IMG/VR virus record: IMGVR_UViG_3300024270_000041
Direction: 5' to 3' (one strand)
DNA: 56,521 bases
DNA from: an uncultured virus (IMG/VR IMGVR_UViG_3300024270_000041)
Lineage: Duplodnaviria > Heunggongvirae > Uroviricota > Caudoviricetes
The notes under the pieces were generated by a model. That model ran no database searches. It was not told the origin of the DNA and worked only from the letters and a program-made list of their open reading frames with translations. This document shows, piece by piece, positions 1 through 56,521 of the stretch. The position numbers were made by a program, and so were the translations under genes. How positions within the stretch are numbered: the first letter of the stretch is position 1; each line of letters starts with the position of its first letter.

Positions 1-1
1 C

Positions 2-133
2 AATGTTGAGTTTGATATTGATTATCTCATGTCCTCTCTGGCAACTCCATCGATTCATATGTTTGAATACTTCCCATTGATACTTTATATCATGAAAAAC
101 CATTATAATGGTTACTTCAAGCAGGTAGCTTGA
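2..133 (+). CDS. 3' end of a CDS truncated by the window edge (...HYNGYFKQVA*)
   Basis: Open frame from nt 2 to TGA at 131-133. Confidence 0.6.
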   Translation, partial: NVEFDIDYLMSSLATPSIHMFEYFPLILYIMKNHYNGYFKQVA

Positions 134-136
134 GTT

Positions 137-148
137 AACAACCATATA
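137..148 (+). promoter_or_regulatory. late-type phage promoter AACA-N6-TA
   Basis: AACA accata TA; the same motif recurs before structural genes. Confidence 0.65.
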
Positions 149-173
149 AATCGAAACTATCACTACGAAAGGA

Positions 174-611
174 ATGATATACATGATTAAGTTAGATATC
201 TTTGATACAGACGACTCTATCTTCGAATCTGGACTGAGAGATGATGCATATGGCGTTATTGAACTCGGTCTTGGTGTTGAAGGTGCAGTGAACCCAGATA
301 TTGATGATTCTGAACTTATCGATGATGATCCAGATGATACTGGTGACCTCGAAGGCGAAGACGTTGTTGCTGGTGTTGATGACGACCCAGACCCAGAAGA
401 ATATGAAGACGATGACTATGACGATGCCGTGAACGACGTTCTTGTAGACGAAGATGACGATGATGATATCGACATTGATGCTGCAATGGAAGCTCTCGAC
501 GTCATTGACCCAGTAAACTGTGCGTTCAACGACGACCTTGATCTCGAAAACGTTACAGCATATTCACTTTTCGACAGCGGACTTACGCTCGAAGATGAAT
601 ATAACGTATAA
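174..611 (+). CDS. extremely acidic hypothetical protein (possible head/internal protein or DNA mimic)
   Basis: 145-aa ORF with long D/E runs; AAAGGA upstream favours a start at 183. Confidence 0.75.
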   Translation: MIYMIKLDIFDTDDSIFESGLRDDAYGVIELGLGVEGAVNPDIDDSELIDDDPDDTGDLEGEDVVAGVDDDPDPEEYEDDDYDDAVNDVLVDEDDDDDIDIDAAMEALDVIDPVNCAFNDDLDLENVTAYSLFDSGLTLEDEYNV

Positions 612-618
612 GTAATTA

Positions 619-650
619 TTATCCCATTACCTATATAGGTAATGGGATAA
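619..650. terminator. repeated hairpin ATCCCATTACC..GGTAATGGGAT, copy 1
   Basis: Perfect inverted repeat just after a stop codon; same arms at 6025 and 11040. Confidence 0.75.
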
Positions 651-679
651 TTTACACCGTAATTTCCGTATATACTGCA

Positions 680-689
680 TATATATCAT
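680..689 (+). promoter_or_regulatory. early-type phage promoter motif TATATATCAT
   Basis: Recurring intergenic motif oriented toward the downstream gene. Confidence 0.65.
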
Positions 690-772
690 AACATTGTACA
701 AGAAGTAGCAAACGGCTATGGATGTACATAGTTTAGGGCCACTGATGACGGTGGCAGAAAGGAGGCATCATT

Positions 773-1120
773 ATGATGTCCGAAATGTATAATTCTTATA
801 ATAAGGTGATCGCAATTATCGACAATGTGTTCAACACGTTTGTATCCTCTTCCGAAGAGGATAAGTATATTGCTAGTGTTAACCGCGCTAGCTTTACACT
901 TAACGCTCCACAGATCCTTATGGATCTTGAGAGGATTGGTGCAATGAGTGCCGATGACATCGAAGGTTTCGTGCCGAAGTATGTCGAAAACTTTAGCTCT
1001 GCTTATAAGCAGAGCTTTATCGTGAGCAGTGGTTTCGGGGAAGCTACCGCATCTCGATATTCTCATCAGGCAGCTTCCAGCATGATGGAAATTATTGACA
1101 GTTATCTCGCAATGAGATAA
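773..1120 (+). CDS. hypothetical protein
   Basis: 115-aa ORF with AAAGGAGG RBS, followed by a hairpin and T-run (~1125-1158). Confidence 0.8.
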   Translation: MMSEMYNSYNKVIAIIDNVFNTFVSSSEEDKYIASVNRASFTLNAPQILMDLERIGAMSADDIEGFVPKYVENFSSAYKQSFIVSSGFGEATASRYSHQAASSMMEIIDSYLAMR

Positions 1121-1175
1121 CTGTCGAATCGGGGTCGCTTCGGTGGCCTCGATTTTTTGCTCAAATATGTCCCTA

Positions 1176-1187
1176 GACAATTTCATA
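1176..1187 (+). promoter_or_regulatory. late-type promoter variant GACA-N6-TA
   Basis: GACA atttca TA immediately before the terminase RBS. Confidence 0.5.
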
Positions 1188-1212
1188 ACCTTGAATGAAA
1201 GGAGGATATAAC

Positions 1213-3558
1213 TTGGCTACTATTATAAATGATTCCAAGGTCAGGGTATTTAGAGATTATCATCCGGACTTAGATGATGATAATCATAAGCATGTCCCTC
1301 CGATGAATTTGGAATCCGATATAGGAACTATGTCCAAGGATATGGAACAGGTTGTAGCTACTACTCTTCATGAGCATAAAGAAGCTATGACTGAATTCGA
1401 TAGAAAGAATAACAAGAAGAAGAAACTGTATCAATGGACCACTAGGAATAAAAGCTTCATTGAATTACATAATGACCTTAAGGTACTTGGGGTGAAAAAT
1501 AATAAATTCTTCCTCAGATTATATGATGAAACTCTGATGGATATTGACCCCTATGCACTGGTAGTACCACCGGAAATACAGGCTCGTATCATTATCGAAT
1601 GTATCCGTAACCCATGGTATTTCTTACGAGAAATATGCCGTATCCCAGTAGATGGTAAACCTATCTGTCCTGGTGGTGGTACATCATTCATTGCCGATAG
1701 AAATAATATCGCTACATGGTATCTTTTTTTGAATGGTATTGACCATTACTCATCAAAGCCTCGTCAGAGAGGTAAGACACAGGACGCCCTTGCTAAACTC
1801 AATTATAGCTTCCACTTCGGATGTACATCTGCGACCATTACATTGGCTAATAAAGACTTCACTCTTAATAAGATGAATCTTAGCCGACTAAAGACCCAAA
1901 GAGACATGTTGCCTTTATATCTTCAGATGAAATTATCTATCGACCAGACCACTGGTAAGGTTGAGAAGGAACAGAATAACGTACTCTCTATGGGTAATCC
2001 TATTAACTTTAATAAGATTCAGTTGCTTCCATCTGCATCTACAAGTGCTAAAGCACAGTCTGTAGGACGAGGTGTTACATCTGCTATCGTAATGTATGAT
2101 GAGTTTGACTGGATGCCATATAACATGGATATCTACTACGCGTCATCATTCTCATATAAGACAGCGTCTGATAATGCTAAGAAGAATATGTCACTCTATG
2201 GACGTATATTCACATCTACCCCTGGTAATATGGAAACCAAGGAAGGTCAGAATGCTGATATATTCATCAATGGTGATACTGATAATGATAACCATGGTCG
2301 TCCAATGCTCAAGTGGAAGGATAATTACTTCGACCTTCCTATCGAGAAGCTTAAGAGTATAGTAAACTCTAAATCGTATAACGGTATCGTCTACGTCGAA
2401 CATACGTGGCAACAGCTTAAGTGCGATAATAAATGGTATGAGGAAGCATGTCGAGGTGTTAACTATAACCCTGAGCAGATTGCTCGTGAAATTCTGCTTA
2501 AGAGACTTAGGGGTTCTTCCAAGTCACCGTTTAAGAGAACTCAACTCATGGGACTTCTTAACAATGTCGAGAGTCCTATTGATGAGGTGGACTATACTGA
2601 TAACCTCTGCCCATTCTTCTTCTATGAGAAGCTTAATAAGCGAACCCCATACCTTATTGCAATCGACCCCGCTGAAGGTCTCAGCGGAGACAACCTTGCT
2701 GTGGTGGGCATAAGCCCGTTTACTGAGAAGGTAGCATTCGAATTCAAGACCCCATATATCAATCAGACTAAGATGGCTAAAATATTGGTCAAGTTCATGG
2801 ACAACTTCTGTCCAAGAGGATTGATTATTATCGAAAACAACCGAGGACGAGAACTTATCAACCAATTACTTCTTACGAAGTACGCCGACCACTTATGGTA
2901 TGATACAGATAAGCTTGATAAGAAAGAAACTATCAATACAAAAGATCTTGACCCTGAAGCAGAACGAGCGATTGGTTGGAATACTAGTCCGAAAACTCGT
3001 CCGATGATGATGGCAACTCTTGAGACTATTGTAGTCGAAAGCCCTGAGAAGGCTAATAGTAAATTCGTAGTGGACGATATCTGCTCACTTGAAAGAGTCA
3101 ATGGTTCTATTAAGGCTGCACCTGGCAAGCACGACGACGTCGCTTTAGCATTTTCCATGGGTCATACAGTTTATCGTACTGCCACCAATTTAAGTAACTG
3201 GGGTATTTATCCGGGCATGAAAGAAGCCCCGAATCTTGACCCTAGCGACCCACAATATAAAAAGAATGCCCTTGCTGCACTCATGGAATATCTGCCAGAT
3301 GATCTTAAACAGATATTTGTCAGGGGTGTTAAGAAGGATGTCAATACTGATAATTCATCGATCAGAAGTAGTATCGAACGTGAAGCTGCTATGATTCATA
3401 TGCAGGAAGTTGCTAGGAAATCACAGTTTGATGAAGATGCTGTCGATGAGACGATGATTGATAATGATGAGTTGTATGAAGAGGTATCAATGGATGAATT
3501 CTATAACCAGGCGGTATATAATCCAGATGCTAACCTCGACTTATCAGACTACTTTTAA
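1213..3558 (+). CDS. terL: terminase large subunit
   Basis: Walker A KPRQRGKT, Walker B VMYDE, coupling motif TSTPG, RNase H-like nuclease motifs AIDPAEG and HDDVALA; probable TTG start at 1213 after GGAGG. Confidence 0.93.
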   Translation: MATIINDSKVRVFRDYHPDLDDDNHKHVPPMNLESDIGTMSKDMEQVVATTLHEHKEAMTEFDRKNNKKKKLYQWTTRNKSFIELHNDLKVLGVKNNKFFLRLYDETLMDIDPYALVVPPEIQARIIIECIRNPWYFLREICRIPVDGKPICPGGGTSFIADRNNIATWYLFLNGIDHYSSKPRQRGKTQDALAKLNYSFHFGCTSATITLANKDFTLNKMNLSRLKTQRDMLPLYLQMKLSIDQTTGKVEKEQNNVLSMGNPINFNKIQLLPSASTSAKAQSVGRGVTSAIVMYDEFDWMPYNMDIYYASSFSYKTASDNAKKNMSLYGRIFTSTPGNMETKEGQNADIFINGDTDNDNHGRPMLKWKDNYFDLPIEKLKSIVNSKSYNGIVYVEHTWQQLKCDNKWYEEACRGVNYNPEQIAREILLKRLRGSSKSPFKRTQLMGLLNNVESPIDEVDYTDNLCPFFFYEKLNKRTPYLIAIDPAEGLSGDNLAVVGISPFTEKVAFEFKTPYINQTKMAKILVKFMDNFCPRGLIIIENNRGRELINQLLLTKYADHLWYDTDKLDKKETINTKDLDPEAERAIGWNTSPKTRPMMMATLETIVVESPEKANSKFVVDDICSLERVNGSIKAAPGKHDDVALAFSMGHTVYRTATNLSNWGIYPGMKEAPNLDPSDPQYKKNALAALMEYLPDDLKQIFVRGVKKDVNTDNSSIRSSIEREAAMIHMQEVARKSQFDEDAVDETMIDNDELYEEVSMDEFYNQAVYNPDANLDLSDYF

Positions 3559-3574
3559 TTTCAATATCTCTATT

Positions 3575-3586
3575 AACATGCCTATA
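3575..3586 (+). promoter_or_regulatory. late-type promoter AACA-N6-TA
   Basis: AACA tgccta TA in the intergenic space. Confidence 0.65.
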
Positions 3587-3628
3587 AATTAATCATTCTA
3601 TAATGTGAAGAAAGTCGGTGGATAAATA

Positions 3629-4393
3629 ATGTATGATGATTACTCAATGGACGGTATTGAAGACCTTCTTGATTTCTTCGATACCGAACGAACTGCCAAA
3701 ACTATCGAGCAGCAGATAATGACCGATGAGTTCGGTCTTGATGCACCGATCGACTATTATAGGCCATACTATACCAAGTTTAAAACACTTGAAGTTGATA
3801 TCGATAATGGTATCACCGAAAGTATGGTATCTACTTGCCGCCATAAGGCAAAAGTAATTGCATTGATGTTTATTGAAGCAATACTGAAGAAGTTCAATCT
3901 TCATATCGATGAATTCTGGATTGATAATATGGATGAAGCTCAGTTACAGGGTGTCACCATTGTACTCTATGATTTCTTCATACTTCATTTACGTGAATAT
4001 CTCCTCGAGGTAATCACGCGTTACATTGATGCTAACAGTAAGATGCTTGCGGACCAGTTCGAGCATAATCCTAGAATTGCTCGCGATGCATCTCTTTCTG
4101 CATTCCTCAAAGTCGTTGATGAGGACTATGCGGTTATCGGAGCAAACGTTTATGATGTGTGCTTCCTGACCCTTAATAATCTCAACGAGATTGAATATAT
4201 CAATCATATCAATGCAGATAACGAAATCCAACCACATATTAAAAGATTCTTCGAAGAGGGTAAAATCTCCGGTAACTTCATCGATGTTCTCGAGCAGATG
4301 ATGGCTGATGTTTCAAACGGTCTTAAGAGCCATATGGGATTCGAAATCGTTGCTTATATTAAGAGAGCTCATGCTAAGAATCTTAATCATTAA
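3629..4393 (+). CDS. hypothetical protein (likely virion/assembly)
   Basis: 254-aa ORF following terL, under a late-type motif. Confidence 0.75.
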   Translation: MYDDYSMDGIEDLLDFFDTERTAKTIEQQIMTDEFGLDAPIDYYRPYYTKFKTLEVDIDNGITESMVSTCRHKAKVIALMFIEAILKKFNLHIDEFWIDNMDEAQLQGVTIVLYDFFILHLREYLLEVITRYIDANSKMLADQFEHNPRIARDASLSAFLKVVDEDYAVIGANVYDVCFLTLNNLNEIEYINHINADNEIQPHIKRFFEEGKISGNFIDVLEQMMADVSNGLKSHMGFEIVAYIKRAHAKNLNH

Positions 4394-4405
4394 TGAAAGG
4401 ACTGA

Positions 4406-4711
4406 ATGAATATGGCTAGAGCTACTATTCAGAACATCTTCACTCAGCGTGAAGTAATCCATAAGCTCAGAGTCGAATCAGATAATCTCGATAACACTAC
4501 ACGTCAGATGGCTGATGACTACTGTGATATGGTTGCACAGATTCGTAAGAGGACCATCAGTAACCCAAATTCTACTACAGTGAAGTATGCTGGTAATCCT
4601 AACAAACTCGGGCTCGTATCCAAAGTTTCTTCAGTAGGAACTATCAATACATTCCCTGAACTGATTCAGTATGCTGAGAAGGTTATTAAACTTATCAAGA
4701 ATGCTAAGTGA
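4406..4711 (+). CDS. hypothetical protein
   Basis: 101-aa ORF with AAAGGA RBS, operonic. Confidence 0.75.
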   Translation: MNMARATIQNIFTQREVIHKLRVESDNLDNTTRQMADDYCDMVAQIRKRTISNPNSTTVKYAGNPNKLGLVSKVSSVGTINTFPELIQYAEKVIKLIKNAK

Positions 4712-4745
4712 TAACTAAACTTAATTTCATAGGAGGACTACCAAC

Positions 4746-6017
4746 ATGCAGGAAACTAATGAAGCACGCGGGCTGACAGAGCCCGTTAATACACAAATGG
4801 AGGAGACCGAGACAGCTACCGCTGCTATGTGTCTCGATGACCCGAAAGATATTCCAACGGTTGAGTTGACTACCACAAATGATAAGCTGGTAATCACTCA
4901 TGATAATCCGCTGGTTGAAGCGGTTCTCAGAAAAGCTTATGAGAACGGTATTCCAGTTGAAGTAGTTAAGGATGTCGAAGACGTCGTTAACGAATTCAGC
5001 AAGAAGACTAAGATTGAGCTCGTTATGGCTAAGAGAGAAATCGAAAATTATAATGGTCTCAAGGAACTTGCAGCAGGACTTGCGGAATCAAGTAAGTCGA
5101 TGTCAGCAACATCCAAGGCACTTACGGATTTCATTGAACCGAATTTCAATTTCGATGAAAACGAGAACGAATCCGACGCTGCCGAGAGTATTGAAGAGCC
5201 GGAATCTGAACCTGAGGACGAACTTGCTAACGAGATTGATGGTATGTATAAGACTCTTGAGAACGATATTGCAATCGCTAATATTGCATACGATGTCGTT
5301 TATCAGAAGTATATGGAAGACCATCCAAATACCACCGTATATGATGACCTTCTTGAGAAGCTTCTGAAGGATAAGGCAACTCTTGAGTCCGGTAATAATA
5401 TTAATGCACCAAAGCTCATTGCATGCATCGATGATGTTATTGCTTGTATGCAGAAGAATGACCTCGAGGCACTCCTCGTACCATTCCATACAAAGACTGA
5501 TAATCAGAAGAGACTTCGTATTCTTGCGAAGGAACTTATCAATGTCAAGCGTCCAGTTTACCGTGACCTCGAGACTATCGGTATTACTCAGGAGCATATC
5601 GTGAAGTTTATTAACTTCTTTATTACCGAGGCAAACTTCCGTGAGACATATGCAACGGGACCTATTGGTTTCCCAGATACACGTCTTATTCCAAACATCT
5701 GTCTCTTCTTCTTATATCATCTCTGTAAGATTATTACTAACTCTCGTAAGAGAGCTACATATGAGACTCTTAAGTATCGTCTCGCATTCATGCATGTCAT
5801 TGACGTAGTGGATACGTATCCATCCACTACCAAGACATTCACTGAGAACAGATTCATTGGTGATGCAACTAATGAGAATGCTGAGCCTACAGAGCTCTCA
5901 ATTGCTCGTGCAAAGGTATATGATACATTCGTACCACTTCTTATGAAGTACTTTGGTGCGATGAATGACCAGACATTGGTTAAGTATTCAGTAGCACAGG
6001 CAAGAAAGACAAAGTAA
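4746..6017 (+). CDS. hypothetical protein
   Basis: 423-aa ORF with AGGAGG RBS, ending at the repeated hairpin. Confidence 0.8.
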   Translation: MQETNEARGLTEPVNTQMEETETATAAMCLDDPKDIPTVELTTTNDKLVITHDNPLVEAVLRKAYENGIPVEVVKDVEDVVNEFSKKTKIELVMAKREIENYNGLKELAAGLAESSKSMSATSKALTDFIEPNFNFDENENESDAAESIEEPESEPEDELANEIDGMYKTLENDIAIANIAYDVVYQKYMEDHPNTTVYDDLLEKLLKDKATLESGNNINAPKLIACIDDVIACMQKNDLEALLVPFHTKTDNQKRLRILAKELINVKRPVYRDLETIGITQEHIVKFINFFITEANFRETYATGPIGFPDTRLIPNICLFFLYHLCKIITNSRKRATYETLKYRLAFMHVIDVVDTYPSTTKTFTENRFIGDATNENAEPTELSIARAKVYDTFVPLLMKYFGAMNDQTLVKYSVAQARKTK

Positions 6018-6021
6018 AAAT

Positions 6022-6056
6022 ATTATCCCATTACCCTTCAAGGGTAATGGGATAAT
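6022..6056. terminator. repeated hairpin ATCCCATTACC..GGTAATGGGAT, copy 2
   Basis: Perfect inverted repeat after a stop codon. Confidence 0.75.
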
Positions 6057-6084
6057 TTATGCCGTGATTTTAGAGATAAGTGCA

Positions 6085-6094
6085 TATATATTAT
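6085..6094 (+). promoter_or_regulatory. early-type promoter motif TATATATTAT
   Basis: One mismatch to TATATATCAT, at about the same spacing from the hairpin as the copy at 680. Confidence 0.6.
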
Positions 6095-6177
6095 ATTAGT
6101 AGCAATAAAGGAAGTATCGCTAAGTTATAGGGCACTTAGCGACGTATAAAATAGCCCTTCATACTGGAGGTAATAGT

Positions 6178-6465
6178 ATGAAAGAATCCGTTGTTACAAG
6201 AACCGTAATATTTGTCAATCCAGAAAGATTGACATTCGACACATCTATCAAAGATGTGTTGAAAAAGACAGGAAACGCGTTTGTGCAGTTACTTGATAAC
6301 GAAGATAACGTAGCTGATACGGCGCGTGCGATTCGAGCAAACCTCGCAGATCATACATCTGCAGGAAAGAGCCCGGTTAATGTTGTGCTTTCCGGATTCG
6401 ACTACGACCCGGAAATTCTCGAGGCAATCGAGAAAAATGGTTGTAAGCTTATCTGGGCTTGCTAA
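6178..6465 (+). CDS. hypothetical protein
   Basis: 95-aa ORF with GGAGG RBS, its own promoter motif and a terminator. Confidence 0.8.
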   Translation: MKESVVTRTVIFVNPERLTFDTSIKDVLKKTGNAFVQLLDNEDNVADTARAIRANLADHTSAGKSPVNVVLSGFDYDPEILEAIEKNGCKLIWAC

Positions 6466-6471
6466 ATAATT

Positions 6472-6538
6472 AAACAGCACCGCCAAGTAATCATACTTGG
6501 CGGTTTTGGAATTACCTTGGCGGTGCTGTTTTTTTTTT
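6472..6538. terminator. terminator between convergent genes, with a duplicated 3' arm
   Basis: AAACAGCACCGCCAAG pairs with CTTGGCGGTGCTGTTT, followed by a long T-run. Confidence 0.75.
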
Positions 6539-7550
6539 ATACTTCCTTGTAGATATAATGTCTCTGAAGGTGGTCAACTGCGGTATTTGCACGATAGTTA
6601 ATCTCGAATTGGATATCATTCGGATTTTCAGGAACTGGGTAATCCGGGATAGGTTCACCATCCTGGTCTACCGCATATACATTCCAGTCCTCAGTATTAG
6701 TATTAAACTCGGCGACTAAATCGACATGCTGGCCTTCATACTTAAGATACTTATCGCCATCATTACCGGCTCTCTTACTGTCATAATCTTCAGAGTACTG
6801 CTCGCCGATATCATCCATTGAATCATTATCATCTTCATCATAATCTGCACCGGAGAATTCTTCACGTCCTCCAACATCTCCGATGAGGTGCTGGTGACCC
6901 ATACCGAAGAGCTGCTGCATGATATTGTTAGTAATAAGAGATTCATCTGTACCACCAACATTCTTATCGAGCTTAGCTTTAAGCTCAATCTTAGTCTTTG
7001 CGATATTATTGAGTTCTTTGAGTACACTCACTCTTGCAGTATGAAGTGATGTCTTCTGCCCGGCAAGTTCGGCCGTCTTAATAGCAGAACGGTTAAATCC
7101 TGTACCGCGGAGATTCTCGAGGTCTTTCTCGAGCTTAGCACTATCCTTATGCATTTCTGCGAGGATGTTACGAAGCTCCTGCTCATTAGCAGCAAACGCT
7201 CTGTCAATCTCGTTTTCACTTTCAGATACGGCGTTAGTTCGTGCATATTTACGACCCATACCGATGAGTGCAGACTTGAGTTCAAGATCCTCATCATCTA
7301 CGTCGATAGTATCAATCAATGCATCGAAGTCCTCTTCCTGAAGACCTCCATACTTAGCAAGTTTCTTATCAAGGTCATCCAGAAGTAACTTAGGGTCGTC
7401 AATGCTGGTATGTGATTCTGAATCGAGAAACTTTGGAAGTTTCTTTGATTTTTTATCTTTCTTAGGTGTAACTACTTCGACTTCAGGAGCATCTCCTGAG
7501 AGGGATGATGATGCAACGAGTTGTCGAAGTCCATCCAATGTACTACTCAT
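6537..7550 (-). CDS. hypothetical coiled-coil protein
   Basis: Probable start MSSTLDG at 7550 after AAGGAGG; late motif upstream. Confidence 0.8.
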   Translation of the reverse strand: MSSTLDGLRQLVASSSLSGDAPEVEVVTPKKDKKSKKLPKFLDSESHTSIDDPKLLLDDLDKKLAKYGGLQEEDFDALIDTIDVDDEDLELKSALIGMGRKYARTNAVSESENEIDRAFAANEQELRNILAEMHKDSAKLEKDLENLRGTGFNRSAIKTAELAGQKTSLHTARVSVLKELNNIAKTKIELKAKLDKNVGGTDESLITNNIMQQLFGMGHQHLIGDVGGREEFSGADYDEDDNDSMDDIGEQYSEDYDSKRAGNDGDKYLKYEGQHVDLVAEFNTNTEDWNVYAVDQDGEPIPDYPVPENPNDIQFEINYRANTAVDHLQRHYIYKEV

Positions 7551-7580
7551 GATTGATTCCTCCTTATGAAATAAAATCAT

Positions 7581-7592
7581 TAGACGGTTGTT
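7581..7592 (-). promoter_or_regulatory. late-type promoter AACA-N6-TA
   Basis: Minus strand AACA accgtc TA. Confidence 0.65.
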
Positions 7593-7624
7593 TTCGGATG
7601 CTATTTCGTCAGAAGTTATGAGAG

Positions 7625-7634
7625 TATATATCAT
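7625..7634 (+). promoter_or_regulatory. early-type promoter motif TATATATCAT (DNA polymerase operon)
   Basis: Exact motif. Confidence 0.65.
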
Positions 7635-7694
7635 AGTGCAGTATAATACGGTTGCCACTGAACCGGTAAAAGTGGCTTGGCGAAAGGAGTACTT

Positions 7695-8465
7695 ATGATT
7701 AGAGTTATTAAGAATGCGTCTGAATTAGAGACGAATATTCCCGGTATACGCAGCGAGAATGCTAAACGGTATTATTGTGATTATGCCATGGATCCATGGT
7801 CATCATCAGAGTTTATGTCCAGTGAAGAAATTCAGATTGGAGATAATGAATATCAGATACGTTTTATATCTGAGATAGAATTCACGAATTACGGAATCGA
7901 TATAAACGATATAACCGAGATATATACTGAATTGGTGTTGTTGAAGAGGGCTAAGACCAGGGGTCAGGATCACTTATATTTAGTGGTACGAGATAAGCAA
8001 ACAGACATACCCATTGGTGTAGTACTGCTCAACGTATTTTTATCACAGGAGGATGAGGATGGTATACCTGATTTCGACGCATTGATTGATGTCAGTATCG
8101 GTACTTGCTGTGAAGCATATGTCGTACGCGAAATAGACAATATTCGCACATTAATGGGTAAAGGTATGATAAACGAGGCAGCAGTGGTAGTGGCATATAA
8201 TATGGTATTAGCATTGAAAGAACTGCATGTTAAACTGCGACTTGCTGATAATGATAAAGAATTCGATATTAATTATGAGCCGACAATCGACGACCTTACG
8301 GAATTCGTATCCATATATCAGGGATTCCTTAAGTCTGAACTTAAGAGGTTGGGTATCATTACGGCTCCCACCCAATATGAGAAGGACATCATAAATCTTG
8401 TCGATAATATCATGAATGCAGTCAATGATTCAGAATATGTAAAATGGAGGAAGAAACATCCATGA
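7695..8465 (+). CDS. hypothetical protein
   Basis: ATG at 7695 after AAAGGAG; its stop overlaps the polymerase start (ATGA). Confidence 0.75.
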   Translation: MIRVIKNASELETNIPGIRSENAKRYYCDYAMDPWSSSEFMSSEEIQIGDNEYQIRFISEIEFTNYGIDINDITEIYTELVLLKRAKTRGQDHLYLVVRDKQTDIPIGVVLLNVFLSQEDEDGIPDFDALIDVSIGTCCEAYVVREIDNIRTLMGKGMINEAAVVVAYNMVLALKELHVKLRLADNDKEFDINYEPTIDDLTEFVSIYQGFLKSELKRLGIITAPTQYEKDIINLVDNIMNAVNDSEYVKWRKKHP

Positions 8466-10342
8466 GATTTTTAGGAAATGAAGCTGAAGGGCGTCACGTG
8501 ATGCCCTTATCAATCATTTATGATAACCCACGAGAGGCATCAGATATGTTGATGATTCTTTATAAGGACATCGATACCGGTGAGAAGTTCGTCAAGAATA
8601 TCGAGAATCCTGAAATTGACATCTATATTGTCAAGGAGCAATATAGAAACCAGAGCCCAGCTGAAAATCCGCTTAATATGGACGGTTCATATCGTCCCGA
8701 CTTCTATATGAAAGACCAGTGCGATGTGGTTAGGGTTAAGTATCGTAAGCGAAAGTATGCGGCTGCGAAAATACTCGGTATATCACCGGAAGATGTTGAT
8801 GCTTCACCATATGTCGGCGGAACCGATATGGATATACGTCATTGGTACTTTGTAGAATTCTTACATGAATACAGTAATGATTTGCCAAAGCCTATTAGCG
8901 TAGGATACTACGATATCGAAGCCGATACCAGAGGTTATGGTACTAATGAATTCGGTGATAATTATGGTAAATTCCCAATTACTGCAATCACTTATATATC
9001 AGACGTTCGAAACCAGGTATATGTATTCGTCCTCAATTGTCCGGAGTTCGGAAGAATGGATGAGATTATAAATAATACCGAAGGTTTGCGTCGAGAGATG
9101 CACGAAGAGTTTGATGAGAAGTTCGGTACCATGGAGTATAACATCGTTATATTCGATAAAGAAATCGAAATGATAAACGCGTTTTGGGCATTGGTAAAGG
9201 CTGTTGAAGACGACTTCACCCTCGCGTGGAACGCACCATTCGATATCGGTAACCTGACATATCGACCAGCCGAACTGGGATATGACCCAGTATCAATTAT
9301 TCATGACCCACGATTTGCTCGTAAGGTCGTGATATTCAATGAAGACAGAGCGACATTCGTTGCACATAAGAAGAGACATAAGATAACCTATACATTACCT
9401 ACTATCCTGGACGACCACATGCGTATATATTCCGGTGTCAGATCAGCTAGAGGTAAGCTTCCTAGTACAGCACTCGATAAAGTTGCTAAACGTGAGAAGA
9501 TAGGTGGAAAGAAGACATATGAGGGTGACATCAACCAGTTCATGCTCACTAACTTCTGGGATTATATTATCTACAACGTTAACGACGTTCATTTGATGAG
9601 AGCTATCAATAATAAGGTCAATGATACTGGAGACATTTATTCACGTATGCTTAACTCAGGCGTGTCGAATGATGAGGTATTCGTATCCACTACTATCTGG
9701 GCACAGTATATCAAGAATGACCTCGAATCAAAACGTGGTAGATTCTTGGCTAATAATAAGAATAAATTCCTGGCAAAGACCCAAGAAATTATCGAGTATG
9801 GCTTCGACAGTGATGCTGTTGATGAAGATGATGGAGACGATGAGGATGAATCCGATGAATGTCTCCAGGAGGTGCTCGGGGCTATTGCAGACCAGCAGAA
9901 CCTTATCGATGAGAAGACGGGTAAGAAGAAGAAATTCGCAGGTGCTATAGTACTCGATACCCGTCGTACCAGATATACAGGTACTAAGATTAATGGTATG
10001 GAGTGCAACTTCGTACATCGACATGCCATAGACCAGGATATCACATCCGAGTATCCTACAGCAATCACTATCAGTAACCAGTCAAATGATACATTCGTTG
10101 GAAAGATTTATGTCGACGATGCCGATGAAATCAAACTCCCGTTCTATGAGCAATATAGCTTCTTGGATAATAAAGACGCTAGCGAATATAAGTGCAACAA
10201 GGCTGCACTTATGCTCGAGACAGCTATCCAGGGCGACTATATGATGGTAGGCGAGATAGCATTAGGATTACCTAAGTTGGCTGACTTAGAGAAGATGGTT
10301 ATAAACATGGCCGGAGATAAACTTACGAAGGGAGATAAATAA
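8462..10342 (+). CDS. family B DNA polymerase, N-terminal subunit (3'-5' exonuclease + motif A) of a split enzyme
   Basis: ExoI YYDIEAD, ExoII AWNAPFD, ExoIII YNVND, FAGAIV and motif A-like DQDITSEYP; motifs B and C are absent. Confidence 0.88.
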   Translation: MRFLGNEAEGRHVMPLSIIYDNPREASDMLMILYKDIDTGEKFVKNIENPEIDIYIVKEQYRNQSPAENPLNMDGSYRPDFYMKDQCDVVRVKYRKRKYAAAKILGISPEDVDASPYVGGTDMDIRHWYFVEFLHEYSNDLPKPISVGYYDIEADTRGYGTNEFGDNYGKFPITAITYISDVRNQVYVFVLNCPEFGRMDEIINNTEGLRREMHEEFDEKFGTMEYNIVIFDKEIEMINAFWALVKAVEDDFTLAWNAPFDIGNLTYRPAELGYDPVSIIHDPRFARKVVIFNEDRATFVAHKKRHKITYTLPTILDDHMRIYSGVRSARGKLPSTALDKVAKREKIGGKKTYEGDINQFMLTNFWDYIIYNVNDVHLMRAINNKVNDTGDIYSRMLNSGVSNDEVFVSTTIWAQYIKNDLESKRGRFLANNKNKFLAKTQEIIEYGFDSDAVDEDDGDDEDESDECLQEVLGAIADQQNLIDEKTGKKKKFAGAIVLDTRRTRYTGTKINGMECNFVHRHAIDQDITSEYPTAITISNQSNDTFVGKIYVDDADEIKLPFYEQYSFLDNKDASEYKCNKAALMLETAIQGDYMMVGEIALGLPKLADLEKMVINMAGDKLTKGDK

Positions 10343-10344
10343 TC

Positions 10345-11034
10345 ATGGCATATAAGTTGACATTCCCACTTGATGAATTTAAGAAGATGAATTCGATGCT
10401 CACAGAGTACTACTCAGAGTATTTCATTGATGATAAATCAGGATTGATTATGGGTACAAGTTTGAACGAGTATGCGTTTAATATAGCTACCATATCTCCC
10501 GATCTTTTATCAAAGTTATCTCTGGGCTCAGTTCTTCTTCATCCTAATTACATGCGTAAGCAAGTGGGTGACCTTAAGAAGACAATGACATACGTGTACA
10601 ATGACAATGATGTATTCCGTGTGTATGAATTCGAGGATAAGATAAAAGATATACCAGATATGACCAAGGGCAAATTGGTAGTATCGTTAATTCATCATGA
10701 AGAGAACTCTATGGATGCAAATGCTATTCATATGCGAGATATTACCAACAGGATTAAGCCGTATGGCGAATATCTGAATCAGCATCTGGAATTCGAAGAT
10801 ATTCCACGACCATACTACATGTCTCAGTTTATAGCTAACGATATATTATCTCTGGAAGACGATGATGGTGGTCATCTTATAGTAACACGTCAGATGTTTC
10901 CAAAGTATCAAAGGGTTGATGGTATTTCGTGGACGTCCGTCAATCTAGATGATGAGTTCCGATTGGGTATATTTGAGACAAAACACCCCATTCTAACGAT
11001 GTATACATTCGTCAAGTATCTACGAGGCATTTAA
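10345..11034 (+). CDS. hypothetical protein in the polymerase operon
   Basis: 229-aa ORF directly after the polymerase gene. Confidence 0.8.
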   Translation: MAYKLTFPLDEFKKMNSMLTEYYSEYFIDDKSGLIMGTSLNEYAFNIATISPDLLSKLSLGSVLLHPNYMRKQVGDLKKTMTYVYNDNDVFRVYEFEDKIKDIPDMTKGKLVVSLIHHEENSMDANAIHMRDITNRIKPYGEYLNQHLEFEDIPRPYYMSQFIANDILSLEDDDGGHLIVTRQMFPKYQRVDGISWTSVNLDDEFRLGIFETKHPILTMYTFVKYLRGI

Positions 11035-11039
11035 TTAAT

Positions 11040-11066
11040 ATCCCATTACCATTATGGTAATGGGAT
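11040..11066. terminator. repeated hairpin ATCCCATTACC..GGTAATGGGAT, copy 3
   Basis: Perfect inverted repeat after a stop codon. Confidence 0.75.
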
Positions 11067-11105
11067 GAACTATTCAAGCATGACCCATAACAGGAGGTAA
11101 AAGTT

Positions 11106-11360
11106 ATGGCAAATATTTATATATGTACAGACCGCCAGCCTGTGAGTGAAGAATTCTCTAAGAGCGTCGCTGGCGTATCTCTTTTACTCAAAAGGAGTAA
11201 AGTTGATGGTAAGCTCGCTGTTATCAGCGCAGCGAGCGGTGAGATCCTTTGGGTGACGACGGCCATCCAGCATGAGGAACGAGACGTACCTGGTACTGAT
11301 CTCGTTATCGTGACGGCGAATTCCAAATATACATTTAGAAAGATTGGTGAAACAGTATAA
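11106..11360 (+). CDS. hypothetical protein
   Basis: 84-aa ORF with AGGAGG RBS. Confidence 0.8.
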   Translation: MANIYICTDRQPVSEEFSKSVAGVSLLLKRSKVDGKLAVISAASGEILWVTTAIQHEERDVPGTDLVIVTANSKYTFRKIGETV

Positions 11361-11375
11361 TCTCACCAATCTCCT

Positions 11376-11403
11376 CACCCGCCAATTGGTGGGTGATTTT
11401 TTT
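11376..11403 (+). terminator. intrinsic terminator
   Basis: TCACCCGCCA/TGGTGGGTGA stem followed by a T-run. Confidence 0.75.
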
Positions 11404-11430
11404 GCTATAAATCGATACAAAGAGTATAAT
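11402..11430 (+). promoter_or_regulatory. host sigmaA/sigma70-type promoter
   Basis: TTGCTA (11402-07), 17-bp spacer, TATAAT (11425-30). Confidence 0.7.
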
Positions 11431-11435
11431 GATAT

Positions 11436-12106
11436 CACTATGGATACCGTAACCTATATTAGTATGTGTGGTACATGTACATGGTTATAATCCGAACGAT
11501 ACCATTATATCAAAACTTCCAACGGGTATAGTGGTAGTGTATACATCTTATTCAGAGATATCAGATGTATACTTACGTTTTAACATATGATTGGTAGTAC
11601 GAGGTTCGTTACTACCATTACAATATCGATATCTCATCGTCATATGTTAGTAGTGTTTGGCTGCCAAACTATAAAGCCTATCATTCTTATTTTCTTAAAG
11701 AACACAATTTGTCATCTCTGTCCCTGACTAACTAAGTTCATCCTCTACTCCGGCATATTCAGATGCCATTGAGACTCGATACGTTGATGCCGGTTAGTAT
11801 ATGCTCGCATGCAGTGATTATATCATACGAACACTATTCGGTGATAGCTATCATATAAGACTCCAATGAGCTTCGTAATGAGTAGATTGACGAGACTGGA
11901 TTTAATTCTAGTAGCGTATCGAAAGTTATGCGGTTATAGATGAGCATTGATAGTTAAGCTGCTTTGGCTAGTAGTGCGATTATACACAGATATGGAGTAT
12001 AAAATATCGCTATCATTTTATCCTCTCATTAGTGAGTAGAGTTGAGCTTCTACGGATGGGTTAGAGTTATAATACCAGGTATACCATTAATGGTATACCT
12101 GGTATT
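11436..12106 (+). ncRNA. candidate large structured non-coding RNA (~670 nt)
   Basis: No ORF of 60 aa or more in the ORF track; many local and long-range helices; promoter upstream and a perfect terminal hairpin downstream. Confidence 0.65.
12071..12106. terminator. perfect 36-bp palindrome (terminator-like)
   Basis: AATACCAGGTATACCA-TTAA-TGGTATACCTGGTATT. Confidence 0.75.
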
Positions 12107-12135
12107 TGTCCCCGACTTAGCTTAGAATAGCGAAA

Positions 12136-12147
12136 AACAGCCATATA
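12136..12147 (+). promoter_or_regulatory. late-type promoter AACA-N6-TA
   Basis: AACA gccata TA before the giant tail gene. Confidence 0.65.
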
Positions 12148-12190
12148 ACCTATATAACCAATTTCAATAAGAAAGAGGTGGACTATAAGT

Positions 12191-15100
12191 ATGGCTTCTA
12201 ATAGAAGTAAAAGCAAAGTATTACAGAATGCCGAGAAGGCATTTAAGTACTCAGCAGTACCGGCTATTACGAGTAAAGTACCGTATATGACTGGTACTGC
12301 ACAGAGTGCTATATCAGTCGCGAAGGACCTTCGCGACTGGACAATCAGAAATAACCCGTTTAGAGCAGTGAATGGTAACAAAGACCCATTGATTAGACAG
12401 ATCGCCACTGCAACCGCAAATGCTGTTAAATCGGCAAAATTGGATCTTAAGTCTGGGGACTTGACATTTAGGAATCTAAATAAGGCTGTTAGAGATTTCG
12501 TAGGCGAAGATTCATTGTTGGACGGCTTTGATAATCTGGACATCGATTTCGGTTCCGACCTCGGGGACTCATTATTTTCGAATTCGGGACAGGACGACCA
12601 GACCTCTGATATTACCACCGCATCTGCAATGATGGCAGTGGGCGACACGTTGTCACGAACTCAGGCGGTTACCACAGAGGCGATGATTGGTGCTGTAGAA
12701 CATTCGACAGAAAGAATCACTAAAACCCAAATGGTTATGACTGATACTGCAGTAACACGACTAATATCCAGTAACATGACTATAGCCGCCAGGACTTCGA
12801 CTCAATTAGGTACGATCTCCGAAGACATAAAAGTTGTGAATAAAAATCTCTCGCTACTGGTTGAGCAGTCGAACAGTTTCTCTTCATTTATCAACCAGTC
12901 ACAGAGATATATGGAGCATACCGAGCAGACATTGAACGATATTAAAGCATTATTGGAGGCCAGTCATTCTCAGGGTAAGAATGACGGATATGGTGGTAGT
13001 TATAATGACGGATTTATGTCTGGACACTTCGACATCAAAAAATATATCCACCATATATTCAATAATACATCCTCTGGTATCATTGCATCTCAGGTAATCG
13101 GTACCACTATGAAAGCTCTTAAGATGGAACTGCCCTCATTTATTGATGAGATGAATGCTTTCTCCATCGGAGATTTGAATCCTCTCAAGATGGGTATTGA
13201 GAAGCTTATCCCTGCAATTGGAAGAATTGCTGATTTGGATAAAACTTTCGAGCGGTCGATTAAGATGTTCATGGCCAGACTTGCAGAAGGAGAATACGGA
13301 GGATTCCTCAATGGCTTAGGTGTAGAGGGATTCGGCATGAGAGAGCGTAACCGTGTTATTTACGACTCGAGATATTACGAAAAAGGTAATATGCAGTGGA
13401 ACGGTATGGCTCAGCGCGCTTTGATGGAGGTTATCCCAGGATACTTATCTAGTATGGAAGGCTATCTCAAACAGATAGCTGAGAATACATATAAAGGTAA
13501 AGATAGGTATGCACTTAACACATCGTCGCTCCGTCACTTCGATTATGATCTTGGGCAATTTGCAACTTTGAGTGATATACGCGAAAGAACTAAGAAAGAA
13601 TTAACATCATCTCTTCAGAGTTCATATGATAATTTCGTTGAGATGACAGAAAAAATCACCAATGGCTCGGACGAGCTGAACCAGGAGCTCACCAATTATC
13701 TGCGAAAGATTAATAGCTCAGAGAACGATAGTAAGATTTCACGTAAAGAATGGATGAACGAATTTAAGGCTATCGTTGGAAAACATCGTAAAGATGGTAT
13801 TACTGACGACCAGATAATGAAGGCATATGATGCATTGGTATGGGCTCGAGAGCAGTCCCTAGACGAAAGGAACCGAATTCGTACGGCAGCTGCACGAAGA
13901 GAATCCAGTGCATTTTATCTTGGCGATGAGCTCAATACCATGACCCCAGACCTGGTATATAAGGGACTGAAGGAGATTAAGCAGGATCGATATAATTCGC
14001 TATCTGAAAATGATAAGAAAGAGGCCGACCGTCAGAAACGAAACGAAGAACGGAGGAAGGGCTTCTTCGAAAAAACAGTAGCCAAATTGGGATTAACTGA
14101 TGATGCTAAAGCAATAAAGGAAATGTTTAGCCATGGTGGTCCTATTAATAGAGGAGTGGACTTCGTATCTGATAAGCTTCAGGGAGTCTTACTGAATCTT
14201 ATATACGGTGGCCTCAAGTCCTATGATGTCGGAAGTCAGAATATCCCTAATGACCAGGTAGCTAATATTCACAAGGGTGAAATGATTATCCCTAAGGATG
14301 TCGCCGACCAGATTCGTGCCGGTAATTTTGACAATGCGCAGGTTAAGGAATGGCTTAATATCACAGCAGGTTCTGTTGAGAATAGCACATCCGTACTATC
14401 GTCCATTCAGAGCATGTTCGTCGGTAACTCTAAGACCAAGTCTAAGACTCGTAAAGCTATGGGTGCTATGGTCGAATACGCCGATGACTATTATAAGGTA
14501 GCTATCGATGCTGAAGCTATCAAGGATGGCGACCTCAGAGGTATCTGGGTATCCATGCTCGAAAACATGGCTAACCAGACAGCTATTCTCGCACATAATG
14601 CCGAAAGAGATGCAGGATTCGATGATAAGGACGGTCGTAGTGACCTTTCTAAGAGAATTCTCGGTGAGAAGGATAAGAATGGCCTCTATAAAGGCACTAT
14701 GTTTAGTCAATATGCTAACATAGGTCTTGACTTTAAGAATGCCATCAGACATGCCATGTATGGCGAAGAGTATATTACGTCAGAAGGCGTTAAGGTCGCT
14801 AAATCGGATGATACAGTTCTCTCTACTTTATCTAAGGGTATGAAGAAAGCTGGTGATACAGCTCTTTCATATATCTTTGGAGAAGATTATAAAAATACCA
14901 AACAGTTCAAGGCAGTATCAAAAGGCTATAGTGAACTCAAGGCAGGTATTACTGGTAAAGCATCAGACGGAGTTCAGCTGACTCCGGATGAAGAAAAGGC
15001 TGTCGAAGAAGCACTTCAGCAGACAGCTGATAAGGGACTTGAACTTAATAAGAAACTCATTGGTCACGTTAAGGGTGGCCTGTTAGGTGCAATTACCGTA

Positions 15101-18100
15101 GGTGGTATTGGTCTTATGGGTGGCGGTGGTGTAGTGCCAATGCTTCTCGGAGCAGGTGGACCTATTGGTGGTGCAATTATCGGTGCGGGTCTTTCTATTC
15201 TCACTAGAAACGAATCCTTCATGGATAAGATGTTCGGTGAGATGAAGGATGGTGAACGTGTCGGTGGCGTAATCTCCAAGGAGATGCAGGAAAGATGGAA
15301 AGACCTCGGTAGTAAGCTCCTTGGTCCGGCAGTACTTGGTGCAGCTGGTTCATTTATCTTCCCTAAACTTACTAGAGGTATACTTGGACCGGTTGGTTCA
15401 TTTATGCTTGGTACTGGACCTATCGCAGGCGCTGCACTTGGTATAGGTGCATCTCTCATCATGAAGAGCCAGCCAGTGCAGGATTTGCTCTACGGTGAAG
15501 AGGGTAAAGGTGGTAATACCGGATTAGTTGGTAGTGTTAAGAACGCTGCAAAGGATTTCTGGAATAAGAATAAGCAGCATGCGGGTGCTATGGGACTTGG
15601 AGGTATCGGTGGTGCTCTCCTAGGTCTCAAGGGTGCTGGTGCATTAGGACTTGGTGGATTCGGTTTAGTCGGTAGCATTGTGGGCATGTCTATCCTCGGT
15701 GCATCATTCGGCCTTAAAGCCACATCTGATAAGTTTAAAGACTTCCTCTTTGGTTCCAGAAAGTTTAAGAGAGATAAGAATGGAAATCTCGTTCCAGACG
15801 GACGTGATGGTGATGGCCTTATCGGTAAGATTTCTCGTAAGTTCATTACTAGTGTCATGACACCTGCTCGAGTATTCGCACGTTCCATTTCACGTAACTT
15901 CACAGAGTGGATTCGATATGATGTTGCACATCAGCTCAAGTCTGCATTTGAACCATTTACCCTTGCTATCAAGGGTGGCGTCCAGGGTATTGCTGACGGC
16001 ATGCATGCCGTTACCGATAAACTCATGGACCTCGCTAAGAAAATCACTAACCCGATTAAGAAAATCGTCGGTGGGCTTCTTAAATTTGCTGGTAAGACAG
16101 TAATGGGCGGTCTTAAGACAGGTGCATCTATTGCCGGTGGTGTAATATCTGCACCTCTTAAAGTATTAGGACACTTTGGTCGTAGATTCTCCAAGAAATA
16201 CGATCCAACAGTTGCTGCTAATAATAAGAAATTCCGTTTTGGATATACCGATGCGAGTGGTAAAAAGCATCGAGGATTCTGGAACCCTCTTCAGAGGCTT
16301 GCTGATGCAAGGGATGCGTTCCTCGATAGCGATGGGGGCTTCTTTGACGCTCTTGCTGCGGGTGGTCATATGCTCAACCCATTCACTGCATATGCTGATG
16401 CTAAATATCAGTACTCCAAGGATACGGGATATAATAATGCTGCATTCTTAGGAGGCTTCTTCGGTGCAGCTGGTCAGAAGCATCGACAGATTAAGAAGGC
16501 TAATAGACGTAAAGATAAAATGGAGAGCAGGATTGCCGATTGGACAGCAGAGTGGGCAAAGAAGGACAACTGGAACGATAAGGTTATCCTCAATAAGAAG
16601 GAACTCAATGCACGTAATAGCCGTCTCAGAAAGATAATGGGTAAGGACTACGATAAAGTCCTTGATAGATTCGGTAATAAGAGCGGTTCTCTTACCAGTG
16701 AAGAGATGATTCAGTTCATGTACGACCCATTTGGTAAGAAGAAAAGCGAAAAGGATGCTCAGGCTAATACAGCTAAAAAGGCAAATACATTCCTTCAGGA
16801 TATCAAGCATATCGCATACGAAATACTCCAGTTCGTCTCTGGTGGCAAACCAAAAGGCGCCCCTTTATCAGGACCAGTTGCTAAGATTGGTAATGCGTTG
16901 GCTCCTAAAGGTGGTTCCAAGAGAAAACAGTCCAGAAATAAGGGCGCTGTCGACAGTAGCATGTACGACTTCATGAAGCAAGCAAAAAGTAGAGGCTTCG
17001 GCAGTATTAGTGCAATTGCCAGTGCTACTGGTATAGATGTAAACGACCTCAAAAATTTCCTTGCTGGAAATCGTGACGCGATTAGTGGTAAAGCCAGACG
17101 ATCGATGTTTAAACAGATGGGTTATATCGACACATCAACGTTCGGTGGTAAAGTAAAGAAAGCATTTACAACTCAGCATGCACTTGCTAAATATATAACC
17201 GACGGTCAATATCGTAAATCGGTAAATCAAAAACTTGAAAGTAAATCCAACGTGTTTAAATATGCATTGAATGCTGGATACCGTAAGAGTTTACATCAGC
17301 AGTATAATGTTACGAGTAGTAAGAGTCTCCTCGATTGCGTAATAGATGCTGGTTATTTCTATGGCATTAAGCAGGATAAGAAGGTCGATTATAGAAAATT
17401 ATCAGCTGATACAGGAATCGACCCCGACAAACTGAAGAACCTCCTTGAGGGTCGAGAAGATGACTTGAAGGATGATGAGAGGACTATATTATATGATAAG
17501 GTAGGGTACGTCGGTGATAAGTTCCAGGCCGGTAAACTTATCAAGAACATGATAGGAACTAAGGTTAAGAATAAAGTCAATTCGATAAAAACCACCCTAT
17601 ATAATAAGACACAGCCATTACGTAATGCCGCTAAGAAAGTCCAGAGTGGAATCGGCGTAATTAAAGGCAAGATCGCTCCTCTTCAAGATAAGGGTAAGGA
17701 ACTGTTTAAACAAGCATCAGAAGCTGCGAAGTTTAAGCTCGACAATAAGATGACCAGTAAACAGAAAGAATTCATGCATAAATATCTCACACCATATGAG
17801 ATAAAGATATTCAAGCAACTGTCTATATCTGAGCGTAATAACATAATGAGATTGTGGGCTACTGATGATGGTCGCTCTGCAATAGCAGCATTGCAGCAAC
17901 ATGGCAAGGAGCTTAAGAAAAAGACAGATGCCAATCGTAAGAAGCTCGGTCGTAATGTAGCAATGACTGATGAAGAAAAAGCTACATTTGAATGGCTCAA
18001 GGTCAACGCTAAGAAATCTAAATTAGAGCCAGATGTACAGAAGACATGTCTTAAGGTATACCGTAAGATGACATCTACCGAAAGGGCAGAAATTGAGGTA

Positions 18101-21100
18101 TATCGTAAAAACAAAGACGTTGTGGGAGCATTCACATATCTTAAAGACCATGCAGGAAAGATTAAATCGTTTGCTGAACGAGTTAAAGGCGCTGCGGGCG
18201 CTCTAAAGGCAGGTGCGTCCACGATAGCTGGTAAAGCCGCTGCGGGCGCATCCTCTATATTCGGTGCATTATTTGGAACAACAGGAGGTCTCAAATCCCT
18301 CGCTGGTATAGCGATAGGTGCAGGCGTCATGTTCCTCTTTAATAAATTCCCAGGAATTATGGAGAGTATCAAGACTATTATTGGTAATATCAAGGATTGG
18401 TTCATGGAAACTGCATGGCCATTTATTACTGATAAGATAGTTCCGGCTGCCAAGAAGATCTTTGAAGGAATCGGAACTGTAGTAGAGAAAATTTTCAACT
18501 TCATTGCCAACCCGGAAGAAGAGGGTGCTGCACTTTCTTCAAACTGGTTTACAGGAATGGATAAATCCGCAGAACAGTTGAAGGCTGAATCTGATACAGC
18601 TGCGAAGTATGGTTTATCAACTACAGAAGAAATGCTTAATTATGCGACTGGAGACCATGGAATATGGACTAGTGACATTGGTGATGGTGGTCTTGCAGAA
18701 ATCGTTGGTAAAAAGGCGGGTTCTAAGTATACAGCTAAGGATGGACTTATTGCAGCATATGTAGTTATCGGTAATGAGTACATGTTATACAATAACCCAT
18801 TTATAGCACCGACAGTCGAGCAGTTGTCAGCATTTATCGAAGATCCTAAAATCTTAAAAGCCGTTAAGAAGTTCTATAAAGAAATTGCAACACAACGTGG
18901 AATTAAACCGAAGAAGTATGATGATACATCGGCTTCCGATAGAAAAGCTGCTCTTCAGCAAGCTGTACAGTATCTGGAAGGTAAGTATGGTGGTCATAGA
19001 AACGTTCAAATCAACATGAATAACGCCGCTGGTATTACTATGGAACAGGCTGCTGCTAATGCAGCCGCAGAAGCATCAGGTAGTGTCGGCTCAGGCCACT
19101 TCATGCAGACTGACCCAAGATGGGCAAATGCTAGATATGCAAATGCTGGTCGTGGTAATTTCTCCACTATGGGTAATGGTGGATGTGGACCTACTGCACT
19201 TGCTAATGCGGCAATGAGCCAGGGTGTATCCACTAATCCTATGGCAGTAGCGCGTCTCTCCAGAAACGGCGGATATGCAGTAGGTGGGGGTACATCTGCT
19301 GGTCTATTCACTAACGGTGCTCGAAGACTTGGTCTTCAGTCTACAGCAATTGGAGCAGGCTCAATTAAGCGAGCACTTAGTAATGGTAACAGTGTCGTAT
19401 TTGCTGGAAAGGGTAATGGCCTCTATACTAGAGCTGGACATATTATGTCTGCTCGTGGTATCGATAGACACGGAAATGTTATCGTTGATGACCCAATGAG
19501 ACGCAATTCGGTAAGCGTCCCACTATCGACTCTTGGTAGAGGTATGACTCATGCATGGTCTATTGGACGTGGCGGTGAGACATATACTGATAACAAGGGT
19601 AATGTTTATGAGAAGATAACCAGTTTTGACCAGCTTAGTGCTGCAGCTAAGAAGAAAGATCTTACTAACTACTCCGACCAGGACCTCGGTATGCTCATGG
19701 CTAAATGCCAGAATGGCGAAGCCGATATTAATATAGCAGAATTTTACTTCCTTACATCACAACGAGAGATCAATAGAAAGAATGGTCTTGCAGACATGAG
19801 CTCTATGGACTATCATATCTCACTGCGTGGTGACGATAGTATGTTATATAATAACGTGCTTATGTACAACCAGACTAACGAGAAATGGAAGGATAAATTC
19901 CTCGTATACACTAATGACACATCAACTATCGGTAATGCAGGATGTGTAGTTACTGCATTCGGCTCATTATTGGCCAACTTAACAGGACTCAACTATAGAC
20001 CTGACTTTATGACAAATGCCATTGCCGGAAAGACTCGTACTGGCAATAGCCTGATTACTATTCTGGGAAATAGTAGATCCCCAAGTATTTCCAATGCAAC
20101 GCCTCAAAGATTTCTCATTAATGGGCATACGCATGGCCAGGCAACTAACAGTGAGGCAATTTATCCGAACTGGTATGAGCCACATGAAGGACCTTTTATG
20201 GGTAGTATGGATTGGTCTACTGGAACGATGACGTATCATAGGAATAATGATGAGCTCAGGTTCCTCGATACTATCTCGTCTGGACCATTCGTTATCTACG
20301 GTGGTTCGATTTATAATAAGGATATGGATAAAGTTTCTACTTATGGAACTGAACCAGGCACATATGCATCATCAATCTCTGGTTATACTCATATGCATCC
20401 GTTCTATCGCCCATCTGATGGAAAGATGTATACTAACCACGCATACTTGGTAGTACCTAAAACATTTGGTGGAGCTTCATCCGTAGCTCAGCAGGAATAT
20501 TATCTGTATGACCCAGGAAGTGGCCAGCTTGAAAATCAGGGACGTGCATTATCTTACAGTGCATTATTCTCACCACATGGTGGTGTACAGTCAGTATTCG
20601 GATTTTCCGGTTTGGCTAGTACTCCATTTGGCGGAGTTCTCGGTAAAGAACCTGCCGTGGAAGACCTCAATTGGTGGCAAAGTATGTATAATGCTGACGA
20701 TCTTGCGGAACTTTATAGGACATCGTCCGAGCATACTCGTAGGAAGTATCAGTATGAAAATTCATGGACTGGCACAGATACATCAACCGATGAGTCCTCA
20801 GACGACAGTCTTCTGACAAAAATTATGAATGCTCTCAGTGGTCTTGGTGATATTGCGATGGGACTACTGGGTAAAATATTTGGTGGTAAGGGAGACCTTC
20901 CAACCATGACCGATTATGCCAACCAGTCAGTTTATAACAACGGTGGAAGCGGAAGCGGTGGTAGTGGTGGATCCGGTTACGTTAGCAACGACGGTTCAAT
21001 CTACTATAAGGGTGAGAAGGTCAGCAGTCGTGCTCTCACGATGGACCTCTCTAAATACTCGGACTATGACATTGCTATGTTACAGCAGCGAATTATGAAG

Positions 21101-22381
21101 GGTACCGAAGACGGTCTTACTATGAATGATTTCTATTATCTGACAGATAAGAGAAATAATCCCCATAAGCGTGTATCTAAGTCGATTGAAGCTATAACAA
21201 GCTCTATCGCATCATTATACCCTAATGGTGCGGATGTTACACCATATACATCATTACCAGGTTGGGCAACCGCCCTCAGCGATCATTACAACTACAATAA
21301 ACTCGGAACTATATCTACTGCTCCAATTCAGTCGACTAAGTTCACAGCAAACGATATAAATGCTATCATGAATGCGATGCTCCGAATCTCATCTGACCGT
21401 GAGGGTGGATATTTCGGAATAGCTAATTTCAATAGTGCTTATGCGGACTCTGATGGATATCCCGCATTTGGTATCAGTGGATTCAACGGTCATTATGGAG
21501 GGGCGCAGGAAGTTCTTGGAAGAATGGTTGCATCCGGAGAACTGTCTGAAGAAGACAGGGCTATCGCACTGGAGCTCATTGATGAAGTGGGCAGAACGTA
21601 TACAGGAAACAACCCATTCAACAAAAATAAACTCGATACACTGATTCGTAAATATTCGAATGTCAATAAGTATGCACAGGACGGTTATGCATACCAGCTC
21701 ATGCAGAACTCAGCACGTCACGTGTTTAGTGCATATGATAACGGAACACTTCGTAGCGTTGAAGAGATGATTATGCTTAATCAGCTCTCACCTTACGGAC
21801 CAGCACATATTCCAGCAATTCTTGGTTTACCAGGTGCTGGAAGTTGGGCAGAAACTACTGCTCCTAATAACCTCAAGACACTTAAGTTTAGTAGTGATCC
21901 ACTTACAAACCTCGCATACACAATGAACGATTATTATACACGTAATACTTCAGCTTGGACTAAGTATTCTTATATGAAGAATGAGCTGAAGGAAGCGTAT
22001 AAGAATCTCGGAGGAACGGAAGCTCTTGGTTTCGGCGGTGGTATCGCAGACTCGCTCAATTCCGGTTCTTATGATATCGTAGACACACCTGTCGCTATCG
22101 GTAGAACACCTAGAGTTGAAGTTGACTCTGCACCAGTTACTACAAGACTCGACGTAATTATCAACTATCTCAGACAGATTGCCAATACTGCTAGACAAAA
22201 CCGAGCAGAAACGGCGGCAACTAATTTGGATATCGGACACGGAGCTATTGTTGAAAAGCGTAGCATGTCCAGTTCTGGTTCCAACAATATGCCGGCAACA
22301 CCGGTATATACAGACATTAAGAACAGTGATAGAATGAAAGCGATTCATGATAGAATAGCCAGAAGTCCTAGACCTGTATAA
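12191..22381 (+). CDS. giant tape-measure-like tail protein with two C39-like cysteine peptidase domains and a C-terminal lysozyme-like domain
   Basis: 3396 aa. TMP-type motif YDVGSQNIPNDQVANIHKGEMIIP and Gly/Ala-rich hydrophobic segments. Peptidase 1: QTDPRW..GCGPTA..GH..DDP. Peptidase 2: NQTNEKW..GCVVTA..NH..YDP. Lysozyme-like: REGGY..DSDGYPAFGISGF. Confidence 0.8.
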   Translation: MASNRSKSKVLQNAEKAFKYSAVPAITSKVPYMTGTAQSAISVAKDLRDWTIRNNPFRAVNGNKDPLIRQIATATANAVKSAKLDLKSGDLTFRNLNKAVRDFVGEDSLLDGFDNLDIDFGSDLGDSLFSNSGQDDQTSDITTASAMMAVGDTLSRTQAVTTEAMIGAVEHSTERITKTQMVMTDTAVTRLISSNMTIAARTSTQLGTISEDIKVVNKNLSLLVEQSNSFSSFINQSQRYMEHTEQTLNDIKALLEASHSQGKNDGYGGSYNDGFMSGHFDIKKYIHHIFNNTSSGIIASQVIGTTMKALKMELPSFIDEMNAFSIGDLNPLKMGIEKLIPAIGRIADLDKTFERSIKMFMARLAEGEYGGFLNGLGVEGFGMRERNRVIYDSRYYEKGNMQWNGMAQRALMEVIPGYLSSMEGYLKQIAENTYKGKDRYALNTSSLRHFDYDLGQFATLSDIRERTKKELTSSLQSSYDNFVEMTEKITNGSDELNQELTNYLRKINSSENDSKISRKEWMNEFKAIVGKHRKDGITDDQIMKAYDALVWAREQSLDERNRIRTAAARRESSAFYLGDELNTMTPDLVYKGLKEIKQDRYNSLSENDKKEADRQKRNEERRKGFFEKTVAKLGLTDDAKAIKEMFSHGGPINRGVDFVSDKLQGVLLNLIYGGLKSYDVGSQNIPNDQVANIHKGEMIIPKDVADQIRAGNFDNAQVKEWLNITAGSVENSTSVLSSIQSMFVGNSKTKSKTRKAMGAMVEYADDYYKVAIDAEAIKDGDLRGIWVSMLENMANQTAILAHNAERDAGFDDKDGRSDLSKRILGEKDKNGLYKGTMFSQYANIGLDFKNAIRHAMYGEEYITSEGVKVAKSDDTVLSTLSKGMKKAGDTALSYIFGEDYKNTKQFKAVSKGYSELKAGITGKASDGVQLTPDEEKAVEEALQQTADKGLELNKKLIGHVKGGLLGAITVGGIGLMGGGGVVPMLLGAGGPIGGAIIGAGLSILTRNESFMDKMFGEMKDGERVGGVISKEMQERWKDLGSKLLGPAVLGAAGSFIFPKLTRGILGPVGSFMLGTGPIAGAALGIGASLIMKSQPVQDLLYGEEGKGGNTGLVGSVKNAAKDFWNKNKQHAGAMGLGGIGGALLGLKGAGALGLGGFGLVGSIVGMSILGASFGLKATSDKFKDFLFGSRKFKRDKNGNLVPDGRDGDGLIGKISRKFITSVMTPARVFARSISRNFTEWIRYDVAHQLKSAFEPFTLAIKGGVQGIADGMHAVTDKLMDLAKKITNPIKKIVGGLLKFAGKTVMGGLKTGASIAGGVISAPLKVLGHFGRRFSKKYDPTVAANNKKFRFGYTDASGKKHRGFWNPLQRLADARDAFLDSDGGFFDALAAGGHMLNPFTAYADAKYQYSKDTGYNNAAFLGGFFGAAGQKHRQIKKANRRKDKMESRIADWTAEWAKKDNWNDKVILNKKELNARNSRLRKIMGKDYDKVLDRFGNKSGSLTSEEMIQFMYDPFGKKKSEKDAQANTAKKANTFLQDIKHIAYEILQFVSGGKPKGAPLSGPVAKIGNALAPKGGSKRKQSRNKGAVDSSMYDFMKQAKSRGFGSISAIASATGIDVNDLKNFLAGNRDAISGKARRSMFKQMGYIDTSTFGGKVKKAFTTQHALAKYITDGQYRKSVNQKLESKSNVFKYALNAGYRKSLHQQYNVTSSKSLLDCVIDAGYFYGIKQDKKVDYRKLSADTGIDPDKLKNLLEGREDDLKDDERTILYDKVGYVGDKFQAGKLIKNMIGTKVKNKVNSIKTTLYNKTQPLRNAAKKVQSGIGVIKGKIAPLQDKGKELFKQASEAAKFKLDNKMTSKQKEFMHKYLTPYEIKIFKQLSISERNNIMRLWATDDGRSAIAALQQHGKELKKKTDANRKKLGRNVAMTDEEKATFEWLKVNAKKSKLEPDVQKTCLKVYRKMTSTERAEIEVYRKNKDVVGAFTYLKDHAGKIKSFAERVKGAAGALKAGASTIAGKAAAGASSIFGALFGTTGGLKSLAGIAIGAGVMFLFNKFPGIMESIKTIIGNIKDWFMETAWPFITDKIVPAAKKIFEGIGTVVEKIFNFIANPEEEGAALSSNWFTGMDKSAEQLKAESDTAAKYGLSTTEEMLNYATGDHGIWTSDIGDGGLAEIVGKKAGSKYTAKDGLIAAYVVIGNEYMLYNNPFIAPTVEQLSAFIEDPKILKAVKKFYKEIATQRGIKPKKYDDTSASDRKAALQQAVQYLEGKYGGHRNVQINMNNAAGITMEQAAANAAAEASGSVGSGHFMQTDPRWANARYANAGRGNFSTMGNGGCGPTALANAAMSQGVSTNPMAVARLSRNGGYAVGGGTSAGLFTNGARRLGLQSTAIGAGSIKRALSNGNSVVFAGKGNGLYTRAGHIMSARGIDRHGNVIVDDPMRRNSVSVPLSTLGRGMTHAWSIGRGGETYTDNKGNVYEKITSFDQLSAAAKKKDLTNYSDQDLGMLMAKCQNGEADINIAEFYFLTSQREINRKNGLADMSSMDYHISLRGDDSMLYNNVLMYNQTNEKWKDKFLVYTNDTSTIGNAGCVVTAFGSLLANLTGLNYRPDFMTNAIAGKTRTGNSLITILGNSRSPSISNATPQRFLINGHTHGQATNSEAIYPNWYEPHEGPFMGSMDWSTGTMTYHRNNDELRFLDTISSGPFVIYGGSIYNKDMDKVSTYGTEPGTYASSISGYTHMHPFYRPSDGKMYTNHAYLVVPKTFGGASSVAQQEYYLYDPGSGQLENQGRALSYSALFSPHGGVQSVFGFSGLASTPFGGVLGKEPAVEDLNWWQSMYNADDLAELYRTSSEHTRRKYQYENSWTGTDTSTDESSDDSLLTKIMNALSGLGDIAMGLLGKIFGGKGDLPTMTDYANQSVYNNGGSGSGGSGGSGYVSNDGSIYYKGEKVSSRALTMDLSKYSDYDIAMLQQRIMKGTEDGLTMNDFYYLTDKRNNPHKRVSKSIEAITSSIASLYPNGADVTPYTSLPGWATALSDHYNYNKLGTISTAPIQSTKFTANDINAIMNAMLRISSDREGGYFGIANFNSAYADSDGYPAFGISGFNGHYGGAQEVLGRMVASGELSEEDRAIALELIDEVGRTYTGNNPFNKNKLDTLIRKYSNVNKYAQDGYAYQLMQNSARHVFSAYDNGTLRSVEEMIMLNQLSPYGPAHIPAILGLPGAGSWAETTAPNNLKTLKFSSDPLTNLAYTMNDYYTRNTSAWTKYSYMKNELKEAYKNLGGTEALGFGGGIADSLNSGSYDIVDTPVAIGRTPRVEVDSAPVTTRLDVIINYLRQIANTARQNRAETAATNLDIGHGAIVEKRSMSSSGSNNMPATPVYTDIKNSDRMKAIHDRIARSPRPV

Positions 22382-22385
22382 AAAT

Positions 22386-22417
22386 AATGAGGATAAGCCA
22401 ATTGGCTTATCCTCATT
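22386..22417. terminator. hairpin terminator
   Basis: AATGAGGATAAGCCA/TGGCTTATCCTCATT. Confidence 0.75.
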
Positions 22418-22430
22418 TTATCGTTCCGGT

Positions 22431-22442
22431 AACAACGCTTTA
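22431..22442 (+). promoter_or_regulatory. late-type promoter AACA-N6-TA
   Basis: AACA acgctt TA. Confidence 0.65.
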
Positions 22443-22469
22443 ATATGCTAATGAAAGAGGTGTATTTTT

Positions 22470-24434
22470 ATGGCAGACGAATCAGATATCAATGTTCGTC
22501 CTCTCTCGGAGGACGAACAATTTAAAATACAAATCACAAATGATGCCGCATCACACGGAGGTTCGGGTCTATCAGGATATAGTGCCCCGAACGAAAGATT
22601 GACGAACAGGACGCATACCTCTATTCCCGAGGGCACATATACTGTTACCGGTAGAAGTAACTATGATACGTCATGGGTATGTATAAGTGTAAACGGAAAA
22701 GATGTATGGATCAAGCTCAACGGCGGAGGATATATTGATGAGGATGGTACTCCATATTTTAATTCACAATATTATTCCGAGGAAGACCGTGATAAAGCAC
22801 TGAAAAGTGAACTTGATATACTTGGTACTATGAACTTTGAACAGTGGGCCACGGATAGTTATGATGAACGTACAGTAGGTGAGCTTGCGGGTAGTAATGA
22901 ATGTATAGTGTACACTACCAATCAAGATGGACAGACATACAATATGCGCGAGAAGGTTGTAATGCACAGTACAAGCAGTCAGATCGAATATGGATCGGTA
23001 TATGCACATTATATAACCTTGGCGACTAAAGCATATGGTGCACCACCGCAATGGACACCATATGTTGATCCTCGAGTAGGTGAACTGAGATTATCATCAA
23101 ACCACGTGTTTCTATTGGGAAGAAAGTACTTGGAGACCGTAATATCAGCTCCAACTATATTGTCGTTATGCCCAGGTGTAATCAAATATAACTCAGCTCT
23201 TGGTGAACTCTTAGGTGAGAATTTCGATAATATGACCCCTGAAATGTTTCAGGCAGACAGTTCGGGTAAAATTATCGAGTTCCAGCCGTGTTGGTACTCC
23301 GACGTAGAAGGTGGTAACCACGGTTACCTCAAATATGTAATTACGTTAAATAAAGCTGCGTTAATATCGATGAACCGTACAGAATATAAGACCGGTGAAA
23401 TTGAACTAAAGAAGCGAGAATTCCCTGGTTCATCGCAAACATATTACAATACTGAGCAAGTGTGGTATGATTGGAATAATTCGGACAATGACGTTACTCG
23501 CATATTCGGCGATACCGGGGGAGAGAACGCTATTTTAGACACCCTCTCAGCAATGGGTAATGCAGCAGCGGGATTTCTCGAATCCTTATATACATACAAA
23601 TACGTTCATTTTTACTGCTCTGGTAATAATTCAACACGTGAAAATTTCGAGACTAGTGTCAGAAGCTCTATGATTGAGGATCTCATAAACTCATCGGTAG
23701 GCTCTGCAGTTAAGGATGTAGCGTATTTCATGGGTGGTATTATCGATGCCGATACTACACAGCAATTGGAAGAATGGGCCGATACCACATCTAAATCACT
23801 TGGCTCTCTCGGTAACCTTGTATCTATGGCGACCGAGGTATTTAAAGGTGCCCGATTAATATTCCCACAGATTGTCGATGACTGTACATTTGGTAGAGAT
23901 GCACAGTTTACAGTTAGATTTGTTGCAGGTTCATCAGATATTGAAGCAAGATATCTGATGAGATGTGAGTTTAATCATCTTCTCGCATTGGTATTGCCAA
24001 GACAGGTTAAAGGTAAGATTGATATGTATACTACACCATTTCTTGTACGCGGCCTTTGTAAGGGACGTTGGAACTGTGAGATGGGTGTTATAACAGGATT
24101 CCAGGTGACGTATGGTGGGCAGGATGATGGTGCATGGACGCAGGATTCACAGCCAACCGAAATTGAAGCTACGTTCTCAGTTACTCCATTATATTCTAAG
24201 CTTGTTATGTCTTCATTCGACGATGCATCGACATGGTTCCTGAGAAATACTGGTATGATTGAATATGTCATGACGAACTGTGGTGTTGACTTGAGATTAT
24301 CTCAGCTTGATATGAAGATGGAAATGGCCGTAGCTATGGGAGCTGAAGCTGCCAATCCCATGCGTATGTCAGACGGTATCATGGGTAAAATCTATAATCT
24401 GGCTCAACCGCTTCGTAACTTATTCAACTTCTAA
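22470..24434 (+). CDS. probable baseplate/tail structural protein
   Basis: 654 aa, next to the tape-measure-like gene, under a late motif; tube-like C-terminal segment (GVITGFQVTYG..PTEIEATFSV) and a possible SH3-like N-terminus. Confidence 0.6.
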   Translation: MADESDINVRPLSEDEQFKIQITNDAASHGGSGLSGYSAPNERLTNRTHTSIPEGTYTVTGRSNYDTSWVCISVNGKDVWIKLNGGGYIDEDGTPYFNSQYYSEEDRDKALKSELDILGTMNFEQWATDSYDERTVGELAGSNECIVYTTNQDGQTYNMREKVVMHSTSSQIEYGSVYAHYITLATKAYGAPPQWTPYVDPRVGELRLSSNHVFLLGRKYLETVISAPTILSLCPGVIKYNSALGELLGENFDNMTPEMFQADSSGKIIEFQPCWYSDVEGGNHGYLKYVITLNKAALISMNRTEYKTGEIELKKREFPGSSQTYYNTEQVWYDWNNSDNDVTRIFGDTGGENAILDTLSAMGNAAAGFLESLYTYKYVHFYCSGNNSTRENFETSVRSSMIEDLINSSVGSAVKDVAYFMGGIIDADTTQQLEEWADTTSKSLGSLGNLVSMATEVFKGARLIFPQIVDDCTFGRDAQFTVRFVAGSSDIEARYLMRCEFNHLLALVLPRQVKGKIDMYTTPFLVRGLCKGRWNCEMGVITGFQVTYGGQDDGAWTQDSQPTEIEATFSVTPLYSKLVMSSFDDASTWFLRNTGMIEYVMTNCGVDLRLSQLDMKMEMAVAMGAEAANPMRMSDGIMGKIYNLAQPLRNLFNF

Positions 24435-24524
24435 TACCACTTTAAATATGTAAACGACCTCCGAAATATATTTAATGAGTATATATTCTCGCTAAGACTA
24501 ATTACGAGAGGAGGAACTTACAGA

Positions 24525-25184
24525 TTGTCAAAAGCAATAGATAGACTGAAGGATGAATATGACAGAGTATTTGGTCATATACCGGATGATCCCAGTGGTC
24601 AATTAGAGTATCTGTGTAGTGAGTGGAATATCAGTCAGAATGACATTGATAAATTCCGTACCGATGTAGAACGATTTATCACCATGAAGACTGATAAGAT
24701 TATGCTATCGCTACCAGTTACTCCATTGGCATCTAGACGTCCACGTTCATCTTCAGACGGACACTTCTATGTGCCCGATATCGAAAAACACCGAAAACTC
24801 GTACAAAGCTATATCGACTATAAAGGCATAGTATTCACATTATGTCATATAGATATCGATATCTACGTCGAAATTCCGTCGGCTATGACGAAGAAAGAAG
24901 CATACCTTGCCCAGATAGGTCTGGTAAGACCAACAGGTTCAGACTGGGATAACTATGCGAAAACATATTGCGACTGTATACAAAATGTGCTGATAACAAA
25001 CGATAACCTGATTATCAGTGGTACATGCCGTAAGTTCTACTCAGTTAAACCGAGAGTTGAAATCGAGATTGAATATCAACCTTCGTTTGATTGTAAGTAT
25101 AATGAGCGGCGAATTACTAAGAGCAAATCGTATTTGCAGAATATCGAAAGGGTGAAGTATAATGAGTACACGAGAAAAGACTGA
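24525..25184 (+). CDS. rusA: RusA-like Holliday junction resolvase
   Basis: RRPR, DWDNYAK..CD, NDNLI..KFYSVKPRVEIEI; TTG start after GAGGAGG. Confidence 0.85.
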   Translation: MSKAIDRLKDEYDRVFGHIPDDPSGQLEYLCSEWNISQNDIDKFRTDVERFITMKTDKIMLSLPVTPLASRRPRSSSDGHFYVPDIEKHRKLVQSYIDYKGIVFTLCHIDIDIYVEIPSAMTKKEAYLAQIGLVRPTGSDWDNYAKTYCDCIQNVLITNDNLIISGTCRKFYSVKPRVEIEIEYQPSFDCKYNERRITKSKSYLQNIERVKYNEYTRKD

Positions 25185-25398
25185 CTATCGAAAGAATAAG
25201 AAGTCTATATGCGAGATTTGCGAGAATCTCTTCTCCAAGTTTAATGGAGACTTTATATCTGTACCGAATAAGACTTGCAAAGAGGTAAACGACTTACTCG
25301 GATATGCATGTAGTGATAAACCAGCACTACAGAATGTCGATGTGTCTAAATACCTCTACGTTGTCGAAGTTAACGGAACGACGATGATAAGAAAGTAA
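25162..25398 (+). CDS. hypothetical protein
   Basis: 78-aa ORF overlapping the rusA end, followed by a terminator (25406-25442). Confidence 0.65.
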   Translation: MSTREKTDYRKNKKSICEICENLFSKFNGDFISVPNKTCKEVNDLLGYACSDKPALQNVDVSKYLYVVEVNGTTMIRK

Positions 25399-25465
25399 TC
25401 AGTTTAATATCCAGTAACCACTACGGTTACTGGATATTTTTTGTTCTTATAATAGCCTCCTCCAA

Positions 25466-25477
25466 AACAACGACATA
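25466..25477 (+). promoter_or_regulatory. late-type promoter AACA-N6-TA
   Basis: AACA acgaca TA. Confidence 0.65.
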
Positions 25478-25511
25478 ACAATTTACACTCACAAAGAAGA
25501 GGTGTTAATAA

Positions 25512-27779
25512 ATGGCTAAACGAAATACGAAAGGACCAATCAATACTCTGGTTCAGAAATTGATTCAGTCCATTGACCCCGATAAGATATCGGATTTAAA
25601 TATAACCGACCGTGGTGACACGTTTAAGAAAATTATCAATAATGAGCTTGAGCTCACTAAAGGTATCTCCGATGGTAGTATCGTTGACTTCAGTCGTAGC
25701 CTGAATTCTGATATAGTAACCAAGAAGAATGCCGGTGATAAGTGGGGAAGTCCAGAACTCACAGGAGATGTTATTGAGTATATCAATAAGAATACCTCTA
25801 GCATGTTCCAGGACTTTGCTGAGAATGAACGAAACCGTTATATCCAGTATAATGATTACAACTTCATCTCGAAGTTCGTTCCAAAGATTGGTCAGGCGCT
25901 CAGAATGATACTGACCCATATCGTATCGTCTGATGACCTCACTAATACATTCAAGCGTCAGCTTGAATTCGGCTCACTCGATGTCGATGATACACAGACA
26001 CTTAAGTTGGCACTCGAGAAGTTTGAGAAGGAAAACAAGCTCCTCTACAAGCTTGAGAATCTCGCATATAAGAATACACTCATCATGGGCGAATATTATG
26101 TGTACGCAATTTCATATAAGGACCTCTTTACCAACTATGCCAAGCTTCTTGCTAAGAAGCGTGAAGCGTCTGGTAAGGTTAAAGATAAGAAAACTAAGAA
26201 GTCCATGGGTTATGCTATGGAGTCTTATATGATAAGTGATGATGAGTATAAAGCTCTTGAATCGGCATACTCGAGCAGTGCCTCGGATAATGATCCATTG
26301 CGTAGCCCAAAATCCAGCTCCTTTAGAGAGGACTATGGTAGAGGTGCTGTTGTTACATGTTATGATTCCGAAATTCCATTCATTTTTGATGAAGATGTAG
26401 AATCGGATGACCCTAATCTCTATGAGAAGAAACTTGCTACTGCTCTCGAAGCAGTTGAGAGAAGTGGTGCCGCTCAGAAGACCAAGACATCTGTTGATGG
26501 AGTTGCCGATGGTACTTACGGACTCGGTGGTTCATATGATATCGCGGGTACATACATAAAGTTTATCTCCGCGAGAAATATCGCACCAGTAGAAGTACTT
26601 GGTAACGTTGTAGGCTACTTCTATATCAGCCATACCACAATTGATAAGGCTAAGAAGACTGTATCGATTGGTAATATTCATATCTCGTCTATGAAGAAGC
26701 GTTCTCCTATTGAGGATATCGCGAAATCTATGACTGAGAAGATTGCTCAGAAGTTCTCTGATAAGTTCGTTGCATCCAATACTCAGTTTAAGCATCTGAT
26801 TGCTGACTGCATCATGGCTGCAGGCGTAACTAATACGGAGTATAAAGTACAGTTTATCCCTGCTGAGAATATCATACACTTTAAGGTGGATGATGATGAG
26901 AATTCTCGTGGTCAGTCTATCCTTAAGGATGCCATCCAGCCAGCTAAGACTCTTGCAGCAGTTAATATGAGAAAGGTACTCAACTACCTTAATAAGTCTG
27001 GTGATAAGACCGTAATGACAGTAAGAGGTGGTAATGCTGACTTCAGCCGTAAGAATCAGGCCATGCGTATTATCCGTAATATGCAGGAGCAGAATATCGT
27101 CGTATCTGACCTGCTTGGCGATTGTAATAATATCTTCCATAAGTATGCTGCAGATGGCAACATCATGATGCCAACATCAAGAACTGGTCAGAAACTGGTT
27201 GAACTTGAGAAGATGGATGGTCAGCAGATTGATATGAACGTTGAGTGGGAGAAGGAGCAAGAGAATGAGATACTTACAGCGATGGGTGTCCCACCACTGC
27301 TTCTCGATACTCATCTTCAGGCAGACTTTGCCCGTGCATTTACTACGGCACATGTTGGTTTTGCCGGTACTATTGCTAAGTGGGATGGTGACCTCGAAGA
27401 ACCAACAACTCAGCTATATAAGATAATTATACAGAATCTGGACATCTCGGAAGAGCTTAAGACACGAGTGCTCCCAGTATTCGCGTTTAAGTTACCAAGA
27501 CCGAAGTTTGCTGCAACACAGACAGGTGTTGAATCTATTCAGCAGGGTGTTCAGATGGCTGAGCAGTATATTCAGCTCAAATATGGTGAAAGTCCTGATG
27601 AAAATATGAAGGATGTTATCCGTGAAGTTAAGTTCGCAATTGTTCGTGAGAACTGTGCAACTATTCCTTGGGAAAGATACGACGAACTCGCTAAGAAGAT
27701 TGAGATGGAATTCATTAGCATCAAGGATGATGTTAAGGATACTAGTATGAGTTCGGACAGCGGAATGGATGAATTCTAA
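25512..27779 (+). CDS. probable portal protein
   Basis: 755 aa; portal-like segments FIPAENIIHF..GQSILKDA and ILTAMGVPP; late motif upstream. Confidence 0.7.
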   Translation: MAKRNTKGPINTLVQKLIQSIDPDKISDLNITDRGDTFKKIINNELELTKGISDGSIVDFSRSLNSDIVTKKNAGDKWGSPELTGDVIEYINKNTSSMFQDFAENERNRYIQYNDYNFISKFVPKIGQALRMILTHIVSSDDLTNTFKRQLEFGSLDVDDTQTLKLALEKFEKENKLLYKLENLAYKNTLIMGEYYVYAISYKDLFTNYAKLLAKKREASGKVKDKKTKKSMGYAMESYMISDDEYKALESAYSSSASDNDPLRSPKSSSFREDYGRGAVVTCYDSEIPFIFDEDVESDDPNLYEKKLATALEAVERSGAAQKTKTSVDGVADGTYGLGGSYDIAGTYIKFISARNIAPVEVLGNVVGYFYISHTTIDKAKKTVSIGNIHISSMKKRSPIEDIAKSMTEKIAQKFSDKFVASNTQFKHLIADCIMAAGVTNTEYKVQFIPAENIIHFKVDDDENSRGQSILKDAIQPAKTLAAVNMRKVLNYLNKSGDKTVMTVRGGNADFSRKNQAMRIIRNMQEQNIVVSDLLGDCNNIFHKYAADGNIMMPTSRTGQKLVELEKMDGQQIDMNVEWEKEQENEILTAMGVPPLLLDTHLQADFARAFTTAHVGFAGTIAKWDGDLEEPTTQLYKIIIQNLDISEELKTRVLPVFAFKLPRPKFAATQTGVESIQQGVQMAEQYIQLKYGESPDENMKDVIREVKFAIVRENCATIPWERYDELAKKIEMEFISIKDDVKDTSMSSDSGMDEF

Positions 27780-27830
27780 CAAAAAAAAATATCAATAACC
27801 CCCAGAAGCATTATGCTTCTGGGGTATCTT

Positions 27831-28880
27831 TTAGAACTTTATTGGTGATTCCAAGAAGAGCTCACCGAATCTATCGCTATCAATAGTAATGGTAGCTTGT
27901 CCTTCGTGTATATTGAATACCTGCCAATCTGCGGTAAACCCAGATATTCCGGCATGACCTCCACCATTACAGCACTCTCCAATAATGGTGGTGTCGTATT
28001 TATTAGAGTATAATGTATATGCCCATTCGCCTTTGTTGTTAATGTATTCCTTGATGGCGAAATCGTATTCTGTTTCCTTTCCGAATAACTCATAGTTGCC
28101 TACGTTAGTATTTACGATTACACAATTACCAAAACAACATCCTTTACCTGTCTTAGCACTCTTTACCGTGAGTACGAATCGTCTGGCATTTCTCATAATG
28201 TGTGGATAAAGAATATTATTTTCATACCATACGATTGATTTACCCTCGCTGATTATCTTATCCACAAAGTCTGTATCACCTTCAAGGCTATCCCATGCAC
28301 ATGGACTTTTAATCTTACTAAGATTCAATCTCAGAGAACCCTTAAAGAATTCAAGTGAACCCTGATATTCATTCTTATATAAGTCGTGGTCATCCACGAG
28401 CTTATAAACCGTAGGCATACCTCTCATCGTGAAGTACATATCCCATGCCAAGAATGTTGCAGAGTGATCAACGTTTACATGTTTATGAAATGCACATGTG
28501 CCATTAATCTTATACTTCGATAAGCACCTTTCGCTTGACAGGTGATGGTCAATATAATCGACTCCGACATGTGGAAGTGATGCAATATCGTCAATAATTG
28601 CGAAATCGTCTACCGTTGAGATTGCTACATCAACAATGATAACCTTCTTAAGGTTCTCGCATGCTGAAACTGCACCGGCGATATTCTTAGCAGCATTCTT
28701 AAGGCTGCTAATTGCCATTGGCCATATATAACGGTCACTATAACCGCATTCAATGAGATGCTTAAGCGCAATACGTGCAGCAGCTGCTCCGTCATTATCA
28801 TCATGAAATGCGATGATTGCTGTTGTATCACTATTAAGTGTATTCACTGGGTATTTTCTTATAAAGTCATATCTAGTCAT
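27831..28880 (-). CDS. DHH/DHHA1 phosphoesterase, copy 2
   Basis: HDDNDG, IVD, IDHH, GGGHAGISGF; probable start MTRYDF. Confidence 0.88.
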   Translation of the reverse strand: MTRYDFIRKYPVNTLNSDTTAIIAFHDDNDGAAAARIALKHLIECGYSDRYIWPMAISSLKNAAKNIAGAVSACENLKKVIIVDVAISTVDDFAIIDDIASLPHVGVDYIDHHLSSERCLSKYKINGTCAFHKHVNVDHSATFLAWDMYFTMRGMPTVYKLVDDHDLYKNEYQGSLEFFKGSLRLNLSKIKSPCAWDSLEGDTDFVDKIISEGKSIVWYENNILYPHIMRNARRFVLTVKSAKTGKGCCFGNCVIVNTNVGNYELFGKETEYDFAIKEYINNKGEWAYTLYSNKYDTTIIGECCNGGGHAGISGFTADWQVFNIHEGQATITIDSDRFGELFLESPIKF

Positions 28881-28959
28881 TATTATTTTCCTCCATTTTA
28901 TCTTATCCATACATACTTTAAATCCCGAGATATCAACACGATATCTCGGGATAATCTAA

Positions 28960-30087
28960 TCAATTCATAGCTATTGCTTCATGTGCATTTTCCTGCCACT
29001 CCGTATCAATTTCTGTCTGCCTTTTCAGATACATATATATTACATCTGACTCGAGGCCGGTTATTGTCATATAAGCCGTACCGTTGAGTTCTTTATTTGT
29101 ATATACGTCATCCATGATGTTACGATTTAATGTAAATCCACCGGCGCCTGGATGTCCACCACCACCGAAGAATTTACATATCGGTGTAATGTCATACTTA
29201 TCAGAATATATGGTATATGTATAATCACCATTCTTATTCTGGAAGTACTTGATGCACAGATCAAAGTCTTTATATCCCTCGCCATTCTTACCGAACAGTG
29301 CACTATTACCCCAACTGGAGTTGATAACTGCACAATTGTGGAAGTAAAATCTTTCGGCTTCAGATTCCAGCGCTACTTTGATTATCTGCATATTGCGACC
29401 GATCATAGGACATATTGAGCCATTGATGTACTGACCGATAATATCACCGGCAGATACAATCTGGTCGATATGTTCACCCCAGATGGTTCCATCTGCAATC
29501 AGATCATCCCACAGAGGGTCCTTGATATCATGCAGTGGGAAGAGTCCCGAACCATTGAAGAATTCGAGGGAACCTTCAAGTTCATGAGCGAAAATATCGT
29601 GGTCTGATATGAGCTCAAGTACCTGTGGTACGTCTGTACTGATCAGTGCCTGCCAAGCAAGTTTAGCAGCAGATACATTTGTATCCAGTATTACATGCTG
29701 AAATAATGCCTTGTTATAATGGATACCGTTGTAGTCAATACCATCAAATAACTTCATATATGCATCAACTGATGTCTTATGATGATCAATCCAAGTCGTG
29801 TCGATGTCGAAGTTAACTTCGCGGATAACCTCACCAAGACGAATAATATCTTCGGCTGTCGGGATACTGAGGTCAACGATAAAGATATGACCGATTTCAT
29901 TTTCGTCGGTATTATATGAACGGATCATGTGCTCGATTAGATCAATCTGACCACCATTCAGTGTGACGTAGATACAGTTGATATCTTTGTCATCATAACC
30001 TAAAGCTCTGCATTTGTTGAGACATACTTTTGCTGCACCATAACCATCATTATCAGTATGGTGAAAGATAAGTGCGATTTTACCCAT
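28960..30087 (-). CDS. DHH/DHHA1 phosphoesterase, copy 1
   Basis: HHTDNDG, IVD, IDHH, GGGGHPGAGGF; probable start MGKIAL. Confidence 0.9.
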   Translation of the reverse strand: MGKIALIFHHTDNDGYGAAKVCLNKCRALGYDDKDINCIYVTLNGGQIDLIEHMIRSYNTDENEIGHIFIVDLSIPTAEDIIRLGEVIREVNFDIDTTWIDHHKTSVDAYMKLFDGIDYNGIHYNKALFQHVILDTNVSAAKLAWQALISTDVPQVLELISDHDIFAHELEGSLEFFNGSGLFPLHDIKDPLWDDLIADGTIWGEHIDQIVSAGDIIGQYINGSICPMIGRNMQIIKVALESEAERFYFHNCAVINSSWGNSALFGKNGEGYKDFDLCIKYFQNKNGDYTYTIYSDKYDITPICKFFGGGGHPGAGGFTLNRNIMDDVYTNKELNGTAYMTITGLESDVIYMYLKRQTEIDTEWQENAHEAIAMN

Positions 30088-30313
30088 TATTATTTCCTCC
30101 TTTATTATATCCACCGTTTGTCATAGCGGTTGATAACGTCATAAGACCCATTAATGAATTCCAGGCCTTCTTACTTTTCTCTTCTTCCTCTCGGAAGAAT
30201 TCTTCCCTCTCTTCGGGAGAGAGGGATTTGATATATTCTTCGCGGGCTTTCTGCTTACGTTCTTCATTAAGCTGATATTTGACTTGTTGGGCACGCTTTC
30301 CCATCTTAGCCAT
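30080..30313 (-). CDS. small charged hypothetical protein
   Basis: 77-aa operonic ORF with GGAGG RBS. Confidence 0.7.
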   Translation of the reverse strand: MAKMGKRAQQVKYQLNEERKQKAREEYIKSLSPEEREEFFREEEEKSKKAWNSLMGLMTLSTAMTNGGYNKGGNNNG

Positions 30314-30847
30314 TTATATAAAACCTCCAATCGTTCTGAATATCTCACATACATCACATGACACGAATGAGTCCATTATGCCGAATATATGAGGTCGCTG
30401 TGCGGTATACTTCATTATCAGTTCACTGCTTCCTAAATGTGATGCCGGGATTATATGTTCGTATATACGTAATATACATCTACCCTCAGTTTTAAGAACG
30501 ATAGTATCAACACCAACAGGACACTCGGTCAATCCTATTGGAAAGTATAACGCGGGGGTAAATTGATTCTTCGACTTAAAGTTGTTAAGTGAATAAGCTA
30601 TCAGAGGACCTTTGTCGAATTCAGCATCACTCACCAATGATACTTTAAATCTTGATATTTCAGAAAGATAGTCCATTATTTCTTTAATCTTATAGCTGAT
30701 ACCATTTGACGATATAGTATCATGAATATCAAACATTCCGAGGTCGCGAACGCCATCAGAATATTCAACATCTTTACCAATCAATGCAACGTCACTACGG
30801 ATGTCACATATCTTATTGATCATTTTTATAACTTCGTGTCTATCCAT
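30314..30847 (-). CDS. hypothetical protein (paralog of 30865-31383)
   Basis: Shares PALYFP and DVC(E/D)IF(R/K)TIG.FI with its neighbour. Confidence 0.8.
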   Translation of the reverse strand: MDRHEVIKMINKICDIRSDVALIGKDVEYSDGVRDLGMFDIHDTISSNGISYKIKEIMDYLSEISRFKVSLVSDAEFDKGPLIAYSLNNFKSKNQFTPALYFPIGLTECPVGVDTIVLKTEGRCILRIYEHIIPASHLGSSELIMKYTAQRPHIFGIMDSFVSCDVCEIFRTIGGFI

Positions 30848-30864
30848 AATATTTCTCCTTTACA

Positions 30865-31383
30865 TTATATAAAACTGCCGATTGTTTTGAAGATATCACA
30901 TACATCGAACATCATCTTTGGCGGCATCATACCAAAGACATATGGATGAGAGCCGAATACTTCGAGCATCTTTTCCTCGGTAGATATACGCATCGCGTTT
31001 ATTTCATACATATATACCCCCAGTATTCCCTTTGATCCTGTACGAAGACCGATACACATAATATCATTATCATCGTTTATATGTACTGGGAAATATAATG
31101 CGGGTAAATCCTTAACGGTCTGGATACCTTTACCCTCATAATATGCGAGACGTGGTAATTCTGTCAACTCATCATACAATAATACATTTATGTCCGTGCA
31201 TTCTGACAACCTTCTGAATAAATATACAATGGTGTCCGTAACGAGATAATTCTCTGGGGTCGGCATTACGTTCTCAATAAATCGTGGATATGTATAATCC
31301 GCGGTTTCTGGTTCAGCTGCAGATGCTCGTTCGTATACTGCACGCAATATTTCCTGTATCTCGAGTCTGTCTTTTCTTGTCAT
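30865..31383 (-). CDS. hypothetical protein (paralog of 30314-30847)
   Basis: Same shared motifs; probable start MTRKDR. Confidence 0.8.
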   Translation of the reverse strand: MTRKDRLEIQEILRAVYERASAAEPETADYTYPRFIENVMPTPENYLVTDTIVYLFRRLSECTDINVLLYDELTELPRLAYYEGKGIQTVKDLPALYFPVHINDDNDIMCIGLRTGSKGILGVYMYEINAMRISTEEKMLEVFGSHPYVFGMMPPKMMFDVCDIFKTIGSFI

Positions 31384-31388
31384 AATAA

Positions 31389-32507
31389 TTACCTCCATTC
31401 TATATCAATTGCATTATCATTGAACGTAATAGTACAGTTGAGCTTAACGTTTAGAGCAACATTGATATGATCATCAGTTCGCTCAACTGTTATAAGTGGA
31501 CTGGATACTGGTATCGACTCATCACTAGCCGGTTGAGTATTATCTGGTTCGGATACATCATGCACAGCACCAGCCTTTTTGTCATAAGGGTTTGCTACCG
31601 GTATCTCAGTTTTATATGGGTAGTTTTTCGGCTTTTTAATACCCTTATTATTTGCAGGAGGGTAATCAGGGATAATTTCATCATCCGAAACGACCAGATC
31701 ATAATTTGGGGTATAGCTACTGAAATCATAAGCTTTAAAGTCGTCTGCTCTGCTGGCTCCAGATATCCATGCTCTGACTGCACAACCAGTAACTCTGTAC
31801 TTCTTTGCAATTTCATCTACTGGATATCCTTTAAGTATATCATTAGCAATCATATCAATATACTTATCCAATGGAAGTTTAACAACTTTTCCACCGCGTT
31901 TACTAGCCGGAGGTAGATGAGCTAATCTATCTCCTACCACATGTTTCCATGTTTTACCATACCTGATATTCGATATAGTCATAGGATCTACGCCGAAATC
32001 AGTAGCGATGCTAGTGATACTATTATTAGCGAGAAGTCTCTGCACGATTACTTCGACATTATCCGCTGATAATTTAGTTGGGCGTTTGCTAATGATCCGC
32101 TTGGGTGTATCGGTATTTATTACCTCAGATTTTGATTCATCATTTGGTGACTTGGTATCTATTACTGGTTCCGAATCTAATAAATCGACTACTTCGTTAT
32201 CAGTCGTATCACTAACCGATTCATGTACAGTTTCACCCTCACTAATTTCTGGTATGACTTTCGGTTCGTCTTGTTCGTCCTTCTTGGCATTGCTTTCAAT
32301 GACTTTGTAACCAGGCATTGTTGGATACATAGTCCTAATTGATTCTTCCAGAGACTTCTTCCTTGAGAATTTCTCAGGATGTTGTCTAAATGCTTCAATG
32401 TCAGTTTTAAGTACGCCGGTCATTTTAGAGATGTCAGCGTTAGATGACCCTCTAGCAATCATTTCTTTAATCAGTTCGCGATTGCTACTGTCAATCTTGT
32501 TTGCCAT
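31389..32507 (-). CDS. multi-HTH DNA-binding protein
   Basis: Three HTH-like segments: SNADISKMTGV, SITSIATDFGVDPMTISNIRYGKTW, PVDEIAKKYRVTGCAVRAW. Confidence 0.7.
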   Translation of the reverse strand: MANKIDSSNRELIKEMIARGSSNADISKMTGVLKTDIEAFRQHPEKFSRKKSLEESIRTMYPTMPGYKVIESNAKKDEQDEPKVIPEISEGETVHESVSDTTDNEVVDLLDSEPVIDTKSPNDESKSEVINTDTPKRIISKRPTKLSADNVEVIVQRLLANNSITSIATDFGVDPMTISNIRYGKTWKHVVGDRLAHLPPASKRGGKVVKLPLDKYIDMIANDILKGYPVDEIAKKYRVTGCAVRAWISGASRADDFKAYDFSSYTPNYDLVVSDDEIIPDYPPANNKGIKKPKNYPYKTEIPVANPYDKKAGAVHDVSEPDNTQPASDESIPVSSPLITVERTDDHINVALNVKLNCTITFNDNAIDIEWR

Positions 32508-32569
32508 ATGGCAGTCCTCCTTTGATTTTTAAAGTCCTACTGGTAATTCCTACTACTACCAGCCTTATA

Positions 32570-32579
32570 ATGATATATG
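32570..32579 (-). promoter_or_regulatory. early-type promoter motif (CATATATCAT)
   Basis: One mismatch; lies between the tail-tube terminator and the HTH gene. Confidence 0.6.
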
Positions 32580-32610
32580 CTTTGCAATAGTATTTGAAAA
32601 GACACTAAAA

Positions 32611-32642
32611 ATCCCCAGTAACTCTACGGAGTTACTGGGGAT
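32611..32642. terminator. hairpin after the tail tube gene
   Basis: ATCCCCAGTAACTC/GAGTTACTGGGGAT. Confidence 0.75.
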
Positions 32643-32648
32643 AATTTA

Positions 32649-33536
32649 TCAGTTACCTGTACCGTCAACACCCTGAAGGTCGAGCTGGTAGTTGATAGCA
32701 TCTGCAGGATTTGCAGTGCCTTCAGCATCGAGAACCTTGAAGTCGAGGTAGTTGTATCTGAGCTTCTGCTTGGAGAGATAGTAGTAAGCGAGGTCGTTTA
32801 CATATCTACCTTCATACTTGGTAACCTTGAAAGGAATATCAAGTGCAACTTCACCTCTAGAACCAGACTCGTAGTTGAGGTGGGACTTAGAGATTCTTGT
32901 TGGGAAGCAGTGTGCGAAGAGACAAGCATATTCGATATATCTTGCTGTAGGGTCGAGGTCCATGTAGATGAACTCACATGTGTGATACTTTTCACCGTAA
33001 TCAACTGTGAGGGAATTCTCAGTGTTGTCAAGAGCACCATGATAGTGTGCAACACCGGACTGTGGGTCACGCATACCTGTCATCCAGGTTTCGATGAACT
33101 CACGTACAGGAGAACCAGACTGTTCGTAAAGTGTGATAGTGATTTCATCAGTATCATCCTTTACTGCGGAGATATTGGAGAATGACTGAGCTGCCCAACC
33201 ACCTTCGAGAGTGATTACGTCAGCAGACACGTCGCCGATACCTGTTACAGACTTGTAACCTGTTTCAATGTAGGACTTAAAGTTAGATGTAAGGCTCTTA
33301 AACTGAAGGTCCATGAACTTTGGTACTGTGTGCATGAAGAGTCTCGAAATACCAGGAACGTAAGGAGTCATGGAGTCGAGGTTCTTCTGTGTAACGTCAA
33401 TACCCTGAATGAAGTAAGAGAACTTGTTATAGTTTTTATCATTCTTCTTGATGGCCTTATCAGCCTCAGTTATGGAAGCGGACTGAAGTCTTGTACCATA
33501 GTTGCTGAGGGAGCCTGTAGTTGTATTATCTGCCAT
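32649..33536 (-). CDS. probable tail tube protein
   Basis: 295 aa directly after the sheath gene; tube-like pattern ITITLYE..FIETW..CFPT..LDIPF. Confidence 0.7.
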   Translation of the reverse strand: MADNTTTGSLSNYGTRLQSASITEADKAIKKNDKNYNKFSYFIQGIDVTQKNLDSMTPYVPGISRLFMHTVPKFMDLQFKSLTSNFKSYIETGYKSVTGIGDVSADVITLEGGWAAQSFSNISAVKDDTDEITITLYEQSGSPVREFIETWMTGMRDPQSGVAHYHGALDNTENSLTVDYGEKYHTCEFIYMDLDPTARYIEYACLFAHCFPTRISKSHLNYESGSRGEVALDIPFKVTKYEGRYVNDLAYYYLSKQKLRYNYLDFKVLDAEGTANPADAINYQLDLQGVDGTGN

Positions 33537-33556
33537 AATTCAATTTCCTCCTTCCC

Positions 33557-35569
33557 TTAAATATCAAGACGGTTAACGTCGATATCCACCTGGAGATACT
33601 TGATAAGAGGCTTGTTCTGGATAGCAATGTAGAGGTGGAGTACACCAAGCTCTGCTTCAGCTTCGGTTCTGTCGAAACGAGCTGTGATAGAACGTACCTG
33701 AGCCGCAGCATACTTAGATGTGAGGTTCGCAGTATCTCTGTTGAATGTATTGATATCGGATGTCTCATTGAAGTTGTACAGATATGTACAAATAAGCTTT
33801 TCAACGTCCTTCTTGATAGCAAGAGCGATGAGAGCATTATTTTCTTCGGAGAGGTTGGATACAACATAGTCGTCGGATTCAGCAAACTGATTATCACCAA
33901 CAAGACCAGAGTATCTGGTTGTCTGTGTAGCACGCATTACATTACCCTTAGGGTCGATTGCTGCATAGTTTACGTGAGCGTCAACGAGCTTGTCGAGGAT
34001 ATCCTGATCGATACTGTCGTCGAACACTGGGAAGACAGTATTAGGAAGGAATGAGTCAATTACACCATACTTGGAGTTAGCATATGGAATATGATAACCG
34101 CCATAGCCGTTCCAGTGTTTAGGAAGAGCCTGAGCAAGGTGATATGTAGAAGATACTGTAATAACCTTCTTGTTATATGGGTCCTTAATCTTACCCATAT
34201 ATCCGTCGATAGACATTGTCCACGTGTTAATGATATTATCATATGGTATGGTATCATTATATACGTTTTCACGTGACTGGAGGTCAGTACCGAGGTCGAA
34301 GTAAATTCTGAAGTCCTGAGTTCTACCAGCGCCAGGATCACCAGTAACGAGACCGGCAAGAGCCTCCTTAACTTTAGTGCTGAAGTCTGCATCACATGCA
34401 TAATCCAGAGGACAACGATACTTAGAAAGGATATTTCTATCGATATTACCCTTGAATGCCTCGATAAACTGTGCATCAATAGCTGCCTGTCTGTCAGGGT
34501 TAGTCATATCGAATGCACCGTCAGTACCTCCGGCGAGTTTAATACCGTAAGGGTCATCGAAGTGGAATGGACTCGAAGAATGAATCTCATATCCAGTAAT
34601 ACCAACATCACCCTCTGCACTTGTAACGGTGAATGGCTTAGCAGCTTCCTTAGAGATACCGAGGATTGGGTCAAACGTATATGTTGTCAAGGCTGTTTCC
34701 TTATCGATGTACTGCTGATACTTAGTGAAAATGGTATCAAGTACGGATGTGTTTACATACATGTCAATGAGGTTAGAACCTTCAGATCCACCGTATGTAT
34801 TAATCACGTTCTCCATGAAGAGAGAAGTTGAACCTACAATAGCATCAGGATGAAGCGTACATCTGTACTGCTCAACCTGTTTTGTACCCTCATAGATATC
34901 AATGTAGTAATTCTTATACTTGGATGTCTTGTCGGCACGACTGTGGTTGGAAATACGAACAGAGAAGTTGTTACCACATTCGCCTCTACCCTTATATGCG
35001 AATGACATAAAGTGCATAACCTGCCACTCTTCATTTACTACAGGTTCATCGGGCAATTCCAGAGTTTGGATGGCGTAAATTGTATCATCGCCGATAGCCT
35101 TACACTCTTCAAGAACATCTTCAACTTTCGGAGCGAGATTCTTGAGCTGGTTAAGATCACGAAGATCGGTAGAATGCTTAGTGATGAAACGAATGTACAA
35201 TTTCTTACCAACCTGCTTATAGCAGATGTAAATGTGTGCGTTTGCATACATAGCATCTTTAGCTGTGAGTCGAAGAACCTGGAGGGTTACAAGACCTGTG
35301 GACGCAGCGGCTCTTGTGTTAAGGTGAGCCTGACCATACTTGGAGCAAGGACCGTGACCAAAGCGATCGTCGTATTCATCAATACCATGTTCAATGGTAA
35401 TAATCTTACCGTCTTCACCCTTTGGGGAGAGGCCTACAGCCAAAAACTTATAGTTACCTGATGTATCGGTCGTATATCTTCTGACAGAATTGTCATTGAT
35501 ACGGGTCTCTATATGTGGATAGAGATGACCTGGCAGTGTAACTGAAGTAATTGTAGCTATATTTGCCAT
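33557..35569 (-). CDS. probable tail sheath protein
   Basis: 670 aa; LAGGTDG and a sheath-like C-terminus (LSEENN..YLYNFN..LYIAI..LQVDI); late motif upstream. Confidence 0.8.
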   Translation of the reverse strand: MANIATITSVTLPGHLYPHIETRINDNSVRRYTTDTSGNYKFLAVGLSPKGEDGKIITIEHGIDEYDDRFGHGPCSKYGQAHLNTRAAASTGLVTLQVLRLTAKDAMYANAHIYICYKQVGKKLYIRFITKHSTDLRDLNQLKNLAPKVEDVLEECKAIGDDTIYAIQTLELPDEPVVNEEWQVMHFMSFAYKGRGECGNNFSVRISNHSRADKTSKYKNYYIDIYEGTKQVEQYRCTLHPDAIVGSTSLFMENVINTYGGSEGSNLIDMYVNTSVLDTIFTKYQQYIDKETALTTYTFDPILGISKEAAKPFTVTSAEGDVGITGYEIHSSSPFHFDDPYGIKLAGGTDGAFDMTNPDRQAAIDAQFIEAFKGNIDRNILSKYRCPLDYACDADFSTKVKEALAGLVTGDPGAGRTQDFRIYFDLGTDLQSRENVYNDTIPYDNIINTWTMSIDGYMGKIKDPYNKKVITVSSTYHLAQALPKHWNGYGGYHIPYANSKYGVIDSFLPNTVFPVFDDSIDQDILDKLVDAHVNYAAIDPKGNVMRATQTTRYSGLVGDNQFAESDDYVVSNLSEENNALIALAIKKDVEKLICTYLYNFNETSDINTFNRDTANLTSKYAAAQVRSITARFDRTEAEAELGVLHLYIAIQNKPLIKYLQVDIDVNRLDI

Positions 35570-35644
35570 ATTAATTCCTCCTTTTATAGTAATAAATTTT
35601 CATACCCTAATAATAGCGTACCAGAGTACGTAGATTGGATATTT

Positions 35645-35656
35645 TAAATAACTGTT
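35645..35656 (-). promoter_or_regulatory. late-type promoter AACA-N6-TA
   Basis: Minus strand AACA gttatt TA. Confidence 0.65.
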
Positions 35657-35684
35657 CGTCTTCACCTGTAGAGGGTGATTACCA

Positions 35685-36446
35685 TTACATCCAGAGAACC
35701 GCCTCGATTGGTGAACGGTTTTGCTCAAGACCACGTCTACTAATATTGACAGAGGTGGTCATCATACGAGACATATGCTCGAATATCTGGGAAGAGAATA
35801 CAGACGAAACAGATACTACGCTTCGGATATTATACGGCTCATAGTTATTCTTAGACATATCCTTGCCATATTTCAAACGGAACGGCTGACGAGGATTCTG
35901 TCTATCACGATAAAGTTCGCTGATAATACACTGGAGATAAGCATCCGGAACTCCTGGACTACATCCATTGATTTCCAGATTCATCTTCCACGCCTTGAAA
36001 ATATCTTCATACTTAATAGTACGAGGAATCTGGCCGCGTACCAGAATGTTAAGAAACTTAGTGCAGTTATCGATATTCTGTGGGCACTGGAGTGGCATAA
36101 GAATATCTCCTGTGGTATATTTAAGGACGATAAATTCCTCCGGTTCTTCGCCAGGATATAATGCAATCTTCCTAGATTCAGAACCCGAAGGATTGGTAAT
36201 AATGAGCTGGGGGTAGTTTAATGTATACAGTTTGGAATCTTCAATCTTATCTTCAGGTGTCATCGCTACTCTAGCATTAACGAGTGCGATAATCTTGAAA
36301 GATTCACCGACGGATGTAGCTACTGCAGAATGCTCGATATCTTTATCGATTCTATCTGGTGAGAAGAGAATCTTTGGAATATAAAGTTCCAGTCTATCGG
36401 CTTCTACAACCACGTTACCATCTTTAATCTTAGTAAATGTAGCCAT
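35685..36446 (-). CDS. possible virion RNA polymerase beta' C-terminal fragment
   Basis: LQCIISEL..NIRSVVSVSSVFSSQIFEHMSRMMTTSV..SPIEAVL resembles the beta' C-terminal clamp (ESFISAASFQETTRVL..LKENVI); late motif at 36507-36518. Confidence 0.5.
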   Translation of the reverse strand: MATFTKIKDGNVVVEADRLELYIPKILFSPDRIDKDIEHSAVATSVGESFKIIALVNARVAMTPEDKIEDSKLYTLNYPQLIITNPSGSESRKIALYPGEEPEEFIVLKYTTGDILMPLQCPQNIDNCTKFLNILVRGQIPRTIKYEDIFKAWKMNLEINGCSPGVPDAYLQCIISELYRDRQNPRQPFRLKYGKDMSKNNYEPYNIRSVVSVSSVFSSQIFEHMSRMMTTSVNISRRGLEQNRSPIEAVLWM

Positions 36447-36594
36447 TAGAAACCTGCCTCCTTGTCATTGAGTTTAATCATATTATCTTCCTCCTTCTGT
36501 TAAACTTATGAAGTTGTCACGATTGTGACTCAAAAGGACAAAAAAAAAACAAATGAGAGCAGGTGGGATTCTTCCCACCTGCCCATATCTGTAG

Positions 36595-36987
36595 TTACTT
36601 CAGAAAGTCTGGAAGGTCCTTCTTAGTTGGTGCCTTCGGTCTTTCATTATCCTGGGTTCTAGAGCGATATACCCCAGGAATCATTTCCTCATCGTCGCCG
36701 TCTGCACCGCCAATAGCATTCTGATAGCAGATGTAAGCTGCCTCAGCAGAACGCTTTGATACTCCTTCGAGTGTCAGATCGATTTTAGTGTTACCTGATG
36801 CAAGCAGAGTAACACTATTGATTCTTGCGAACCCGATACAACCGACCTCCTTAACAATGACTGGAACGGTGCGTTCCATGTTATAAAGGAGATGACCTTC
36901 CTTGTTTATAACCAGGTTATCTCCAACTCTCAGGTCAATCTTGCGTCTTTCCTTGTCTGTCAATGTGATGAAAGATTCGATCTTCAT
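36595..36987 (-). CDS. hypothetical protein
   Basis: 130-aa ORF with GGAGG RBS, followed by a terminator. Confidence 0.8.
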   Translation of the reverse strand: MKIESFITLTDKERRKIDLRVGDNLVINKEGHLLYNMERTVPVIVKEVGCIGFARINSVTLLASGNTKIDLTLEGVSKRSAEAAYICYQNAIGGADGDDEEMIPGVYRSRTQDNERPKAPTKKDLPDFLK

Positions 36988-37002
36988 TTGTTCATTCCTC
37001 CA

Positions 37003-37494
37003 TTATGATCTTATTATATCAACCCCCGATGTGTAATCGAGGATGGATTCTAATACATACATCTCCCCTTCAGTAGAAGGAGTGATACCATTAATGCCAT
37101 GCTTTTTAAGACATCTTGCAAACTTGGTCTTTGCTGATGCTAAAGCAATCATCCATGCCCATCTATCTGGAGCAATACACTTCAGCTTCCAGGACATGTT
37201 CGGATAATCGTATAGTGGATAGTTCTCTCTGAGGATTCTTCTACCTACTATATTAGGTATAAGCTCGAAGAGAATTATCTTCTTTTGATATGGATGAGTT
37301 CTCTCATATTCTTTCAGACGATAGTTCTCCATCTGAAATGTATCGGTTACTACAATATCAAATTCCTCAAACTTTCGTGAGTTCATATCGTAAGTACCAA
37401 CTACCGCAATCTTCGCGGCTTTATGTGGGAGTCTCATCTCCCTTTGCTCCAAGGCATACGACTGAAGTTTATAGAACAATTCGGTCTTGTTCAT
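37003..37494 (-). CDS. hypothetical protein
   Basis: Probable start MNKTEL after GAGGAGG. Confidence 0.75.
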   Translation of the reverse strand: MNKTELFYKLQSYALEQREMRLPHKAAKIAVVGTYDMNSRKFEEFDIVVTDTFQMENYRLKEYERTHPYQKKIILFELIPNIVGRRILRENYPLYDYPNMSWKLKCIAPDRWAWMIALASAKTKFARCLKKHGINGITPSTEGEMYVLESILDYTSGVDIIRS

Positions 37495-37562
37495 AGCTTT
37501 CAACCTCCTCAAAAAATTGGCGGTGAGGTGGGGTCAACACCCCGCCGCCATGTGATGAACTA

Positions 37563-38180
37563 TCAGGTTGTGATAGCCGCGAGTTCGTCGAATACTTCTT
37601 CGAAACTATCTTCGAGTTCGATTCCTTCGTCCTCGATGTCGATGTTTCTGAGTGCCTTTCTGACACCCTTGAAATATTTCATCTCAAGATTTCTAGAAAT
37701 CTTGTCATGCTTTGCAAGCACATTGAAGACTGTGATTGCAAGCATCTTCTTCTCCGCTGTAGATTCAGCCAGGTAGCGGATAGCGAATTCCTCCGCGTCG
37801 AGGTTTGCGGTCATGAAGTTGTGTTCATTAGCATAGAAGTATGCCTTCGCAGCCTCGTAGCGATTGATAATGACACGGGCCTTCTTACTGTAACGGAAAC
37901 AGTTCTGTGATTTCTTACCCATGATGATGATCACTGCACCGCTAGGTACAGTTACTACATCACCATCATGACAGATGTTGATTGTATCCGTAGTAACAGC
38001 GGCAGTCATGTGACCGCGGAGTCCGTCTGAAGCCTTGAGGTATTTCGCCTCAGTGATTATGGTGTACACTGGTGTCATTACACCATTGCCATAGTCCGTA
38101 CGGTAGTTGGCGATGAGTTCACCGTTGATTGATCCTCTGATGATTGCACATTCCTTTTTCTTGTTTGTCTTCTTTGCCAT
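37563..38180 (-). CDS. hypothetical protein
   Basis: Probable start MAKKTN at 38180 after AGGAGG; early motif at 38246-38255. Confidence 0.8.
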   Translation of the reverse strand: MAKKTNKKKECAIIRGSINGELIANYRTDYGNGVMTPVYTIITEAKYLKASDGLRGHMTAAVTTDTINICHDGDVVTVPSGAVIIIMGKKSQNCFRYSKKARVIINRYEAAKAYFYANEHNFMTANLDAEEFAIRYLAESTAEKKMLAITVFNVLAKHDKISRNLEMKYFKGVRKALRNIDIEDEGIELEDSFEEVFDELAAITT

Positions 38181-38245
38181 AAAGCATTTCCTCCTAAATT
38201 TAATTTGGTTTATTCTGGGGCTTATGTATCCCCGCTTGCAACGTA

Positions 38246-38255
38246 ATGATATATA
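38246..38255 (-). promoter_or_regulatory. early-type promoter motif TATATATCAT
   Basis: Exact motif on the minus strand. Confidence 0.65.
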
Positions 38256-38319
38256 CTTTCCAATGCCTTTTAAAAGACTAAAATTACCCCTAACCCGAGT
38301 GATGGTTAGGGGTAATTTA

Positions 38320-38712
38320 TCATGTTGACTTCTTGCGTTTACCTTTAAAGAGACCTCCGAGTACATCGAACAGTGTACCCTTATATCCCTTCCAAAGGTA
38401 ATCCGACATATTGGGAGGTGTTGTCTTTCGAGCATTGAGTTTCTTCTGTACTGCCCTCAGATGTTTAATAACCGCATCATCGGCAGCGTATGTGCCCTGA
38501 GTTTCAAATCTCTGATTGAGAGTTGCTTTGATACATACCATCTTATGGATAGATGGGTCTATCTCTGCAGTCTTGTGAAGGTAAACGCGTACGGTAGTTG
38601 CACCGATACCGTAATCCTCAGCAAGAGAGCGGATAGTTGTTGATGAGGACAGCACATAGTCGAATACGATATTCCAATATGTGTTATCATCTACAGCCAT
38701 TACGTTAAGCAT
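38320..38712 (-). CDS. SpoIIID-like HTH transcription regulator
   Basis: DYVLSSSTTIRSLAEDYGIGATTVRVYLHKTAEIDPSIHKMV aligns by eye with SpoIIID (YIVETKKTVRVIAKEFGVSKSTVHKDL.ERL.EINP.L..EV). Confidence 0.6.
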   Translation of the reverse strand: MLNVMAVDDNTYWNIVFDYVLSSSTTIRSLAEDYGIGATTVRVYLHKTAEIDPSIHKMVCIKATLNQRFETQGTYAADDAVIKHLRAVQKKLNARKTTPPNMSDYLWKGYKGTLFDVLGGLFKGKRKKST

Positions 38713-38743
38713 TGGAATTCACCTCATTAATGTAGATTTAGTG

Positions 38744-41395
38744 TCATGAAAGAACGATTATCTTTCCGTGCCTATTAATGAGGTGTTCGTCGGCAGATGT
38801 TGTAATGATATCTACCGGGTAGCCTTCAAAGATGTCGTTATGGGTAATGAAGAATGCTTGCTCGGCATTAATCTTCTTAAAGTACTGAGAGAAGATGAGT
38901 AATAATGAGCGACGGCTTACATTATGAATTGGACCATCGACTTCGTCAAGTAACGGGATGTTATATTTAGAAGAGCTCTTCATCATCAGAGCAAATGATA
39001 ATGCTATTGAGATAATGGCTCTTTCACCCTGGGATGCAGAAACTACATCATCGATAATACGCCCACCTTTACTATACGGAATACGGAATTCCTTATCATT
39101 GATTACGAATTCACATACCTCCACATCAGGAAGTACATTGGCGAGCATATCATTTATGTCGTCGACACAGTCATTCAGGAACGACTGTACATATATGAGT
39201 GGGATGCCGTTCTTCGGCGAAGATGCCTTGATGATGAGATTAAGTATCTTGAGTTCATTTGCTATATCGGCAAATTCTCTCTGATAATCAATAACCGTGT
39301 TGAGTTTAATAATACCAGCAGTGAGCTCGCCATCAATAGCTCTAACCTCACCCTGCAGAATAGTGAGAGTGTCCTCAAGGGATTTAATTCTGTCTTTATT
39401 ACTCAATACGATACCGTGTCTGTCATCGAGCTTCTTGAGTTCCAACTGAGCGTTCTCAATATCCCGAATACTTGTCTGTATTTCATCCTTGATCTTATTG
39501 ATATTCTTAAGACAGTCATAGGACCTATTGAGAGTAGCCTGGTATTCAGTGATGGATTTATTAGCTTCCTCAATATTCCTGATAGCTTCCTTATTAGAAC
39601 GAATCTGCTCAACCACCGCTTTATATTCAGCCTGAATTTTCTCAACTGATACATCGAGGGTGCTATCGAGACTTCTTCTGAGTTCAATACTCTTAACTTC
39701 CGCTATTGCGAGCTTCTCACGCTTGACACACTTCTCAAGAGTGTCTATAATGACATCATTATCATACCATATACGAGAGGTATTCTTACTGAGAATCTTA
39801 TCCACTGATGTGATAGATAGAGCCCCTATATTTCGAAGTTTGTTTGCAACACCGTTGAATATCTTACGACACTGCTCAATACGGTTCCATACTACTGGGT
39901 ATGATGAGAGCTCATCAATTCTACTATTCAGATAGTCAATTTCATTTTGTATCTTGGTAATCTTTGTCCTCATCTCATTCTTATCCGTGGTACTCTTTAT
40001 AGTATTAGGATGAGTATAGAAGAATGGACATGTTGAGAATATCTTACACTCCTTAGGCAATGCGAGCTCATCAGATACATCATAACTATCCACGTACTTT
40101 ATATTGGCAGCTGACCTCTGGAGCTTGTATATTTTACCCTGTATCATGTCTATCTGATGTCTAGCACCAGATACCATCTCGGAATTGCCTTTAAGAAGAG
40201 CATGAACGACATCAGGATTCTCAATAACTACCGCATTAAGTTCAATGTCCATAACCCTAAGCTGACCAATGATTGTATTGATTTCTTCAGAGTTGTATTC
40301 ACATTCGAAGCCCTCAATATCTGCTCGCAGTGATTCTATCTCTTCAAGATACTTCTTATACTCAGCCTGTAACTGAGCAATATAATCGTCATTAGCAGAT
40401 GTCTGTAGCAAGTGCTCGAGTTCTATTCTTCGCTTCTCCTGCTGTTGATTATCCATATTCAATGAACTGATGAGTGCATTGTTATTCTGGATATCAGCAT
40501 CAGCTTTACCGAGCTCTCTATTGATGTTATCAAGAGTGCCATACTGCTCCAAGAGAAGGTCTATTTCAAACTGCTTGGAAGTTATCTTGTCGGTGAGAGA
40601 TGATATCAGGGTGCGTAGATAATCCATACGAGCTTCATACTCAGTTACGGTTTTGCCTTCAAGATATATTTCACTTTCCGTTCTGAGTGAGCTGAGTTCA
40701 TCATTAGTAGCAGCGACTCTTCCCTCCGCAAGTTTCAACTGATTAGCGAGTTCTTCATTACGACCACGCATTATTGCGATATCATCTTCACTCACACCGT
40801 TGAGTTTACGGGCGATAAGCTGTGACTGAGCAGTCAATCCTCTAGCTCTCTCTTTCATATCCTTGTGTATAGTAAGATATGTCTCAACATCTGTCTGTCT
40901 ACGAGCAATATACTCCTTACGTTCGATAGTCGGCATATCTATGACGTTAGCTACATTAGGACCGAGTCTGAGAAGTCTTGTCAAATCTGCAGAGAATCCG
41001 AGCTCCGCTTCAACTATCTCTCTGAATGAGTTCTGATTACCATTCTCATTCAACTCAACGCCGTTCTTCTCGATGAATGACTTCACGGCATGATGGTCCT
41101 TCGTCCAAGTATACTTATGGACTATTCGGTATATGTCTCCATCGTCATTATATACAATCTCCTTCTTACCATTCTCTCCCGAGATGATAATAGGATTGGA
41201 ATTTCTTTCATCGAGAGTTCCCACATGTGCATAGGGTATAAGATGACTAAGTATTGTGGTCTTACCAGAACCCATTGGTCCTACCAATAGCATAATCTGG
41301 TTCTCACACTTTGTCAGGTCTATGTGTAGTTTTCGTTTACCCATACCAGTTTCGATAGCTATAAAGTTCTCAAAGAGAACTGATTCTATCTTCAT
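38744..41395 (-). CDS. sbcC: SbcC/Rad50-like SMC ATPase
   Basis: Walker A GPMGSGKT, coiled coil with central CKIFSTC hook, signature ASQGE, Walker B LLDEVD, ITH. Confidence 0.92.
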   Translation of the reverse strand: MKIESVLFENFIAIETGMGKRKLHIDLTKCENQIMLLVGPMGSGKTTILSHLIPYAHVGTLDERNSNPIIISGENGKKEIVYNDDGDIYRIVHKYTWTKDHHAVKSFIEKNGVELNENGNQNSFREIVEAELGFSADLTRLLRLGPNVANVIDMPTIERKEYIARRQTDVETYLTIHKDMKERARGLTAQSQLIARKLNGVSEDDIAIMRGRNEELANQLKLAEGRVAATNDELSSLRTESEIYLEGKTVTEYEARMDYLRTLISSLTDKITSKQFEIDLLLEQYGTLDNINRELGKADADIQNNNALISSLNMDNQQQEKRRIELEHLLQTSANDDYIAQLQAEYKKYLEEIESLRADIEGFECEYNSEEINTIIGQLRVMDIELNAVVIENPDVVHALLKGNSEMVSGARHQIDMIQGKIYKLQRSAANIKYVDSYDVSDELALPKECKIFSTCPFFYTHPNTIKSTTDKNEMRTKITKIQNEIDYLNSRIDELSSYPVVWNRIEQCRKIFNGVANKLRNIGALSITSVDKILSKNTSRIWYDNDVIIDTLEKCVKREKLAIAEVKSIELRRSLDSTLDVSVEKIQAEYKAVVEQIRSNKEAIRNIEEANKSITEYQATLNRSYDCLKNINKIKDEIQTSIRDIENAQLELKKLDDRHGIVLSNKDRIKSLEDTLTILQGEVRAIDGELTAGIIKLNTVIDYQREFADIANELKILNLIIKASSPKNGIPLIYVQSFLNDCVDDINDMLANVLPDVEVCEFVINDKEFRIPYSKGGRIIDDVVSASQGERAIISIALSFALMMKSSSKYNIPLLDEVDGPIHNVSRRSLLLIFSQYFKKINAEQAFFITHNDIFEGYPVDIITTSADEHLINRHGKIIVLS

Positions 41396-41417
41396 TTTAT
41401 CACGTCCTTTCTATGCG

Positions 41418-41427
41418 ATGATATATA
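41418..41427 (-). promoter_or_regulatory. early-type promoter motif TATATATCAT
   Basis: Exact motif upstream of sbcC. Confidence 0.65.
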
Positions 41428-41564
41428 TCTTCACAAAAAAGAAGGGTGGGATTATCCACCCTTCAGATATCAGAATATCCACAATTCGCATGATCCGAAT
41501 ATATACTGAATTGTCTTGCGACTCTTTCGTAGTTGACGTAGATACCCTTTTCGACGTCGACGTC

Positions 41565-41909
41565 TTACTGGACGCATTGAGTTACACCTGCTTCTGATAT
41601 ATTTAGAACGTATTCACTGAAGTACTGTCTGTTCGATTTCAGCTTTATCAGGTTAGTATTCTTACTCAATACATGGAAGAGCATCGATACTGCAGTCATG
41701 TGAGCTTTTACGATATCTGGACACTCGTTCACATCGGTATGGAACGTTGCGTTATTATCTTTCACTGTCGAGACATACATACCCTTTGGAGTGCAGTTAT
41801 CACCTGAATGTGTAGCATGTACATATGCCCGTAATTGACGGATAACCTGTTTAGTGTGACGTATACGCGTCAGTGTGCCCTTTGCCATTCTTCGTCTTCT
41901 TGGTCTCAT
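41565..41909 (-). CDS. small protein with Arg-rich leader MRPRRRRMAKG
   Basis: 114 aa; GAGGAGG RBS. Confidence 0.8.
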   Translation of the reverse strand: MRPRRRRMAKGTLTRIRHTKQVIRQLRAYVHATHSGDNCTPKGMYVSTVKDNNATFHTDVNECPDIVKAHMTAVSMLFHVLSKNTNLIKLKSNRQYFSEYVLNISEAGVTQCVQ

Positions 41910-41911
41910 AA

Positions 41912-42250
41912 TTAGCCCTCCTCTATATTTTCTATACTATGCACGCGTACGTGCTCTTCGATATACTTAGAATATGGATTCGCCAACATGTGTAGTGTAG
42001 GTTCATTATTAGCAACTGCATTATCGAGTGCTTCTATTATTGATACACCTTCGATCGTGTATTTGGATTCGTCCGTGCCGTCAGAGAATATTACAGACAG
42101 TACACGATCACCATCATCTGAGTACTCCGGCATGAATGTGAAGTTGCAGCATAAATCACGAATGTGGTTTGAATACCACTCGATAAATTTACGGTTCTTA
42201 CGCATAAATCGCAGATACCCTTTCTTCCTTCTTTGTCTTCTTGGTCTCAT
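41912..42250 (-). CDS. small protein with Arg-rich leader MRPRRQRRKKG
   Basis: 112 aa; AGGAGG RBS. Confidence 0.8.
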   Translation of the reverse strand: MRPRRQRRKKGYLRFMRKNRKFIEWYSNHIRDLCCNFTFMPEYSDDGDRVLSVIFSDGTDESKYTIEGVSIIEALDNAVANNEPTLHMLANPYSKYIEEHVRVHSIENIEEG

Positions 42251-42252
42251 AA

Positions 42253-42636
42253 TTATTCCTCCTTTACAATACCGTCATAACTCTTAATTGGTCCAATAGG
42301 GTCCTTTATTCCCTCTAACCAATCTCTGCGATAGCCGTTTATTCGCTCCACCAGCTGCTCTGTCGGGTCTTTCGATTCATCTACGATAGATTTAGAATAC
42401 GGCAAGTAGTAGTATGCAGGAACCGATAGTAATGACTCTTTAAACGTTTTCACAAAATGCTCAGATGTATATAGCAGTACAAACTCGCCATCTGGTGCTT
42501 TTGCATATAAATTACCGTGAATATTGGTTACCTCCAGTGATCTTACTGGAGGTAACCCAAGACGCTTTATCACGTATGAATTCTTTCGAATGATTGTACG
42601 TACGCCCTTCTTCAGGCGTTTTCTTTTAGGTCTCAT
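42253..42636 (-). CDS. small protein with Arg-rich leader MRPKRKRLKKG
   Basis: Probable start at 42636 (GGAGGAG RBS; ATGA overlap with the upstream stop). Confidence 0.8.
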   Translation of the reverse strand: MRPKRKRLKKGVRTIIRKNSYVIKRLGLPPVRSLEVTNIHGNLYAKAPDGEFVLLYTSEHFVKTFKESLLSVPAYYYLPYSKSIVDESKDPTEQLVERINGYRRDWLEGIKDPIGPIKSYDGIVKEE

Positions 42637-42944
42637 GTATTTTCTCCTCCTGGCATTGAAACTTGATATGCCCACTTAACTGACATCTGTGGTAGTATGG
42701 GCATAATCTGTTCGGATTCTGATATATTATTGGAACTCGGGCATGGCTCTTTCTTACATACAAATACCGTTAATTTACCGAAATTGTCTGGGTCATATGT
42801 CACAAAGTGCGTATATAGAGGGTTCATATACTCTTCGTGGTGATTTATATAATACTCCATTAGTGTTCGATGAATAGCCTTTTCCACACCTTTAAAATCA
42901 CGTAACAACCTTCGATAACCCGGAGAGCGCCTGTAGTGCCTCAT
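42633..42944 (-). CDS. small protein with leader MRHYRRSPG
   Basis: 103 aa; AAGGAGG RBS. Confidence 0.8.
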   Translation of the reverse strand: MRHYRRSPGYRRLLRDFKGVEKAIHRTLMEYYINHHEEYMNPLYTHFVTYDPDNFGKLTVFVCKKEPCPSSNNISESEQIMPILPQMSVKWAYQVSMPGGENT

Positions 42945-42948
42945 GAAT

Positions 42949-43239
42949 TTACCTCCTTCTTTTCCGCACGTAGTTTCTCAGAGATAATAATTGAGGGTCA
43001 TTAGATTTTATACATATCATCCTCTTATCGATTTTATCGCTATTGAAGTATATAGTGCGGAGCCAGATGTTACCAGTAGATATATTGGAAGATACTCGGT
43101 GTCTAAATATCCAATTATCGTACTCTTCGGGATAATACTGAAGCAGATACGATATCATATGTCTATGATCTATCTTCTCTACTTTACGTGCGATTTTTAT
43201 ATTCCGCCTTGAGCCCGGGGAACGTCGGTAGTGTCTCAT
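42949..43239 (-). CDS. small protein with leader MRHYRRSPG
   Basis: 96 aa; AAGGAGG RBS. Confidence 0.8.
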   Translation of the reverse strand: MRHYRRSPGSRRNIKIARKVEKIDHRHMISYLLQYYPEEYDNWIFRHRVSSNISTGNIWLRTIYFNSDKIDKRMICIKSNDPQLLSLRNYVRKRRR

Positions 43240-43253
43240 ATAACAATCCCTCC

Positions 43254-44012
43254 TTAGGGTATATTGAACGAATCTTCACTAGATACGATAATCTTGCCTG
43301 CACCATCAATAGTAGATGCACCATCAGTGGTTTCGGTCACGATAGGATTCTGCATGTCAATAGGTAAGTGGTTTATTTCTCTCTGAATCTCTGGAGCAGT
43401 GAGAGATTTACCTACAGGGTTCTCTGGATCGAGCTCGTAGAGGATAATGGAATATCCCAGCTTGAGTGCCTGACAACCTCTATCCATAAGCAGGAATGAG
43501 ATATTACCATCTTCACTTCTCATTACAGAGGAGAAGTTAAAGAATGCGTTTCTATCACTGAAACCATCCTTAACTTCTTCGATAGATACATGCTTGGCAT
43601 GAAATGCCTGCTTGAGAGCACGCTTGAGGATATTATCCTTTGTAGTAATCTCTGGAATAGTAAGCTTTGTGCTCTCGTTGTATACGTGCTGGATATTCTT
43701 CTTATCCTTAAGAACCACCAGCATGTTACCCGGCTCCATGTTAGATACATGTGTTTTGATGAGATAGTCAGCACGCTCATCTGGGTCTGGATGAACGAAT
43801 TCATGGAATCCGTCACTGTCCACGTAAATACCCGGCTCAATTGATGACTTCTTTATCTTACCACGGTAGAGGAAGAACACATCGTCATCTCCGTAATCTT
43901 CTCTGAAGATATACGCTTTACCATACTCAGGGACTGTACGATCTTTATCATACAGCTCCATATCATAGACTCCTGTGTTGGTAACGATAATATTTTTGCT
44001 TGTTTCACTCAT
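43254..44012 (-). CDS. hypothetical protein
   Basis: 252-aa operonic ORF with AAAGGAG RBS. Confidence 0.8.
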   Translation of the reverse strand: MSETSKNIIVTNTGVYDMELYDKDRTVPEYGKAYIFREDYGDDDVFFLYRGKIKKSSIEPGIYVDSDGFHEFVHPDPDERADYLIKTHVSNMEPGNMLVVLKDKKNIQHVYNESTKLTIPEITTKDNILKRALKQAFHAKHVSIEEVKDGFSDRNAFFNFSSVMRSEDGNISFLLMDRGCQALKLGYSIILYELDPENPVGKSLTAPEIQREINHLPIDMQNPIVTETTDGASTIDGAGKIIVSSEDSFNIP

Positions 44013-44029
44013 GATTAGTATCTCCTTTG

Positions 44030-44656
44030 TTATTTTGATGCAAATGGGTTTCTATTTGGCATAGGTGTACTTGTACCCGGATTATATGCAGGATGCATGG
44101 GAGAGTCAGTCCATCTAGCCATAAGCATGTAGAGCATCAACTCTCGACTGAAGTCGAAGTTGGTAATTATATGAGAAAGTGATAGTAACTCATCAACTGT
44201 CAGGCATGCATAATTGTCAGTCTCGTTAATGACTATGATGACTCCCTCATAACGCTTCAGGTCGTCGCGCTCTACAACCACGGGACGAATTTCCAGAAAG
44301 CTATGAGTATATTTTCCGGAGTATGCCGAGGTCTTCAGGTCATTGTAGTCGTTATTGAAGTACAACTGCCCTGTATCGGATTTGACGAAGAGGTCCTTCT
44401 TTTTCTCATCGAAGAACCACTCCAGGGCAGTACCTAATGCATTGATAAGCTGGACGTGATGGTCCCAACCAATAGTGAACTTTGCACGATTTATTGCAAT
44501 TTCAAGCTTAACTGACGATGGAATAGTAGTACATTTCCACTCAGAGTTGTCTGATGGGTTAAACCACGTTCTATCGGTAAATCCTATATTAGCCGCCTTA
44601 GATCGGACTACAAAGTCTCCGAACTTTACAAGCAGGCGTTCATATAACTGCATCAT
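44030..44656 (-). CDS. hypothetical protein
   Basis: 208-aa ORF overlapping the helicase stop. Confidence 0.8.
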   Translation of the reverse strand: MMQLYERLLVKFGDFVVRSKAANIGFTDRTWFNPSDNSEWKCTTIPSSVKLEIAINRAKFTIGWDHHVQLINALGTALEWFFDEKKKDLFVKSDTGQLYFNNDYNDLKTSAYSGKYTHSFLEIRPVVVERDDLKRYEGVIIVINETDNYACLTVDELLSLSHIITNFDFSRELMLYMLMARWTDSPMHPAYNPGTSTPMPNRNPFASK

Positions 44657-46143
44657 TCCACCTCCTTATCATCCATCTTCAATACGAACATGTCTTTTAC
44701 TTTAGAGCCTTTAAGGTAGTTAGCCACTCTATTCATTTTTGCCTGACAGTAGGTAAATCCTATGTCATATAGCATCCAGACAAATGAATTCAGACCTTCT
44801 ATAGGACGACATCGTCCAGCTACCTGGTTTGTGTTTACCATATCAATCGGGACTGTCGATATGACATATCTAATCTCCGGGTCAACCACATCAACGCCGA
44901 TTCCAAATGAGCCATAGATAGATACGATTACGTCTGATAGCAGCGTAGCCTCTTTTTCATCATCGTCCACCTTACTATGAAATCTACCTACAGTAAAGAT
45001 ATCTTTATATCTTTCTGCTAGATAGGATGTGAGGCTATCGGTATGGTCAATGGTGTATAATAATATCAGTATCTTATAATGAACTCCGTCTGGATTTGCA
45101 TGAAGTATCTGGTCGATGATTCGGCAGATATACATTGTGGTCAGCCCTTTATTCCATTGGTATTTAGCATACTCAGTGTGTGACCAGTTATACTTCCCAC
45201 CTTGTATCTGCATAAGGTCTCCAGCCTTTGGATTACTGTCATATGTCACAAATGTCGCAATAATATGTCTGAGCTTATTGATTTCGTCATCATTGAGACG
45301 AAGCATCGGAACATTGTAGAATACATCAGTGAATGCACGAGATGCATTCAAGTTACCCCTAGTAGCATCTGCCGATAGATATAGAGTATGGGCTATATTT
45401 GTAGTAGCATTGAGCTTAACCGTAGAGCCCAGATTTAAATGAGCTTCATCAATTATCTTCAACCCTATACCGATATCATCAATCAGAGAACTGAATTCAT
45501 ACCATGAATTAGATTTAGCAAACGATGATATGGTTGCAGGAGTTGCTAGGAAGAAGTCATAATCATCATATCTCAACTTTCCATTTATCAGCTTCTTAAT
45601 AACGTCTGAACCGCTAAGATGTAGCACCCTGCTACTACCAGCGGTTGATATTTTATCAATGGTCTTTTCCCACTGCTGGAGTATCTTAAGGCTCTTACAT
45701 ACAACCAAGGTCTTAGTCCTTAGATGTAAGCTAAACGACACTCCGAGAAATGTCTTCCCGAACGCAGTGGGCACATTCAGGAAGACCTCACGTGATTTAT
45801 TTCCTATAAGTCTCGTCATGATGTCTACCTGGTTATCACGTAACTTTACTGTATCCTTCAAGCGACTCTCCATATTCGAGCGTCTGAAAGGATGCATCCT
45901 GATAACCTTGTAATTTGGAAACCACGCTTTTAATTTGCTCAGTGATACGTAATGGGAGAGGAAGCAACAGTCTTTCTCTATCGGAAATCCCGTGGTGAAA
46001 TTCCTCTTATGATATACATTATCATAGTACGAGCAAATGTTTTCAAGTTCGGGACACTGTCCTTTGATATACGGATATATAGCAATACCGTTCTGATATA
46101 CCAGTATGGTATTGTGATTGTCAAAGTTATTGCTAAATGACAT
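44653..46143 (-). CDS. superfamily 2 (UvsW-like, DEAH) helicase
   Basis: LRDNQ, PTAFGKT, IIDEAH, LSA, GVD, QVAGRCR. Confidence 0.9.
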   Translation of the reverse strand: MSFSNNFDNHNTILVYQNGIAIYPYIKGQCPELENICSYYDNVYHKRNFTTGFPIEKDCCFLSHYVSLSKLKAWFPNYKVIRMHPFRRSNMESRLKDTVKLRDNQVDIMTRLIGNKSREVFLNVPTAFGKTFLGVSFSLHLRTKTLVVCKSLKILQQWEKTIDKISTAGSSRVLHLSGSDVIKKLINGKLRYDDYDFFLATPATISSFAKSNSWYEFSSLIDDIGIGLKIIDEAHLNLGSTVKLNATTNIAHTLYLSADATRGNLNASRAFTDVFYNVPMLRLNDDEINKLRHIIATFVTYDSNPKAGDLMQIQGGKYNWSHTEYAKYQWNKGLTTMYICRIIDQILHANPDGVHYKILILLYTIDHTDSLTSYLAERYKDIFTVGRFHSKVDDDEKEATLLSDVIVSIYGSFGIGVDVVDPEIRYVISTVPIDMVNTNQVAGRCRPIEGLNSFVWMLYDIGFTYCQAKMNRVANYLKGSKVKDMFVLKMDDKEVE

Positions 46144-46988
46144 TAGCTCACTCCTTTAAATAAGAAGGTATGTCTGATATATGATATATCAGACTCATAC
46201 GGCTCTCTTAATGAGAGTTGTGGATAGTTCTGGTACTTCAGAATCGAATTCTTAAATACGACTGATATGAAGTTGACCAATCTGTTATTATGTGCTTCGG
46301 CATGGCTTATAACGCCATTATCAGTTGCCTGCTCGGACAGAATTAATTTGAGATACTCTGGGTCCATAGTAAATGATGCGTCCTCACCATTAATAGTACC
46401 GCAATAATCAGTCATTACCGCAACAGGCTCGAATATATACTGAGTATAGTCTCCTGACAAGATATCTCCACATGTATCGTTGAGCTCCTTCATACTAGAG
46501 CTACAAACGTCTTTAAAACTATCGTAATCGCGGTAGAAGAAATCCTGTCTGAGTGATGGCACTCTCATATCCATAAGAACCCTCTTACGTGCTCGGTGCT
46601 GAATCATTAATTCTGGGACTGTACCAGGAGGCATTAATCTCTTCCAATTGTCACTGGCAATTGAATCGAATCGGTTCACATTATCGATGCCTCGGTTGGT
46701 ATTCCAATCGCGCTCTATTTCACGAACGCGCTTGATTGCATCATGCGCCATCTTGATGGATTGAATTGGATGGATTTCTCTTGATATCTCCACACCATCA
46801 AGGTTGAATCCTGTCCTCTTAACTTCGTCTTCGATTGATTCGGTTCTCCACGACTCCATACCTTTAGCAATCTCCGGGTGCTCAAGGATGTCACTGAGTC
46901 TAAACTTAGGCATGAAATCTGGGTCACACCTAACCTGCTTATGTTGGTCCATATTTAATGAGCCATCCTTACCGAAATAATCTGCCAT
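46143..46988 (-). CDS. hypothetical protein
   Basis: 281-aa ORF with AAAGGAG RBS; near-match early motif at 47037-47046. Confidence 0.75.
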   Translation of the reverse strand: MADYFGKDGSLNMDQHKQVRCDPDFMPKFRLSDILEHPEIAKGMESWRTESIEDEVKRTGFNLDGVEISREIHPIQSIKMAHDAIKRVREIERDWNTNRGIDNVNRFDSIASDNWKRLMPPGTVPELMIQHRARKRVLMDMRVPSLRQDFFYRDYDSFKDVCSSSMKELNDTCGDILSGDYTQYIFEPVAVMTDYCGTINGEDASFTMDPEYLKLILSEQATDNGVISHAEAHNNRLVNFISVVFKNSILKYQNYPQLSLREPYESDISYIRHTFLFKGVS

Positions 46989-47065
46989 ATTTTACATCTC
47001 CTTTTTATAGTCATCTCACGCGGGGTGAGTGTTGTAATAATATACAATCGAAATTTAAGTTGATA

Positions 47066-47099
47066 AATTACCGACTGATGATATCATCAGTCGGTAATT
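47066..47099. terminator. palindromic hairpin after the RNAP genes
   Basis: AATTACCGACTGATGA/TCATCAGTCGGTAATT. Confidence 0.75.
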
Positions 47100-47103
47100 G
47101 TAT

Positions 47104-49230
47104 TTAGAATCTATCGAATCTATCCTTGCGGTCAAGAGTTGGATGGTCATCAGGCAGAACGTCTGCAAGATTTGTAGCAAAGAGTGGGTCGATAGATGAC
47201 GGCTCTGTCTTTGTATAGAATCTTGGGTCGAGTAACTGCTTTCTGAGATTTGTCTGACGCATGGAGTCGATAGGCGATGCTGAATTAAACAGTGAGTCAT
47301 TAATAGACAAAATCTGATAATCATCATGGTCTCCAGTAGGTCCGAAGTCCGGGAAGGAGTATATATCAGAACGCTTTCTGATAAGACCACGGATAATCAT
47401 TTCGTCATGTACTGCATCGATGCGGATATCAGATTCAAACTTATTAGCAAGCATATTCTGACACAGCTCATCGATAGTAGTATTTGCGGTAGCTGCTTTA
47501 GTATTGATAAGTGCCTTGATACGTGCAGTAGAGTCAATACTGTCTTCAGATGAAACTGATACGTTGAAGATACTATCGGTTGCATCAATATCGTCAAATG
47601 CCACGAGTAACTGCTTTGTGCTCTTAGAACGCTTAATGAGAGCCTTCAGTGAGTCTGAGAAGTACAGCTTAATTTCATGGTCAGGTACGACGTTGTAGAT
47701 AACATTAGAACGTGCATCCACTACCTTATATTCTGTACAGTAGTACTGTACATTGTCATCAGAATCTTCTTCCTTGAAGATTTTATCGATAAGGAGATAC
47801 TGGTCCTGGTCAGTGCTAGTATCGTCCTTGAGAACGATATCAGATGAGATGAATTCAAAGTCGCGATTGAATTCCTCGTTGAATGCGATGGACTCGGAGT
47901 TGGTCTGGTTAATATGCTTTGACTTCAGAGTACGCTGCTTCAATGGCTCCGTCTCAACGATACCCGCATAAGCACCAGCAGATGCAAGGTTCTGGTTATT
48001 TGAGAAGAGTTTACCGTAGCAGTACATACAAACCATTCCATTATCAGAGTTACATGTACATGGACTTCTGAACTGAAGAGTTCTTCCGATGAGGTGCTGG
48101 TCCTTAAATCTGTCAACACACTTCATCTTATTTCCATCCTGGTCGTCGTAATAATAACGGCCATTAAGTGCTGTTAACCACTGCTGGTCAATGATGGTGT
48201 ACTGAAGCGTTCTTGTAGAGTCGCACATCTCATAGTCTGTTCGGAGAAGGACATGTGCAGCACTGTTAGCAACACGTTTAGCATATGTGCCTGGGTCCTT
48301 CATGTTAATCTTAGAGTCGATTGTAGCCTTACGAGCAGCCTGAGCATCAATAAGGAAGTCAGCCGGAGTAATCATACCATCAACGAAAATGTTGTGATTA
48401 ATCATATATGGAATTACGTGACCGTCAAGGTCAGGCTTAAATCCAACGCCGACCATAACTTCCTGGAACTGACCCATAGACATAATCTTACCTGCCTTAA
48501 AGATAGGTGCCAGGTCGCAATCACTGTTACGGATAATATCAGCAAGTTCATTGGTACGCTCTTTAAAGAATGCCTCAATTTCACTTGGCTGCCAATCCGG
48601 ATTTGGTTTCTCTGTCATAATCTCCACAATACGTGGATGTTTCTCTGCAGTCTTGCAGATGTTATATACGGAAAGTCCGCCACCTGCAATAATTGAGATA
48701 TACTTAGCAACTGCAGTTATATTAAAGATGATTTCATCGATGATTGCTGACATTGTATCTGAGTCAACCTCAATCTGTCTTACATATTTCTCATCAATGA
48801 AGTCATTGATAGCCTCGATAGGTTTATCGATAAAGTTATATATGTAAGATTCGTCCATGATGTCCACAGAGTCTGTAGCAGCAAATGCATACCACAGAAT
48901 CATGTTGGATAAGAAGTGTCTCATCTGAAGAGAATATGGCTTGGTCTTATCGGACTTACGAATCTTAAAGTGAATAATTCTTGTGCGGACTTCTTCATAT
49001 TCGAAGCCCCACTTACATAAATCCCACAGGTTCTGGTATACTACGGACCAAGTGGTTTTATTCTGAAGAATCTCCTCGAGGTATAACATCTTATGAGGAC
49101 CATAAAGTTCCATCAGCTCCTCGAATGGAAGAGCCGGTGGACCACTGTAGTTTATCTTCTGCAGAGCTTTCTTCTCGGATTTGCTCAGCGTGCTGGTAGC
49201 AACATGCTGAGCGAGCTTTGATTTTCCCAT
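47104..49230 (-). CDS. phage multisubunit RNA polymerase, beta' C-terminal subunit (probably non-virion RNAP)
   Basis: Bridge-helix/switch-like KDPGTYAKRV, Zn site FRSPCTC..VCMYCYG, trigger loop AGAYAGIVETEPLKQRTLKSKH; no DFDGD. Confidence 0.88.
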   Translation of the reverse strand: MGKSKLAQHVATSTLSKSEKKALQKINYSGPPALPFEELMELYGPHKMLYLEEILQNKTTWSVVYQNLWDLCKWGFEYEEVRTRIIHFKIRKSDKTKPYSLQMRHFLSNMILWYAFAATDSVDIMDESYIYNFIDKPIEAINDFIDEKYVRQIEVDSDTMSAIIDEIIFNITAVAKYISIIAGGGLSVYNICKTAEKHPRIVEIMTEKPNPDWQPSEIEAFFKERTNELADIIRNSDCDLAPIFKAGKIMSMGQFQEVMVGVGFKPDLDGHVIPYMINHNIFVDGMITPADFLIDAQAARKATIDSKINMKDPGTYAKRVANSAAHVLLRTDYEMCDSTRTLQYTIIDQQWLTALNGRYYYDDQDGNKMKCVDRFKDQHLIGRTLQFRSPCTCNSDNGMVCMYCYGKLFSNNQNLASAGAYAGIVETEPLKQRTLKSKHINQTNSESIAFNEEFNRDFEFISSDIVLKDDTSTDQDQYLLIDKIFKEEDSDDNVQYYCTEYKVVDARSNVIYNVVPDHEIKLYFSDSLKALIKRSKSTKQLLVAFDDIDATDSIFNVSVSSEDSIDSTARIKALINTKAATANTTIDELCQNMLANKFESDIRIDAVHDEMIIRGLIRKRSDIYSFPDFGPTGDHDDYQILSINDSLFNSASPIDSMRQTNLRKQLLDPRFYTKTEPSSIDPLFATNLADVLPDDHPTLDRKDRFDRF

Positions 49231-49242
49231 AGTAATTCTCCT

Positions 49243-51081
49243 TTATTTTAAGTCAATATTAACCTGAGGATAACTCTTACGAGCTTCAGGTACCTTTTCG
49301 ATAATCTCGATGGTCTCATTTGCGATATCGAAGAGGTCGTTGTATGCTTTAAGTGCTTCATCAAAGTGCTCCTTATTATCATAAGGCAATTCGATATTCC
49401 ACTTAGCATCGGAAGAGATATCGATAACTTCACCAGTATTGATATCTACTGGCTGGATGTCTTCTTCAGTATATACTGATTCGCCGATAACATCTTTCCA
49501 TGTCTTAACGTCCTTATATGTATCATACATCATGTGGGAAGGTTCCCATGTTGGTGTAAAGTAGAATCTGTCGTAGATGTTGACGAATGGTGTAAATGAA
49601 CCGCTCATACCGATATCGCTATTTGATGTACAGTTAGGGTCGATGATACCTACGAAACTTGGATGGATGTCACGCATCTTGAGGATAACATTCTTCGTAG
49701 ATTTCTCACCAAGTGCTTCAGGACCCTTTGTACTGTATGCGAGGTCAAGAAGCATAGTACAGTCATTTACGACATCATCTGGTTTGATAAGGTCCGAGAG
49801 ATTTCTCATACCGTTAAGTATGATGCATGAGCTATAGTTGAAGAGCTCGAGGAGCGAATCGATATCGTTCTGTCTTGAGTCAGAAAGCTTTGAAATGAGT
49901 GAGTTAATCATTTCGGAAATCTTTCGACCAAGTGTAGAATCTACGATATATTCGTTCTTACGAATTCTCTTAGTAGTCACGTCAATATTGTCTTTAGCCT
50001 TGAGCTCGTCATAGTCCATCATCATCCAACGAAGTACACAGTAGATGTTCTCCTTATGTGCTTCAGGGAGTCTAAGGCTTCTGATAGTGAGCTCTTTAAG
50101 ATGTCTTTCAAACATGAGAAGTGTCGTCTTACCCTTCTCCTTGAAAGCAGTGAGACTCTTATCCTTTGCAATAGAACCTACCAGACCGAGTCTACAAATC
50201 CAGTAGTTCTTGTCATATACATTCTCCCATGTGACTGGATGATCACGATTTGAGAGATGGTAGAGCATACCAGTCATAGACTGAATAAACTCATTATTAT
50301 CAAAGAGCTCCTTGCTAACCTTAATGAAGAGCTCATCGAGTGGGAAATAATAATACTTCTCCTTAGCACTCTCACGTACAGTCTGTACGATAGTAATGGC
50401 GTCCTTTACGCCAAAGAATGCAATGGTGTCATATATACCAACCTTGGCACTCAGTACGAGCAGAGGATTGAGGAATTTATTCTTCTGCTTACCAACTCTT
50501 GCTTTAGGTCCACGACGCTTCTTAGATGAGTCCATCGCAATAGAATACTGCTTGAATGTATATGGATTACCATCAATATCTGTCATTGGACGGTTGGCCT
50601 GCTTATAGAGGGTAAGGGGCATTCTACTCTTAAGAGTAATACGACCGCGCTGAGTATATACAGACGCCTCAACGAGCTGCCATATAGCCTTAGCCCTCTT
50701 ATTATTCATGAGGAAGAAGCCATCCATAGGCTTCGGAAGGAGGATGGATTTAACAATCTTTCGCTCCTCCAGATTGGTACGTACTGTGAAGTAGAACTTC
50801 ATCTCAGTACAGATATCTTCATAGATATGCTTGAAGTTCGGAATTGGGTCATTCTGTTTCTTCTTCTTGTAGTTAATGTTGATACGATGCTCGTTCATGT
50901 TAATCTCGTCCATATCATTGATAACTTCATATTTATCAAGAGTGATATTTTCGATAGCTTCGTATTCTTTCATGATACAAACTACCAATTCCTCAAATGA
51001 GTAGTCATTTTCCGACCTCAGGAATTCGTCATTATAGTCTTCCGTAGTCGGATGTTCGTAAAGGTGAATGTAATCTTTCAT
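49243..51081 (-). CDS. phage multisubunit RNA polymerase, beta N-terminal subunit (probably non-virion RNAP)
   Basis: GFFLMNNK..IWQL, STKGPEALG and RDIHPSFVGIIDPNCTSNSDIGM match RpoB regions GTFVING..VSQL, SALGPGGL and [24 protein letters not shown]. Confidence 0.88.
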   Translation of the reverse strand: MKDYIHLYEHPTTEDYNDEFLRSENDYSFEELVVCIMKEYEAIENITLDKYEVINDMDEINMNEHRININYKKKKQNDPIPNFKHIYEDICTEMKFYFTVRTNLEERKIVKSILLPKPMDGFFLMNNKRAKAIWQLVEASVYTQRGRITLKSRMPLTLYKQANRPMTDIDGNPYTFKQYSIAMDSSKKRRGPKARVGKQKNKFLNPLLVLSAKVGIYDTIAFFGVKDAITIVQTVRESAKEKYYYFPLDELFIKVSKELFDNNEFIQSMTGMLYHLSNRDHPVTWENVYDKNYWICRLGLVGSIAKDKSLTAFKEKGKTTLLMFERHLKELTIRSLRLPEAHKENIYCVLRWMMMDYDELKAKDNIDVTTKRIRKNEYIVDSTLGRKISEMINSLISKLSDSRQNDIDSLLELFNYSSCIILNGMRNLSDLIKPDDVVNDCTMLLDLAYSTKGPEALGEKSTKNVILKMRDIHPSFVGIIDPNCTSNSDIGMSGSFTPFVNIYDRFYFTPTWEPSHMMYDTYKDVKTWKDVIGESVYTEEDIQPVDINTGEVIDISSDAKWNIELPYDNKEHFDEALKAYNDLFDIANETIEIIEKVPEARKSYPQVNIDLK

Positions 51082-51227
51082 TTATTTAGCCTTCCTTCTC
51101 GCCTATCAACCGGCGAATTCTTATACCTTTTTAAGACCAATAGTACATTTTTAGCTCTAAATTATCTATGTACCGAAAAGAAATCACACATGACCAGAAA
51201 TCTGGTCATGTGTGATTATATTAATCA

Positions 51228-52499
51228 TTATACGCATTCGTTGGTACAGATGATTACGTTTCCATCTTCGGTAACGGCCCTAGGGTATGCACCATCGGTC
51301 ATATTATATATATTCGGAAATGGATTATGAAGCCCGTCGATCAGTACATCTGGATCATGAACCAACTGTTCGATATCTTCGAAGCTAAGAGCATGTGAAT
51401 CTATAGTACGTAATCCGGATATATCATCAAGTTCATCCGCATCAATATGATATAACTCCACCAGAGATATTACTTCATCCTTAGGCTTATCAATATATCT
51501 CGAGATAGCAACTTCATTGTTTAAGAAGCATACTTTAACCTCAGGCTTCGGTGCTATGAGTGAAAAGTACGTTGATCTCGGAACTGCAAATTCTACCATA
51601 AACTGAGAGAATCGGCGAGGTGCTACTCCACGGTATTTCTGTTCAGTGTCTGCTGTAAATACCAGATATCCAGATCTCGCAATATTGGCTGATATTGGGG
51701 CAACTGCTGTACCCATATTAGTTGTACATATTTCTCGATCGGATATAAATCTCATATTATCGTTAATAATTTTGAGCAAACTCCTTCCTCGTGATGAGTA
51801 TACCGATTTATCAAACTCGTGGTTAATAAATGCAAAATCGTCAAGCGGAATGAAACATTTAATATATTCTCCGTTTTTACAGTCATCATCACTGAAATGT
51901 GTACATAACGACAGTCTTCCGATATCATATTCCGGCTCATTATATCTTGAACCATATACCTCCTTCTTAATAGAAATTCCCCTTCTTTCAGCATCGACCT
52001 TCTCGACTGCGTCGATAGTATCTGCAACTTCTCTTACGGCCTTAGCGAATCCTTCTGGAAGGATAGCACCATTCTTATGAGTAGCGAGGATTTCATTCTT
52101 GATACCTTCGAAATCCTTATAGAGGCCCATCGTTCTCTCGTCTGGAAGAGCTGCCTTAGTAGCTTCTTTTTCTTCCGTATGAGCGATGATTACTGAAGCT
52201 GTCTTAACCTCCGGAAGTACAACTTCTTCCTTTACGGGTTCAACAATTTCCGCTTCTACGACTTCAACATCATGCACAGGAATATTGACTGCATTATTAT
52301 GTGTAGCTACATTAGAAGCCTTCTGCTGCTTCTTGGCCTTCTTCTTACTCTTCTTAGAGTTTACCTTGTTAGTGCCAATATGCGGATTTGCCATCGCCGA
52401 TTCAATAGCAGCCATAGCTGAACTTGGGATTGATACTCCGCCCGAATTTGCGAGGGGAATAAGTGGTGTAGGTGCTGTTTTGTTGATAATTGTTGCCAT
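51228..52499 (-). CDS. hypothetical protein with low-complexity N-terminus
   Basis: Probable start MATIIN after AGGAGG; flanked by hairpins 51182-51216 and 52529-52556. Confidence 0.8.
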   Translation of the reverse strand: MATIINKTAPTPLIPLANSGGVSIPSSAMAAIESAMANPHIGTNKVNSKKSKKKAKKQQKASNVATHNNAVNIPVHDVEVVEAEIVEPVKEEVVLPEVKTASVIIAHTEEKEATKAALPDERTMGLYKDFEGIKNEILATHKNGAILPEGFAKAVREVADTIDAVEKVDAERRGISIKKEVYGSRYNEPEYDIGRLSLCTHFSDDDCKNGEYIKCFIPLDDFAFINHEFDKSVYSSRGRSLLKIINDNMRFISDREICTTNMGTAVAPISANIARSGYLVFTADTEQKYRGVAPRRFSQFMVEFAVPRSTYFSLIAPKPEVKVCFLNNEVAISRYIDKPKDEVISLVELYHIDADELDDISGLRTIDSHALSFEDIEQLVHDPDVLIDGLHNPFPNIYNMTDGAYPRAVTEDGNVIICTNECV

Positions 52500-52576
52500 G
52501 GTAAAAATACCTCCTAAAATAAAATTGTATCCCGTAAGCGTCATCGCTTACGGGATTATGGTTTATAAATGTGATG

Positions 52577-53317
52577 TTAACGCTCGGTCTTTGAGTCAGA
52601 CTTTACGTTAAGTTTTGAATCCTTTGAAGGGTCACATGTGAATGTGAATGCATCCTTCTTAGGTTTATACTCGACCTTAATAGTCATGACGTCGAGTAAT
52701 TCAATTTCGCACGAGTGCGCGGAATTGCCAGCCGCATTACGCATTGCGACTAACGTAGCATGCTGAATGAAAAGCAGTGCTACGATGTATATTGACCAGT
52801 CCTCGGGATTAACCCCGAACTTATAACCAGTCAATAACTTTGCTGTCTGGGTCTGGATGAAGCCGAGTGTTATTCGGTCTTCCTCACTGAAGTTCTTGAC
52901 TACTGGGACATGGATAATACTGCCTCCCAGTGCGATGTCAAGCATACCAAGATTGATTGGTGTACGATTTACAATTGCATTCACAATCTCACCTGGACTT
53001 ATTGTACCAACGCGATTACCTGTCTTCTCGGCAGTGTCGTTGGTTCTGGAATCAGGCTCCAGTATTAAGAGTCCTCCCACATCTAAATAGTCGTGGGTAT
53101 CCAGATATACGGTACACATATAAAGATACATGACCGTGATGGTGTAGAGCATGTATGGTTCACCACTCAGGTCTAAACCACAATGCTTGAGTATGGGGTC
53201 ATTGATAACTCCACGCTCAATCTCTTTAATAAGGGCTTCTTGAATACCCTTCTTTGGGCGTAAGTTTTTCTTACCGCCCTGTTTGTCCAACTTTCTTACG
53301 TTATCCATTTTGACCAT
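52577..53317 (-). CDS. hypothetical protein
   Basis: 246-aa ORF; early motif at 53343-53352. Confidence 0.8.
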   Translation of the reverse strand: MVKMDNVRKLDKQGGKKNLRPKKGIQEALIKEIERGVINDPILKHCGLDLSGEPYMLYTITVMYLYMCTVYLDTHDYLDVGGLLILEPDSRTNDTAEKTGNRVGTISPGEIVNAIVNRTPINLGMLDIALGGSIIHVPVVKNFSEEDRITLGFIQTQTAKLLTGYKFGVNPEDWSIYIVALLFIQHATLVAMRNAAGNSAHSCEIELLDVMTIKVEYKPKKDAFTFTCDPSKDSKLNVKSDSKTER

Positions 53318-53342
53318 CCTTTCTGCTTTAATAGTCGATAGA

Positions 53343-53352
53343 ATGATATATA
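53343..53352 (-). promoter_or_regulatory. early-type promoter motif TATATATCAT
   Basis: Exact motif. Confidence 0.65.
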
Positions 53353-53357
53353 CTCAT

Positions 53358-55541
53358 TTATCGAATTTTAGATAGAAAATTATCGATATCCTCTCGTCGG
53401 ATAATTGGCATTCGGTGCTTTCGAGCCTTCTGTAACTTCTCAGTGTTAGCGCTTGTATTTGCCGCAATCAGTGCTATACAGTCCTTATTGAAGCCAGATA
53501 TCAATTCATATCCTCGTTTATTGAGCTCTGCACGAATCTCTGCTTTGGCATCTTTACCAAAGTCTGTACATGCAAAATTACCGATGAACTTCTGAGACTC
53601 TACGATGGTAAACTCATCGAGCAGTCCCATTATCTCTTCACTGTTATCGGCGAAGAATGATGCAACTTTTCTTGCACTGGATGGTCCTATGCTCTTAGCA
53701 TCCATCATTCTGTCCATGATGGTGAATGACCAGCCCTTCTTAAGGAGTCTTATCAATTCCTCGATAGATGTGATGTTTGCAATCTTCTTAGCAGTCTCAA
53801 GGCCAACACCAGGAATATTGAGTGCGTTGATAAATTCAGCCTCTGTTATAGAACGCTTATACAAGCTCTCAATCTCACTAATGAATGCATCGATGTTATT
53901 ATTACCCCATCCTGATACACGGGACATCTTCTCACGGAAAGCTTCTCTATCATATTTGATAGCTTTAATGAGGTCAAGTGGACTTGAAATGTGTGTATTG
54001 TCATATACATCTCCAAACGATTCATCGGAGAATCCTTCCATACCCAGACGGGTAGCAAATTCAATAAGTCTTCCTACAACTCTGCGAGAACAGTCCTTAT
54101 TCGGACATACGCAGTAGTTACTTCCGACTTTATTACCGTGCTCATCGATGGTAGATGTATGATTAAGTGTGGAACCACAGTATGGACATTGCATACTGAA
54201 TTTAAGTCTCTCACCGCCGTTATATTTAACGACTCTCTTAAGCATTGGGATTACGTCACCAGATGATTCGATTTCAACCTCATCACCGATATGGATATCA
54301 AATGACATAGCCTTACTCATAGTTGAAAGAGATACATCCGTTACTACGGTCTCATTAACGATAGTCTCTGTAATCTTAAGCATCGGTGTGGCTCTACCAC
54401 CTCTACCGATACTCATATAACCGTATTCCACTATACCAGTACCGAGCTTGTCGTTAATCTTAAAGGCATATGAGCAGCTCATGGCATCGTCTCTGAATCC
54501 TTTATATGAGAACATCGGAGCTCCTGTTATGTCACCACGATAACTGTCATAATCTGACTCTGGAGTAACATATGCTACAACACCATCAGTTCTGAATGGA
54601 TAGTCAGTACTATGGTATTTATCCATAAGCTCTCTTGTTAATGAGAGTAACTCCTTTCGGAACTCTCTTTCGTCTGTCTTTGACATATAATAACCTATAG
54701 ACTTCTTATGTGGTCCAAGGCATCTGTCGGTACCAATGAAGCTATAGAAATTACCATCCTTGATAACCAGTGGCATTATTGTGATATGGTTACCATACTT
54801 GATATTCTTAGGGCTTCCTACAATACCGCTTATTGCGGAACGTGGATTTGCATATATGCCCTTAAGATGCTCGAAGTCTTCTCTACTACAAAGAACTTCA
54901 CACTTAATGGCACCTTTCTCAATGTGTCGTGCAAGCTTCTCGATCTCGTCAAAGTTCTTAGCTTGCTTGAGGAGCGGGAGGATGTTCTGACCTTTCGCTC
55001 CATCTTTTCTTGTAACTGCATTGACAACCCAGCCATCGACAACGTTGATACATGCAGATACACCATCGTACTTCGGAGCAAATATCACTCTAGCGTCTCC
55101 GAACATATCGATGAATTTATAGAGGTTATCAATAAACTCTCCAATATCATGAGTCTTATTGATAGAACCCACCATATCAGGGTTCATGTGTGGAATTATA
55201 TCCCACTTGGATTCCGTCTCCATACCAACTGGCTCAAAGTCTGTAGTTGTAATCATTGGATGACCATATCTCATATAGATCTTCATGAGTTCATCATACT
55301 TAGAGTCGGATACCAGCAGATATGAATTCTTGCTGTATGTGTATACAATCATACACAGATTAATAAACTTCTTGAGAACTTGGTCACTAATGATATAACC
55401 ATTCTCGTCCATATCAGTCACGTAGTCGACATAACGGTCGAACTCAAACTGATAATTTGCCAATGCGGCGACTTCAATGTTACCATTCTTCAAGTCTTTG
55501 TAAATGGTATTGATTCTTTTCTCAACTGAATTAATTGCCAT
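53358..55541 (-). CDS. ligA: NAD-dependent DNA ligase
   Basis: PKYDG adenylation motif, NPRS, TDGVV, AFK, OB fold (GDEV..SGDVIP), Zn finger CPYCG..CPNKDC, HhH repeats, BRCT; probable start MAINS. Confidence 0.93.
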   Translation of the reverse strand: MAINSVEKRINTIYKDLKNGNIEVAALANYQFEFDRYVDYVTDMDENGYIISDQVLKKFINLCMIVYTYSKNSYLLVSDSKYDELMKIYMRYGHPMITTTDFEPVGMETESKWDIIPHMNPDMVGSINKTHDIGEFIDNLYKFIDMFGDARVIFAPKYDGVSACINVVDGWVVNAVTRKDGAKGQNILPLLKQAKNFDEIEKLARHIEKGAIKCEVLCSREDFEHLKGIYANPRSAISGIVGSPKNIKYGNHITIMPLVIKDGNFYSFIGTDRCLGPHKKSIGYYMSKTDEREFRKELLSLTRELMDKYHSTDYPFRTDGVVAYVTPESDYDSYRGDITGAPMFSYKGFRDDAMSCSYAFKINDKLGTGIVEYGYMSIGRGGRATPMLKITETIVNETVVTDVSLSTMSKAMSFDIHIGDEVEIESSGDVIPMLKRVVKYNGGERLKFSMQCPYCGSTLNHTSTIDEHGNKVGSNYCVCPNKDCSRRVVGRLIEFATRLGMEGFSDESFGDVYDNTHISSPLDLIKAIKYDREAFREKMSRVSGWGNNNIDAFISEIESLYKRSITEAEFINALNIPGVGLETAKKIANITSIEELIRLLKKGWSFTIMDRMMDAKSIGPSSARKVASFFADNSEEIMGLLDEFTIVESQKFIGNFACTDFGKDAKAEIRAELNKRGYELISGFNKDCIALIAANTSANTEKLQKARKHRMPIIRREDIDNFLSKIR

Positions 55542-55583
55542 CGTATCATTCCTTTCATAATATTGTGGTATTTGCTCATAACG

Positions 55584-55593
55584 ATGATATATA
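55584..55593 (-). promoter_or_regulatory. early-type promoter motif TATATATCAT
   Basis: Exact motif upstream of the ligase gene. Confidence 0.65.
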
Positions 55594-55672
55594 TTTTTCA
55601 ATATTTACGTAAAGGTTTTTACGGTGATAAATTAATACAAAATTTCATAAAACTTAGAGGAGGAAATAAGTT

Positions 55673-56347
55673 ATGACTAAGAAGTGCAAATCATTCATCT
55701 TCATCATCAACGGCTCTAACGGCGTAGGAAAGGACACATTTATCGACAAGTTCAGAGACGAATTACGTGACTATGAATATCTCAATATATCATCTATCGA
55801 CGTGGTTAAGAACATGCTTCGAAAAAATGAAATATGGGATGGGCAGAAAGATGAAAAGGGCAGACAGTTACTCGCCGAAGTAAAGGCTGCTATCAATAAG
55901 TATTCGGACTTCATCAACACCGATATCATCATGAGGGTTGGTAGATGGAGACCAAGAACTATGATGAATAGTATCGCATTCATCCATGTAAGAGAACCCG
56001 AGCAGATCGGGATACTGTCACAGAGGCTTGAGAGTGCCTTTGGTGAGTTCTCTATGGTAGGTACTATTCTTATCAAGAGAGCATCTGCAGAGGCTGCTGC
56101 TAACAATGACGCAGATATGAATGTAGAGAATTACAAGTACGATATCGTGCTCGAGGATAAGAACGATGAGTTCAAGTCTGCAGTGAATAATCTGACTGGA
56201 TTAATTCGTATGATTAATCCTACAAGTATCCCTCATGAGGAGGAAGTATCTGCAATGAGTCCGGAGGATAAGGCCGAGATAGATAAAATCAGAGAAAGTG
56301 CAGATGCACTACTCCCAGCCGATCCGAGTGGTAATCCATTACAATAA
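55673..56347 (+). CDS. P-loop kinase (dNMP-kinase-like)
   Basis: N-terminal INGSNGVGKDT, then GRQLL and IHVRE. Confidence 0.7.
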   Translation: MTKKCKSFIFIINGSNGVGKDTFIDKFRDELRDYEYLNISSIDVVKNMLRKNEIWDGQKDEKGRQLLAEVKAAINKYSDFINTDIIMRVGRWRPRTMMNSIAFIHVREPEQIGILSQRLESAFGEFSMVGTILIKRASAEAAANNDADMNVENYKYDIVLEDKNDEFKSAVNNLTGLIRMINPTSIPHEEEVSAMSPEDKAEIDKIRESADALLPADPSGNPLQ

Positions 56348-56360
56348 AAATAACAAAAGA

Positions 56361-56387
56361 AACACCGGGAGCAATGCTCCCGGTGTT
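56361..56387. terminator. hairpin after the kinase gene
   Basis: AACACCGGGAGC/GCTCCCGGTGTT. Confidence 0.7.
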
Positions 56388-56415
56388 AGTATCAGACTGG
56401 TAATATCACCAGCCC

Positions 56416-56521
56416 GAAACTTTCTACAAGGCCTCTTTCTACAAGCCAACGTATATCAATGTATACTTTTCTCGTTTCATAACGAGGGCTTTCGGTAGGA
56501 AGAGGCCTTGTAGAAAGTTTC
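56416..56521. repeat. 27-bp inverted repeat enclosing further stems, running to the window edge
   Basis: GAAACTTTCTACAAGGCCTCTTTCTAC (56416-42) pairs with GTAGGAAGAGGCCTTGTAGAAAGTTTC (56495-521), with one T-G pair. Confidence 0.85.

Follow-up and report, generated by a model that had tools for sequence, protein, structure and literature searches.

A candidate gene for a large orphan non-coding RNA beside the largest gene of an uncultured tailed phage

What does a tailed phage keep in several hundred nucleotides that hold no gene and lie directly in front of its largest one? The question is raised by IMG/VR record IMGVR_UViG_3300024270_000041, a sequence of 56,521 nt (hereafter the window, by which we mean this whole stretch of DNA at its full length), which is part of the genome of an uncultured tailed phage. 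Family searches identified in it genes for a large terminase, a T4-type portal, a tail sheath and a tail tube, and replication and repair genes for a family-B DNA polymerase, an NAD ligase, an SbcC-like protein and a RusA-like protein. In addition, two window proteins match phage RNA-polymerase families (phrog_3015, ‘RNA polymerase beta subunit’, E 2.3e-47; phrog_2943, E 1.2e-14), and the first of these matches bears out the claim of a preliminary description of this DNA that the phage encodes RNA polymerases of its own. The longest record with the window sequence has 156,816 bases and a completeness estimate of 65%, so that the genome is probably well over 200 kb in size. Parts of the interval 11000-12600 were present in 24 public runs labelled as feces or gut metagenomes, which according to their records are of animals, and bovine gut is the label of two RNA runs that contain the stretch. 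We consider, with moderate confidence, that the + strand from 11437 to about 12070-12106 (the unit) is a stand-alone gene for a 610-670-nt non-coding RNA of a new, orphan and uncatalogued family. The features on which the argument draws are as follows.

11106-11360, + strand: 84-aa gene that closes the upstream operon (ORF list)
11375-11403, + strand: intrinsic terminator, a 9-bp stem (11375-11396, 6 G-C pairs) and then TTTTTTT (terminator scan, inverted repeat)
11402-11430, + strand: promoter-like TTGCTA-17-TATAAT with 10/12 consensus matches, expected start about 11437
11437-11657, + strand: predicted 5' domain with the three best local hairpins (minimum free energy (MFE) fold, pair probabilities 0.91-0.98)
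11443-12044, strand not given by the contigs: RNA-contig span (run X22, 11443-11924; run X23, 11470-11676 and 11707-12044)
11658-11733, + strand: weakly paired linker, A+U-/pyrimidine-rich (MFE and centroid folds; unpaired run 11690-11697)
11734-12049, + strand: predicted 3' domain of uncertain inner fold (closing long-range helix, pair probability 0.96-1.00)
12071-12106, + strand: perfect 36-bp palindrome, likely a 3' hairpin or terminator (inverted-repeat scan; 100% kept in DNA runs X11 and X12)
12107-12190, + strand: 5' untranslated region of the giant gene with a strong ribosome-binding site, GAGGTGG (sequence; ~95% kept in X11 and X12; without RNA contig)
12191-22381, + strand: gene for a 3396-aa virion-type protein with a Peptidase_C39_2 domain (ORF list and domain/family searches)

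The stretch 11361-12190, between the 84-aa gene (for which there is no Pfam or PHROGs family) and the 3396-aa gene, lies within genes of + strand direction that continue up to 27779 and is itself non-coding in all six frames. Each frame holds 14-27 stops, and TAA, TAG and TGA are each present in every one of them; because all three stop types sit in each frame, recoding would be unable to open the stretch, and we rejected an alternative genetic code for that reason. As had been noticed earlier, this is the sole long ORF-free stretch of the sequence, 11439-12066 being the only gap of at least 400 nt without an ORF of at least 75 aa in the 56.5-kb window. No ribosome-binding site was found before any ORF of more than 20 aa in the stretch, and its seven ORF fragments gave nothing below E 0.04 when compared with PHROGs. 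The giant protein, of virion type and bearing a Peptidase_C39_2 domain, is not an RNA polymerase.

The signals that flank the unit were largely as the preliminary description had given them. The upstream terminator is present, with its stem at 11375-11396 and its T run, and transcription of the upstream operon would be expected to end there. The closing 36-bp palindrome at 12071-12106 is indeed perfect; the letters behind it, TGTCCCC, form no clear U tract, and as a hairpin the palindrome may end or stabilize the RNA. Similar perfect palindromes are found directly after stop codons at 6022-6056, 11040-11066 and 22386-22417. The promoter-like TTGCTA-17-TATAAT sequence likewise exists at 11402-11430, from which RNA would start near 11437, but it is not unique as had been claimed, since nine sites with 10/12 matches occur in 5000-24000. 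In the same interval there are 51 sigma-70-like sites against a shuffle expectation of 54.3 ± 7.2, i.e. no enrichment, and TATAAT also lies about 20-65 nt before several other gene starts (for example 3599, 7642 and 25448, and 30869 and 37018 on the - strand). As such sites are common and not enriched, the promoter box alone proves little. A regex search found no late-promoter word common to the window and to L007 and L008, loci with relatives of the giant protein that are described below.

The best evidence for a transcript is the pattern of RNA-library contigs. Among the 24 runs we chose RNA runs X22 and X23, which come from different studies, and DNA runs X11 and X12, and mapped them on 10300-13300. 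All three RNA contigs (95-99% identity) fall within 11443-12044 and align over their full length with no loose ends; that from X22 is 482 nt long with a depth of 15.7, and those from X23 are 206 and 338 nt long with depths of 4-5.3. A fourth X22 record, a 37-nt partial match with loose ends, was disregarded. On 10300-11410 and 12118-13300 the cover by X22 and X23 is zero, and neither flanking gene is covered, whereas the DNA runs X11/X12 cover 10300-11107 and 12077-12261 besides the unit. The left end of the X22 contig, at 11443, lies 6 nt downstream of the start that the TATAAT box would predict, whereas the X12 DNA contig extends to the left beyond 11375 into unlike sequence. X22 has 7/12 of its listed differences in common with X12, and, because its variant thus resembles X12, the X22 flanks should also have matched at a depth of 15.7 were DNA the source. 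The signal consists of assembled contigs, which carry neither strand nor true ends nor level, from runs retrieved using this very stretch, and the contig ends differ between the two RNA studies (left, 11443 compared with 11470; right, 11924 compared with 12044). A search for a discrete transcript in metatranscriptomes had been suggested, and in both of the two RNA runs mapped here the contigs are confined to the unit. These data indicate that the unit is probably made as a discrete, abundant RNA, one that may accumulate far above the neighbouring messages.

The unit is also well conserved. Its identity in the DNA-run relatives is about 96-97%, with differences of 1.9-5.6% per contig piece, and indels comprise a 1-nt deletion at 11512 (X23, in the RNA body) and a 1-nt insertion behind 12109 (X11, just past the palindrome). 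X11 carries 207 unrelated letters in place of the 84-aa gene, with the joint at 11129/11340, and both X11 and X12 diverge from the window after 12261, within the giant gene. In the 229-aa neighbour gene, third codon positions account, by our count, for 22 of the 26 differences listed, amounting to ~10% of X11 third positions. Conservation of the unit is therefore about that of coding sequence overall and roughly three times that of third positions, a pattern that speaks for constraint, although mosaic exchange could yield the same pattern.

We then compared the predicted fold with the 12 variant sites in the unit among the differences listed, which give a partial view of the variation. In the + strand MFE structure, five of the 12 lie at unpaired positions. 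Five others turn their pair into G-U, two of them in hairpin 11539-72 (11543 A>G and 11565 A>G) and the rest at 11806, 11828 and 11863, and the last two disrupt a pair (11845 T>C, and 11610 T>C at the end of a helix, P 0.49). None of the four A>T changes touches a paired site. Fold-compatible variants thus number 10/12 on the + strand against 8.0 expected were changes of like type scattered over random sites (P=0.12, the right direction but a test without power) and 6/12 against 6.45 expected on the - strand; there is no double compensatory change among the 12. Of the variants at paired sites, 5/7 give G-U on the + strand and a broken pair on the - strand, and this asymmetry, together with z-scores of -2.91 and -1.06 for the two strands (see below), supports the earlier reading of a + strand RNA.

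The predicted fold has two domains. The 5' domain contains hairpins 11539-48/11563-72 (H1), 11581-90/11640-49 (H2) and 11592-99/11610-17 (H3), and the 3' domain is closed by a helix in which AAGTTCA..CTCTACTC (11734-50) pairs with GAGTAGAG.TGAGCTT (12034-49). By our estimate, chance is an unlikely source for each of the two local inverted repeats, both perfect over 10 bp, and for the long-range helix, a composite of 15 bp. Ten helices had been read by eye in the preliminary description, and all of these complementarities exist at the positions given there, but only six of the ten have a high probability in the thermodynamic ensemble, namely H1, H2, H3, both halves of 11734-50/12034-49 and the palindrome. 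The inner helices proposed for the 3' half, CGGCAT/ATGCCG, ATGCTC/GAGCAT and TGATAG/CTATCA, all had a mean P of 0.05 or less, as did the pseudoknot proposed between 11776-85 and 11913-22. CGGCAT at 11751-56 has two alternative pairing partners.

The folding energy gives a more modest picture than the earlier wording, ‘highly structured’. For the whole unit including the palindrome, the + strand had a z of -5.36 and the - strand one of -2.68, the former value being largely due to the palindrome. For 11437-12070 the + strand MFE was -169.5 kcal/mol compared with -151.6 ± 6.2 for dinucleotide shuffles (z -2.91; 0/100 as low), and the - strand MFE was -142.1 compared with -135.0 ± 6.7 (z -1.06; 12/100 as low). 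However, coding-sense control windows of 634 nt from this phage (n=22) had a mean z of -1.66 (S.D. 1.16), and two of the 22 were at or below -2.91, so that the comparison with shuffled sequence favours a structured + strand whereas that with coding windows does not set it apart. Two 300-nt windows tiling the RNA body gave z values of -1.75 and -0.37. The unit folds better than random, with the + strand favoured, yet does not stand out from the genome, and, because the fold excess is modest relative to the coding windows of the same genome and z without the palindrome lies inside their spread, ‘highly structured’ was an overstatement that the energy does not support. A complementarity search of the unit RNA against 43 translation-start regions, by a duplex method that permitted unrealistically long loops, gave no outlier.

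Given the size of the unit and its phage origin, membership of the ROOL or GOLLD families, if only as a divergent member, had been put forward. Covariance models for ROOL (RF03087) and GOLLD (RF01998) gave no match to the unit at E up to 10, and this assignment is not upheld. A cmscan-type check of the window against Rfam 15 returned no match at the gathering score; in 11000-12500 at E up to 10 there were eight sub-threshold matches, none to ROOL or GOLLD and mostly to eukaryotic families, with a lowest E of 0.13 and a top score of 22.6 bits against a gathering score of 141. RNase P, tmRNA, 6S, OLE, group I/II introns, riboswitches and T-box, likewise considered, gave no Rfam match passing threshold. 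The gathering score of the ROOL model (99.1 bits) was not reached in the window, and at E up to 1 this model found nothing in records G001 and G002 (the latter of 157 kb) and likewise nothing in control genomes, so that the two Rfam scans carry the weight on this point. These data show that the unit fits no catalogued RNA family, and we found no description of this element in the literature.

Nor did sequence searches bring up a diverged copy. Three IMG/VR contigs are identical to the window across 9 kb, and searches of IMG/VR with three exact or degenerate patterns returned only the same three; the relatives of the giant protein in IMG/VR are again these contigs. No likeness to the unit was found in 50,697 GenBank phage records by blastn in distant mode, and the 229-aa neighbour had no tblastn match in GenBank phages. 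Five MAGs of Clostridia or Saccharibacteria and 399 genomes of one class yielded only a 30-nt chance match (E 9.7e-4), and the giant protein found only lysin-domain matches in GTDB genomes. Record G002 holds no second copy of the unit, and a search for DGR-like or other repeats elsewhere in the window gave one 17-nt match only. The giant protein has 27 relatives, down to 23% identity, and 24 loci in the metagenome collection. Searches of these 24 loci by blastn at word size 7 and by nhmmer found no likeness to the unit (best E 0.061, in a coding region); relatives P0002-P0005, at 72-49% identity in ENA and Logan assemblies, lay outside this nucleotide comparison. L007 and L008, the nearest of the 24 loci with a best-segment identity of 56-57% in the giant protein, have ordinary small genes before the giant gene and no such element.

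We next weighed what else the stretch might be. The main rival to a non-coding RNA gene is that it forms a long 5' leader of the 3396-aa gene, transcribed from the promoter at 11402-11430 and controlling that gene in cis, either through the palindrome, where transcription would pause or terminate, or by hiding the start region, with a processed or terminated fragment that accumulates; we regard this as unlikely. The stretch is on the same strand as the giant gene and directly upstream of it, and the palindrome, as noted above, has no clear U tract. Moreover, the block conserved in the relatives begins at about 11340-11375 and reaches 12261, taking in the RNA, the ribosome-binding site and the first 24 codons; the RNA thus travels with the beginning of the giant gene. 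When 11437-12240 was folded, the start region 12180-12193 paired with 11480-11493 at P 0.95-1.0, and the two alternative partners of CGGCAT at 11751-56 would also suit a regulatory leader. However, by our estimate the 12/14 start-region pairing is expected by chance about 1 in 5 times, and the interval 12045-12261 is without an RNA contig in both RNA runs even though ~95% of it is kept in the DNA variants. In addition, the homologous gene in L007 and L008 does without such a leader, and no riboswitch or leader family in Rfam matches.

We think it improbable that the stretch is instead an element acting as DNA, such as a replication origin or a regulator-binding platform, whose transcription is incidental or serves as a primer or R-loop. 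Its position directly downstream of the family-B DNA polymerase operon would fit an origin, its G+C content is slightly lower than that of its surroundings (0.34-0.39 compared with about 0.40-0.45) and it holds several palindromic hexamers, GTATAC occurring four times against 0.27 expected. The four GTATAC sites, however, are the arms of two hairpins, and the total of 18 palindromic hexamers is ~1.5 S.D. above the window mean of 11.9 ± 4.05. Iterons are absent, as are repeat families other than short matches in two copies, the cumulative GC skew climbs straight through the region, and both the strand asymmetry of folding and the G-U-type variants favour RNA. Still more improbable, in our judgement very much so, is the reading as a gene in decay or as one or more genes for small proteins, of which the 46-aa ORF at 11587-11727 is an example. 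By our reading its variants are three synonymous changes and one Ile>Leu, as a coding sequence might show, but a ribosome-binding site is lacking, a search of 1.84 billion representative proteins gave no homologue, and conservation outside this ORF equals that inside. The other ORFs show first- and second-position changes, one of them takes a 1-nt deletion, and no fragment matches a protein family. To what remains, namely a - strand or incidental transcript or a reading that we have not foreseen, we assign a small likelihood.

The preferred reading, a stand-alone RNA gene, can be set beside known systems. The primer of the ColE1 RNA II type is a structured, promoter-driven non-coding RNA of ~550 nt beside replication functions. 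The unit, too, is led by a promoter-like box and lies near replication genes, but, as far as GC skew, repeats and palindromic hexamers tell, it has no recognizable origin signature, antisense partner or RNase H-type site. For the large phage RNAs ROOL and GOLLD, action as a scaffold, cage or decoy made of RNA only has been proposed. According to published reports, ROOL (~580 nt) and GOLLD (~800 nt) are phage- or prophage-encoded and often abundant, their cellular role being given there as unknown, and ROOL was first detected in cow rumen data (PMC5737381; bioRxiv 10.1101/2024.12.08.627333). The unit resembles them in its size, in being phage-borne and in its presence in bovine-gut RNA data. 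In contrast, adjacency to tRNA genes is frequent for ROOL and GOLLD, whereas the 56.5-kb window has no tRNA or tmRNA gene and no remnant of one; furthermore, the unit is known from one phage lineage only, and its two-domain fold is predicted from a single sequence. A further comparison is with the Vibrio phage ICP1, in which an ~800-nt non-coding RNA from a ~1-kb ORF-less gap between gp139 and gp140 is the most abundant transcript (PMC7567579). It was measured by RNA-seq of infected cells, belongs to a lytic phage, has no tRNA nearby and has no known function (PMC7567579). The unit shares with it a large size, an ORF-less phage gap and the lack of a nearby tRNA, but host and phage group are different, no sequence likeness was seen to any of the 50,697 GenBank phage records and the unit is known from metatranscriptome contigs only.

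By analogy, the unit would act as an RNA and work most like ROOL, GOLLD and the ICP1 transcript while being a member of none of them. Its transcript is predicted to carry three strong hairpins in the 5' domain and the 15-bp closing helix in the 3' domain, the two domains being joined by a pyrimidine-rich linker without pairs, and, if we may guess at a molecular role, it might be that of a scaffold or decoy binding host or phage factors. The kind of element is already known, and its examples ROOL, GOLLD and the ICP1 transcript are abundant and ornate.

This slot is occupied differently in more distant relatives. In clades L017-L021 and L022-L028, two tRNA genes and then about 900 ORF-free bases precede a 167-aa gene and the giant gene. 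In an alignment of eight sequences, this ~900-nt RNA has 193 predicted pairs, 57 of which show pair-keeping changes on both sides; in the two domains that are conserved best, pairing holds for 99-100% of cells, compared with 21-59% with slid partners, and each of these domains has three pairs with compensatory changes. Against Rfam it gave only a sub-threshold match to RAGATH-36 (32.9 bits against a gathering score of 70). All 11 loci of these clades were recognized, at 100-154 bits, by models of its 5' and 3' conserved domains (R1 and R2 respectively). On the window with filters off, the best R1 match was at 6420-6519 on the - strand (13.8 bits, E 0.062), and in the region of the unit R1 reached 7.1 bits (E 7.9); R2 had no match in the unit region, and an nhmmer profile of the ~900-nt RNA also found nothing. 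R2 found nothing in records G001 and G002 either, and the domain models do not match these records. Since both models and the nhmmer profile fail, the unit is not of the ~900-nt RNA family. The two share a slot upstream of the giant virion-protein gene, a similar length, the lack of ORFs and absence from Rfam, whereas tRNA neighbours and compensatory changes belong to the ~900-nt RNA and are shown by the window unit in neither case. That the slot holds RNA genes in related phages makes an RNA gene in the window more plausible, by analogy only.

Beyond this, it is possible, though we put it forward as a tentative idea of well below even probability, that the unit represents a new class of large phage RNA, made early and at a very high level from a host-type promoter, in a giant phage that for the rest depends on an RNA polymerase of its own, as an RNA-only scaffold, cage or decoy, and that the slot is an ‘RNA-gene bay’ holding unrelated large RNAs and tRNAs according to lineage. 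Each unrelated family of large phage RNA in a similar place sharpens the question of why phages need them, and the unit adds to these a candidate with direct contig-level RNA evidence from animal-gut samples. Should its structure fail, it would remain a conserved, transcribed non-coding element beside the phage's largest gene. A host-like promoter before an RNA in a phage with RNA-polymerase beta-like genes would also permit, given a host, a clean rifampicin test. In the same slot, these related phages carry two large non-coding elements that are unrelated to each other, and compensatory changes are seen in one of the two.

Comparison of the region 10300-13300 with contigs of related phages from the public DNA runs X11 and X12 shows that the non-coding unit, a candidate RNA gene lying between an 84-aa gene and the giant gene for a 3396-aa virion-type protein, is flanked by sharp mosaic boundaries. 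In these relatives, ~207 unrelated letters stand in place of the 84-aa gene (window 11129-11340), and within the giant gene likeness to the window ends after codon 24 (12261 onward), with ~96–97% identity being kept between the replacement and the giant-gene breakpoint.

We also examined the slot upstream of the giant gene in more distant relatives (loci L017-L028, which form two clades, L017-L021 and L022-L028), where two tRNA genes are followed by ~900 bases without ORFs:

L017:8046-8975, ~900-base ORF-free stretch
L021:8040-8972, ~900-base ORF-free stretch
L022:4943-5915, ~900-base ORF-free stretch
L018-L020 and L023-L028, counterparts of the same stretch

An eight-sequence alignment predicted 193 base pairs for this stretch, 57 of which carry compensatory changes between the two clades. 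In its two conserved domains 99–100% of cells pair, compared with 21–59% when the partners are slid. The stretch belongs to no Rfam family, its sole match being a sub-threshold one to RAGATH-36 (L017:8199-8334, 32.9 bits compared with 70). The ~900-nt stretch next to the tRNAs looks like a new large RNA, the support being a single deep evolutionary contrast.

In two other relatives (56% best-segment identity), a gap of ~527 nt is free of ORFs of at least 75 aa (L008:2190-2715 and L009:838-1365). It lies roughly 1.5 kb upstream of the terminase gene, and we found no sequence likeness between this gap and the non-coding unit of the window.

Inverted-repeat and terminator scans of the window located four perfect palindromes of 27–36 bp:

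6022-6056, at most ~5 nt past the stop codon of a protein gene
11040-11066, likewise
22386-22417, likewise
12071-12106, closing the non-coding unit

The word ATCCCATTACC is common to two of the four, and such palindromes are probably the usual transcript-end hairpins of this phage.

Within the non-coding unit, the minus strand holds a small ORF:

12016-11954, minus strand, 20-aa hydrophobic ORF with GAGGA ahead of its start (12016) at good spacing

Its putative product would resemble a type I toxin-like peptide. In addition, positions 11849-11865 of the unit show a perfect 17-nt complementarity to the portal gene's sense strand (26218-26234; blastn E 0.011 within the window), which could be chance; with the natural variant 11863 C>T, the pairing would stay as G-U.

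Elsewhere, two neighbouring genes gave phage-family matches to RNA polymerases:

47104-49230, minus strand, 708-aa protein, phrog_3015 (E 2.3e-47)
49243-51081, minus strand, 612-aa protein, phrog_2943 (E 1.2e-14)

Neither protein matched a Pfam family. The phage encodes split, strongly diverged multisubunit-type polymerase genes resembling those of giant phages. Where gene orientation switches, there is a tandem pair of paralogous DHH-phosphoesterase-like genes, each matching phrog_4771 (E ~1e-26):

27831-28910, minus strand
28960-30114, minus strand
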